Shown piece by piece: positions 1 through 64,000 of a DNA stretch of 64,000 bases (the stretch's first letter is position 1; each line of letters begins with the position of its first letter). The notes under the pieces were generated by a model. That model saw only the letters and a program-made list of their open reading frames with translations. It did not search any database and was not told the origin of the DNA. Source of the DNA: Macrostomum lignano (lineage: Eukaryota); assembly GCA_002269645.1 (NCBI GenBank), contig NIVC01000010.1, positions 1,488,001 to 1,552,000 of the forward strand, written 5' to 3'. A program made the position numbers and the translations under genes.

Positions 1-332
1 CTATGCATTTACTGCTTTATTATATTATAAGACATAGAAACTAGAATATGGATTAGATTGGATTATATCCAAGATCTATCAGATTAGCAATTAACTGATT
101 ATAACAAATGAGCAATAATCATAGGGATCAGAATAGGGAAAGGGGCGTGATTTGACCTTCCACTTTAAAAGTAGGAGGAGACATCAATGTTACCTGCCCC
201 CTACTTATAAAATGTTCCTATGCTTATACATAAAAGCTCTGTATTTTTTCCTACTTCCAATTGCAAATACTTGTCTTTGAACCTACAATTTTGGCTAAAA
301 CTAGTAGAATTCCAAGACTCCTTGCAAACTTA

Positions 333-680
333 GATATTGAAATATACTTGGAAAGGCTTGAACAATACTTCATCTGCAAGGAAGTCTAAGTTGAGACAAA
401 GTTTACCGCATTAGTGACTGACTACTATTAGACAGGATGCTTACAAGGTTATTTAGAATCTTTGCCTATCAGAAAATGATTTTTAGGTCCTACTCAGATT
501 TTGCTACTATTCTAAAGGAACATTTTTCTCGTAACTCATCAATGCTATCTGCCAGAATCTGTTTTTAGAAGCATGTGCAGAAACCTAGCAAGAGTCTTGC
601 TAACTTTATTGCTAGCCTAAAAGCTGCCTTGGACTTGGAGAATTGTAAATTTGAAGCTACTCTGGACATATCAGATTGAA
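333..680 (+). pseudogene. Heavily decayed Gypsy-type gag remnant
   Basis: Manual translation across frameshifts gives DIEIYLERLEQYFICK...QDAYKVI*NLC...LKEHFSRNSSMLSARICF*KHVQKPSKSLANFIASLKAA..ENCKFEATLD. This resembles the common invertebrate Gypsy gag N-terminus pattern (ERLEQFF / HFSP / Q-PGES / CEF). Confidence 0.55.
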
Positions 681-2103
681 TAACCTAACTTCAAGACACG
701 CATTGCTAAAGTTGATGCAGTGGAAGCGACAGAGAAATTGATGTTGGAGATGGTATACTAAGCTAAAGCTATTGCCCACTTACTTGTGACTCTATATACA
801 GCCTACTATGCCCAAAGAGGTCAATAAACAGGTATACTATTAGTCATCTGCAGCTTAAGCCAATGCTATTTAGATAGCTACTAACATAGACATATATTTT
901 ATCTTAGCATACCAATATATTTAATATATATAGTTATTGGTTCTCTAGAGAATTAGATAGACTCATTAAATATGATTGTATAGAAAATAATTGTATTACT
1001 TTTGGTTTTACTTTTATATGTCTAGAATGCATTGCATATATTTTGGACTAAGGCATATAGGTTATGGCCTAACTATTCTTATAGTATTTCTTCCTCTAGC
1101 TATTTTAATGGAATAAATTCTATATTTCTATATATTTTTGTATCATTTTTGTTATAATTTTATCAAGGAAATTGGATATATGTAGGAACAAGTTTTCTAT
1201 CAAATAAACCAACTGCTTATCTATCTATCTATGAGCAACATTTGCAAACAATCTAATAGCAAGCAGTTCAATCTATATTTTCTCAGAGCTTTTGAGTTAA
1301 AAGCGACTTATTCATTTTAAAAGACAGAGAAATAGTTTGGAGAAATTTGCTAAGAGAGGAAATTGGGGAGTAATCCAAAAAGATATGTTAGAGTTTCACC
1401 GTGACCCTCTAATCCTAGTAATGCCTAGATTGGAAAAGTTTATACTTTTAAAGACCACTTAGGCCAAAATTATATATTAAATACTACCAGAATTGTACAT
1501 AGAATGCACCTAGAAATATACTACTAAATCAACTGATTCTAAGAAATAATTAAACATTAATAGTAGGACAACTGGTGGCAGCTTGAGGGATATTTAAAAA
1601 GGATAGAAGAAAACACCTTATCATAGCTGGTGGCATAATTGGAATTTATAATTAGAGAAGAAAGACTCCTATTATATTATTATTAGTAATCTCTTTTTAA
1701 ATACTCAGATTTTGTAAGCATTATGATTAAATATTAGTTGTAATTTTTAATTTTTATTTTGGAATATTTTGTGTGCAATAAAAGTTCATTGGCATATACT
1801 TAACATAAGCTAAAGAAGCAATTTTTGTTTTTGTATACTCCAGTATACAATTTTAATCTTGGTTGCTAAGTTATAATGCCAAGGCTTAGCCTTAGGCCAG
1901 GCCAAGGCATAAAAGATTTGCTAAAGGCCTAAGAATAAGATGTCAAGAATCATAAAAGGTATTTTAAAGATAGGCCTTAAGCCAGGTTTATCAAGGGTAA
2001 ACCCTAAAAGTTTAAAGCTATATAAATAGCTTTGAATACAAATTGAATACAAATTGAATACAATGTATAAGGGCTAGTCTAAGTCTAATGCAAAAAAGTT
2101 AAA

Positions 2104-2410
2104 TTATGGTTATGGCTAGGGTTCTGGCATTGGAACCTATTTACTAATGGCTATGGATCTGGCAGTCTTCTGGAGGCAGTTATCTACTAATGAAGTCTTG
2201 AACATTAGAAGTATTGTGATTTGAATCTCATTGTTTTGTTTTGATCTTATCTTGAATAAAATCTTAATATCAACCACCCATTGAAAAGTAAAATGTTTCT
2301 GCTATATTATACCCATAAATTGCATTACTACCTAGAATACATATACATACCATTGCTGGATCCATAGTTTTTAGAAAATGGGTTCCAATGCCGGAACTCT
2401 AGCCATTGCC
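2104..2410. mobile_element. Old MITE-like element with degenerate ~60-bp terminal inverted repeats
   Basis: 2104-2165 (ggttatggctagggttctggcattggaacctat...atggatctggc) is an imperfect reverse complement of ~2350-2410 (gctggatccatag...atgggttccaatgccggaactctagccattgcc). Confidence 0.5.
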
Positions 2411-4050
2411 TTAAAGGTAAATTATTGCATAGGCCTATTATAAACAAAATTATAGGTCTATTTATGAGCATAAGCCAAGACAAAAGACTAGCCAAACTAA
2501 GCTATTAGGTTAGGCACAGGCCTAACTAAACACAATTATAAAGGTAAAATGTTAGGTTATAGTAGGCCTAGGGCCTAGCCATTAGGTTAGGCTTAGCCCT
2601 AGGCCTACTTATAAAATGAGAACTTAAAAATGAAAACAAAAAGGCCTAACAAATATTCTTCTGCTATAAAATTTCTGATTTTGATTTAATCTTTGACCTT
2701 GCTTAAGCTTAAGTCTAATAGGGCCTGGGCTTTAGTTATTAATTATTAAGGGAATTAAAAAGGCTTGATTAAATCTACCTTTCTTTAGCCTTTAGGCCTA
2801 GTTATCAAAAACTTAAATTATTAAAGTAAGTAAGAGGAAGCTAGGCCTAGGACTGACTGTTGAACCTTGAAGGGGAGTTGCAGCAGCAGCACACTGTTAT
2901 AATAAGTAGGGCCTATAACATATGTCAGCACCTCGAAAGAGCTGCTTGACCTTTGCAAAAAAGCATGTTTTTCAAATTTTTAATCCCTTTAGCATTGAAG
3001 CAGATACAAATACAAGGAATTTTACCTTTCAAATTTTAAAATCAAAATCGGTCAAGAATTGCAATCTGTAGAGCGTTATGGACAAGCAAGCAAGCAAGCA
3101 TGCAAACCTTAGAGATTTAGTATATTTGGAGTGGAAATCGATCAAGAATTGCAATCTCTAGACTAGAGCGTTATGGATATTCAAGCATACAAACCTTAGA
3201 GATTTATATAGTATATACTTAAATAGTATATTTAGACAAGCAAGCAAGCATACAAACCTTAGAGATTTATTATATTTAGATTATGCAGTTATGCTAAATG
3301 CTAAGCTCCTGCCTCCTAGTTAACTTCAGCTTTAACTTTTTTGGAATCAGCAAGCACTCGGACACCGATGGCGAGTTCGAGAAAGAACCAATTAATGGGA
3401 ATGGGATCAGACCGAACCGTACGCAGAGCACGCGCTCCTGACTGAACGTGTGCTCATATGCAAGTGACGTGAGGACGCGGGGTGAAAAACAGAACTTTTT
3501 TGGTGTGGTCTAAATTACTGTCGAGCTGGCGAGCGGGCGGGCCCCGTAGTAGTAGTAGTAAGAGAATTTGGCTCAGGCAATTAGCCTGTTTGGCCAATAT
3601 ATTATAGAGCTATGTATTTGGAAAAATTTTCGAAATAGAAGTTTATAATTAAAGACGATTTGACGACGATTTGCCGAGTTATTGTAAAAGATAAAGTATT
3701 TGAAAGCGCGCCAGAATTTTTACGGTATTTTTGGACGAAAAGTGACGACTAACAACTAACAACGAGTATAAAATATTAATACAAAAATGAGTACAAATTA
3801 CGAGATATAGCTTTAATTGCGAGATTAATTTGGTAAGCGAGTTTGTAAAAAAAAAGATGTAGTATTTTTGAAAGCGCGTGATATTTCAAAGCGTGAAAAA
3901 CGAACATGAACAATACTTCGAAAGAACTTTACGTTTAACGAATAACGATGATTTAAATATAGGGAATTAAAAAAGACAGTAAATGAATAAACAACTGAAA
4001 AGCGGATTTGTTACACTGCTAATGTATCTGATTCAGTTTGTTTAACTGTT

Positions 4051-4431
4051 TTAGCTATTCATGACTTCATATATTTTAGCTACACCATTGAGTTCTTTTC
4101 TGACTCTTTTTTCGTTTGTAGCATATCCTATCTTGCGTATTTGATTGCTATTTAAGAGGTATTGACAGAAGTATTTTTTCATGATCTCCTTAGTTTGTGG
4201 ACATTCGGTCAAGTAGTGTAGAATGTCAGAACCATTTCGCGCTCGACACATTTTACATGGTTCTTGAGAAAAAAAATTGGGTGTAATCTCGCATTTCAGT
4301 TTTAGGAGGGTTGTTAAGAATTTTTTGTTTCTAAATGTACATGGAAAGAAATCTGAAAGGTCGGGCCTGCAGATTTTTTTGTAGAGATAGGCGTTTTTGT
4401 AGAGTTTAATATGTTGCTGATTCTCTAGCAA
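4051..4431 (-). pseudogene. LINE ORF2 C-terminal fragment with CCHC zinc knuckle
   Basis: ORF track: PCKMCRARNGSDILHYLTECPQ, downstream of the RT on the same strand. Confidence 0.75.
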
Positions 4432-4726
4432 TTTTGGCTAAGTTCTCTTTCTCTGTGTATCTTGAGGTGCTTTTTCACTAGGTATTTCTCGTTATTAAAG
4501 CTTTGGGAAATTTTATCTTCAGTTAGTGCTTTTAGGTCTATACTTTCTAGTTTCTTTAGTACATTCATTTTCCATGGATTTTTTCTAGAGTCGTTTGGCA
4601 GAGTTTTTTGTGTCTAATCTTCAGCCGGTAGATGAGGTAGGATTTAGCGATTCGTTGAGAGATTGGAGTAAGCTCAAGTTCTGATGATATCACACTGTTG
4701 CTAGCAAATTTTGGTAGATTGAGGAG

Positions 4727-5945
4727 CTATTTGTAGAATTTCAGCTGAATATTATCAATAGCTTTTGTATCAGACATGGTAGCCAGAGGGCCCCAGAGCT
4801 CACAACCGTAAGTGATAACGGGGGTAACAAGCGCGTCGAATAGTCTGCGAATGAGTGTGATGTCTAGGGACGTATTCTTTACCCTATGGAGTAGGGAAAA
4901 CATAGCTGTATATCCCTGCTTAGTTTGGTGTTCAATACAATTTTTAAAGCTGTTTTTTGGTTCAAAAATAATTCCCAGGTATTTAAATTCATTTACTTCC
5001 TCTATTTCTTGGTTGTCGTAGTACGTATATTTTTGTAGCAATGCTTTCTGTGTCGTTTTTTTGTCTGGTATTGCCCTGCATAAACTTTGTTTTGCTTGCA
5101 TTTACTTTCAAGTAATTTTGCTTGCAGTAATTTTCCATAGTCGTAAATGTGTCTTGAAGTTCGTCTTTGTTTTTAGCTAGAATGGCTTGATCGTCTGCAA
5201 AGAGTAGGATGAGTGGGAAAGCAGATCTCGTAAGAGAGCGCCTAGTGCTAGAGAGTTCAAGATATTCAACAATGTCGTCAATATATAGTTCAAAAAGGAT
5301 GGTAGAGAGAGGGGTTGCCTTGAAGAACACCTTTAGATATTGGGATTGGCTGGGTTTCATCATCATCATCATCTTTTTTTTAGAATGAAGCAGGCAATTT
5401 TTATGCATGTTCTTGATAAGTTCCGTCATTTGACCTTTAATACCCTGGTTATCCGTTTTGTGCCAAAGGGTCGGTTGATTTAAGCTATCGAAGGCTTTTT
5501 CATAGTCAACAAATCCAATAAAGAGTTCTTCTTTGTTGTAGATGGATTGGTTTATAATGTTGTAAAGATTAAAACATTGGTCAATTGTGCTGTGATTGGG
5601 CTTGAAACCGTATTGGTATTTTGATAAAAGATTGTTTGCGTATGCTAGGTTTTCGAGTCTGGATTTAATAATTTGGCAAAAGAGCTTGCCAAGAATTGGT
5701 TGAATGCAGATTCCTCTGTAATTGTTGGGGTCGGCACTGCTGCCTTTGTTTTTATAAATCGGATGAAGTGTATTTGTTATCCAACTAGTTGGGAAGGTTC
5801 CTTGTTTGAGTGCTTCGTTGAAAAGTGAGCATAGGAGGTCAGCAAGTTCGTTCTCGAGGTATTTGAGTGTTTCTACATATACTTTATCGTGCCCAGGTGC
5901 TTTGTCGGTTTTGAGCTTTTTAATATGTTTTATAACTTCTTCTTT
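4727..5945 (-). pseudogene. LINE reverse transcriptase domain (frameshifted)
   Basis: ORF 4989-5957 (KAPGHD, NYRGI, QYGF, DYEKAFDS, LLFADD, LKVNASKTK) continues in another frame as ORF 4727-5101 (EEVNEFKYLGI). Confidence 0.9.
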
Positions 5946-6079
5946 CCCGTACAACAATCCGACGTATCTGACCGACGTCGTACGACGTCTATATGTAACA
6001 TTACGTGTTTCCTATTGGTCGGACGTCGGGCTGACGTCGAAGTCGTAGTCGAAAAATTAAATTCGCCTTAATTCACGTT

Positions 6080-6234
6080 AGTAGTAGAGGATAACACAAC
6101 TCTGCCGCAGGGAAAGCCACGGAAATTCCGTGGGCCCGGATCAGAAGGGCGCCTATGTGTTTGCATGGCTCAACTCTGCCGCAGGCAAAGCCATGGGAAT
6201 TCCGTAGACTCCTAATGAGAGTACATAGGCACCT
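6080..6234 (+). repeat. Polinton left TIR
   Basis: Reverse complement of 13773-13927, with one mismatch seen. Contains two caactctgccgcagg repeats and the palindrome ccacggaaattccgtgg. Confidence 0.95.
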
Positions 6235-6383
6235 GTGTTCCATAGGGGTAGGCCCCCTAATGTGAATACATAGACGCATGTGTTTACATAGGAGATATTT
6301 GTATATAAACCAGAAAATTTGTTTTCACAAATAATAAAATTTTTGAAATTCTCGCTCCGTTACATCGTAATAACTAATTAATA

Positions 6384-7127
6384 ATGGTCGATATTGGAGA
6401 AGGCTACAAACTTCAAGTACAAGAGTATGAAGGAGTACAGTTTATTGCGATTCGGAAATTTTATCGACATGGCAGCACAGCAAGTTTAAAACCCGGCGTT
6501 CCCGGATTTAACCTCAACATCCGACAATGGGAGAAGTTGAAAGAACTGAAGCGAACTCTCGTGAAGGCGGCCCTAGGCGGGCAACAGAGGATCATCAAAC
6601 TCGGTTTTGATAAGTTTGTTGAGGTTAAGAACGGCATCATCTGGCTAAGACGGCTTCCAGAAGATTGCTGCGAAGAATTTTTGAAGCGAAACACTGTGGC
6701 CTTGGCACCAGCTCTGTGGCGAAAACTGTGGGAGCAGGCTGCATGGATCGACGAGCAGCTGTCTGCCCCACGCCAAATTTCTGATGTGTATGAGCTGGAG
6801 TCGGGATCTTCGAGCGAGAGAAACGGTGATGATGATGACAACAGCAACAAGGACGACACCATGCGGCTTGCGAAGACTGAGGATGAGGGCGTCCAATCAA
6901 GCACTCTACGCATCGACGATGAAGTGGTCACATCAACGCCTCTACCGGTGACAAGTGCTGCAGCTGGCTTTATCCCAAAGCAGGATTCGGATTTGCTGCA
7001 GGACCCAGTCTGGTATCGCTTCCGGGCTGAAGCAGCTGCGGTCGAGAACGTCAGGAAGCGCAAGCAACCATATCCGCTGCGCAGGCAGAATGCCATGAGA
7101 CTGCGCCTCAATGAGGATGAGGAGTGA
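6384..7127 (+). CDS. PC4/Sub1-like ssDNA-binding protein, probably two tandem PC4-like modules plus an acidic/basic tail
   Basis: LQVQEYEGVQFIAIRKFY...LKPGVPGFNLNIRQWEKLKE matches the PC4 pattern (V..F.G...IDIR.Y....KPG.KGISL...QW..L). A second degenerate module follows (IKLGFDKFVEV...IWLRR...TVALAPALWRKL). TATA-like tatataaa at ~6302. Confidence 0.75.
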   Translation: MVDIGEGYKLQVQEYEGVQFIAIRKFYRHGSTASLKPGVPGFNLNIRQWEKLKELKRTLVKAALGGQQRIIKLGFDKFVEVKNGIIWLRRLPEDCCEEFLKRNTVALAPALWRKLWEQAAWIDEQLSAPRQISDVYELESGSSSERNGDDDDNSNKDDTMRLAKTEDEGVQSSTLRIDDEVVTSTPLPVTSAAAGFIPKQDSDLLQDPVWYRFRAEAAAVENVRKRKQPYPLRRQNAMRLRLNEDEE

Positions 7128-7573
7128 AGAAGAAGAATAAGAAGTGCTTTGAAGAACTTTGGTGACTGGTGACATACTTAAATTGGCTCATTTAACAATT
7201 TCTATAATTAACATTGCTCATTTATCCAGAAAACTTAATTAAGTCTCTCCATTTAAGAAAATCATGCAACTTATTGTTTCTTATCCGCTAAAAAATATAA
7301 AAGCTTCTTTTCATAAAAAAATTGTTTTCCTTTGTTCTTGTGCTTAAGAAAAAATTAGACTGTTGACTTTTGTTTCTTGAGAAAATGGAAAAAAATTATT
7401 TGCTCCTGGCCAACCAGCTAGTTTTTCAATTTGCCCAACAGCTGCTGCATCAAGTTAGAGAAGAGGGTGGGCATAAAAATTGAAAGAGCATTGAACAGTG
7501 GCTCAATGAGCAAACCGCGAAAAGAACTTAAAAAAAATTGTTTTGCAGGCTTTCATTCAGCTTGATTTTGATA

Positions 7574-8644
7574 ATGGAAAAGATCTACTACAACCCTGCT
7601 CAGCCTGCCAGTTTCTCGGGTGTCTCAAAGCTTCTGCACGAGCTCAAGAAAACACAGGATAATCGTGAATCTAAAAAGAGCATCGGACAATGGCTGACTG
7701 AGCAGCCTGTGTACACACTGCACAAGCAAGCTAGGAGACGCTATCCTATGGCACCAATCATTGTTAGGGCTATTGATGATCAGTGGGAACTTGACCTGGT
7801 TGAGATGATACCATTTGCAAAATACAATAACGGCTACAAGTATATTCTCACATGTATAGATGTCCTCTCTAAATCTGGTTGGGCCAGGCCTCTAAAAAAC
7901 AAATCAGCTGCGGAAGTCAAGTTCGCATTCGAGAGTATCCTGAGGTGCTCAAAGCGCCAGCCACGCACAGTCCGCACGGATCAAGGAAAAGAGTTCATCA
8001 ATACCAATTTTCGGGAGCTCTGTATAAGCAAGGGAATTTTGGCATTCCCCACTAATAGTGAGCAAAAAGCAGCCATCATAGAGAGGTGGAATAGAACTTT
8101 GAAAAACAAAATGTGGCGATATTTCACCCACAAGAGCACTTTGCATTGGGTTGATGTGTTGCCAAAGCTGGTCAAGTCGTACAACAACACTTACCACAGA
8201 AGCATCAAAATGGCACCGACTAGCGTATGCAAAGAGAATGAGACTGAGGTCTGGATGAACCTTTACAATGGAAGAGCCATTGAGACTGTAAATAAGCCAA
8301 AGAAGCCCAAATTCAGTGAAAAGCAGTCAGTGAGAATTTCCAATGCACCCAGGCTATTCCACAAAGGATACAAGGCCAACTGGAGTGAGGAGGTGTACAC
8401 TGTAGTATGTAGGGCACCGAAGCACTATCCGTACATGTACAAGATTAGGGACATAAAGGGTGAGGAGATCCGGGGTCTCTTTCATGAGCATGAGCTGCAG
8501 GCGGTGCCGGACTCACAGCGACTGTATGTGATTGAGAAGATTCTGAAAACGGAGAAGAGGAAGGGAAAAATTCGCTATCTGGTGAAGTGGGCCGGCTACG
8601 ACTCGACAGGCTGGGTGGATGAAAAAGACTTAAGAAAGGTTTAG
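7574..8644 (+). CDS. Polinton retroviral-type (DDE) integrase with C-terminal chromodomain
   Basis: WELDLVEM...ILTCIDVLSK...RTDQGKEF...IIERWNRTLK (D, D and E intact); tail YVIEKIL...YLVKWAGYD..WV is a chromodomain. First Met at 7574. Confidence 0.95.
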   Translation: MEKIYYNPAQPASFSGVSKLLHELKKTQDNRESKKSIGQWLTEQPVYTLHKQARRRYPMAPIIVRAIDDQWELDLVEMIPFAKYNNGYKYILTCIDVLSKSGWARPLKNKSAAEVKFAFESILRCSKRQPRTVRTDQGKEFINTNFRELCISKGILAFPTNSEQKAAIIERWNRTLKNKMWRYFTHKSTLHWVDVLPKLVKSYNNTYHRSIKMAPTSVCKENETEVWMNLYNGRAIETVNKPKKPKFSEKQSVRISNAPRLFHKGYKANWSEEVYTVVCRAPKHYPYMYKIRDIKGEEIRGLFHEHELQAVPDSQRLYVIEKILKTEKRKGKIRYLVKWAGYDSTGWVDEKDLRKV

Positions 8645-8663
8645 CTTTTGCGCATCTCTTCTC

Positions 8664-9491
8664 ATGAGGTTTAACATTATAATGCGAACTATTTTGATTA
8701 ACAGTGAGCATGCTGAAGGTACTCCTAGTGACTTTAATTTTTACTTGCCTTCACCTATTTACTTGGATCGAAATGTGGACTATGAGGCAGGTCTGGCTGA
8801 AATCCATCTGCCTGCTGCATGGTTCAATGTTGACGAGCCTTACTGCTTCACTGTCTCAGATGGAAGAGAGCATGAGGCCCTGGTTCTTCAACCCGGACGC
8901 TTTGCTAGAGTGGAGGAGCTGGTGGAGCGTTTGAATCAGCTGCTGGCCAACTCTGATTCGCTATTCTTTGATGCAATGAGTGACAGGGAGTCTGAGATGG
9001 AGGCTGATGAGTCCGGCCTGATGGGGCGTAGTGGCAACAGGGAATTCGGTATGAAGTTCGAAATCCGCAACTCACGAACTGTGGTGCACAACAACACTGC
9101 GAGAGCAGAGATGTTTCTCCCATCCAGCAAAATTCTGCATTGGCTGGGATTTGGAAACCAGGCTGTGAAAATCCAGCCAGGGAGCCGCGTGTCCGAGCAC
9201 TGCATTGGCTGCCCGCGCACCAGCTTAATCAATGTGCACTGCAGTATCGTTGAGTCAACTAATTGCAACTTGGGCTCCCTGTTGAGAACAGTTGGAATGA
9301 AAGCCGGCATTGAATGGGGCAACTATCAAACAAAAATATTTAAGAAAACAATATTCTTCCCGATTCAACGAATCAGTCTTCTTCACAGCATTCGAGTTCA
9401 GCTGCGTGACATCTATGGTTGCCCACTGATTGCCCAGACACTCAGCCCTGTTCTGCTCACAGTTCAGATTCGGGAGAAACGCATTCAATGA
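8664..9491 (+). CDS. Polinton minor capsid protein (PX/penton-like)
   Basis: SDFNFYLPSPIYLD...YEAGLAEIHLP..WFNV N-terminus and INVHCSIVE...LLRTV...FPIQ...IRVQLRDIYG C-terminus are typical of Polinton PX; the position between integrase and MCP also fits. Confidence 0.8.
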   Translation: MRFNIIMRTILINSEHAEGTPSDFNFYLPSPIYLDRNVDYEAGLAEIHLPAAWFNVDEPYCFTVSDGREHEALVLQPGRFARVEELVERLNQLLANSDSLFFDAMSDRESEMEADESGLMGRSGNREFGMKFEIRNSRTVVHNNTARAEMFLPSSKILHWLGFGNQAVKIQPGSRVSEHCIGCPRTSLINVHCSIVESTNCNLGSLLRTVGMKAGIEWGNYQTKIFKKTIFFPIQRISLLHSIRVQLRDIYGCPLIAQTLSPVLLTVQIREKRIQ

Positions 9492-9877
9492 ACTACCAGC
9501 AGCTGATCCAGCAATATTCGGGGGTGAGGACAGGACACGAAAAGCCTGCACTCTATGGCTGTGGGAGCTTTCCGGGGATCATGACATACCAGCCTCCGCC
9601 AGCGGCTACATCATCATTCTCAACGCATAGCAATGTCAGGCGCAAAAGAAATACTGAAGCAAGTCCGAAACGATTGAAGAAGAAGAAGTACACCCGAAAG
9701 GCAACTGGTAGAGATCGCACCAATAAGAGGTGCAATGAAAGAAATCCGAGCAAGGCTAGTAGGAAAAAGCTTAAGAATAGGAAGACGAAAGCAAAGAAGA
9801 ATGCAGCAGGCGGAGGAAAGCGAAAGCGAAAAGTCAGCAAGAAAACTGTGAAACGCGTGCTCGACTCTCTGTCATAG
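9488..9877 (+). CDS. Small K/R-rich protein, candidate virion core/DNA-condensing protein
   Basis: The ATG at 9488 overlaps the penton stop (ATGA). 129 aa, with N-terminal MNYQQLIQQY...LYGCG and a highly basic C-terminal two-thirds; ends 2 nt before the MCP ATG. Confidence 0.65.
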   Translation: MNYQQLIQQYSGVRTGHEKPALYGCGSFPGIMTYQPPPAATSSFSTHSNVRRKRNTEASPKRLKKKKYTRKATGRDRTNKRCNERNPSKASRKKLKNRKTKAKKNAAGGGKRKRKVSKKTVKRVLDSLS

Positions 9878-9879
9878 AC

Positions 9880-10689
9880 ATGGCTTACGGATTCAATCCC
9901 AGACTTGATTTATTTAAGACGCCTGTTCTACAAACCTGCATTGAAAAAGCTACTTATGTTGATATTCACCCAGTAAATTCCATTACTGCAAACTCCCCCA
10001 TTGAATTTGACTGCCACCAATCTGCCGATGAATACACTGATTTGCTTAATTCTTTTCTTTATATTCGCTGCCGCCTTGTGAGACTGGATGGGGGTTTGCT
10101 GAGGGAGGATGTTCGAGATGGAGATGGCATCATCACCGAGCGCAGAGACAGTGACGTGCACCCAGAAAACTTTGTTTTGTCTACAGCCTTCTCAGATGTA
10201 ATTGTGAGCATTAACCAGCGAGTGGTATCTGGTGGAGACCAGCTCTATCCCTACCATGCGTACTTCAAAGCACTAATGAGCTCATCTGATGCCCAGCAAC
10301 TAAAACTTTACCCTGCTGGCTTCCTGGAGCCGAACTCGGCAGCTGAAAAGCACACGGAGAGCCACAGGGAATCCCGATGGATGGAGTATGCGGGACCGCT
10401 CTTCAGCGATGTTTTCCAATGCCCAGTGTTTCTGCTAAACAATCTGCACTTGCACATCAAACTGGTGCCCAGCGATGGGGCCTTTGCCATCAGAAGCCCG
10501 AATGCAAACAACGCGGCATACCGCATGGAAATCTCTCACTGCATTTTGCATCTTCGCCGAGTCAAAGTGGTGCCCCACATCAGCCTGGCCCACGAGCAGG
10601 GGTTGACAAACCAAAATGCACTGTATCCCATCGAGCGAACTGAAATGCAGAACTTCATCCTACCCCAGGGCAGAAGCAGTCAACATTGA
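9880..10689 (+). pseudogene. Polinton major capsid protein (PY, double jelly-roll), C-terminal half deleted
   Basis: LDLFKTPVLQT.IE...HPVNSI...PIEF......EYTDL..S.LY...LYPYHAYFKAL...D.F....FLLNN..L.I.L is the Polinton PY signature. The ORF stops at FILPQG, about where PY proteins normally continue into the second jelly roll. Confidence 0.88.
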
Positions 10690-10699
10690 CTGCTTCTGC

Positions 10700-10914
10700 T
10701 GCCTGCACCCGAATCATGCGCACGTTTAGCTTAATTTGTGCTCTTAGCGAACAGTTGTCAAAGGAGTCAAGACGAACTTCGAGATACTGCAGAACCGCAT
10801 GTTTGACCAGGTCTAGAAACTCGAATGGATCAATGTCAGCTGTTGGGGCGAAGCGATGAATCTGCAGTACATCATCGTGGGCACTGTTCACCAAGGAGAT
10901 AACACATGAAGACC
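10700..10914 (-). pseudogene. Probable N-terminal remnant of Polinton protein-primed PolB ORF
   Basis: QIHRFAPTADIDPFEFLDLVKHAVLQYL...RAQIKLNVRMIR resembles the DP..FL....V.......K..L motif upstream of Polinton pPolB. It is convergent to MCP and is preceded by the acceptor ttttattttag. Confidence 0.5.
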
Positions 10915-11084
10915 CTAAAAATAAAATCGAGAGATAAGATAGTGAAAATCGAGAAACATAAACTGAGAGTCTCATGATTGCTTATAAATCCAGCTCAATT
11001 AGCTATTCATAATAATCGATGTCTGTATTCAGAATCGAGGAGGGTGTTTTTGGATGTATACAATCGATATAGGTGTGCAGAGGT

Positions 11085-11285
11085 GTGCGAAGTCGAGGTG
11101 GGGTGTCCAGAGTCGAGGTGTGGTGTCCAGAGTCGAGGTGGGGTGTCCGGAGTCGAAGAAGGGATGTGCAGAGTCGAGGAGGGGGTGTGCGGAGTCGAGG
11201 AGGGGGTGTGCGGAGTCGAGGAGGGGGTGTGAAGAGTCGAGGAGGGGGTGTGCAGAGTCGAGGACGGGGATGTGCAGAGTCAGGG
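11085..11285. repeat. G-rich 21-bp minisatellite (gagtcgaggagggggtgtgcg)
   Basis: About 9-10 degenerate tandem copies are directly visible. Confidence 0.9.
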
Positions 11286-12248
11286 TTGGTGTACGGACTC
11301 GGGTGGGCGGGTGTTATTACGCATTAATTAAAACTGAATTAGTTACACATTTCGAGTTGAAGGTTTAAAATTTTTCCACTTCAAATATTGGTAAGAAAAT
11401 AATTGATTTTTTACATTAACAGAGTGGCAAAACTCACCTGCTCCTTCACCTGCTCTTCGCCTAGAACATGTTGTAGGATCCTGCATGTTGCGACTGCCGG
11501 CTGCCAGGCAATGCTGATGCAGATTTGTCTGCTTCCAGCTTCGAATTGATCAATTTTAAGGCCAATGGCAATGCTTAGCTTAAAAAGGAATAATTAAGAA
11601 AAATGCAAAGTAGAGATCGAATCTAGTTAAGATGCTCTTATTCTATTCGCGATATTGAGACTTAGCAACGAGCACCAAGCTATAGAAAAGCAGCCCGCGG
11701 ATAGTAAAAACCTCAAAATCAAAACTAATAGTCGAGTAATGCGAATAGGTTGCCATGATGCGATAGCTTTTAGCATCAAATCCACCGATACGAGTTGATT
11801 TGCTATTTTACTGTCTAGTTTGCGTTTTTTTCTTGAAATAATTCAATGTTTATTATGAGAAAAAAACAATGCAAAAACAACGTGTATTTGGTATAAACGG
11901 CTTTGTAGCAAGAAAATAATTTAGAAGAAGAAACTTTTATTTAGCATTAAATTACAAACTTTCTGCATAGAAAGCAGTATAATTCATTATAAGCTACCAT
12001 GTACATTCTTGCTCTCCTAATAACTAAATATTGGTATCAAAGAGCCTCCAGCTTGATAAACTGCTTAGCCCAGCCCAACGAGATAAATCACAGGTAACAT
12101 GCACTGAAAAGATTAATTTAATTTAAGCAGTTTTTAACTTCTTTTAGAGCTCCTCCCCTTATCAAAAGTCCACTCATTTTTGTAGAACTTTTTTTGCGTG
12201 CTAAAAATTCGTTTCCCTTGCCAACAAAATACTCCAGGCTAAAGCAAA

Positions 12249-13232
12249 TTAAGAGTTACTCAAGCGAATACGGATCCCCCCTCCAAAGTCAATTGAGTAC
12301 TCGCCCACAACGCTACTCGGTAGGACGAATTGAAGGCAAACTGACGGTGCAGCCATCGGTTCAGCGGCTTGGACTCCTGCTGATTGTTGAACCACCGGTG
12401 GGGTAGCATGAGGTTCGACTCCTGCTGATTGTGGAAACTCTGGTACCACCGGTGGGGTAGCATGAGGTTCGAAATCTCGTAGGAGATCAGACAGGCTGGC
12501 ATCCGCCATCATTCCAGCCATATTTTTTCCAGCGACTGGAACAGCCCTGTGCGGTGGCTGCTGCTCGACCGTGGCTTTTTCGTTCGTCTCCTCCGGCTCC
12601 AACTCGTGCTCCTCAAAGAAAGCCGTGTCCAATTCTGGCGGAGCAACAAAATCAGCGGCAGCAGCATCATCGTCATGGCGATTTACCGGTGTCTGAAGAC
12701 TGAGAGCACCAGCCGCTGGAACGTCAACGCTGGCAGCTTGATGGTCGATGCCAGCAGGTCCAGGAGCAGCAGCTGGATGGTCGACGCTGGCAGGTCCAGG
12801 AAGGCTGGCAACATCAGCTGGATGCTGATCTGCAGCAGCAAGTGCAACGGAAATCAAATCAAAAGTACATGTAGTTGAAATTATTGCAGATTGATTTCGC
12901 ACACCTTGAATCGTCTGGCTCAGGGTGCTGACCGGGGCTCGATGACGCTCGATCATGTTGAGTTGCTCCTGGCGGTGGGCGGCCTCCAGTACAGTAAAGC
13001 GGGCTCGTTCGATGCTATCAGGCGAGCTCCAATTAATGATGGTGTGATTTTTATGGGCCCGAACTTGGCGGCGCACATTGAACAGCTCAGTTGTCTGGCA
13101 CTCGTGGCAAAGCAACCAGCGACTTATAATGCAGCTGTCTTTTTTGTTATGGAGCTTTAACCCACCGAGCTCACATGAATTGCAGCTGATGCACACCTCG
13201 TGCACGTAGGATGGACACCGAGATTTATTCAT
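12249..13232 (-). CDS. Polinton accessory ORF: Cys/His-rich N-terminus, low-complexity Ala/Pro/Glu C-terminus
   Basis: 327-aa ATG-started ORF next to the right TIR; C..HEVCISCNSC...LLCHEC...HKNH; internal duplication EPHATPPVV x2. Confidence 0.65.
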   Translation of the reverse strand: MNKSRCPSYVHEVCISCNSCELGGLKLHNKKDSCIISRWLLCHECQTTELFNVRRQVRAHKNHTIINWSSPDSIERARFTVLEAAHRQEQLNMIERHRAPVSTLSQTIQGVRNQSAIISTTCTFDLISVALAAADQHPADVASLPGPASVDHPAAAPGPAGIDHQAASVDVPAAGALSLQTPVNRHDDDAAAADFVAPPELDTAFFEEHELEPEETNEKATVEQQPPHRAVPVAGKNMAGMMADASLSDLLRDFEPHATPPVVPEFPQSAGVEPHATPPVVQQSAGVQAAEPMAAPSVCLQFVLPSSVVGEYSIDFGGGIRIRLSNS

Positions 13233-13772
13233 TATTTAAAAATCTATGAGAAATTTAGTTTAAAATAAAATTTAAATTTAAACTTCTCATATGCACATAT
13301 TTAGCCTCTTATATACCCACTTCAACCAAATCTGTGTTAATAAAAACATAGCCGCTATGTTTTCAGCTTTGCTATGTTTACAGTCAGCCACCCAATGTCC
13401 AATGATTTCATCAGCGCATCCAGGTATTGAGCCCTTGTTAAATTCCCGCACGCCCCGCTAAATTCTTTTGAATACGCCGCCAACTTTACCCCACCCAGTC
13501 GAGGGTGGCAATAAAACTACTGATAACTGAGCACTCTCTCCTTTCAGCAACAAAGCCGCCGCCGCCGCCAGCTCCCAGACAGCGGGAGAGAGAGAGGCTT
13601 GGCTACCACTATTTTTGTTTACAGAAGTTTGTTATTACCGATAAAATTATATAATAAAGTATTAGTATAATACTGAATACAATAAAATACCGCTGATATT
13701 TGCCAATCGTTCAACACAATTTCTAGAGATTCCCCTAGCTCGCCTCTGTGCATACTTGCGGATTCCCCCATG

Positions 13773-13927
13773 AGGTGCCTATGTACTCTCATTAGGAGTC
13801 TACGGAATTCCCATGGCTTTGCCTGCGGCAGAGTTGAGCTATGCAAACACATAGGCGCCCTTCTGATCCGGGCCCACGGAATTTCCGTGGCTTTCCCTGC
13901 GGCAGAGTTGTGTTATCCTCTACTACT
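13773..13927 (-). repeat. Polinton right TIR
   Basis: Reverse complement of 6080-6234. Confidence 0.95.
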
Positions 13928-14142
13928 CACGTTATTCGTCTTAAATAATTAAATTAAGCATAACAGTATTGCTTGCCAGTTCATCCCGCGAAAATAAATG
14001 TTAAAGCAGCGCGAAATAAATTTTTGGACTACGACTTCGACGTCGGCCCGACGTCCGACCAATAGGAAACACGTAATGTTACATAGACGTCGTACGACGT
14101 CGGTTCAGAGGTCGGTGCGACGTCGGATTGTTGTACGGGTTT

Positions 14143-15134
14143 GGTGAATGGGGCATTGAAAACCTCTAAATCAGCCAGAATAGGGTTGTCAAGGTGAAGA
14201 TTGTATGATAGTCTAATGCTGCTGTCTTGTTCAGTTACAAGATTTTGAAAGTGTATGACGAATTTTTCATCAATTGTTACTCTGTTGTTTGAGGGATTTG
14301 GTGTTTTTAATAAGTTCCAAACTTGAATAAAGGCCTGGTTGATCATGTTGTCTGCCCAGAGAGTTGTTTCAAATTTCCATGAAGTGAGCTTTTTTCGTAT
14401 GCTTTTTTGAGTTGTACTTTGCTTGAGAGGTTGTTGGGAGTAGGGAAGGTTTTATATCTTCTGCAGGCATGTCTAGCAGCGTTTCTTAAATCTTTAAGGA
14501 AGCGAGGCAGTGTTGAGCATAGTGGGTTCTTTATCTCTACTGTGATGTTGTTTTGAATTTGTCTAACTTTTCTACTTAATTCATTTATAAAAGCTGGGTT
14601 TTGTATGTCTAGATTTGTGATTTTGTCATTCATGTTTTTCAGGTCATTTGCGAAGTTATTGATATGTTTTTCTTGTTGCAGGTTGGGTTTGTGTGACTTT
14701 TTTAGGACTCTGTATCTCGTTTTCGAGTTATTGGTTGCTTGTTTAGTTTCTGTGATTTCCTCTGTGAATTCACTTGATAAGGAGAGCACTATTTGGTTGT
14801 GGTCGCTAAAGTAGGTGTGGTTCTTTACTTTAAAGTCTTCGAGGTGTTGGAGTAAGCTGGTAGAGACGAAACAGAGATCTATAACAGAGGAACCAGATTT
14901 TGAGAGAAAGGTGAATTCACCATTTGTGTCTGATAATGATCTACCATTGATTAGATGCAGGTTGTATGAGTCAGTAATCTGGTTAAGTAGTCTACCATTT
15001 TTGCAGGTTTTCTTGTCTTGGCTTTGTCTAGTAAGTGAGATGTTTTTTGCTCTGGTGGTATATATTGAGTTTAAATCTATGTAGGAGGTATTGTTTATAT
15101 GAGCATTGAAGTCTCCAATAAGGAAGATATTAGC
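14143..15134 (-). pseudogene. LINE APE endonuclease C-terminal half and linker
   Basis: Manual translation: IFLIGDFNAH...NGRLL...LINGR...GEFTF...GSSVIDLCFVS...FSDHNQIVL; continues through ORFs 14343-14789 and 14029-14346. Confidence 0.85.
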
Positions 15135-15236
15135 TGTTCATTGCCTTTTTGGCTGTTCAAATCGGTGCTGGTCTTTTCGATTTAAACAAAACTCGATCGA
15201 GACGCGGGGTTGCAAAATAAATGGGAGCTGCGGCTT

Positions 15237-15433
15237 CTGAGTTCCTCAGGCTCAGAGGAGGGTAGCTGTGGTCGTGGCTAAGCGGTCTAGTTAATCATGT
15301 CTTTCAGAATGCCGAATGCATAATATGTAGCCGCTACATGGATTATTTAAAATAAAGTAAAATTTGCAGAGCGTTGTAACTAAAAGTAGTAGTTCGCTGC
15401 CACCACCGTGGTAGTTCGCGGAGAGAATGCTCT
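15237..15433 (+). repeat. ~197-bp direct repeat, copy 1 (copy 2 at 21181-21378)
   Basis: ctgagttcctcaggctcag...gcggagagaatgctct is present twice with a few differences. Confidence 0.9.
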
Positions 15434-15882
15434 TGTTGTGCAATCGTGTTCTTTTTCGCCCTCCTGCCCCGCCCCAACCCTTACAGTCTGCGGCCCCACC
15501 CCTCCAATCAATAATACAATGCGTACGCCGATCACGCCACCTCGCACCACCTCCCCCTACCGTACCGTTTGTTCTAAAAGTATTTATGTACTCGTAGGTC
15601 AGATAATAAATATAATGAATTTGCTGTCTAGTGGGCAGCCGCGCCCTTGCGTTCTCATGGTCCTATCGTTGGCTACTTCAAAACAAAACCTACTTGTCTA
15701 CCAAAGCACATAGCAACTGCGAACTGTATCGGCTTTTGCGCGGAAGCTCGTGAGTTATGCTCTGTCGTTTTCCTGCTTCTCCCTGGGACACGGGACGGGA
15801 GCTCTAACTGGGGACCTGGGGGTCGCAGCTTCCCAACAGGGTTCAGCTGTAGGCGTCGCTCTGGAGGACGGGGCTCACAACA
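15434..15882 (+). repeat. Gypsy LTR (only copy in the window)
   Basis: Bounded by TGTTGTG...CACAACA inverted ends, with AATAAA at ~15604, and followed after 6 nt by the PBS. Confidence 0.75.
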
Positions 15883-15888
15883 ACTATA

Positions 15889-15906
15889 TGGTGCCGTGAC
15901 CAGGAT
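15889..15906 (+). promoter_or_regulatory. Primer-binding site, tRNA-His-like
   Basis: TGGTGCCGTGACCAGGAT is complementary to the usual eukaryotic tRNA-His 3' end (…GTCACGGCACCA). Confidence 0.8.
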
Positions 15907-16009
15907 TCCAGTTAGGGTTTCTGTTAGATTTCTGTCTGTGTTGTCTGGGGTAGTGCATTAGTGAATTAGTGATTTAGTACGCTAGTGAATTAGTTTTGTG
16001 CAAGCGATC

Positions 16010-19000
16010 ATGTCCAATTTAGACGATCTTATCGGTGCTTTGACAGCGAGAATCCAGGAGCAGTTAAACGTGGGTCAGTGCGTTCCCCGTCAAAATAAGT
16101 AGCTCGTATGTTCCGACTCAAGATCTTGCTTTGTGGTTGCAACAATTTACCACGTACTGCGAGGCTGCTCAGAACCCCGAGGATCAGCGGAAGCAGAACT
16201 TGCTGAGTCTGTTGGATTTTGGCTGGCTTTTAAAGCAGCGCGGCCAATCTTGAGCTGGATGATGACTTGGGATACGCAGAATTTGTGGAGTAGCTGGAGG
16301 CTCGCTTCAGCCAGAATCGCACACCCTAGCACTATAAGACAGAGTTTCAGAACCGAAGTCAGAGAGATGGAGAAGCGCTAGAGGACTACACTGACGCTCT
16401 CAGGGAGCTCATGCGTAGGGCTTATCCGGCTTTGCCAGCATGGAGCAGAGGGACGAATTAGCAAAAGACCGATTCTTGAAGGGGATCCGAGTGCCGGACA
16501 GGGTGCTTGAGAATGTCTTGCTGCACGACCCTGACACGCTGCAGGCCGTGATCTAGCAAGTGCGCCAGACTCTCGCATCGATGAAGCTGCTGGAGGGAAA
16601 GCGGTGAGTTCACGTGATGAACAGTCAGACGGCAGCTGCTGCAGCGGACAGTCAGACAGCTCGCATGGCTGCAGAGATCGCCAGCTTGAAGGCAGAGCTC
16701 GCGCAGCTGAAGCAAGGAGGGGCGTCGGCCTCGGCGGTGCAGCCGAATCCGCAGCAGCCGAGCCGCGCCTCAGGCGGGCAGAACCTGTGGAAGGTGCCTT
16801 CAGATGGGGCACTCGAGGCCGGACTGTAGGAAGCGGGTAGTTTGCCTTGCCTGCGGCCAGCAGGGCCACACTCGTTCCAGGTGCCAGAGTCACCAGGCTG
16901 CTCAAAATCAGGGAAACGGGATGGGGGCCCGGCCAGGCAAGCGTCCCGGGCCCCGTCTGCAGTGATTGAGGAAGCGCCAGGGCCCTCAACCCAGATCCAG
17001 GGCGTGCTTGGTGGAACCGGGCTGGGTTATATTGACGCGAAGTTTGAATATGGGCCCTTGGTTGCTTGCTTGCTGGACAGCGGGTCCACAGTGTCATTAC
17101 TTAGTAGTCATTTCCTAGAATCTGCCAAAATTAAGAACCAAATTATACATTGTAGTACTGATTTTTCAATTTACACAGCAAGTGGCGAGGCAATTCAAAT
17201 TTTAGGCCGAAATAATCAAAATTTTTCGAATGATGAGACGAAATTCGAGCACAAATTTTTAGTAGTCGATGAAATTTCACAGTCATGCATTTTGGGAACC
17301 GATTTTTTCATTAGACATTGCATGGCAATTGATTTCGCTAGACACTGCCTGCAGACGGAATCTTGTGTCTTTCCTTTCCATTTCTGTGCTGACAGACCTC
17401 TTGTGTGTCGAATCGTGCTGCGCCAGGCTATCCGGATGGATGTCGGTGAGGAGAAGCTGGTCCCAGTCTGCCTTCAGAGACGCGGGGTGAGGGGATTTTA
17501 GTTTCCTGGAATGGTGGAGTCCGAGCGTCGGGCAGCAGGTGATCATTTGCTGGCCAGATCGGTGCAGTTGCCTGATCAAGAGGGTCAGTTGTCTGTCAGG
17601 ATGCTGAACACATCGGAATGCAGTTTGTCGATGCGGCGGGGTACGCGAGTTGGCTGGTTTTCGCCGGTCTCTGCGCAGCAGCAAGCAGAGCTGCAGCTGA
17701 ATGCCATTCAGTCAGAAGGACAGCTGTGGAATCCCCTCAGCGAAGTCAAAGAGTGGGGTGCATGTGGCCTATCAGACGCAGAGGCAAGAGAGTTTGTATC
17801 CCTGTTTGCCAAAAATCGTGACGTCTTTGCCAAAGACAGCTCTGAACTCGGGCTCACGAATCTGATGGCGCACGAAATCGACATGGGTAATGCGAAGCCC
17901 GTGGCTGAACCCTTGAGCAGAATCTCGCCGCACTGGAGAAGTGAGGTTGATAAACAGGCTGATAAACTGCTGGCTGAAGCTAGGCCCCATCTATCCATGT
18001 CAGTCACCCTGGTCGAGCCCAGTGGTTCCGGTTAGAAAGTCGGATGGCAGTCTCAAAATGTGTCTGGATTACAGGCGCCTGAACAGCGTGACCGTGCCTG
18101 ATCCTCTGCCCCCGCCCAGAATGGATGAGACTCTTGATGCGCTCGGGGAAACTGCATCTTTTCCACGATGGACCTGGCATCCGGGTACCATCAGTGCCCA
18201 CTGGAGTCGAAAGACCAGTTAAAGACCGCTTTCGTGGTGCCGAATCGGGGACAGTTTGTGTGGAAGTGCATGAGTTTCGGGCTCAAAAATGCCCCGTCAA
18301 CTTTTACGAGACTCATGTCCATGGCACTGTCAGAAGTCAACTGGAAGGAATGCCTCGTCTACTTCGACGACATAGTTGTCTTCACCACGACTGTGCAGCA
18401 GAACTTCGAGCGAGCGCCTTGAGCATGTGTTCCAATGTCTCAGAAGAGCCAACATCAAGCTGGCCAGCAAAATGTGTCTTTCTGGCCAAAAAGATTAGCT
18501 TCTTAGGTCACGTGATCTCCAAGGATGGAATAGCGACGAACCCAGAAAAGTGTGCCGAAATCCAGGACTGGCCCAGGCCTTGCAGTGTGGCCAAAGTCCA
18601 ATCATTTGGGACTGTGCGTCTACTACAAAGCTTTCATTCCAAATTTTTCCGAGATTACCGCTCCGCTCTACAGACTTGTAGCGAACGATGCCGAGTTCAA
18701 ATGGAGTCCAGCCCAAGAGCAGTCGTTCAACAGTCTGAAAGCGGCTCTGTGTTCGCCAAGCGTTATGGCTTTTCCAGACTTCTCGCCAAACGCTGGTGAG
18801 TTTATTCTTGACACGGATGCCAGCTCTCGAATTGGGCTTGGTGCGCGGTGCTGTCGCAGCGCCAGTCGGACGGGTCTGCGAAGGTAATAGCCTATGGATC
18901 TCGAATGATCCAGGCAAGCGAGAAAAACTACTGCACCACCCGTCTCGAGCTGTTGGCAATTGTGCACTTTATCAAAAAGTACCGGTACTATCTACTCGGG

Positions 19001-20815
19001 AAAAAATTCACTGTGAGATCTGATCACAAAGCCCTGCAGTGGCTCGCAAGCATCCGTGATGTTGAGGGTCAATGTGCTCGATGGCTGGAGACACTGCAGA
19101 ACTATTACTTTGTTATAGAACACCGGGCCGGGAAAGATCACGGCAACGCAGACTCTTTGTCTCGGAAATACCGAAGGCACACAGGGCATGAGACTTGTCC
19201 CAGTTGCGCATCGGCTCAGCGCAGCAATGGTGTCAATGCGATATTTCGGAGTGTGCTACAGAAGGAAGATATACAGTCAGCTCAAGAAGCAGAGCCAAAG
19301 CTGAAGATCATCAATAATTTCTTGACAGATCATGTCGACGGGTCAACTCCACCGCAGGTGATTTGCTGGGAGGAGAGGTGTCTGTGGTCTCAGCGTCAGC
19401 TGATCAGGCTTGAAGCGCAGGTTCTGGTTTTTGAAGGCCCTGGGTCTGAGGTTCCGAAAATTATCTTGCCGCCGAGCTTGTTTTAGAAGGTCTTCAGTGA
19501 GCTGCATGACGGAGTCACAGGTGGTCACCTAGGGATCGAAAAGACCCTGAGAAGGTGGAGGCTAGATTTTGGTGGCCTGGAATTTCAAGAAAGATCGAGG
19601 AGTACTGTAGGAGCTGTGTGCATTGTGCCCGGTCAAAACCAGGCCAGGCCAATCGAGCTCCGCTGCACCCGATTGTGTCAGAAGCTCCGTTTCAGTGAAT
19701 AATGTGCGAAATCGTCGGACCATTGCCGCGATCTAGGAATGGGTCCAGATTCATTTTGACCATTCAGGACTCGTTCACTAAGAGGCCAGTTGCCGTGGCG
19801 CTTTCAAACCAGCGTGCGAGCACGGTGGCAAAGGCCATCTTCGACAATTGGATAGCGCAGTTTGGTTGCCCCGAATTCCTTGTGACGGACAAAGGCACCA
19901 ACTTTGAGTCACTGCTGGTAAAGCAGCTGTGTCAGCTGATGGCTGTTAAAAAGTGCCGAACAACGGCCTATCATCCCATCGCCGATGGCCAGGCAGAAAG
20001 CTATAACAAAACGCAAAAAAATATTATAAAATGCCGGCAGAGTGAGGCTGAGAGTGATTGGGAGGAGCTGATCGCTGCATCACTTCTCGCCTACCGCAGT
20101 AGTGTCCATCGTGGCACTGGGTACACTCCGTACTACATGTTGTACGCAAAAGAAATGCGCCTTCCAGTCGATATTGGGAACCTGCTGGAAGCAGTACCGG
20201 CTGATGCACCGGAGTACCTGTTGTCTCTGGGGCACAGGCTCGCGGAGGCACATTCACATGTAAAGCAAAATCTGCAACATTATCAGTGGAAACAGAAAAT
20301 CATATACGACTCAAGAGTTCGAGGTCCGAACATAGAGGTAGGAGATACAGTACTCGAATATTCACAGGCCCTGCAGCCGAACGAAGCGGAAAAATTTAAC
20401 AATTATTGGAAGGGCCCAGTCGAGGTGATAGAGAGGCTGTCGGACATTAACTTCAGAATTCGCCATCGGAACAGTAGGGAAGACAGAGTGGTGCACTATA
20501 ACAACCTTCGCAAAGTGCCTCAACGTCCCGTTGAGCTGCAGACTCCAAGACTGCAGCCAAAGCAAAAGCGCAGTAAACAGAAGGGGCAACGTGAATTTGT
20601 TGTCGTTGGCGAAGAGCCGCAAGAGTCGGAGGTCGGAGCCCGACTTGGATGGCGATGACTCACAGTTTGTCTATGTGCCAGCGGCGGTGCATCAAGATAT
20701 CCAAGCGCCGCAGGACCAACCGGTTCACGCTGCAGCACCTCCGGCTTCGCCACGCAGGCTTCGGCCTAGGAGAAACAATCCGCCTGCTCGCTACGGCGAC
20801 CCAGTACTGTACTAG
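16010..20815 (+). pseudogene. Gypsy/Ty3 gag-pol, multiply frameshifted
   Basis: gag WLQQFTTYC and a degenerate zinc knuckle; protease LLDSGSTVS; RT DLASGYHQ, FGLKNAP, YFDDIVV; RNase H DTDAS, DHKAL, NADSLSR; integrase H..GGHLG/C..C, TDKGTNF, ADGQAESYN. Domain order is PR-RT-RH-IN. Confidence 0.93.
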
Positions 20816-21180
20816 TTCCATGCATTCAAACTATCAATAAAAATTGTTAAAATCCAAAAAAAATACAAAACAGCACAAAAACAACAAAAAACAACACTTG
20901 CTCATAAAGTACATGCTTACAGTAAGCAAGCAGTTCAATTACAATACGCTTTTATATTATAGTTAGTATTAGTTTAGTTAGTTTAGTTTACAAGTAGTCG
21001 GGCTAGATCGGTTTGTCTTCGTTGGAGAGCTTAGCAGTGGGTGGCACCTGCTCGGGAAGCTGCACTCCCTGTTCCCATGTTGGGGTTCCTCGGCTCGTTC
21101 CTCGGGAGTCGTGGGGAGGGCCAGGCTCAAAGGACACCAAGGGCAAGGAGTTGAGCATCAAAGACTGGCAGGAGGAGTTC

Positions 21181-21378
21181 CTGAGTTCCTCAGGCTCAGG
21201 GGAGGGTAGCTGTGGTCGTGGCTAAGCGGTCTATAGTTAATCCCGTCTTTCAGAATGCCGAATGCATAATATGTAGCCGCTAGGGGATTATTTAAAATAA
21301 AGTAAAATTTGCAGAGCGTTGTATCTAAAAGTAGTATTTCACTGCCACCACCGCGGTAGTTCGCGGAGAGAATGCTCT
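21181..21378 (+). repeat. ~197-bp direct repeat, copy 2
   Basis: Matches 15237-15433; no LTR follows it. Confidence 0.9.
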
Positions 21379-21559
21379 AAAGCTCAATTGACTCGAATTC
21401 GCCCTAGAACTTCTCTTGAGTAAGACCACCGAGGGTCAAATGAATGGTTCCGAGGTCATGAAGGCTGAAGACCGTTAACACATTGCTCACGTCGCATGTA
21501 CAGCTTTGAAAAAGTCGAGAAAAAATAAAAAGTCGACATTTTTTTGTTTTTAAGTCCTC

Positions 21560-22090
21560 TTCTAACCGAACCATTGAACTTCCAGATGTGACAATTGTCC
21601 TTTGGTTACAGGACTTGGGGTGCGAAAAAGCTTGTGCTCAAGCCGTTGAACAGCAAAGATGGGCAGCGCTATACATGTAGATTCTCTGAGAAATCTGCAA
21701 GAGGCTACTGCTTCCTCTAAAAGTTCATAAAGAACTTAAGCGAGAAAGCAGGCCTCATCAAGAAGTACACTAACCACTGCATCGGGTAGGTTGAATTGTT
21801 TTGTCCTATAGAAATTGATATCCTGGCCGCTCTCCGGGTAATAATTGGCAGAAAGCTAAATTTAATGACTATACATATATATATATATATTTAAAAATTC
21901 CAGAGTTACCAGGGTATGCGACTTGCACGCATGTGGCCATTCTGTCCAGGATATCATGCTTATCACAGGGCAAAAGTGTGAGCGAACCGGCCGTCAGGCG
22001 CTATCTGTCGAGGCGTCGTGACAGGACTTTGTACAAGTGTTGTTGACCGTGGAAGAGGCACTGAATCGTGATCGAAGGTCTCTGGATCTG
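21560..22090 (+). pseudogene. Crypton-like tyrosine recombinase (DUF3504-type) remnant, copy A
   Basis: SFGYR...KFIKNLSEKAGLIKKYTNHCI | gtaggt intron ttccag | VTRVCDLHACGHSVQDIMLITGQK...(frameshift) AVRRYL matches the YR motifs R, HxxR, TG(H)xS and Y. Confidence 0.7.
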
Positions 22091-22154
22091 ATGGGACTTG
22101 TTTTCACATGGAAATTCACTTGTAACTTGTCACTGATCCCACTTGTAGCTACTA

Positions 22155-23957
22155 CACCATTTTACCCTCGATTTTGAACAAGGAGAACTTCGAAACCGAC
22201 AAACTCCTCTTCAATATTGACACTCTATGGTCGGGCACTCAAAATCTACAATCAATATTGACAGATCAAGCTTCAATTTTGACAAACTCTGGTTCAATTT
22301 TGACAATGCACGTTTAGTCAACTTCTCCTGGGAGAATTCGGTAACAAAGTAATCCAATGAAAGCCTGAACGGGGCTGAAGTGAGCTGTGCAAAATCAGCT
22401 TATTCTGACTTTGCTTTTTGGATCTACAAGTATTGATAAAATTTATTTTTCTCCATCCTTTAGACACACAGACTAAAATAGCCTGACTGGTTGGGCTGCA
22501 AAGTCTGATTCTACGAGCGTATTTTGACAGAGTTGCTTCAAAACTGACACTCTATGGTTTGTGTACCCAAAAAGTCCGCTTCATTTTTGACAACTCCGAA
22601 TCAATATTGAACAGTTAACAATCAATTTTGACTAAGACATTTTTTGAAATAGATTTTGACAATTTTTACTAAGATTTCTCTCTTGAGGGGGGGGGTACTT
22701 GCTATTTGGGAGAAGGGGTACTGGCTGCATGTATCTACGTGTACATGTGTGGGAGTGTTTTTATCCAGGGATGCTTGCTATCTGGGTGGATGTTTGCTAC
22801 CTGGATGATGCTTGCTATCTGGGTGGATGTTTGCTATCTGGGTGGATGCTTGCTATCTGGGTGGATGTTTGCTATCTAGGTGGATGCTTGCTATCTGGGT
22901 GGATGTTTGCTATCTGGGTGGATGCTTGCTATCTGGGTGGATGTTTGCTATCTGGGTGGATGCTTGCTATCTGGGTGGATGTTTGCTATCTGGGTGGATG
23001 CTTGCTATCTGGGTGGATGTTTGCTATCTGGGTGGATGCTTGCTATCTGGGTGGATGTTTGCTATCTGGGTGGATGCTTGCTATCTGGGTGGATGTTTGC
23101 TATCTGGGTGGATGCTTCTATCTGAGGGATGCTTGCTATCTGCAGGATGCTTGCTATCTGGGTGTATGCTTGCTATCTGGGTGGATGCTTGCTATCTGGG
23201 GGATGCTTGCTATCTGGGTGGATGCTTGCTATCTGGGGGATGCTTGCTATCTGGGTGGATGCTTGCTATCTGGGTGGATGCTTGCTGTCTTGGGATGTTA
23301 AATGACCGGCCTTTTGCTAGAGTCCCTTGAGAGAGCAGGGACTCTAGCAAGCATCCCTAAATAGAAATATTCCCATACATGTACTCGTAGATACATGCAG
23401 CCAGTACCCCTTCTCCCAAATAGCAAGTACCCCCCCCTCAAGGTAAAAATTGTCAAAATCTATTTAAAAAAATGTCTTAGTCAAAATTGATTGTTAACTG
23501 TTCAATATTGATTCGGAGTTGTCAAAAATGAAGCGGACTTTTTGGGTACACAAACCATAGAGTGTCAGTTTTGAAGCAACTCTGTCAAAATACGCTCGTA
23601 GAATCAGACTTTGCAGCCCAACCAGTCAGGCTATTTTAGTCTGTGTGTCTAAAGGATGGAGAAAAATAAATTTTATCAATACTTGTAGATCCAAAAAGCA
23701 AAGTCAGAATAAGCTGATTTTGCACAGCTCACTTCAGCCCCGTTCAGGCTTTCATTGGATTACTTTGTTACCGAATTCTCCCAGGAGAAGTTGACTAAAC
23801 GTGCATTGTCAAAATTGAACCAGAGTTTGTCAAAATTGAAGCTTGATCTGTCAATATTGATTGTAGATTTTGAGTGCCCGACCATAGAGTGTCAATATTG
23901 AAGAGGAGTTTGTCAGTTTCGAAGTTCTCCTTGTTCAAAATCGAGGGTAAAATGGTG
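22155..23957. mobile_element. Foldback/MITE-like element with ~620-bp TIRs and TA flanks (Tc1/mariner-like)
   Basis: ta|caccattttaccctcga... (22153) and ...tcgagggtaaaatggtg|ta (23959); arms 22155-22780 and 23345-23957 are reverse complements. Confidence 0.85.
22768..23290. repeat. 19-bp minisatellite (tggatgYttgctatctggg) with alternating C/T variants
   Basis: Period 19 (tggatg at 22862, 22881, 22900, 22919). Confidence 0.95.
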
Positions 23958-25426
23958 TACAAGTCATTTATGAAACACCCCCTGGTCCGTAAGAAAAAAA
24001 CGTAAAGCAAAAGCGTTATCAGGAAGGCAGACATATTTTTAATACAAAATAACAAATAATCAAGACAGTAACAAAAAACAGTGATCAATAAATAATTAGC
24101 TTCAACCAAAGTTCATCGAATTTTTTACTACAATAACTTAAAAAACAGCACAACCTTCTCACCGTCAATCTCCACCTTGTCGACAGAACGTTTGTTTTTT
24201 CTCAGCAGGTGGTACAGCAGTATCCTGACCTGCTGTACCACCAAGCTATCCAAGAGGTTCGTCAATCTGTTGAGAGCTGGAGACAACCAAAGACGAAGAA
24301 GTTTTAGTACCCATCACTAAGGAGTCTCAGCCATAAGTCGAGCCTGCCTTCCAGATGTCGACGAGATGTCGTTTGTAAAATGTAGATCTTCGGCCATCAT
24401 TATTATTATCAAGCGGTCTCGTAGGTGTGTCATCCCTATTGACTCTTGTCGCATTTTGAGCTGGCTCCATATCCATAAATAATTTGGTCAAACGACAAAA
24501 ATCAATTTCGTCAAGATCGACGACGTATAGCACGAGTTGAAAAGTGGTTAAAGCCTACTCCATCTAGCTAGCTTGTGTGTGCCTTAAGTAATTTTCCAAT
24601 ACTGTACATTTGTCTATGGCATTTGAACTTTTGCTAATCGTCCTGCTCAGTGAAATCCATGCAGTGTTTGGCGTAAGTGAAGTTTTCATACTATGATGAC
24701 TGAGAGAGGACATGCAGTTACTACGTACCGTGACTGGTGGTTTGGAGTTTTGACTCAGCTGGGCTCTTTTCAACCAAGGAGTTCTATAATTAAAATCTGG
24801 ATTGGAACGCGTTTTTAACTTTTACCTCATGAGGCCAGACGAGCATACATGTAGATAGAGTCAGACAGAGGTATAGACATTAAATTCAGTGCTGGCTCCA
24901 TGCGGTGAAAGTTATCTTAACTATTTGCCTGGCCTCCCTCATGAGGTACCATTTAAAAGTGAAATACTCGTTTCCACTCCTCTTTGGCTAGATAGAACTA
25001 TATTATCGAACTCTTTGGCTAAACTCTAACTAAAAGCAAAAATCAACTCACTCTGAAGAATCAAAGCGCATCGTCTATGGTACATATCGAGCTTAAGGTC
25101 GAGCTTAATCGACCTTCATCCATGGGAAACTGTTGTACATTAAATAGTACATTAAATAGGACAGCCCTGCAGCTATGTCAAATAGTACGCTTTTTAAAGA
25201 AGCATTGTAAAAAATCAGCCTTTAGGATAATGCAATCGTCTATGGTTAAACCATGAGCACATTTATTTATTTTTTCACTTAAACTTCAGGATAATGATTT
25301 CAAACTCGGGATAATGGACGCCTATTTTTAGAACAAAACAGCAAACACCAACAACAAAAGATTAGCGCTATGGAAAGTTAATTGTGCAGTATCAATATGG
25401 CGCAATTGTCATAGTGCCGAAGACCA

Positions 25427-26150
25427 TTACAGATTGCAATTGTTGAAAGTGCAGTTGTTCATAATAAAGATATTCCGACCGTTCATCTGACGACCATCAG
25501 ACACGCTCACTGCTTCTTGCACGATGGAACTTTGGATGCTGATCTCAGCAGGCATTGTTACTTGACCGTGGGTCGCGGCGCTTTGTCCCATGTTCAACGC
25601 ACGTGACACTGCATCGCTGCATTGTTGCAGGGACTTGTCCCGTTTAACTGCCAGGTAGCGCCGGACCGTGCTCTCGGACTTTTGACCCGTGATAGCCATG
25701 ATCTCGCTCATCGAATGCCCAGCCGATTCCAGGTCTCAAGAAAGTGCAAGAAGTTCAAAAAGTCTTCGTTATCCTTCATGTCCTTCTGAGATGTGGAAAG
25801 TCTTGAGATCCAATTGAGTTCGCTGCTAGATACGTTGGCTAAACTTTCGACAGGCAGATTGCCCCAGTTGATCGGATATGACGTCTGGTTCTCCATGGCC
25901 AAGCGAATGTAGCTATTTACGTTTTATTCTCTCTTTCTCTCCACATCTCCTTCCTTTCCACCCTCTTAACCCCCAGCCTGTTTGCAACTTCGTTGTCTAT
26001 GGCCCAAACTCCAGTAAACCACCTCAGTATTTATGTCTCTCTCTCCTCGGTAACCCCTCTCTCCTTTCGATGCCCTTTTTGTCTATGGCCCCACTGAAAT
26101 TCAACAACGCTGTGCGCACTCATGAGCCGGACTATTATCATAAAGTCTCA
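25427..26150 (-). pseudogene. Crypton-like tyrosine recombinase remnant, copy B
   Basis: EFQWGHR (~26080)...DLESAGHSMSEIMAITGQKSESTVRRYL...FIMNNCTFNNCNL; the C-terminal NNCTF motif is typical of DUF3504/Crypton proteins. Confidence 0.75.
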
Positions 26151-26240
26151 CTTACGAATAACCAACCATTGTAACTATAGCCAGCATCGACCTCACTCAC
26201 TATATTTCTCCTCAAACTATAAGCTTTAACCTGCTAAGCT

Positions 26241-29200
26241 ATGACTTGCAATTTGTTTAAGATCAAGTACCTGCTACTGTTAGCAATTATTTCCAGTCTA
26301 GTTTTCACCTGGCAATTACGTTTGTTTCTTCCATCAAGAAAGTTAAAAATGGAATCACCTAAAACTATTTGTGAGAACTGTAGCAACGACACCTCTTCAC
26401 ACCCGAAGATGATAAACAAGCTGGATGTACAGCTGCCCACAGTGTGCCAGGATCTCGACTGCAAGGCTGCCTACCTCAAGCACCTGCCGCTGGCCAGCAG
26501 TTCGCATCGGACAGATGGCCATCCCATTCCTCCTATTCGACACCTGCTATGGATAAATGAATCTGTGTCCGCCTATTTCGCTGAGCAACTGAAAACCTGG
26601 CGTCGGGTGCACCCGGACTGGACTGTTGTGCTTTGGCGTGACCAAGACCTGGATCCTTTTGTGAAGAAGCATTTTCCCGAAGCTCTGCCGCGTTTCATGG
26701 AATTGGCGTCGCATACAATCATGCAGGTGGACATGGTCAGGTACATGCTGCTGTTCAAGGTATGGATAAACTCTTGACTAAAATTAGACATTATATGAGC
26801 ATTGCTACTTTTCTCAAGGTTAATACGATAGTTAGGTATAGTAGAAAATGAAAGTTTTAAGAATTTTTCAAGATGTAATACTGTATAGTGTGATCCAAAA
26901 GCCACATGTAAAATTAGACCCTTTTCGGTTGGCGCTAAAGCAGTTACGCAATAATTCATTAACACGCATTGTGATAACGAAATGCCGAACAGTTTAACAA
27001 ATAACTTTAATATTTTAGCAATACTAATCCGGGATAGTAGAGGTCGATAGTGGAATCTCGCGATTGATATTCGAGATTTAGACTTTTTTCTTGATCGAAT
27101 CTCAATTTAATAAAGTGCCGAGATTCCGAGAATCCGAGATAAAAAATAAAGTAAAGTAAAGAGCCTTAACTTGAAATACCAATCTTCTGAATATACGAGC
27201 ATAGGATCACCTAGGCCTCAATATAAACACATTGAATTCAACATGAATCGAATCAGTGCCAAAAAATCAACTCACTATAGTGTCACCCGTATTGAAAGGG
27301 ATTTAGCCGCGTTTCGATCTATCCGTGTTTATAAAAATGATGCACCCGAAAGTTTCCGTTCTGTTACGAATTAAAAGTTGGAATTTTTAACAAAACTTTG
27401 TTCAAAATTCAAATATTTAAAAAAGTTGTACAAAAAGAACTGCTATTTTTAGTTTTTAACTTTGTCTTTTTTGAATTTTTTTAGATATCTCGAAATCTCG
27501 ATTCCGTATCCTATCCCGTATCCTATCGTCAAAAATATCGAATGTCAAATATCTCGAAAATTGAATATCGCCCAACCCCTACTGGATGGTATTTAAGAAA
27601 CTGATGGGTTCGGCCTTTTTAAGCCTATAGCTTCGGGTCTCAGAACTCAGAAACGAATCACTTAGAACTCTGGCCTCTCACTCCTGTCAGATGGTCAGCC
27701 CCATGGTAGCGAGCAGCAAGGTCCTATAGCTAAGAGAAGACAGCGAGAGACAAGCAGGGAGAATTTGAAAGGTAGAAATTAGCTAACCCGCGGGTCAACT
27801 AACTCGCTGCCACCAGTCCGTGCGCCCCGGCTCACCAAACCGGAGCTATCGAAATCGGACTTCCGACTAGAGGGGCACTGCACTTACCTGCCATCTAGTG
27901 TCTTTTAGCTGTCTAAATCTCGAAGTCATAGCCGAATGGAAGGGACGCTGCTGGGACTAAGATCGCATTGGCCATGCAGGGACAGAGAGGACTTCTGCAG
28001 GGGGTTCTTGCGCTGGCGAGCCCCTATCTAAATATACTAAATTCCCAGAAGTACATGTATAAGTACACGTAACAGCACGCTTTCGGCACTAAATGTGTTA
28101 ACACGCCGACAGATAGCGATGATGTAGATGTATTGTTACCTTTGGAGACCTTCAGACTAATATTCATCTCGTTTTAACCGCTCAGCTGCCTGAGACCCGC
28201 GCGAAAGCGCCAGTCCGGCACTTAATTCGCATGCTTAACATAATGATTTCTTAGATCGACTCATTGACTGGGAACTGCGCCGCTTCCGGTCCACCGTGAC
28301 CTCTGCCTCTAGATTTAGCCGCTCATCTCAGCTGGCATTGCGAAAAAGAAAGAAAACGCTAAGTCTTTAACTTCCAGATTCAACTTTCTCACTTAATCCG
28401 CAATCCTAAACACCTTAGATCGAGTCAGAGCAAATGGCTACTTTTAATATTAACTGACACTTCTGCCTCGCGATTGGCACAAAAAAACAAGTAAGCAAAA
28501 GTGCAAATCCTATCAGACTACCTAGGAAGGGGTCAGACAAAGGGTGCACCCAGTTAAGCAGGTCAAGAAAGCCTCTCACCAAACCAATCAGAGGACCTAT
28601 CTGCCGGTGGCCAAGGAATCCACAGAGACCGAAGCGTTCAGATGGGATGCTGTTGCCGGTCTTGACTGACGATTGCCGCCGCTGCTCTTCGCTTGCCGAA
28701 AGTCGTTGCTGCTCTTAGATCACTGCCGGGAGATATTGATGATGCTTCTCAGGGGGACCTTAGCTGTTAAAGCCGAAACTGCCGGGGAAAGGGGGATCAG
28801 GCAGGACCAGAAGAGGACGTCCCGGAGCAGGGCAAACTCCACTCCTCCAACAGCGCTAAAAGCGGAAAAACACCGGCCTTTTCGAGCGCGGGTCGAGTTG
28901 CCGCCTTTTATAGCTCTCACGCGGCCGATTTGTTATAACGCACGCCGAATTTTCCGATTGGCTGAGAGCTTTTGTTAAAATAGGCGCCGAATTTTCTGAT
29001 TGGCTGAGCCGGAGGCAGTCAGGTCGACTCTGATTGGCTGGGCTCAAGACCCCAAAACCCACCCCACCAGGTGGCCTTCGGACCCCCGGGGGAGTTGACA
29101 GGTGCAGTCATAAATCATGAACAAAACGCAATAAAAGCCCCTTGTCTAGACATTCTGGCGCCAAAAGTGACAGCAAAACGCATATAAATCAAAGGAGAAA

Positions 29201-31469
29201 GTAACAGAGTGAGTGGGGAGAAAGCTGGAAGGACCTCTTTGACCCAGACAGGCTGGCGCCAAAAGTGACAGCTAGACGGCCATAAATCACGGGAAACAGT
29301 GAGAAATCCACAAATCAGGGGGTTAGAAAACACTTCTCCCAGACTTAGTGTCGCCTGTCTAGTTGGAGGTCAATCCGTCTCGAACCCAGACAGTCTGACC
29401 TTCAAAGGTGCGTAAACAATCCAAAATTAGGATCCTAAGCGAAGTACAGTAAGTTCCTAGGAAAATTAATAGTAAAGGCATAAATTAGTATAGAACTTAG
29501 ACTAGATGAGAGAATGGAGAGAAATCCCTAAGCTAGCCTACTGACAGTAGAGGAAAAGCGTATCGAAGCAAAATGTGCGGTTCCAAGATTGAAAAAGATG
29601 CGTCCTCATCAAAACCAGCATTTGTTTAAGGCTATTTTCAAGAGAGTTGCTCAAGCCTACCGTATTTTTATCAAAAATATTTTATCAAATTTACCATAAT
29701 ATAAACTGGCGATCCTACTTGCAGTACGGAGGCGTGTACGCAGACCTGGACTACAGTCTGATTGCCAGTCTGGACGACCACCGTCGCTTCTACGCCGTGG
29801 TGACCCGCGAGCCCGAAGCCCACTCGCTGCAGTATTTCAAATTCCAGTGGCCTCCAATAATATTGGCCAACCCGGCCTTCCTGATGGCCGCTCCCGGGCA
29901 CAGCTTCTATCGGCACTGCATCAACGAGCTTCGGACGGTGCCCTTCGCCAGGGGCAGGCCGCTTAGCTTTGCCGGCCCATTTGGCCTGACTGAAATACTG
30001 GAGCGGTACAATGCCGCATTTCCTGTGGCCAACAGTCCACTGGAGACTGTGTACATCCCGCCATCGTACAGCTTCTATCCCTATGAGGGCAACAAGTTAA
30101 ACACGTCGAACAGCGCCTATCTGCCTCTGCGACTGCATTCGCTGAGGAATTCTTGCAAACGAGTCAATCGAACTTGGCCTGAGCGGCTGCAAAAGTGAGA
30201 AAGGAATTTATGGCTGTTTTTGGTATTCGATGAGTTTCTAAACTAGTAGGTTTTAGAATTGGTGCTTGAGTAGATTTTACAATTGGTGCTTGAGTAGGTT
30301 TTAGAGTTGGTGCTTGAGTAGGTTTTAGAGTTGGTGCTTGAGTAGGTTTTAGAATTGGTGCTTGAGTAGATTTTAGAATTGGTGCTTGAGTAGATTTTAG
30401 AATTGGTGCTTGAGTAGGTTTTAGAACTGGTGCTTGAGTAGATTTTAGAATTGGTGCTTGAGTAGGTTTTAGAATTGGTGCTTGAGTAGATTTTAGAATT
30501 GGTGCTTGAGTAGATTTTAGAATTGGTGCTTGAGTAGGTTTTAGAATTGGTGCTTGAGTAGATTTTAGAATTGGTGCTTGAGTAGGTTTTAGAATTGGTG
30601 CTTGAGTAGATTTTAGAATTGGTGCTTGAGTAGATTTTAGAATTGGTGCTTGAGTAGATTTTAGAACTGGTGCTTGAGTAGGTTTTAGAATTGGTGCTTG
30701 AGTAGATTTTAGAATTGGTGCTTGAGTAGATTTTAGAACTGGTGCTTGAGTAGGTTTTAGAATTGGTGCTTGAGTAGATTTTAGAATTGGTGCTTGAGTA
30801 GATTTTAGAATTGGTGCTTGAGTAGGTTTTAGAGTTGGTGCTTGAGTAGGTTTTAGAGTTGGTGCTTGAGTAGGTTTTAGATTTGTTTCTGGAGTAGGTT
30901 TTATAAAGTTGGTGCTCTTATCTAAAAAAATTTCTGCTTTATATGCAGCCATACAAAGCGCATAGACTTTTACAAAAACGTTTTAGCAACTTCAGTTAGA
31001 TAACTTAATAATAACAATTGATTACACCTGCCATAATGGCCAGATGTGCAGCCGGCAGCTTAGCCGCAGCTCTTGCTTGAAGGCTGCGTACGGCTGTTCA
31101 GTCCAAGGCCTGGGGGGTCACCACACACCCTCAATTACCCCAGCTAATGCTGGCACCCATTTTACAGCTGGTGAATTGAAGCAATGCAGAGTTGAGTCTC
31201 GCGTACAGGCCTCGCACTAGGCTACAATTAACACTCACTAGCTTCTGCAAACTAACTTAATGAAGAATCGTCATCACCCAAGGTACTGCACTGACCCGAA
31301 TAACATGGACCCAGTCACTGACAAGACGCAACCCGTGATCGCCGTGCACGACTTGAAAAAGATTGGCGCAGTTTACGGTGGTGTGGGAACAAGCCTCTAC
31401 TTCCAGAATCTGACGCATCTCAGAAAGATGTTTGGTTCAAAACTACAGATTGGAGTGGAGTGGATTTGA
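26241..31469 (+). CDS. GT32 (DXD) glycosyltransferase, SUR1/OCH1-like, paralog 1
   Basis: Exons 26241-26759, 29725-30194, 31283-31469 (GT-AG, phases 0 and 2, frame consistent). N-terminal signal anchor LLLLAIISSLVF; motifs IPPIRH.LW, WRRVHPDW...LW.D, DMVRY.LL, YGGVYADLD. Confidence 0.88.
27040..27580. mobile_element. hAT-like MITE remnant
   Basis: The right end atatcgcccaacccta (27565-27580) resembles TAGGG.TGGGCGATAT hAT ends; there are inverted atatctcga/tcgagat subterminal repeats. The left end is degenerate. Confidence 0.4.
28905..29265 (-). promoter_or_regulatory. Promoter-like cluster (TATA + 3 CCAAT boxes + 2 E2F-like sites), antisense inside an intron
   Basis: ttttatag at 28906 (CTATAAAA on the minus strand); gattggctg at 28956, 28998 and 29032; ggcgccaaaa at 29157 and 29255. 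Confidence 0.5.
30240..30900. repeat. 24-bp minisatellite (ttttagaattggtgcttgagtagR)
   Basis: About 27 tandem copies in intron 2 of GT paralog 1. Confidence 0.95.
31006..31205 (-). mobile_element. tRNA-derived SINE family 1, headless copy
   Basis: Reverse complement of the body of 33516-33803 (gctggcacccattttacagctg, ggctgttcagtccaagg). Confidence 0.75.
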
Positions 31470-31892
31470 TCGCTTCAACAAGATTTGAACTACTTGGCAG
31501 ATGCTAATGAACAGGTAGACGCTGTGAAAGTGAAAAGTAACTAATTTGACACCAGCCCAGATCGAAGCAATATGCATATGTTTCAGTTTTGCAATTACTC
31601 TCTACCCCCACCTGTAATTATAAAGCAATATAAGCATGCCAGTGTGAGCTTTTGTGCAAAACTGGGCACCTGACAAAATCAAACTGTCGGAGAATTTTTT
31701 ATACATTAAACATTTTATCTGTTTTTTTTTATAAAAAAAGTACACACTAGACTGTGGAGGCTAATAATACTACGTAATAGTACGTAATAAAATTAATGAT
31801 AATAATAATATTTTAACACATAACTGCTGCGGGCCCCTTGAAAAATCAGCTTGAACTTGAGCTTGAGCAATTCTGTCCATTCCTCTGACTCC

Positions 31893-31893
31893 C

Positions 31894-31962
<69 letters not shown>

Positions 31963-31993
31963 TAGTGTCTGTCTTAGTGTCTGTCTGTCTGTG

Positions 31994-32058
<65 letters not shown>
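31893..32058. repeat. (TCTG)n microsatellite
   Basis: Directly visible. Confidence 0.98.
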
Positions 32059-32064
<6 letters not shown>

Positions 32065-32495
32065 TTGTCGAACTTTTTTTCAGTCTCACTACGCAGTATT
32101 TCCTTGGTTTCTTTCAGTGAGGTGGATCTGGATGTAGCTTTAACATTGCCTGGGCTTAGGAATCTGTAAAAAGGCAAGTAGGATTTTGGGAGAAAAAGCA
32201 AATCTCCTCTCTGTCTAGTCTAGGATTGAGTTTTATTGGCTGCTGCAACTCCACGGCAGACGTGGAACCCGATTTCCCTCACGGCTTAAATGTACGCGCA
32301 TAGCCCGACGATTCCGCCAACCAACTGGGGAAGCAAAGGGGAGGCAGCCAGTGCATGATTTTTTAGCCTATGGCGCTATAGATATACGCTTGTATGTACT
32401 CAGCTCAAGTTGAAAACTAAGCAATCATTCTCATGCTAAAATACAAACATTCAAGTCGAAATTTTTCTTAATAGCAAGCGTTCTGTCTACAGACG

Positions 32496-35400
32496 ATGCA
32501 CAATGGTCCAGTGCCAGATCAAGCTTCTACGCGTATTGCAACTGTCACAAGCCTTACCTGTCCACTATTTTTTTGGCTGTTTTGTTCTTCTAATAGAGCA
32601 GGAACTGAGTTTTTTTCGTCGTCTGTATCAGTTTACTGTAGCAACAACTCCACTTCGCTCCTGAAGATGATCAGCAAGGATGTACAGCTGCCCACAGTGT
32701 GCCAGGATCTCGACTGCAAGGCTGCCTACCTCAAGCACCTGCCGCTGGCCAGCACTTCGCATCGGGTAGATGGCCATCCCATTCCTCCTATTCGACACCT
32801 GCTATGGATAAATGAATCTGTGTCCGCCTATTTCGCTGAGCAACTGAAAACCTGGCGTCGGGTTCACCCGGACTGGACTGTGGTGCTTTGGCGTGACCAG
32901 GATCTGCAGCCGTTTGTGAAGAAGCATTTTCCCGAAGCTCTACCGCGTTTCATGGAATTGGCATCGCATCCAATCATGCAGGTGGACATGGTCAGGTACA
33001 TGCTGCTGTTCAAGGTGAGGATAAGGAGGTAATTAAGACAAAAATTTAAAATATGTAGTGTCTTTAAGTCGTAAGTTATTGAAATAGTATTTATTATGAT
33101 TATAAATTTACTTTTAGAGGCACATTAGAACTTTTTGCCTCTAAAATAGCCTACTTAGTTGCAGTTTTATCCCACAGAAAAGCGGCATTGAGAGAGCGGT
33201 CCCTCAGGCAAACTTTGATGTTTGCTCACTCATACGAGAATAATTGCTGCTTTTGTTCTTCTCTTCTTGCTCCACTCGCTGAGGCAGCTATTCTTTCCCC
33301 ATATCACATCTGTCTCTCCTTAGCCCTCCTCTATAGTCTTGCCTACGTAGTCAATGGAAATGTACTTTATTGGTCGTGTTAAAAAGGAAGCAAAATTGGT
33401 CAGAAATAGAAGTTTTGAATCCTTTGGCAGTCACAGAAGTTAGCACAAAACAACTGGTCATAATATGTAGTTTTAGCCCGTCCCGTTGCTTGTTCTTCTG
33501 CCCTTCTAGTAGGAAGGGGTTGTAGCCAAGTGGTTAGAGCGTCGAACTCACGACTTAAAGGTCAGGGGTTCGATTCTCGACCCAATCGGAACAATTTGTG
33601 TCCTTGAGCAAGACACTTAACTCTGCATTGTTTTAGTTCACCCAGCCGTAAAATGGGTGCCAGCATTAGCTGGGGTAATTGAGGCTGTGTGTGGCGACCC
33701 CCAGTCCTTGGACTGAACAGCCGTAGGCAGCCTTCAGATGCGTCGCGCAATAGCTGCGGCAGAGTTGTCGGTTGCTCATTTTCCCCCTGGGCCAGGTGTA
33801 ATCCAAGGACGACTTAAGTAGAAGGACGGGAAACCTCGTTTCTTAGAAAATTTTTGAAGGCACTTTTTCCCGAAAAAATACACTGCGGAGATAGGAAATT
33901 TTCATTTTTTCAGCACAAAAATTGCTATAACTTTTGATAGGAGGCAGATCCAGTGTTGATCTTTTGATATGTTGTGCCTTTTTTATTGCTCTATCGATAT
34001 TTATAAAGCTTTCCGTTCAGAAAATTAGGATTCTATGTTAATTTTTTATTCTACGTATATTTTCATGTGTCTTGTGCTTGAAATACATTAGAATGCCACG
34101 GCTTGGCTCTTTGATTTTATGAGTCTATTTTATCCTTCTTACCTGACTGTATAGCAAATAGTCGTAACATAGATGATAAAATAGATTCATAAAACCAAAT
34201 ATTAGAGCTGTGTCATGCATTTTTGTGATTTTCAGATACAGGAAATATACGTAAAATAAAAAATTAACATAGAATCCTAATTTTCTGAACGGAAAGCTTT
34301 ATAAATATCGATAGAGCAATAGAAAAGGCACAACATATCAAAAGATCAACACTGGATCTGCCTCCTATCAAAAGTTATAGCAATTTTTGTGCTGAAAAAA
34401 TGAAAATTTCCTATCTCCGCAGTGTATTTTTTCGGGAAAAAGTGCCTTCAAAAATTTTCTAAGAAACGAGGTTTCCCGTCCTTCTACTTAAGTCGTCCTT
34501 GGTGTAATCAATTATTATTCTACACCTAGCTGCTACATATGGGTACGGTACACTAATGGCTTAGTCCAATAATAGCTTAGTGACAGATTTAGCACGAACG
34601 AAGATACATTTGGCTACGCTGCATCGATAGTGATTTGTTTCTGAGTGGGCTATTTGGCTTACTGCTTCTATGAAATAATCAGTCAGTCAATTACTGATGA
34701 TGGTCTCTACAATATGGTCCAGTCCCAATCCTATAGAGTCCCCAGTCCAAGAGTTTTCCATACTGTACACTGAATATTTACACCGAAAGCAAATTCAATT
34801 CTAAAAACAGATGCAGCTTGACTGCTACTCACAGCCACAGACACTAGAACAGCTAGATGGGCCACTCAGCACATTTGCGTGTAATCTACTTTCAGTTCAG
34901 TAGTAGGTTAGGCAGAAGCATTTTAATGTATTTTAAAGCCAAGGCTCATTTATTAGCTCTTGCCCCCTCAGCTTAGACCCTCCAATCGCGCCTTTCCACA
35001 CTACCCCCCACCCGCCCCGCCCCAATTTTTATTGCCTTTCTCGGAATTCCCGCCTAAAGCTACCATGTACATTTCAGTGGACTGGCCAATGTACATTATG
35101 GCTGAACCAATTAGCAAATTGTTTACGCCTGCCAGATTGGGTTTCTAAACTTATCAAAGTCATTTCAGCTGCCTTTATTTTTATGATATAGCTTATGTAT
35201 TCTTCTCTACTACTGAACTGAAAGTAGGAAGCTGTTTTACTTAGTATGTATGCCTGAGTGGCTTAATCTAGTTATTTTAGTATTATATCTGTGCCCACAC
35301 CATAGATCTTATATTCCCTAAATCGGTGTCGGTCTTTTCCCATTGAATGCATTCAGAGTGGCCTATCTAGGGAATATAAGATCTATGGCCCACACTTGCT

Positions 35401-37167
35401 GCAGTACGGAGGCGTGTACGCAGACCTGGACTACAGTCTGACTGCCAGACTGGACGACCACCGTCGCTTCTACGCTGTGGTGACCCGCGAGCCTGAGGTT
35501 CACTCGCTGCAATTCTACGGCATCGACGGTCGGTGGCCCCTGAAAATCATGCCTAGCCCGGCCTTCCTGATGGCCGCGCCGGGTCACAGCTTCTATCGCC
35601 ACTGCGTTAACGAGCTGCGGACGAAGGCGTTTACCGCTGGCGAGCCGTTAACTTTTGCTGGACCACTGGGCCTCACTGGGATACTAAGACGCTACGCGGA
35701 TGCCTTTACCGTGGCCAACAGTCCACTGGAGACTGTCTACATCCCACCATCGTGCAGCTTCTATCCCTACGAGAACAACCGAATGAACACAACTGGCAGC
35801 ATCTATTTGGGTCAGCGACAGGAATCGTTGACTTATTACTGCAAAAGATCGAATCCTAGCTGGGCTGAGCAACTGCGACAGTGAGCAGGGGTTGCTGTAC
35901 ATTCTGCTGCCTGCCTTAGGGGCTTGACAAACTTTTTTTCCTCCAGGGCCAGATGTCAACTAAGCGCATGACTGCGGACCAGAGGAGGGGGGAGAGGAGA
36001 GGGAATAGAGAAGAGAATTTAAGGAAAGGAGAGGCGAGTGAATAAAGAAAAAGAGAGGAGACGAGATGAGAGGAGAGATCAAATAGGAGATGAGAGAGAA
36101 GAGAGGAGAGAAGGGAAAGGAGAAGGGAGTGGAAAAGGGAGATGAGAGGAGAGGAGAAGAGTGAGGTGAGAGAAGATAGCTAAGAAGAGGCACACACTTT
36201 GATTGGGCCGGATTGCTATTGCGAAGTTTCAAAGGACCTGAGGGCTGGATAGAGAGGCTTTGCGGGCCCCCGGACCGGAGCTTGCCGGAAAAGCAGCACC
36301 GGTACTCTCTGTAAGTTAGGGAGCAAATAAGTTTTCATGAAATCGTCCAATTTCTTGAATTTCTAATCCTAAGTCGAACTAGTAGTTTCTTGCCTACAGT
36401 ATAGTAACGAACTGAATTTTCAAGGTTCTGAAGAGACTGGATAGACCTCTTATTACAAGCCTTAGGAACTTTTCGACAGGCTAAAGCATTTGATTAGATT
36501 TTTAATTAGAAATTTACTCACCCTAAGCTTTTCATCCGTATCGAATTGGATAGAAATCCAGCCTTCCAATAAGTTAAAAGGACTCTGAATTGTACTGGAG
36601 TATAATAAGTCTCTCGGTTTGACTCTAGGTTCATGCTTGGAAATCGGCCAGCTTCTCGCGCCACGACCCCCTTGGTTTAGTTCTGTCGGCGGCCAACATT
36701 AATTTGGGGCTTGTGCCGTGCGATTTCCCCAAAGCACAGATGTGCATGCTTGACGATTAGAAAGTCAACGCCGCTGTACACCCTGTGTGAGCGTGTGTGA
36801 ATGCGTGCCTTTGCATGTCTTGGCGATTGCATGTGCTCAGGAGTCAACAGAATCGGCTCAAGCTCTCGCTGGCTCTGGGTCGACTGTCGCTCTTAACTAT
36901 TTGTAGCGCAGCACACAGGCCTCCTCCGTGTGACCAACTATCTTAGTCTCCATCATTCCACTTCAAACCAACACGCCCAGGTACTGCGCCGACATAAACA
37001 ACCTGGACCCGATCATCGACAAGACCCAGCCTGTAGTCGCTAAGCATGACATGAAAAAGTCTGGCGCAATCTACGACGGTCAAGGATCGATGCTCTACTC
37101 TCAGAACCTGACGCTTGTCAGCAGCCTGTTCGGCTCCAAGCTGCAGATGGGAAGCCGTTGGATTTGA
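32496..37167 (+). CDS. GT32 glycosyltransferase, paralog 2
   Basis: Exons 32496-33014, 35405-35880, 36981-37167; same intron positions and motifs as paralog 1; weaker N-terminal hydrophobic segment. Confidence 0.85.
33516..33803 (+). mobile_element. tRNA-derived SINE family 1
   Basis: A box tagccaagtgg, B box ggttcgattc, central gtgtccttgagcaagacacttaactc...gtaaaatgggtgcc (CORE/V/Meta-type conserved SINE core; exact class not determined). The tail resumes after the MITE at 34502. Confidence 0.85.
33804..34501. mobile_element. Palindromic MITE with 8-bp TSD GTGTAATC, termini CAAGG...CCTTG (P- or hAT-like)
   Basis: Near-perfect long TIRs; TSD at 33796-33803 and 34502-34509. A partial end copy lies at ~39125-39152. 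Confidence 0.92.
34886..35227. mobile_element. Small MITE with perfect 21-bp TIR
   Basis: ctactttcagttcagtagtag (34886) / ctactactgaactgaaagtag (35207); possible TA duplication. Confidence 0.65.
35985..36190. repeat. Purine-rich (GA) low-complexity tract
   Basis: Directly visible. Confidence 0.9.
36620..36910 (+). mobile_element. SINE-like family 2 copy
   Basis: Shares gacgat...aaagt...gccgctgtacac.cctgtgtgag.gtg with the reverse complement of 46060-46375, which carries a tRNA-like head. Confidence 0.4.
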
Positions 37168-37309
37168 CTTGCTGCAGATTGCAGAAGTGTCAGACTATTG
37201 GAAATGGTTTAGAGCCGTAACCAAATCCATATACTAATTTGGCGCTGTTTGTCTGTCTGTAATTCATTTTTTCGAGAACCGTCTGAACGATTTTTTTAAT
37301 TAACTTTTA

Positions 37310-37510
37310 ATTTGAATTTGAATGCCCCCATGAAGGGCTTTTTGCGCTAGTCTATATACTAATTTTTAGATTGCGAACCATTCTGACTTGAATTGGAAAA
37401 TGATGCCCCCATGAGGGGCTTAGTGCGCTAGTCTATATACTACTTTTTAGATTGCAAACCATTCTGACTTGAATTGGAAAATGATGCCCCCATGAGGGGC
37501 TTAGTGTGCT
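37310..37510. repeat. 81-bp tandem repeat, ~2.3 copies
   Basis: atgcccccatga at 37322, 37403 and 37484. Confidence 0.85.
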
Positions 37511-38169
37511 TGTGTATCTAAAGAGTCTTTTGTGACTCTGTATGGAACTTCAATCTTTTCTCTCTTTGGGCATCAATTATTTGTTGCTCCATCTCTCATT
37601 AAATTTTTTTCGTTTTTACGAACTAATTTTATCTGAAACAAACAAGCAAACTTAACTTTAATTTATTTAAATATTTGATGCACTATAACTGGATATTCAA
37701 TATTGCATGTTGACTAACGTAAATGCAAGGCTGTAACTAAAATGACCGAATCTATAGTTACTTTTATAGCCGCTTACATGGCACATAATATCTACTTATT
37801 CTACGTGGCACTGCATTGAAGAAAGCAATATAAAGCCCTAAGCCGCTCTATCTGTATTGATTGTCAGCTTTAGCAACAGCTGCAAAAATGCCATTGCAAG
37901 CAGTAAACAGTTCTTATATAAGCCGCTTGGTTAAATTTAGCTTTGGATAGCATAGCCAAATGACTGTACACTACTGCATTGCACTTGCAATGGCTAATAT
38001 TGTAATTAATTTTTCTGGTCCATGAGTCAGTGCAGGGTCTCCGTTGCAATCATTCAATCCATAAGCCCTGAGTACAATAGCGTCGTGTATATAAACTTCA
38101 TTGGGAGCGGCTCTGCATTGGCAACCAGCTAGTTTGCTTCGCTGCCGTCGCGCGTTGCAAAACTACAGT

Positions 38170-41100
38170 ATGACTCGAGCTCAGCGCCAGCTACTGAAGT
38201 TTCTGTTGCTGCTGGCAACGATCACCAGCCTTATATTGGCTTATAGTCAGCTGATTCAACAGCATTGTCAGTCGCATGATGTACAATCGTCGGTAGAGTC
38301 CAACAGCATGATCAGCAAAAATGTTCAGCTGCCAACGGTGTGTCAGAATCTCTCCTGCAGGTCTGCTTACCTGAGGCATCTGTCATTCTCTGGTAGTACA
38401 GATCGCGACAGATATCCCATTCCACCGGTTCGACACCTGATATGGAAAAGCGAATATGTTTCGTCTTATTTCGCTGAGCAACTGAAAACCTGGCATCGAG
38501 TGCACCCAGACTGGACTGTGGTGCTTTGGCGTGACCAGGATCTGCAGCCGTTTGTGAGGAAGCATTTTCCTGGTGCTTTGCGGCGTTTCATGGAATTGGC
38601 GCCGTATACAATCATGCAGGTGGACATGATCAGGTACATGCTGCTATTTAAGGTAAGTCGAACTGTAAAATTTCAAGTTTTGCGGAATGCTGAATCAATT
38701 ATCATTCTTAATCGAATAATTACAACTCAAAACAAATGAAAGAGGGCTTATTTTGAATCCCTGCCGTTTTTCTTAGTAACCGCATTTTTGGTAGGCATTT
38801 GTTTGAATACGCTCTTCCTCCCCCCTCCCCCCTTTTTTGGTTAGTATCACAGATACTATATAACTAGAGATTTGACGTTTTTTCTTGTTTTTTGACAATA
38901 AAATCAGCATTTTAGATGATTTTTTTAGTATATAGGACTGTACTGCTGACAAGTATTTTGAAGTGTTTCAAGTCCGAATTGTTCAACTTATTGATGTCTT
39001 GAATGAAAGGGCATATGTTGCTGCCTATTCTGCGCAAAAATAAGCATCTTACGATCAATAGCGTATACACAGGAGATACATTGAAAAATCGGCCATCAAT
39101 GAAATTTTCACCAATTCTGAGTCTTGCGTCCTTCTACTTAAGTAGTCCTTGAGTCAAGAATGTACACTGTAGAAGATTGTGCATATGGTTGAAAACTTTA
39201 TTTCCGATCGATTTCATTTTAGTCACTGATAAGAATGTTTCTAATAATTTGCATTTACACTACCGTCCTAAGAGTAGTATCATTTTTGGTCCAATTGGAG
39301 AGGAAGAAATACCCTGATAGAAACGTTCGAACTGAACAAATGAAAAGTCTTATTTGACACGAGCCAATCCGTAAGAGGAAATTGAAATTCACCGGGCAAC
39401 CTCGATCCATTAGAGGGCGCTGCTTTAGGACTTAGTCACCCCCCCTTCTTTTCCTAGCTAGACAGTGTCTTGCCGCTGCGCGCTACCAGTGCAATCCGTG
39501 CTTACGTGAAAGCCCATAATTTCAATTCTGTAACACCGTAATTTAGTAGTTTGTGAGGAATCTCATAGCTAATTTTGTGGAATTTATAAAATAATGAAAG
39601 TCCCCTAGAACAACTTGGTGTTAGCAGTGAGATCCAAAGAATAATTTAAATACCCCTAGTACAACTTGGTGACGCAGTGGGATAAAATACAATAGTACGC
39701 TCGTAGTAAAGAGGCCTGCAACAATTTGGTAGCATTTGTAGGATTTTCAACTTAGTTTAATTATCCCTACAACACAAAACTAGGACGCAAAACTTGCAGC
39801 GAAGCACTATACTCTGGATCGAGTATGACGTCCTTGTACGTCAGTTGTCCATGACACAGATTTATTTCACATAGTAGTGTTAAGTTTATTTCTTCATAGT
39901 CAAGAGGCCCGTCATTTTAGCTAGTATGTTTAGTGGAAGGTATAAGAGAAACAATCTCCAAAAGTGGCCCTTTATCGTTTATAACGTTAGAATAAGGCTT
40001 CCTATACAAGTTATACTCAATAGCTATTTGATCTGAAAGTGGTATAGCAGGGACTACTCAAATCCTTGATTCTCTCTGAGCAAAAAAATGCACGCTGTGA
40101 ATTTCTGCTTAGCCTAGGTTGGTAAAGTACATTGCCTTAAGGCGGGGAAAGTCACGGAAAATTTCTCTGGCAGGTAACAGCTAGATTAAATAAGATTAAA
40201 AAAAACACTGCGTTTGGATAGGCAGTCGTTCATGGTCAAAAATACAACACGGGAAAAGTCTGAAATTTCAGCCGATAGCCGAAATTCGATAGCGATTTGC
40301 CTCAATAAGCAACTGCATGTCTGCCCAAAAGAAACTAAACTGAAGGCCAGAAGCGTGGTTAAATGACTCACACAGTAACTTATTGGTTAGAGTTATTGAA
40401 TGCAGGGTAAGTTTTGCTGCACTGCTACTCAAAAACCCAACGTCAAAACCCAACGTTAGTAGATGCGGGCTCATCTGCGCTGAAACCCCCCCCCTCTCAC
40501 CAGGGGGTGTCAGGGGGTAGGGAGGAGGCCAGCCAGCCAGACTTAACGAGAAATGTTTTGCCAAATTTACCGTGTTTGGCTAATTTACCGTATTATAAAC
40601 TGGCTCTCCTACTTGCAGTACGGAGGCGTGTACGCAGACCTGGACTACAGTCTGATTGCCAGTCTGGACGACCACCGTCGCTTCTACGCCGTGGTGACCC
40701 GTGAGCCCGAAGCCCACTCGCTGCAGTTTTTCAAATTCCAGTGGCCTGCAAGAACGATGGCCAATCCGGCCTTCCTGATGGCCGCTCCCGGGCACAGCTT
40801 CTATCGGCACTGCATCAACGAGCTTCGGACGGTGCCCTTCGCCAGGGGCAGCCCGCTCAGCTTTGCGGGGCCATTCGGACTGACTGCAATACTGGAGCGG
40901 TACAATGCCGCATTTCCTGTGGCCAACAGTCCACTGGAGACTGTGTACATCCCGCCATCGTACAGCTTCTATCCCTATGAGGGCAACCGAATGGATGCAT
41001 CGGGAAGTATCTACCTGCCTCAGCGTAGGGCCGCTCTAAGCAGGCGTTGCGACAAGATTGACGAAACCTCAGCTATGCAGCTGCAATTGTGAGCAGGAAG

Positions 41101-41656
41101 GAGTTTGCTTGCCCTGTCCAGTTTACCATAACTTTACACTCAGCAACATTGAAGAGTGAATCATGACCCCTGGTTTCTGACCATGTCTGACCAGTTAGCC
41201 TGTGTATGAGTGCGTACCTGCGCACAGAATAGCAGAATTGCCTTGGCACTGGTTGTCGGACGTAACTACAATAGGTATACGTGTACGTCTATTCTTTGTA
41301 GTTCGAGAGCAGTTTCTCACACTCAGTCTACTCAGAATCTTCCTAGCAATCGCTCATTTTTTATTACACAACCCATGGTTTACCTGCGAAAAAATCTTCT
41401 GAAAATAAGCCGAAACTTACATGTATTTTGATCGTGTGACAGCTCACTATATTTACTCAAACACGCCAGGTACTGCGCCGATATAAACAATATGGACCCA
41501 ATCACCGACAAGACCCAGCCTATAATTGCCATTCACGACATGAAGAAGATTGGCGCAATCTACGACGGCAGAGGAGCAAAGCTCTACTTTCAGAATCTGA
41601 CGCATGTCAGCAACGTTTTTGGCTCTAAGCTGCAGATGGGAACTGACTGGATTTGA
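38170..41656 (+). CDS. GT32 glycosyltransferase, paralog 3
   Basis: Exons 38170-38652, 40619-41088, 41470-41656; signal anchor LLKFLLLLATITSLILAY; YGGVYADLD. Confidence 0.88.
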
Positions 41657-41884
41657 CAGAGTTGAACACATGTGCCATATTCAATGTATGTCATGCATCT
41701 CTAACTTTGACTGATTTTTATTTACCTAATGCTGGCGTATCTGCAGGTAGTTAGTAGCAGAGAACGGTAAGCACGTTCGGCTCTGACTTCAAAACTCGCC
41801 AAAAGTATTGCAAGGGGCTCGCTCACAAAAAAATGGTGTCAAGAGATTTTCGTGTTGCTGCATGAGGGCCAAACCCCAGGACTC

Positions 41885-42880
41885 TCCTTTCTCTTCTCCT
41901 TTTCTCTCCTCTCCTCTCCTCTCCTCTCCTCTCCTCTCCTCTCCTCTCCTCTCCTCTCCTCTCCTCTCCTCACCTCTCCTCTCCTCTCCTCTCCTCTCCT
42001 CTCCTCTCCTCTCCTCTCCTCTCCTCTCCTCTCCTCTCCTCTCCTCTCCTCTCCTCTCCTCTCCTCTCCTCTCCTCTCCTCTCCTCTCCTCTCCTCTCCT
42101 CTCCTCTCCTCTCCTCTCCTCTCCTCTCCTCTCCTCTCCTCTCCTCTCCTCTCCTCTCCTCTCCTCTCCTCTCCTCTCCTCTCCTCTCCTCTCTCTCCTC
42201 TCCTCTCCTCTCCTCTCCTCTCTCCTCTCCTCTCCTCTCCTCTCCTCTCCTCTCCTCTCCTCTCCTCTCCTCTCCTCTCCTCTCTCTCTCCTCTCCTCTC
42301 CTCTCCTCTCCTCTCCTCTCCTCTCCTCTCCTCTCCTCTCCTCTCCTCCTCTCCTCTCCTCTCCTCTCCTCTCCTCTCCTCTCCTCTCCTCTCCTCTCCT
42401 CTCCTCACCTCTCCTCTCCTCTCCTCTCCTCTCCTCTCCTCTCCTCTCCTCTCTTCTCCTCTCCTCTCTTCTCCTCTCCTCTCTCTCTCCTCTCTCTCTT
42501 CTCCTCTCCTCTCCTTTCCTCTCCTCTCCTCTCCTCTCCTCTCTTCTCCTCTCCTCTCCTCTCCTCTCTTCTCTTCTCCTCCCCTCTCCTTTCTTCTTCT
42601 CTCCTCTCCTCTCCTCTCCTTTCCTCTCCCCTCTTCTTTCCTTTCTACTCTCCTCTCTACTCTGCTTTCCTCTTCCTTCTATCCCCTACTCTTCTTTCTT
42701 CTCTTCTCCCATCTCTCTTCATCTCTCTCGTCATTCCTTCTCCTCTCCTTTCTCTTCTCTCCCTTCCCCTCTCCCTTCTCTTGTCTCTCTTTTTTCATCT
42801 CCTCTCTTCTCCTTTATTCCCTAATTCTTCACTTCTTTCCCCCGTCTCTCTTCTCTCTTCCCTCTCCTCCCCCCCCCCTC
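41885..42880. repeat. (CTCCT)n microsatellite decaying into a pyrimidine tract
   Basis: Directly visible. Confidence 0.98.
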
Positions 42881-44631
42881 ATCTGGCCTTCAGTCATGCG
42901 CTAGGTTCTGTATCTAACCCTTGAGGTAAAAAAGTTTTTGACCTTTTATACAAGATCACTGAGTGCGCGTCTCTGCACATATCTGTGTCGTTTTTTCCGA
43001 GCTTGAGGATAAACAGAATTGACATAGCTATTTGCAATACATAAAGCCAATCTGCATGCTACATTTTAACTCTCTGCTTGACATGATGTGCTTGACAATT
43101 GCATGCTTTTATTGGTAATAAAAAGATGACAAAAACAGTAAGAAAATTTTTAATACGAGTACACAATGAAAGTTATTTGTGTTTATATGAGACTGGTCTA
43201 TTGACTGAACTTGCTGTCGAGAGTACTAGAATGCGAGCAAAAGAAGCTGATAATTTACATGCGGTATTGGTAATTCATTTAAACGTGTATTACAGGCGCT
43301 ATGAATTTTTAGATCGAAATTTATGACAACTTATGTTAAAAAAATTACTATTATACACATAGTTAATACATGAACAAAAGAATGACGCAAATGTTAGCGG
43401 CCCTACTCAACCATGCCAGATCAGCCAAAATGATTGCGCAGCAGATGAAATAGGTGAAAGAGAACCGATCTTCTTCTTCTTGTCCTCCGCTAGCTCTTCA
43501 TGCTCGCCATTAGCAGGCTCCACGTCATCAGTTGTTCTGTCATTCTGAGCACGATCCGCTGCAATCATGGACTCGGAGAGGCTGGCCGCGGACATGGCTA
43601 AGATGATTAGAGCGCTGGACTTCAGCTCCCAGGACATCGCGCTGAGATTTGAGCTTGGCTATTGTTTAGGCTGACAATGCATCCAAATAAGCATGAAAAT
43701 ATTTTTTGCGTTTGAAGCCACATATATGCGTCATATGTAAGCAACTCGTCCACCCGAGATAGAACAAAACGAGTTCTAAAGGCTCTGTTTACGCCCCGAA
43801 ATTTCGTGCCTGCGTGTACGCTCAGTGCAGTACGTTCCACTGCGAATGGAATTTCCGAATGCAAGAATAAGTCTTCATTGTAGTTGATCACGTGCTACTA
43901 GCGTATTTACTGTATTCTCTACCAAACTTTTCTCTGTGCACTGCAGAGCTAAATATAGCCATCTGTGTGTTTACTTCACTGTTACTAACCTTCCCGTGTA
44001 TAGATATGTACATTAATTCGTCCTGTGATCACCTTCTGGTTTGAATGATCGGGGCAGAGTAGTATCTCCGCGGTTAAGACGCCTTGACTTAACCGTACCT
44101 AGGTTCGATTCCGTGAGTTGGCATATTAATATAAATCCAGTACACGAAATTGCTCAAGGGTCAGCGGTGTGGGCGCATGACTACTTGGACTACTAAAGAG
44201 GAGACTAAAGACTAGCTAAGTTCTTGAAGTCACCTATCAAACAATAAGTAGTATGTAGTGTAACAACCTTAACCTTACAACTTTATTACTATGCTAGCTA
44301 ACTGATATAAAACTGCTTGTGTCACTTGGATTAACTGCAACGAGACACAGGTTCTGTACACTGAACCCACACTGCACCCAATGGTGCAAACTCGAGGAAG
44401 AGAGAGAAGAGATTCGCAGGGCGTCTGCACTCTTGAAACAACCCACCTCATGAAAGGTGACTTTACAGCCAGTTCAAGAGCGCCAAGCAGAGAGGGTCAG
44501 ACAGAGATAAACAATTCCGACAAAATCTGATAAGGATTCACCGCAAAACCCCGATAATGGGTACGAGCATAAATTCCGTACCAGCTTTTACGGAAACTTG
44601 GAACAAGAATACGAAACTGTAAAGAGAAATC

Positions 44632-47600
44632 ATGGCTTCAAGCGGCCAATTTCAATTATCAAAAGACGCCGCGTCTCACAGCAAACGAGTCATCGATTAC
44701 GTCATCCGCGGCCCGGGACGCGGCAAGGCGTTCGAGCGCATGTCGGATTTCGTAGACTGTTTCAGCAGCAGGATGGCTGGCACACGCGAGCTGGAGTGCG
44801 CCATCGACTGGGCCGTCGCCGAGCTGAGGACCAGCGACTTTCTGGACGCCCAAACCGAGGAGTTCCGGATGCCGCGATGGTCGCGCGGACTCGAAGAGGC
44901 CTCTATCGTGTCGCCAGTCCGACGGAAGCTGAGCATGCTGAGTCTGGGCTACTCGGCCCCGACCCTGCCAGGCGGCATTGAAGCCGACTGCATCGTGGTG
45001 CACAGCTTCAACGAGCTTGATTCGGCAGCTGCTCAGGGCTTGGTCCGAGGACGAATCGTAGTGTTTAATCAGCCCTGGGTGAGTGAACCAATTTCTTTTT
45101 CTCTAGGATTTCTCAACTGCTCTGTCGTTTAATAATAAAAATAATTGATTACACCTGCCCTAATGGGCAGATGTGCAACCGACAGCTCAGCTGCAGCTAT
45201 TGCGCAACGCATCTGAAGGCTGCGTACGGCTGTTCAGTCCAAGGACTGGGGGGTCGCCACAGACACACCCTCAATTACCCCAGAATATGCTGGCACCCAT
45301 TTTACAGCTGGGTGAACTGAAGCAATACAGAGTTAAGCGTCTTGCTCAAGGACACAGTTGTTACGAGGTGGATCGAGAATCGAACCTTCGACCTTCAAGT
45401 CGTGAGTCCGACGCTCTAACCACTAGGCTACAACCCCTATCTGTCGTTTGTTCTACTCTGAAATGGTTCAATGTTTCTTCTTGTTCTGATTCCAGTCTTT
45501 TGACACGATTCAACCAACGAACGAATAGAGGGCTTCATTCTCAAATAAGAGTATAGCCTATTCGTGGTAGCATGTGCTCAAATCAGGGGTTGTGAAGCAC
45601 TCTTCTTGATAGATAACTATATACATGTAATTTCAAATTTATATCACAGTTGGAAATTTCTACTTTTCAACACGTCTCTATTCAGTCTCTAATTTGACGT
45701 GTCAAACTTCCCAATGTGTCTCGTTTGTCGTATCACGTGACATTTCAACCACAGCTATATTGTATTTAACTGTAATTACGGCTAGACTTGAACTGTAGAA
45801 CTGCAACTTCTGAAAGTTTCGTGCTGTGCAGTATGCGATACTCATTCGCAGATTATTCATAAACTCTATCAGGAAAAACGAAGCTTGCGGTGGACCCGCA
45901 AGGTCCGCCGAGTGCATGTGCACTCGCCAATCTGTGCGCCTGTTAATGGCCTTGTTTGCCAGACGGATCCAGGTTTCGAGTTTCAATATAGCGGAGAGGC
46001 ACTTAGACCTTCCCCTCCTCATCAATTCTTATTCCCTTCCTTTTTATTAGAGGCAGGGGCTGTGTCCAACCTGGCGCTCTCTGAGCGACATCGTCACCAA
46101 CCGGCGAGAGGAATTACTGCCGCCCGTTCCGCCGACTCCCCTGAGCAGGCGCACACTCACACAGGAGTGTACAGCGGCCCTAACTTTATTTATCGTTAGG
46201 CATGTACACTTCACTGTGCCTTGGGGGTTGGCTCTCAAAGTAGTTAATTGCACGAGCAGAGCCAAACCGAGATTCCAATTCAGCCACAAATTAATGTGAC
46301 TGCACTTGGAATCGAACCTGGGCCGCTGACACATCAGAGCAGCTGCGCTAGACCACAGACAGGGCTACGGCCCCCCCTTTATCCCTCCGCTCAGACATCC
46401 TCCCTTCTTGTCACTCACTCCTTCCCAGTCAGTCCCCACTCTCTTATTGTGACATCTTTTAGCTCTCTTTGTCCCTCTTTATCTCTCTCCCTGCCACTCC
46501 CCCTCTCCCATTGCCCCAGGCCGGCTACGACAGCACCCGGCAGTTCCGCAATCACGGGCCCAGCTTGGCCTCAAAATTCGGCGCCGTAGCCGCCCTCGTC
46601 CGCTCCGTGACGCCGCTCGCCGTTGACTCGCCGCACGCCGGGGTGACTCTGTTCGACGCCGCTGGCGCCACCGCCAGCCCGATCCCGGCGGCCTGTCTGG
46701 CACCAGATGACGCTGAAGCTTTGGCGCGTTGGCAGCGGCGCCAACAGACGCCAAGAATTCGACTGTCAATTCAGTGCAGCCCGACCGAGTTGGACTCCAT
46801 CAGGTCGAGGAATATTGTGGCGGATTTGCCAGGCTGCGATCCGGCCGTGGCGCACGAGCTGGTGGTGTTGTGCGCTCACATCGACTGCTGGGATGTGGGA
46901 CAGGTGGGGAGCTGTGTAAAGCAGCTTTTGGGATCCTCTGAAGGCGAAGTTTTGGGATATCTGTATGGGACATCCTCGCACGTCATTTTTCGGTGCCTTC
47001 TGGGAACTTTAAAATGGATTTGGTGCGTTACAGTTGGAGATTGTTTTGGATGAAGCACATTAGAAGTTGTGATTTCTTTTGTCCTTGACGTCAAATTTTT
47101 CCTTACAGGGCGCCATGGACGATGCTGGCGGCGTCTTTGTCGCCTGGGAGGCCCTGCGGACCATCCGGCAGGCCCTGCAGGAGCACCGGACCCGGCGCAC
47201 CATCCGTTTGATCCTGTTCTCCGGCGAGGAACTCGGCCTGTGGGGCGGCAGGCTGTACTTTGAGGTGTGCCGACTGAGGGACTGATGGACACTAAGGCAG
47301 ACAGTTAGACAGGCAGACAGTAAGACAGGCAGACAGTAAGAAAGGCAGACAGTAAGAAAGGCAGACAGTAAGAAAGGCAGACAGTAAAAGACAGGCAGAC
47401 AGTTAGACAGGCAGACAGTAAGAAAGGCAGACAGTAAAAGACAGGCAGACAGTTAGACAGGCAGACAGTAAAAGACATACAGACAGTAAGACAGGCAGAC
47501 AGTTAGACAGGCAGACAGTAAAAGACAGGCAGACAGTTAGACAGGCAGACAGTAAAAGACATACAGACAGTAAGACAGGCAGACAGTTAGACAGGCAGAC

Positions 47601-48920
47601 AGGCAGACAGTAAGACAGGCAGACAGGCAGACAGTAAGACAGGCAGACAGTAAAAGACAGGCAGACAGTAAGACAGGCAGACAGTAAGACAGGCAGACAG
47701 TAAGACAGGCAGACAGTAAAAGACAGGCAGACAGTAAGACAGGCAGACAGTAAAAGACAGGCAGACAGTTAGACAGGCAGACAGTAAAAGACAGGCAGAC
47801 AGTAAGACAGGCAGACAGTAAGACAGGCAGACAGTAAGACAGGCAGACAGTAAGACAGGCAGACAGTAAAAGACAGGCAGACAGTAAGACAGGCAGACAG
47901 TAAAAGACAGGCAGACAGACGGACATACAGACAGTAAGACAGGCAAACAGTAAGACAGGCAGACAGTAAGACAGGCAGACAGTAAGACAGGCAGACAGTA
48001 AGACAGGCAGACAGTAAGACAGGCAGACAGTAAGACAGGCAGACAGTAAGACAGGCAGACAGTAAGACAGGCAGACAGTAAGACAGGCAGACCGTGAGAC
48101 AGGCAGACAGTAAGACAGGCAGACCGTGAGACAGGCAGACAGTAAGACAGGCAGACCGTGAGACAGGCAGACAGTAAGACAGGCAGACCGTGAGACAGGC
48201 AGACAGTAAGACAGGCAGACCGTGAGACAGGCAGACAGCCTGTCTTATAGCCTATACACCTACGTGCTAACCACGACCACCTTTGCTTAACTGTAAGCTA
48301 GTATAGAACAGGTAACTGTGTAAGACAAAAATCAAAGTCAAGAGTAACAGATAATAATTAAGTTTTGAATTTTTTCTTTAAACCCAATATCGCACTACTT
48401 AGTATAGAAGTAGTGTCATAAAAATTTGACGATAGCTTTATATTCTGCTTTAATACTCGTATCAACTCGTTTGTCTTGTACTCAGGCGCACTCAAGCGAG
48501 CTCGCTGGCAGGCTCAGCTACATGCTGGAAACGGACGGCGGCACCTTTGATCCCAGAGGCGTCACCTGCAGCGGTTCGGCTGCGACGACAGCCGCCCTGC
48601 GCACCGTCCTGCAGCCGCTGGAGTCATCACTCGGCGCTTGCAACGTTTTCGAGAAGCTGGACGGTCCGGACATCACCGAATGGGCGAGCGTAGGCGTCCC
48701 AGTTGGCAATCTGGTCACGCAGAGGACGGGCGAGTCAGCCGATTTCTACTTCCAATTTCATCATTCCCGCGGCGACACAGTCAGCGTGCAGGACCCGTTC
48801 GAGATGGACCGCTGCACAGCCGTGATGGCCGTGGTGGCGTTGAACTTGGCGGATGCCAGCACCATGTTGCCGAGGGGACCGGAGCAGGCTGCGGATAAGG
48901 AGCCCCGTCTGGAAGCTTAG
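44632..48920 (+). CDS. CPQ: Carboxypeptidase Q (plasma glutamate carboxypeptidase, M28 + PA domain)
   Basis: Exons 44632-45078, 46520-46903, 47109-47264, 48486-48920 (all phase 0; 473 aa). Motifs [53 protein letters not shown]. Confidence 0.93.
45130..45437 (-). mobile_element. tRNA-derived SINE family 1, full length, in CPQ intron 1
   Basis: Reverse complement of 33516-33803, including the head (gaatcgaacc...cactaggctacaacccc) and the tail (aataattgattacacctg). Confidence 0.88.
46060..46375 (-). mobile_element. SINE-like family 2 copy
   Basis: tRNA-like head on the minus strand (tggtctagcgc...ggttcgattcc); body similar to 36620-36910. Confidence 0.5.
47295..48238. repeat. 16/18-bp minisatellite (gacaggcagacagtaa) in CPQ intron 3
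   Basis: Directly visible. Confidence 0.97.
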
Positions 48921-49441
48921 AGATAGACGCCATACAAGTAAGGCCACACTTTCGGAAGTTTAGCTTTAACCTGTCCTGGAAGTTTAGGTCTCTAACCTGT
49001 CCTGTGTTTAGGTCTAACCTGTCCTGGCAGTTTAGGTCTAACCTGTTCTGGAAGTTTAGGTCTAACCTGTCCTGGAAGTTTAGGTCTAACCTGTCCTGGA
49101 AGTTTAGCTCTCTAACCTGTCCTGGAAGTTTAGGTCTAACCTGTCCTGGAAGTTTAGGTCTAACCTGTCCTAGAAGTTTAGGTCTCTAACCTGTCCTGGA
49201 AGTTTAGATTTAACCTGTCCTGGAAGTTTAGGTCTCTAACCTGTCCTGGAAGTTTAGCTTTAACCTGTCCTGGAAGTTTAGGTCTCTAACCTGTCCTGGA
49301 AGTTTAGGTCTAACCTGTCCTAGAAGTTTAGGTCTCTAACCTGTCCTGGAAGTTTAGCTTTAACCTGTCCTGGAAGTTTAGCTTTAACCTGTCCTGGAAG
49401 TTTAGGTCTCTAACCTGTCCTGGAAGTTTAGGTCTCTAACC

Positions 49442-52400
49442 TGTTGAAGTTTGCTTCTTTTAATTAAGTATATTTTATCAGTTTGAACAAAAAGAAATAC
49501 ACAAGATGAAAAATTGAGCAGTTTGGGGGGGGCACTTAAAGTATTAGCGTATTTGCGATATGAACTAACAACCATAGATATATCGGTACGATACTGTATT
49601 GAATATTTATTGAACTTTCTAGAAAGGGATACGCACAGCTATTTGCATTAACAATATTAATCAATATTATGTATCTGACAATTACTATATAAAGTACTAA
49701 AAGTACGAGCTATATACTATAAACAACACTCCCACTTAATTGTCAGAAACTTATCATTGGAAGATTTTAGTTAATCGCGGTAGATTACTCAGTAGTCTCT
49801 GATATTAAAAATGGATGACAATGACATTAGTTACTTCAGTTACTCCAGTTACTTCAATTCATATCCATACACTTAATACCAAGCATTGATCGCAGATTTT
49901 CAAACTGATGCCTGGGAATTGGCTTTGTTAGTATGTCCGCCAGCATTTCCTTTGTCGGACAGTATTCCAGTTTCACAGTACCAGCTTGAATAGCATCTCG
50001 AATAAAATGATAGCGGATGTCAATATGCTTTGTCCGCTTGTGTCGAATCGGATTTTTTGACATTGCAATGGCTCCTTGATTGTCTTCCTTAATTACAGTT
50101 GACCCAGTGACATTGGCACCCAAATCGCTTACAAGTCGACGAAGCCATATTGCCTCCTGTGTCGCAGACGCAAGGGCCATGTACTCAGCTTCTGTCGTTG
50201 ACAACGCCACCGTTGTTTGCTTTTGACTTAACCATGTTACTGCTCCACCGGCCATAATGAAAACACTTCCAGTGACTGAGCGTCTGCTATCCAAGTCCGA
50301 CGCCCAATCAGCGTCTGAGTAGCCAATGATCTCGTTACTTCCAGACTTCTCATATTTCAGAACGACGTCCGATGAGCCTTTCAGGTATCGAAGAATTCTC
50401 TTGGCAGCGGTGAGATGAGCCTCAGTTGGTTTGGAATTGAATTTCGATACTGCTCCCACTGCTTGAGCAATGTCTGGCCGTGTAGCGATCGCTGCGTACA
50501 ATAGGCTGCCTACAATTGATTGATAGGCCTTTGGATCCACGAATTTGCTGTAGCCATCGTTTTCAACGAGCTTGACGCTTGAATCCATTGGGGTTGTGGC
50601 TGGGTTTGCTTCCAACATTTTAAACTTCTTCAGTAGTTGCATAATGTATTGCTTCTGATGAAGTTGAAGAAATCGTCTCTCTGAGTCAATCACTATTGTC
50701 ACTCCTAAACAGTAATGAAGCTCTCCCATATCTTTCATCTTGAATCGTCGAGTGAATTCCTCCTTGATACTCTGCATTTCATCCATAGTATCAGTAGCCA
50801 TCACCAAGTCGTCAACATAAACCGCAATGATTGACATGTTTCCAAGTTTGCGAGTGAACACACATGGGTCTGCTCCACTTTCCTTGAATCCAATCGAGAT
50901 TAGGTAATCACAGAGGGCCTTGTTCCAACACCGGGGTGATTGCTTTAGACCATATAGCGATCTTTTCAGCTTGCAGACTAAATTCTCTTCGTCGCATTTA
51001 ACGTATCCGGGTGGTTGATCCATGAAGATTTCTTCTGTTAAATGTCCGTTTAGAAATGCAGTGACCACATCCATTTGATGAATGTGCATTTCTCGTTGAG
51101 TTGCGAATGCCAGTATAGTACGGATTGATGAGAATCTTACCACAGGAGAAAACGTCTCGTCATAATCCACTCCAGGTTGTTGAGAATACCCTTTGGCAAC
51201 CAGGCGTCCTTTGAATCGTTCAATGTTTCCGCAGCTGTCATGCTTCACTTTGAATACCCACTTGAAGCCAACAGTCTTTCGTCCTTCTGGAAGAGGAACT
51301 AATTCCCACGTATCATTTTCTACCAGAGAGTTGTATTCCGAGTCTGTTGCTTCTTTCCATTCCTTCGCATTGTCACAACTCCAAGCCTCGTCAATCGATC
51401 TGGGTTCCAAAATCTCCATGGCTCGAAAAGCGCGATGTTGTGGCTCTGTTGTACTTAGGCTAGCTACTTCGAAGTTCTCATTGTATTGAAAACGCTCTGG
51501 GGTTTTCCTTTGTCGCGTGGTCGTTGGCAGAATTTGTTGGATTTCAGTTTCAATTTCTTCATTCGGAGTTGTTCGGCTGTTGTGCTCGTCGAGGTTGACT
51601 TCCATATGTGAATTTATCTTTTCATTGTTCTGCTGGAAATCATTCAACTTTCCGAAGTCTCCCTCATTGAAGATGACATCGTAACGAACAACTGTTTTCC
51701 TAGTTCTTTCGTCAAACAATCTGTAGCCCTTTTGATTGTCACTGTAGCCAACGAACCTTAGCTTGGTAGTCTTCTTATCAAGTTTTTGTCTCTCTACTGT
51801 AGGAATGTGAGCATAAGCTACACAGCCAAACGTTCGAAGATGTGAGATGTTTGGCTTTCGTCCACACCATCTTTCGTAGGGTGTCATCATTGGCGCTACC
51901 GAGTTCGTCGGGACTCTGTTGCGGATATACGCGGCTGTGTTGATGGCTTCTGCCCAATAAGCATTGCTAAGACCAGCATGAGTTATCATTGTTCTAGCAG
52001 ATTCGATGAGAGTACGGTTCATTCTTTCAGCAACACCGTTCTGTTCTGGTGTGTGGGCAACCGAAATTTCGTGTCGAATTCCTTTTGCAAGTAAAAACGC
52101 AGAAAATTCCTTGGACATGTACTCTCCTCCACCATCAGTTCGGAGAACTTTTATTGTTTTTTCAGTCTCATTTGTCACCTGCGCTTCGAATTCCTTAAAC
52201 TTCTGGAAGACTTCAGACTTAGTCTTCAGAAAATAGACCTTCACAATGCGAGAGAAGTCATCGATGAAAGTCGCAAAAAATCGATTCCCGCCAAACGACT
52301 GCGTCTGCATTGGTCCACAAATGTCACTGTGCACAAGTTGCAGTACTTCTGATGAGCGAATTTCTCCCACTGATTTGTGATTCTTTCGATGCGCCTTTCC

Positions 52401-54219
52401 TTCAACGCACGCTTCACAGAAATTCATATCACTCACAATGGAAGTGTCAGTACCCTCGACGTACCTTTTCTTGAATAGTTGTTCGAGTTGATTTCTGTGG
52501 AGATGTCCTAGACGATGATGCCACAAATTGGCAGTTTCGAGCTCTGACTTTGTAGTCGTTACTGCAGCTGTAGCTAAGTTGCAATCTACATCACACTCAA
52601 GTTGATACAATCGATCAACTAGTGTTCCAAAGCCTACTAGCTTCCCTGTTTGTTTTCGAATCCAGCACCTAGTGTGACCAAACTGAATGACATTGTTCTT
52701 AAGTGTAGCCGCACGTACACTGAAGAGATTGCAGGCTAGTCTAGGTACGAAAAGTACAGATCCAAGTACTGCGTTAGAACGCTCACCACCAGGGAGTCTC
52801 GTGACGATGTTCACTCGTCCAGTTCCGTAAGCTTGAACTGTTCGCCCGTCTCCGAGCCCTACATTTTCCGGTTCATCGAATTCAGTGTAGTCTTTTAGAG
52901 CATTCCTTTGACAGGTCATATGTCTTGTCGCACCAGAGTCAATTATCCACCGTGCGGTTGTGTCCTGAGGACCAGTTTTTTCAGAGGTAAGAAATGTAGC
53001 GGCACTATCGGCTATCTCGTTGTCCAGGTTCGGATTCGAATGACTCGTACTTTCTGCACTTTTAGCTTTATGCAGAGTCGATTTTGAGTTTTGCTGCCTG
53101 TTGCTCACGTTGAACCTGCACTCTCTACTGAAGTGTCCTTCCTTGCCACATGTGTAGCACTTAATTGGTCTGCGTCCCTTAAATTTGTCAACACGAAGAG
53201 CAGATTCCGAATCACGGGATTCGTATTTCATAGTTTCACTTCGTTTCATTTCTTCATTAAGCAGTGCTTGTTGAACCGTCAGCAAAGTCAGCTCCTCTTC
53301 CTTTCGGGTCTCCAGAGCCGTAACCAGATGACTGTAGCTGTCAGGTAGACTGCTAAGAAGAATCACAACCTGGTCTTCGTCAGACACAGCAGCATTAATG
53401 GACGCCAGCTTGTCAGTTAACTCCTTCAGACAGCGAATGTGCTCCTGAACTGGAGTCCCATCAGTCATCTGCAGTCTAAATAGTTTTTTCTTCAAAAACA
53501 ACTTGTTGGCAGTCGAGTCACGTTCGAAATGACCACATAAAATTTGCCACATCTGCCTCGGATCATCATCGCATGTAGTCACAAGGTAGATGTACTCACT
53601 GCTGAGAGACAGAACTATCATTGCTGCTGCTCGCTGTTGCTGTTCCTTGAATTCATTGCGTCGTGCTTCATTTGCGTCTTGCTGAAGAACATCTTCTCCG
53701 GTAGCTATGCCCCAGAGTCTTCTTGCGATTAAGCAATGTTTCATTTGGATTTTCCACGTCATCCAATTGTCCTTCGTGAGCTTCTCTATGTGCCATTTTT
53801 CTTCGCTTGCAGCCATAGCAACGTAACTGATCGACCGAGCGATCAAGTTTCCAGATGGCACGAACAACCAGATTACCAGAATGATCTAGTACATCGAAGT
53901 ACTCGCAGTGGTCTCGGCTGGGCCCATAACCTGTTGAAGTTTGCTTCTTTTAATTAAGTATATTTTATCAGTTTGAACAAAAAGAAATACACAAGATGAA
54001 AAATTGAGCAGTTTGGGGGGGGGCACTTAAAGTATTAGCGTATTTGCGATATGAACTAACAACCATAGATATATCGGTACGATACTGTATTGAATATTTA
54101 TTGAACTTTCTAGAAAGGGATACGCACAGCTATTTGCATTAACAATATTAATCAATATTATGTATCTGACAATTACTATATAAAGTACTAAAAGTACGAG
54201 CTATATACTATAAACAACA
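49442..54219 (-). mobile_element. Full-length Ty1/Copia LTR retrotransposon
   Basis: LTRs 49442-49728 and 53932-54219 (TG...CA; only difference seen is G8 vs G9); TSD TAACC; PBS GGTTATGGGCCC; PPT AAGTGGGAG. Confidence 0.98.
49854..53867 (-). CDS. Copia gag-pol polyprotein (uninterrupted; likely start at MAASEEKW)
   Basis: CYTCGKEGHFSREC, WIIDSGAT, HLH/CEAC, LVHSD/RTDGGGEY/NGVAER, MDVVTAF, LYGLKQ, YVDD, GYSDADW, KHIDIRYHF; order PR-IN-RT-RH. Confidence 0.97.
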   Translation of the reverse strand: MFVPSGNLIARSISYVAMAASEEKWHIEKLTKDNWMTWKIQMKHCLIARRLWGIATGEDVLQQDANEARRNEFKEQQQRAAAMIVLSLSSEYIYLVTTCDDDPRQMWQILCGHFERDSTANKLFLKKKLFRLQMTDGTPVQEHIRCLKELTDKLASINAAVSDEDQVVILLSSLPDSYSHLVTALETRKEEELTLLTVQQALLNEEMKRSETMKYESRDSESALRVDKFKGRRPIKCYTCGKEGHFSRECRFNVSNRQQNSKSTLHKAKSAESTSHSNPNLDNEIADSAATFLTSEKTGPQDTTARWIIDSGATRHMTCQRNALKDYTEFDEPENVGLGDGRTVQAYGTGRVNIVTRLPGGERSNAVLGSVLFVPRLACNLFSVRAATLKNNVIQFGHTRCWIRKQTGKLVGFGTLVDRLYQLECDVDCNLATAAVTTTKSELETANLWHHRLGHLHRNQLEQLFKKRYVEGTDTSIVSDMNFCEACVEGKAHRKNHKSVGEIRSSEVLQLVHSDICGPMQTQSFGGNRFFATFIDDFSRIVKVYFLKTKSEVFQKFKEFEAQVTNETEKTIKVLRTDGGGEYMSKEFSAFLLAKGIRHEISVAHTPEQNGVAERMNRTLIESARTMITHAGLSNAYWAEAINTAAYIRNRVPTNSVAPMMTPYERWCGRKPNISHLRTFGCVAYAHIPTVERQKLDKKTTKLRFVGYSDNQKGYRLFDERTRKTVVRYDVIFNEGDFGKLNDFQQNNEKINSHMEVNLDEHNSRTTPNEEIETEIQQILPTTTRQRKTPERFQYNENFEVASLSTTEPQHRAFRAMEILEPRSIDEAWSCDNAKEWKEATDSEYNSLVENDTWELVPLPEGRKTVGFKWVFKVKHDSCGNIERFKGRLVAKGYSQQPGVDYDETFSPVVRFSSIRTILAFATQREMHIHQMDVVTAFLNGHLTEEIFMDQPPGYVKCDEENLVCKLKRSLYGLKQSPRCWNKALCDYLISIGFKESGADPCVFTRKLGNMSIIAVYVDDLVMATDTMDEMQSIKEEFTRRFKMKDMGELHYCLGVTIVIDSERRFLQLHQKQYIMQLLKKFKMLEANPATTPMDSSVKLVENDGYSKFVDPKAYQSIVGSLLYAAIATRPDIAQAVGAVSKFNSKPTEAHLTAAKRILRYLKGSSDVVLKYEKSGSNEIIGYSDADWASDLDSRRSVTGSVFIMAGGAVTWLSQKQTTVALSTTEAEYMALASATQEAIWLRRLVSDLGANVTGSTVIKEDNQGAIAMSKNPIRHKRTKHIDIRYHFIRDAIQAGTVKLEYCPTKEMLADILTKPIPRHQFENLRSMLGIKCMDMN

Positions 54220-54851
54220 TAACCTGTCCTGGAAGTTTAGCTCTCTAACCTGTCCTGGAAGTTTAGGTCTAACCTGTCCTGGAAGTTTATCTCTCTAACC
54301 TGTCCTGGAACTTTAGCTCTCTAACCTTTCCTGGAAGTTTAGCTCTAACCTGCCCCGGAAGTTTAGGTCTAAACCGTCCTGGAAGTTTAGGTCTAAACCG
54401 TCCTGGAAGTTTAGGTCTAACCTGTCCTGGAAGTTTAGGTCTAACCTGTCCTGGAAGCTAGGGAATAAAGACAAACGGAGTTTTTCAGAAATCTTTGCAC
54501 TATCCTACAATAAGATGGATAAACTGCAATAAACAAATATGCTATCCGATTACTAGTTTAATAACTGTTTTATGTTTGAAATAAACTTAACCAGAAACAA
54601 AAAGGTGCGTACATTGTTTCTTGCCCCAAAAATACGAGTCTAAGTGTATGTGTACGAGTGTGTTCATTTAGGCAATGTTAAAAATGTACATGCATATGCA
54701 AGGTCACATCACTAGCTGGGTTGCGTAGGCGTGGGTTTGTGAAAGAGTATTTTGTTATCCTTACACAGTTCACAATATTTAAACATGCAGCAGTGATAAG
54801 TGCAAAAGTATGATGCTTATTTGACTAATATGACTCAAAAGTCCTCAGTCT

Positions 54852-55778
54852 TCAGTTACTGCTGAACATCAACTTAAGCAAGTCTTCGGCGTCGAACTGC
54901 GGTTGATCCAGATCGAAAGGCGGCGAGGACAGCGACGAGCTGATGGGCGACTGGCTGTCTGGCGTCTCGGCATCGTCAGTCATCAGGATGTCCAGCTCGT
55001 CCAGCTCCTTTGACATCAGTGGCAACAGTTCGTCCCTGGAATCCGAGGCTGGCGATTGCAGAATTCGATCCAAATCGACGTCGCGATCGAGACAGGGCAA
55101 CTGCTGCAGCTCTTGCTGGTCGGCTTCGTCTGGCTGTTCCAGCGTTGCCTCTTCTTTATCGTTGTAGTCAGCTTCTTCGAGGCCTGACTCGTTGGGCAGC
55201 AGCAGTCGGTACACTCTGTAGGCGTCGCAGCCTCTTGACTGGCTGAGAGTGGGCTCGTAACGAATGTACCGGCTGCCGCGGAGGGCGCAACGAAAGTTCT
55301 GCTTTAGTCTCTTGTAGTCTGGAATTTTCTGCAGTTTCTGCTTCTTTTTGTTGTTGCCACTGTCAGGCAGGTGCGAGTGAGCTTGCAGACAGTCGGGAAC
55401 TGAAATTAATAAATGTGAGGTAAGCTTACACATTTGCTTTTAGATGGCAATGTAATATAATCAAAAGTAATAAATCTTGACTCATCTCAGTTGTATCTCA
55501 GTCCCTACACGGCAAAACGTACCTATATCTTATAATTCACAATAAGCAATAAAAAGTAATAAACTCAGCCACTCACGTCTTGCTTGGTGATAGGCCAGAA
55601 AAACGTTATCCTTCCTGCTTGCAATGTTGCACGACCACGATTGTCCGGACTTGTGAGACCAGCTGACCTTGAATAGCCTCTGCTGAGGATTAATGAGCCA
55701 CTGCAGACCGTGCAGATCGCCCAGATTCAAGTGCCGTCTGAGCCATTTGTCGATGCGTTGCTTTTTGTTGTACTGCAT
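54852..55778 (-). CDS. Interferon regulatory factor (IRF) family transcription factor, DBD plus acidic tail
   Basis: Exons 55778-55577 and 55399-54852 (donor GTGAGT, acceptor ttttcag-like, phase 1; 249 aa). RIDKWL...GLQWL...FKVSWSH...W...KQNFRCAL...YRVYRLL aligns with the IRF DBD. Confidence 0.85.
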
Positions 55779-56425
55779 GATTTTTATTGCGCCAGAAAGG
55801 CACCGCAAGGTCTGTGCAAGCTTCGGATTATTAAATACTAACTGTAAACTTCACTTGGAATATCCAAGTCTAGACCTGGTCCGTTCTAAGCAGACTGACG
55901 GCCAGTCTGCACTCGGAAAATCCAACCAGCAACCACCCCCTCAACGTACAGCAGCCCGTACGCAAATGTACATTAGTGCTGAACGTACAGTGAAAAGGAT
56001 TCCCATACGAGATTTCTTGATGCTATTTTTGACTTAAAAACAGGCCACTATAGGAGAGGGTTGAACAGGTAGAAGAATAACTTAAGTCGCGAATTTCCAG
56101 TAAAAATGAGCTGACTGCGTCAGATTCAAAAATAAGAGCGTAGCAGACAGCTGGACTATGACAATTTTTCATTCTATATACAAACAAAAAAGTTTATCGG
56201 GCACTGTACACGTATGAGAATTATCTAATTATTAGATAATTAGATAATCACTAATTAATTATCTAATTAATTTATCAACTAGCATTTGCCTGCAAACAAG
56301 AGACACGTGTATAGACGATGCGCGTAATGACTACAATGTATCTACTTTTCACGAACAAGAAACCTAACGGTAGATTGTGTGTATGGTTTTGGAGGTAGAC
56401 AATGATTAATTTTTCACGAGTGGCG

Positions 56426-59400
56426 CAATCTACCATTGTCTACTTCCAAAATCATATACACAATCTACCATTGTCAATGACAATACCATATACACAATCT
56501 ACCATTGTCTATGACAAAACCATATACACAATCTACCATTGTCTATGACAAAGCCATATACACAATCTACCATTGTCTATGACAAAACCATATACACAAT
56601 CTACCATTGTATATGACAAAACCATATACACAATCTACCATTGTATATGACAAAACCATATACACAATCTACCATTGTATATGACAAAACCATATACACA
56701 ATCTACCATTGTCTATGACAAAACCATATACACAATCTACCAGTGTCTATGACAAAACCATATACACAATCTACCATTGTCTATGGCAAAACCATATACA
56801 CAATCTACCATTGTCTACTTCCAAAATCATATACACAATCTACCATTGTCTACCTCCAAAACCATATACACAATCTACCAGTGTCTATGACAAAACCATA
56901 TACACAATCTACCATTGTCTACCTCCAAAACCATAAACACAATCTACCATTGTCTATGACAAAACCATATACACAATCTACCATTGTCTATGACAAAACC
57001 ATATACACAATCTACCATTGTCTATGACAAAACCATATACACAATCTACCATTGTCTATGACAAAACCATATACACAATCTACCCATTGTCTATGACAAA
57101 ACCATATACACAATCTACCATTGTCTATGACAAAACCATATACACAATCTACCATTGTATATGACAAAACCATATACACAATCTACCATTGTATATGACA
57201 AAACCATATACACAATCTACCATTGTCTATGACAAAACCATATACACAATCTACCAGTGTCTATGACAAAACCATATACACAATCTACCATTGTCTATGA
57301 CAAAACCATATACACAATCTACCATTGTCTACTTCCAAAATCATATACACAATCTACCATTGTCTACCTCCAAAACCATATACACAATCTACCAGTGTCT
57401 ATGACAAAACCATATACACAATCTACCATTGTCTACCTCCAAAACCATAAACACAATCTACCATTGTCTATGACAAAACCATATACACAATCTACCATTG
57501 TCTATGACAAAACCATATACACAATCTACCATTGTCTATGACAAAACCATATACACAATCTACCATTGTCTATGACAAAACCATATACACAATCTACCAT
57601 TGTCTATGACAAAACCATATACACAATCTACCATTGTCTATGACAAAACCATATACACAATCTACCATTGTCTATGACAAAACCATATACACAATCTACC
57701 CATTGTCTATGACAAAACCATAAACACAATCTACCATTGTCTACCTCCAAAACCATAAACACAATCTACCATTGTCTACCTCCAAAACCATAAACACAAT
57801 CTACCATTGTCTACCTCCAAAACCATAAACACAATCTACCATTGTCTATGACAAAACCATATACACAATCTACCATTGTCTATGACAAAACCATATACAC
57901 AATCTACCATTGTCTATCACAAAACCATATACACAATCTACCATTGTCTACCTCCAAAACCATAAACACAATCTACCATTGTCTATGACAAAACCATATA
58001 CACAATCTACCATTGTCTATGACAAAACCATATACACAATCTACCATTGTCTACTTCCAAAATCATATACACAATCTACCATTGTCTACCTCCAAAACCA
58101 TATACACAATCTACCAGTGTCTACCTCCAAAACCATATACACAATCTACCATTGTCTACCTCCAAAACCATAAACACAATCTACCATTGTCTATGACAAA
58201 ACCATAAACACAATCTACCATTGTCTACCTCCAAAACCATAAACACAATCTACCATTGTCTACCTCCAAAACCATAAACACAATCTACCATTGTCTATGA
58301 CAAAACCATAAACACAATCTACCATTGTCTACCTCCAAAACCATAAACACAATCTACCATTGTCTACCTCCAAAACCATAAACACAATCTACCATTGTCT
58401 ACCTCCAAAACCATAAACACAATCTACCATTGTCTATCACAAAACCATATACACAATCTACCATTGTCTATGACAAAACCATATACACAATCTACCATTG
58501 TCTACCTCCAAAACCATAAACACAATCTACCATTGTCTATGACAAAACCATATACACAATCTACCATTGTCTATGACAAAACCATATACACAATCTACCA
58601 GTGTCTATGACAAAACCATATACACAATCTACCATTGTCTACCTCCAAAACCATAAACACAATCTACCATTGTCTATGACAAAACCATATACACAATCTA
58701 CCATTGTCTATGACAAAACCATATACACAATCTACCATTGTCTATGACAAAACCATATACACAATCTACCATTGTCTATGACAAAACCATATACACAATC
58801 TACCCATTGTCTATGACAAAACCATATACACAATCTACCCATTGTCTATGACAAAACCATATACACAATCTACCATTGTCTATGACAAAACCATATACAC
58901 AATCTACCATTGTCTATGACAAAACCATAAACACAATCTACCATTGTCTACCTCCAAAACCATAAACACAATCTACCATTGTCTACCTCCAAAACCATAA
59001 ACACAATCTACCATTGTCTACCTCCAAAACCATAAACACAATCTACCATTGTCTATGACAAAACCATATACACAATCTACCATTGTCTATGACAAAACCA
59101 TATACACAATCTACCATTGTCTATCACAAAACCATATACACAATCTACCATTGTCTACCTCCAAAACCATAAACACAATCTACCATTGTCTATGACAAAA
59201 CCATATACACAATCTACCATTGTCTATGACAAAACCATATACACAATCTACCATTGTCTACTTCCAAAATCATATACACAATCTACCATTGTCTACCTCC
59301 AAAACCATATACACAATCTACCAGTGTCTATGACAAAACCATATACACAATCTACCATTGTCTACCTCCAAAACCATAAACACAATCTACCATTGTCTAT

Positions 59401-62400
59401 GACAAAACCATAAACACAATCTACCATTGTCTACCTCCAAAACCATAAACACAATCTACCATTGTCTACCTCCAAAACCATAAACACAATCTACCATTGT
59501 CTACCTCCAAAACCATAAACACAATCTACCATTGTCTACCTCCAAAACCATAAACACAATCTACCATTGTCTACCTCCAAAACCATAAACACAATCTACC
59601 ATTGTCTACCTCCAAAACCATAAACACAATCTACCATTGTCTATCACAAAACCATATACACAATCTACCATTGTCTATGACAAAACCATATACACAATCT
59701 ACCATTGTCTATGACAAAACCATATACACAATCTACCCATTGTCTATGACAAAACCATATACACAATCTACCCATTGTCTATGACAAAACCATATACACA
59801 ATCTACCATTGTCTATGACAAAACCATATACACAATCTACCCATTGTCTATGACAAAACCATAAACACAATCTACCATTGTCTACCTCCAAAACCATAAA
59901 CACAATCTACCATTGTCTACCTCCAAAACCATAAACACAATCTACCATTGTCTACCTCCAAAACCATAAACACAATCTACCATTGTCTATGACAAAACCA
60001 TATACACAATCTACCATTGTCTATGACAAAACCATATACACAATCTACCATTGTCTATCACAAAACCATATACACAATCTACCATTGTCTACCTCCAAAA
60101 CCATAAACACAATCTACCATTGTCTATGACAAAACCATATACACAATCTACCATTGTCTATGACAAAACCATATACACAATCTACCATTGTCTACTTCCA
60201 AAATCATATACACAATCTACCATTGTCTATGACAAAACCATATACACAATCTACCAGTGTCTATGACAAAACCATATACACAATCTACCATTGTCTACCT
60301 CCAAAACCATAAACACAATCTACCATTGTCTATGACAAAACCATAAACACAATCTACCATTGTCTACCTCCAAAACCATAAACACAATCTACCATTGTCT
60401 ACCTCCAAAACCATAAACACAATCTACCATTGTCTACCTCCAAAACCATAAACACAATCTACCATTGTCTACCTCCAAAACCATAAACACAATCTACCAT
60501 TGTCTACCTCCAAAACCATAAACACAATCTACCATTGTCTACCTCCAAAACCATAAACACAATCTACCATTGTCTATCACAAAACCATATACACAATCTA
60601 CCATTGTCTATGACAAAACCATATACACAATCTACCATTGTCTACCTCCAAAACCATAAACACAATCTACCATTGTCTATGACAAAACCATATACACAAT
60701 CTACCATTGTCTATGACAAAACCATATACACAATCTACCATTGTCTATGACAAAACCATATACACAATCTACCATTGTCTATGACAAAACCATATACACA
60801 ATCTACCATTGTCTATCACAAAACCATATACACAATCTACCATTGTCTATGACAAAACCATATACACAATCTACCCATTGTCTATGACAAAACCATATAC
60901 ACAATCTACCATTGTCTACCTCCAAAACCATATACACAATCTACCATTGTCTACCTCCAAAACCATAAACACAATCTACCCATTGTCTACCTCCAAAACC
61001 ATAAACACAATCTACCATTGTCTATGACAAAACCATATACACAATCTACCCATTGTCTATGACAAAACCATATACACAATCTACCATTGTCTATGACAAA
61101 ACCATATACACAATCTACCCATTGTCTATGACAAAACCATATACACAATCTACCCATTGTCTATGACAAAACCATATACACAATCTACCCATTGTCTATG
61201 ACAAAACCATATACACAATCTACCAGGTATCATTGTCTATGACAAAACCATATACACAATCTACCATTGTCTATCATAAAACCATATACACAATCTACCA
61301 TTGTCTATGACAAAACCATATACACAATCTACCCATTGTCTATGACAAAACCATATACACAATCTACCCATTGTCTATGACAAAACCATAAACACAATCT
61401 ACCATTGTCTACCTCCAAAACCATAAACACAATCTACCATTGTCTACCTCCAAAACCATAAACACAATCTACCATTGTCTACCTCCAAAACCATAAACAC
61501 AATCTACCATTGTCTATGACAAAACCATAAACACAATCTACCATTGTCTACCTCCAAAACCATAAACACAATCTACCATTGTCTATCACAAAACCATATA
61601 CACAATCTACCATTGTCTATGACACAACCATATACACAATCTACCATTGTCTATGACAAAACCATATACACAATCTACCCATTGTCTACCTCCAAAACCA
61701 TAAACACAATCTACCATTGTCTACCTCCAAAACCATATACACAATCTACCATTGTCTATGACAAAACCATATACACAATCTACCATTGTCTATGACAAAA
61801 CCATATACACAATCTACCCATTGTCTATGACAAAACCATATACACAATCTACCATTGTCTATGACAAAACCATATACACAATCTACCATTGTCTATGACA
61901 AAACCATATACACAATCTACCAGGTATCATTGTCTATGACAAAACCATATACACAATCTACCATTGTCTATCACAAAACCATATACACAATCTACCATTG
62001 TCTATGACAAAACCATATACACAATCTACCATTGTCTACCTCCAAAACCATATACACAATCTACCATTGTCTATGACAAAACCATATGCACAATCTACCC
62101 ATTGTCTACCTCCAAAACCATAAACACAATCTACCATTGTCTACCTCCAAAACCATAAACACAATCTACCATTGTCTACCTCCAAAACCATAAACACAAT
62201 CTACCATTGTCTACCTCCAAAACCATAAACACAATCTACCATTGTCTACCTCCAAAACCATAAACACAATCTACCATTGTCTACCTCCAAAACCATAAAC
62301 ACAATCTACCATTGTCTATCACAAAACCATATACACAATCTACCATTGTCTATGACAAAACCATATACACAATCTACCATTGTCTATGACAAAACCATAT

Positions 62401-64000
62401 ACACAATCTACCCATTGTCTATGACAAAACCATATACACAATCTACCATTGTCTATGACAAAACCATATACACAATCTACCATTGTCTATGACAAAACCA
62501 TATACACAATCTACCATTGTCTATGACAAAACCATAAACACAATCTACCATTGTCTACCTCCAAAACCATAAACACAATCTACCATTGTCTACCTCCAAA
62601 ACCATAAACACAATCTACCATTGTCTACCTCCAAAACCATAAACACAATCTACCATTGTCTATGACAAAACCATATACACAATCTACCATTGTCTATGAC
62701 AAAACCATATACACAATCTACCATTGTCTATCACAAAACCATATACACAATCTACCATTGTCTACCTCCAAAACCATAAACACAATCTACCATTGTCTAT
62801 GACAAAACCATATACACAATCTACCATTGTCTATGACAAAACCATATACACAATCTACCATTGTCTACTTCCAAAATCATATACACAATCTACCATTGTC
62901 TACCTCCAAAACCATATACACAATCTACCAGTGTCTATGACAAAACCATATACACAATCTACCATTGTCTACCTCCAAAACCATAAACACAATCTACCAT
63001 TGTCTATGACAAAACCATAAACACAATCTACCATTGTCTACCTCCAAAACCATAAACACAATCTACCATTGTCTACCTCCAAAACCATAAACACAATCTA
63101 CCATTGTCTACCTCCAAAACCATAAACACAATCTACCATTGTCTACCTCCAAAACCATAAACACAATCTACCATTGTCTACCTCCAAAACCATAAACACA
63201 ATCTACCATTGTCTACCTCCAAAACCATAAACACAATCTACCATTGTCTATCACAAAACCATATACACAATCTACCATTGTCTATGACAAAACCATATAC
63301 ACAATCTACCATTGTCTACCTCCAAAACCATAAACACAATCTACCATTGTCTATGACAAAACCATATACACAATCTACCATTGTCTATGACAAAACCATA
63401 TACACAATCTACCATTGTCTATGACAAAACCATATACACAATCTACCATTGTCTATGACGAAACCATATACACAATCTACCATTGTCTATCACAAAACCA
63501 TATACACAATCTACCATTGTCTATGACAAAACCATATACACAATCTACCCATTGTCTATGACAAAACCATATACACAATCTACCATTGTCTACCTCCAAA
63601 ACCATATACACAATCTACCATTGTCTACCTCCAAAACCATAAACACAATCTACCATTGTCTACCTCCAAAACCATAAACACAATCTACCATTGTCTATGA
63701 CAAAACCATATACACAATCTACCATTGTCTATGACAAAACCATATACACAATCTACCATTGTCTATGACAAAACCATATACACAATCTACCCATTGTCTA
63801 TGACAAAACCATATACACAATCTACCCATTGTCTATGACAAAACCATATACACAATCTACCATTGTCTATGACAAAACCATATACACAATCTACCAGGTA
63901 TCATTGTCTATGACAAAACCATATACACAATCTACCATTGTCTATCATAAAACCATATACACAATCTACCATTGTCTATGACAAAACCATATACACAATC
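56426..64000. repeat. 34-bp satellite DNA (ccattgtctatgacaaaaccatatacacaatcta) with variant monomers and higher-order repeats
   Basis: Period 34; variants ctacctccaaaaccataa, ctacttccaaaatc, ctatcaca, accagtgt, tacccatt, accaggtatcatt. Runs to the window end. Confidence 0.99.

What the first reader, a model, noticed from the sequence alone, without database searches (positions are those of the whole stretch)
6080..13927. Young, defective Polinton/adintovirus genome that kept integrase and capsid genes but lost the replication and packaging genes
The TIRs differ at only one position seen, the TSD is exact, and the PC4, integrase, penton, core and accessory ORFs are open. Yet there is no recognisable pPolB catalytic region, FtsK-like ATPase, adenain protease or second jelly roll (seen in sequence). 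Complete Polintons are usually about twice this size and carry those genes (established). The 7.85-kb unit retains both origins and a working integrase, so it could be a helper-dependent, defective-interfering-like endogenous virus mobilised in trans (inference).
Basis: partly seen in the sequence, partly recalled or inferred. Interest (0 to 1): 0.75.

Follow-up and report, generated by a model that had tools for sequence, protein, structure and literature searches.

The report
Internally deleted copy of young Polinton
A virus-like DNA element (a Polinton) in an animal genome has intact ends but lacks most of its polymerase gene and the end of its capsid gene, likely from one recent DNA-repair event, and because copies without this break are present in the same species it is likely an ordinary broken copy rather than a spreading parasite of the virus.

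Summary
The element has 155-bp TIRs with one mismatch, (AGT)2 ends and an exact 6-bp TSD. PC4, integrase, penton-like, basic core and accessory ORFs are open. The double jelly-roll capsid gene stops after 269 of about 427 codons. The pPolB gene keeps only a spliced leader and about 78 further codons. No ATPase or protease was found.

One break at 10670-10680 explains the capsid and polymerase losses. It carries a 14-bp fold-back, the longest hairpin in the window, which resembles a snap-back end-joining scar.

In 4 of 4 public runs laid, contigs matching from 10680 run on into sequence absent here (up to 3.64 kb), at depth no lower than the retained parts. So undeleted copies exist, and the deleted form shows no sign of having outgrown them. 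Whether this junction occurs at other loci could not be counted: there is no genome, only contigs.

Verdict: most likely a single decayed copy of a young, probably transcribed Polinton family. The defective-interfering reading is unsupported but not excluded (about 0.12). Interest 0.27.

The parts
6074..6079 (+). left copy of 6-bp target-site duplication (CACGTT)
6080..6234 (+). left TIR, 155 bp, (AGT)2 terminus, two internal 35-nt sub-repeats (6097-6131, 6171-6205)
6384..7127 (+). PC4-domain ORF, 247 aa (predicted ssDNA-binding/coactivator)
   Evidence: PF02229 E 4.8e-7
7382..7520 (+). decayed duplicate of the integrase 5' end; also in the parent-type contig of X2; right edge approximate
   Evidence: score 128; maximum of 200 shuffles 98; record 25
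7574..8644 (+). rve integrase with C-terminal chromodomain, 356 aa, DDE-type motifs present
8664..9491 (+). predicted penton / minor capsid protein, 275 aa
   Evidence: features only; position before core and MCP
9488..9877 (+). basic, predicted core protein, 129 aa, 29% K+R
   Evidence: a small basic ORF also precedes the MCP in L003
9880..10689 (+). [quoted passage not shown]
10670..10699 (.). deletion junction: perfect 14-bp stem, 2-nt loop; 10671-10679 is an inverted copy of sequence just right of the break
10680..10914 (-). second exon of the pPolB gene: about 78 codons of the N-terminal (predicted terminal-protein) region, cut by the deletion
10915..11437 (-). 523-nt GT-AG intron of the pPolB gene, holding a 21-bp tandem array (11082-11281, 9.6 copies)
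   Evidence: joint in X1 only
11438..11486 (-). predicted 49-nt leader exon of pPolB (ATG, phase 1, in frame with exon 2)
   Evidence: phase arithmetic
12249..13232 (-). accessory ORF, 327 aa, with CxxC pairs and an LxCxE-type motif (Oncoid-like by position and motifs); in-frame 75-nt intron 12830-12904 spliced in X1 and X17
13773..13927 (-). right TIR
13928..13933 (+). right copy of the TSD
5946..6073 (.). left part of the 340-bp MITE-like target (CCC...GGG ends, TTT duplication)
13934..14139 (.). right part of the MITE-like target; the MITE itself sits in a broken minus-strand LINE

Best explanation
This is an integrated Polinton copy with intact ends that lacks one internal block (the capsid gene's 3' third and most of the polymerase gene, and likely the protease and ATPase genes), likely removed at this locus by a single host end-joining repair soon after insertion and likely not amplified since. 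A full-length element is inferred to have been inserted by its integrase into a MITE within a LINE, leaving the 6-bp TSD. A double-strand break was then resected. The polymerase-side end likely folded back on a 4-bp hairpin, copied about 10 nt of its own flank and annealed to the capsid-side end (snap-back synthesis-dependent end joining). The copy cannot replicate or build a capsid by itself. Its cis ends would allow rescue by a full-length sibling, but nothing shows that this happened. Shown: anatomy, truncations, hairpin, contigs that run on across both break points. Inferred: order of events, repair pathway, single locus, former place of ATPase and protease.
For: (1) Both truncations meet within 10 nt: capsid-side contigs diverge after 10670 in 4 of 4 runs, and polymerase-side contigs match from 10680 in 4 of 4 runs (tables 7 and 8). 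(2) Polymerase-side records carry 3644 (X1), 3630 (X2), 197 (X10) and 616 (X17) letters that are not in the window, and differ by 0, 0, 0 and 1 letters over the shared part. Two full-length pPolB relatives imply 3.2-3.5 kb of missing gene, which fits. (3) No excess of retained over deleted DNA: X2 109 vs 104, 106, 104, 108, 118; X1 61 vs 39, 45, 37, 35; X17 7.6 vs 5.2-8.1; X10 1460 vs 921-1205 (that record is mostly retained sequence). (4) The 14-bp stem is the longest in the 64-kb window; the maximum in 60 order-1 Markov copies of the element was 11. PMC5728401 (passages) describes snap-back repair products in which the insert becomes part of a longer inverted repeat. (5) Young: one TIR mismatch; 3 substitutions and 4 gap letters in 4718 nt against 6 of the 8 listed X2 records (the 2 dropped lie in the capsid module and look like a sister family). 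(6) A different internal deletion (13008-13271, depth 183) is seen in X10, so sporadic deletions occur in this family. (7) In a distant relative an adenain gene follows the MCP directly (L003; PF00770 E 2e-7). (8) 96% of 3,511 vertebrate Maverick loci are degraded (PMC8097293, passages).
Against: No genome was available and all four runs are contigs, which drop rare variants. The tool warns that depth is no copy number. Only 32 of 1521 pieces and 24 of 192 loose ends were shown, so I cannot say whether any record bridges the junction, how many loci carry it, or whether this locus is present in these runs. A full-length allele at this same site was not seen or tested. The retained ORFs are open, as a rescued element would also show; the young age explains this equally well. 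Fold-back junctions could also arise during viral replication (recalled). PolB-less Polintons that appear to have stayed mobile are reported in butterflies.
Confidence: 0.65

Rival explanations
1. The deletion arose in a free, replicating genome, by template switching or end joining. The shortened genome was then integrated once with integrase and polymerase supplied in trans, so it was helper-dependent for one round but did not spread.
For: Both ends and the TSD are perfect. The copy is about 99.85% identical to parent-type contigs, so insertion and deletion are close in time. Spliced contigs in two runs suggest that the family is transcribed.
Against: The scar fits ordinary chromosomal repair. 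A second, unrelated deletion exists in the family. Nothing here tells the order of the two events.
Confidence: 0.15
2. It is one member of a small non-autonomous, defective-interfering-like subfamily that is repeatedly copied and integrated by full-length helpers.
For: The cis ends are intact, and a near-identical undeleted form is present in 4 of 4 runs. PolB-less Polintons with signs of continued mobility are reported in bioRxiv 10.1101/2025.02.07.637071 (passages).
Against: The main contig passes unbroken through the break point in all four runs, and retained DNA is not in excess over deleted DNA. A junction carried by many copies would be expected to split those contigs (inference from how graph assemblers work; recalled). 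No second copy lies in the window.
Confidence: 0.12
3. The junction is an assembly or chimeric-read artefact and the locus holds a full-length element.
For: No listed record bridges 10670-10680 (the tables are cut), and the family is multi-copy with a more abundant sister family over 8660-10670.
Against: A repeat collapse needs a shared repeat at both break points, and would not be expected to add a 9-nt inverted copy of the flank and then resume in another gene (inference). Ends and flanks are coherent.
Confidence: 0.08

Closest known systems
Polinton/Maverick proviruses of animals (adintoviruses; family given as Eupolintoviridae in PMC12166617), PMC8502044 and PMC8097293
   Same: TIRs with (AGT)2 ends, 6-bp TSD, rve integrase, penton-core-MCP module, pPolB on the opposite strand, an LxCxE/CxxC accessory gene upstream of pPolB.
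   Different: This copy lacks the catalytic pPolB, the second jelly roll, the protease and the ATPase. TIRs are short (155 bp). The pPolB gene has a spliced leader, whereas intact vertebrate Mavericks are reported to be intronless. The integrase lies next to a PC4 gene.
Macrostomum lignano Polinton-type gene models (UniRef; P0014-P0018, P0023, P0028, P0047)
   Same: 51-56% identity to the retained pPolB piece. The same accessory region lies upstream (32% over 277 columns to P0015; 49% over the zinc-finger part of P0023), and both carry the LxCxE-type motif.
   Different: They belong to another family, far more diverged than the parent-type contigs. They go on into OTU-like, EndoVII and polymerase regions that this copy lacks.
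PolB-less Polintons of Pieris mannii and other insects (bioRxiv 10.1101/2025.02.07.637071)
   Same: TIR-flanked Polintons without polB beside complete siblings.
   Different: There, several similar copies point to continued mobility and TE cargo is present. Here only one copy is known, there is no cargo, and the MCP is broken too.
Snap-back SD-MMEJ repair junctions (PMC5728401)
   Same: A short insert at a deletion junction forms a longer inverted repeat with the flank.
   Different: Those were I-SceI breaks in Drosophila with mostly small deletions. Here the deletion is of several kb, and the pathway is inferred from sequence only.

Membership tests
Polinton/Maverick (adintovirus), as derivative | terminal inverted repeats with (AGT)2 or (AG)3 end motif | tested here: met
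   155 bp, 1 mismatch, AGTAGT ends; motif as in PMC8097293
Polinton/Maverick (adintovirus), as derivative | 6-bp target-site duplication | tested here: met
   exact CACGTT; empty-site joint in 4 of 4 runs
Polinton/Maverick (adintovirus), as derivative | retrovirus-like (rve) integrase | tested here: met
   PF00665 E 2.1e-12, above cut-off
Polinton/Maverick (adintovirus), as derivative | jelly-roll major capsid gene | tested here: met
   Faustovirus MCP Z 9.8 (rmsd 8.0, 179 aligned), mavirus MCP Z 9.0 (rmsd 4.1, 168 aligned); truncated after the first jelly roll
Polinton/Maverick (adintovirus), as derivative | single jelly-roll penton gene | tested here: inconclusive
   feature score 0.97 to viral clusters incl. 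Sputnik V18/19 at 26% of members; no fold was predicted
Autonomous Polinton | complete protein-primed PolB | tested here: not met
   only about 94 N-terminal codons remain
Autonomous Polinton | complete double jelly-roll MCP | tested here: not met
   153-163 aa missing against 9 of 9 aligned relatives
Autonomous Polinton | FtsK/A32-type packaging ATPase | tested here: not met
   no Walker A motif in six frames, no Pfam hit in 81 frames
Autonomous Polinton | adenain-type protease | tested here: not met
   no Peptidase_C5 hit in 81 frames; the same library finds it in L003
Non-autonomous / defective-interfering subfamily | cis-acting ends retained | tested here: met
Non-autonomous / defective-interfering subfamily | an undeleted relative in the same species | tested here: met
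   contigs run on across both break points in 4 of 4 runs; whether their ORFs are intact was not visible
Non-autonomous / defective-interfering subfamily | same deletion junction at several loci with different TSDs | not testable with these tools
   no genome; contigs only, tables cut
Non-autonomous / defective-interfering subfamily | amplification relative to the helper | tested here: inconclusive
   no excess of retained over deleted DNA in 4 runs, which points against it, but contig depth is a weak measure
Non-autonomous / defective-interfering subfamily | interference with helper replication | not testable with these tools
   needs experiment
Alpha versus Beta adintovirus | class of the pPolB catalytic core | not tested
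   the core is deleted in this copy

The most novel reading that the evidence does not exclude
A helper-dependent Polinton subfamily in an animal germline: a 7.85-kb genome with both origins and an integrase, copied and re-integrated by near-identical, transcribed full-length siblings, and possibly damping them through a single-jelly-roll capsid fragment. This would be a defective-interfering endogenous DNA virus in a species with many public data sets.
Probability: 0.12. Interest if true: 0.6.

Novelty: new member of a known kind. Interest (0 to 1): 0.27.

Why it matters
As a single broken copy it matters little, since most animal Polinton loci are defective. Two side points have some value. 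First, it marks a very young, probably transcribed Polinton family (spliced contigs in two studies) in a species with runs from at least 8 studies. Maverick particles were reported as never observed (PMC8097293 abstract, 2021), so this family is a place to look for natural particles or free genomes. Second, the junction is a clean snap-back scar, and the pPolB gene has a spliced leader. If the junction proved multi-locus, it would show trans-complementation of a Polinton lacking both its polymerase and a whole capsid gene. My one search for 'polinton' + 'defective interfering' + 'helper' listed one unrelated paper; related cases are already reported for polB-less insect Polintons.

Tried and rejected
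- IMG/VR scans with the MCP alignment and with the integrase found no relative. The metagenome scan gave 4 short, distant loci (29-31%); I read only L003.
- A word-based search with the 77-aa pPolB piece found nothing among 70 candidates. The HMMER search found 9 hits: 5 real, 4 repeat-rich chance hits (P0019-P0022).
- No RNA holder is on record; X1 and X17 are only guessed to be RNA. This blank is not used as evidence.
- Earlier scan findings: three look-ups, nothing shown.
- I first noted that four M. lignano gene models end after the ExoII motif and wondered about a second truncated family. P0047 runs on to the polymerase C-terminus with skipped parts, so a gene-model artefact is more likely; dropped.
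- My recollection that the C. briggsae msft-1 element is a non-autonomous Maverick was wrong: the preprint places it in a MULE.
- Kapitonov and Jurka 2006 is not held. That it lists non-autonomous Polinton families is recalled only.
- 'polinton' + 'macrostomum' gave one unrelated paper.
- The depth peak over 8660-10670 is not amplification of this copy. Those records differ by about 1-4% and have other flanks at 8710 and 10670, i.e. a sister family.
- No complex prediction was run, because no binding claim is made.
Full report
1. Observation. The element spans 6080-13927 (7848 bp). Its TIRs are 155 bp with one mismatch, begin with AGTAGT and are flanked by an exact 6-bp duplication. It sits in a 340-bp MITE-like element, which sits in a broken minus-strand LINE. 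The joint 6072-13927 (empty target) is present in 4 of 4 runs; these may be other copies of the MITE. Open ORFs on the plus strand are PC4, rve integrase with chromodomain, a penton-like ORF (features only), a basic 129-aa ORF and the capsid ORF. Pfam found no polymerase, ATPase or protease in 81 of 81 frames of 45 aa or more, and motif scans were empty for Walker A and PolB motifs.

2. The two broken genes. The capsid ORF matches 13 proteins. Against the 9 that I aligned (419-432 aa) it lacks the last 153-163 residues. The model (mean pLDDT 61, 10 sequences) shows one jelly roll, a linker helix and a single further strand. It matches viral capsid proteins (best Z 9.8, rmsd 8.0, 179 aligned) and a bracovirus-associated protein by Foldseek (E 7e-10). 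On the minus strand, 10682-10912 encodes a piece 51-56% identical to Macrostomum lignano gene models. These models continue into EndoVII-bearing regions homologous to full-length pPolBs P0048 (PF03175) and P0049. By position this is the N-terminal region, which PMC11161782 (passages) assigns to the terminal protein. A joint in X1 defines a 523-nt GT-AG intron, and a 49-nt exon with an ATG upstream is in phase with it. So the polymerase gene keeps its start and loses about 3.2-3.5 kb. The accessory ORF upstream has CxxC pairs and an LxCxE-type motif, also present in P0023. This fits the 'Oncoid' genes of PMC8502044 (parts 1-2 of 6 read). The host is probably a macrostomid flatworm; this is inferred from these relatives and was not tested.

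3. The junction. Capsid-side contigs leave the window after 10670 and polymerase-side contigs join it at 10680, in 4 of 4 runs. The nine letters between are an inverted copy of the sequence just right of the break. The result is a perfect 14-bp stem with a 2-nt loop, the longest in the window; the maximum in 60 Markov copies of the element was 11. PMC5728401 (passages) describes this pattern for snap-back synthesis-dependent end joining. A host repair origin is therefore likely, though fold-back during viral replication (recalled) is not excluded. The deleted block is at least 3.64 kb on the polymerase side, plus probably 0.47 kb of capsid gene. In the distant relative L003 an adenain gene follows the capsid gene directly, so the protease probably lay in the gap. 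The ATPase's former position is unknown. The parent would be about 12-13.5 kb (estimate).

4. Is the deleted form spreading? Twenty listed runs from 8 studies, all of organism A, hold the stretch or part of it. I laid 4 runs from 4 studies; one may be the window's source. In each, a record identical or nearly so from 10680 onward continues into sequence that the window lacks (3644, 3630, 197 and 616 letters). If deleted copies were numerous, retained DNA should be deeper than deleted DNA. It is not: X2 104-118 vs 109, X1 35-45 vs 61, X17 5.2-8.1 vs 7.6, X10 921-1205 vs 1460 (this last record is mostly retained sequence). X10 also shows another internal deletion (13008-13271) at depth 183. Against over-reading: contigs drop rare variants, the tool states that depth is no copy number, and only 32 of 1521 pieces and 24 of 192 loose ends were displayed. 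I cannot say whether any record bridges the junction. The data argue against strong amplification but cannot separate one locus from a few.

5. Age and activity. The copy differs from 6 of the 8 listed X2 records by 3 substitutions and 4 gap letters in 4718 nt. The other 2 records lie in the capsid module, where a more abundant sister family overlays the signal. Spliced joints appear only in the two runs guessed to be RNA (10913-11437 in X1; 12829-12905 in X1 and X17), which suggests that the family is transcribed. It does not show that this copy is.

6. Mechanism. Most likely: insertion of a full-length element, then one end-joining deletion at the locus, with no later spread (0.65). Rivals: deletion before a single helper-assisted insertion (0.15); an amplifying non-autonomous subfamily (0.12); an artefact (0.08).

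7. Comparison. It descends from a Polinton/adintovirus by ends, TSD, integrase and capsid module. It fails the test for an autonomous member on four features and is filed only as a deletion derivative. Defective copies are the rule: 96% of 3,511 vertebrate loci (PMC8097293, passages). Partial Polintons occur in C. elegans (PMC11414722, passages). PolB-less Polintons with signs of mobility are reported in insects (10.1101/2025.02.07.637071, passages; its supplements were not seen and may hold closer cases). Typical sizes are 15-25 kb (PMC6431247, passages). PMC3014272 (passages) found no non-autonomous copies in anole. PMC12166617 and 10.1101/2022.07.12.499685 (passages) added little. Searches for this family or for a defective-interfering Polinton (listings only) showed no description, but the library lacks most subscription papers and Repbase.

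8. Verdict. A real, well-formed but probably ordinary broken copy of an apparently undescribed young family: new member of a known kind, interest 0.27. The bold reading (a helper-dependent, interfering subfamily) keeps about 0.12 and would deserve 0.6.

Noticed in passing
window 8660-10670: A more abundant sister family shares only the penton-core-MCP module at about 96-99% identity in the listed records and has other flanks and differently arranged TIR sub-repeats; this may be capsid-module exchange between families.
   Followed up: partly
window 10915-11486 and 12830-12904, minus strand: The pPolB gene has a spliced 16-codon leader with a 21-bp tandem array in the intron, and the accessory ORF has an in-frame 75-nt intron; intact vertebrate Mavericks are reported to be intronless.
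   Followed up: partly
window 7382-7520: Decayed duplicate of the integrase 5' end just upstream of the integrase gene, also present in the parent-type contig.
   Followed up: partly
window 4727-15137: Three-level nesting: LINE (RT 4989-6011, endonuclease 14343-15137, minus strand), then a 340-bp MITE-like element with a TTT duplication, then the Polinton.
   Followed up: partly
window 13008-13271 and 13394-13875: Other joints in single runs (X10 depth 183; X2 depth 90) point to further deleted copies or to sister-family ends.
   Followed up: no
window 49437-54219: Apparently intact copia-type LTR retrotransposon: 293-bp LTRs 99.7% alike and a 1343-aa open frame.
   Followed up: no
window 16830-20658: Frameshifted gypsy-type retrotransposon (protease, RT, RNase H, integrase pieces; read from the translations).
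   Followed up: no
window 26200-41100: Tandem cluster of about three related two-exon genes that look like DXD glycosyltransferases (label recalled, not tested), with a 24-bp-unit repeat at 30245-30916.
   Followed up: no
window 44500-48920: Exons that look like a carboxypeptidase Q-type peptidase (label recalled, not tested).
   Followed up: no
window 56200-64000: Long strand-skewed stretch, probably a satellite array, running to the window end.
   Followed up: no
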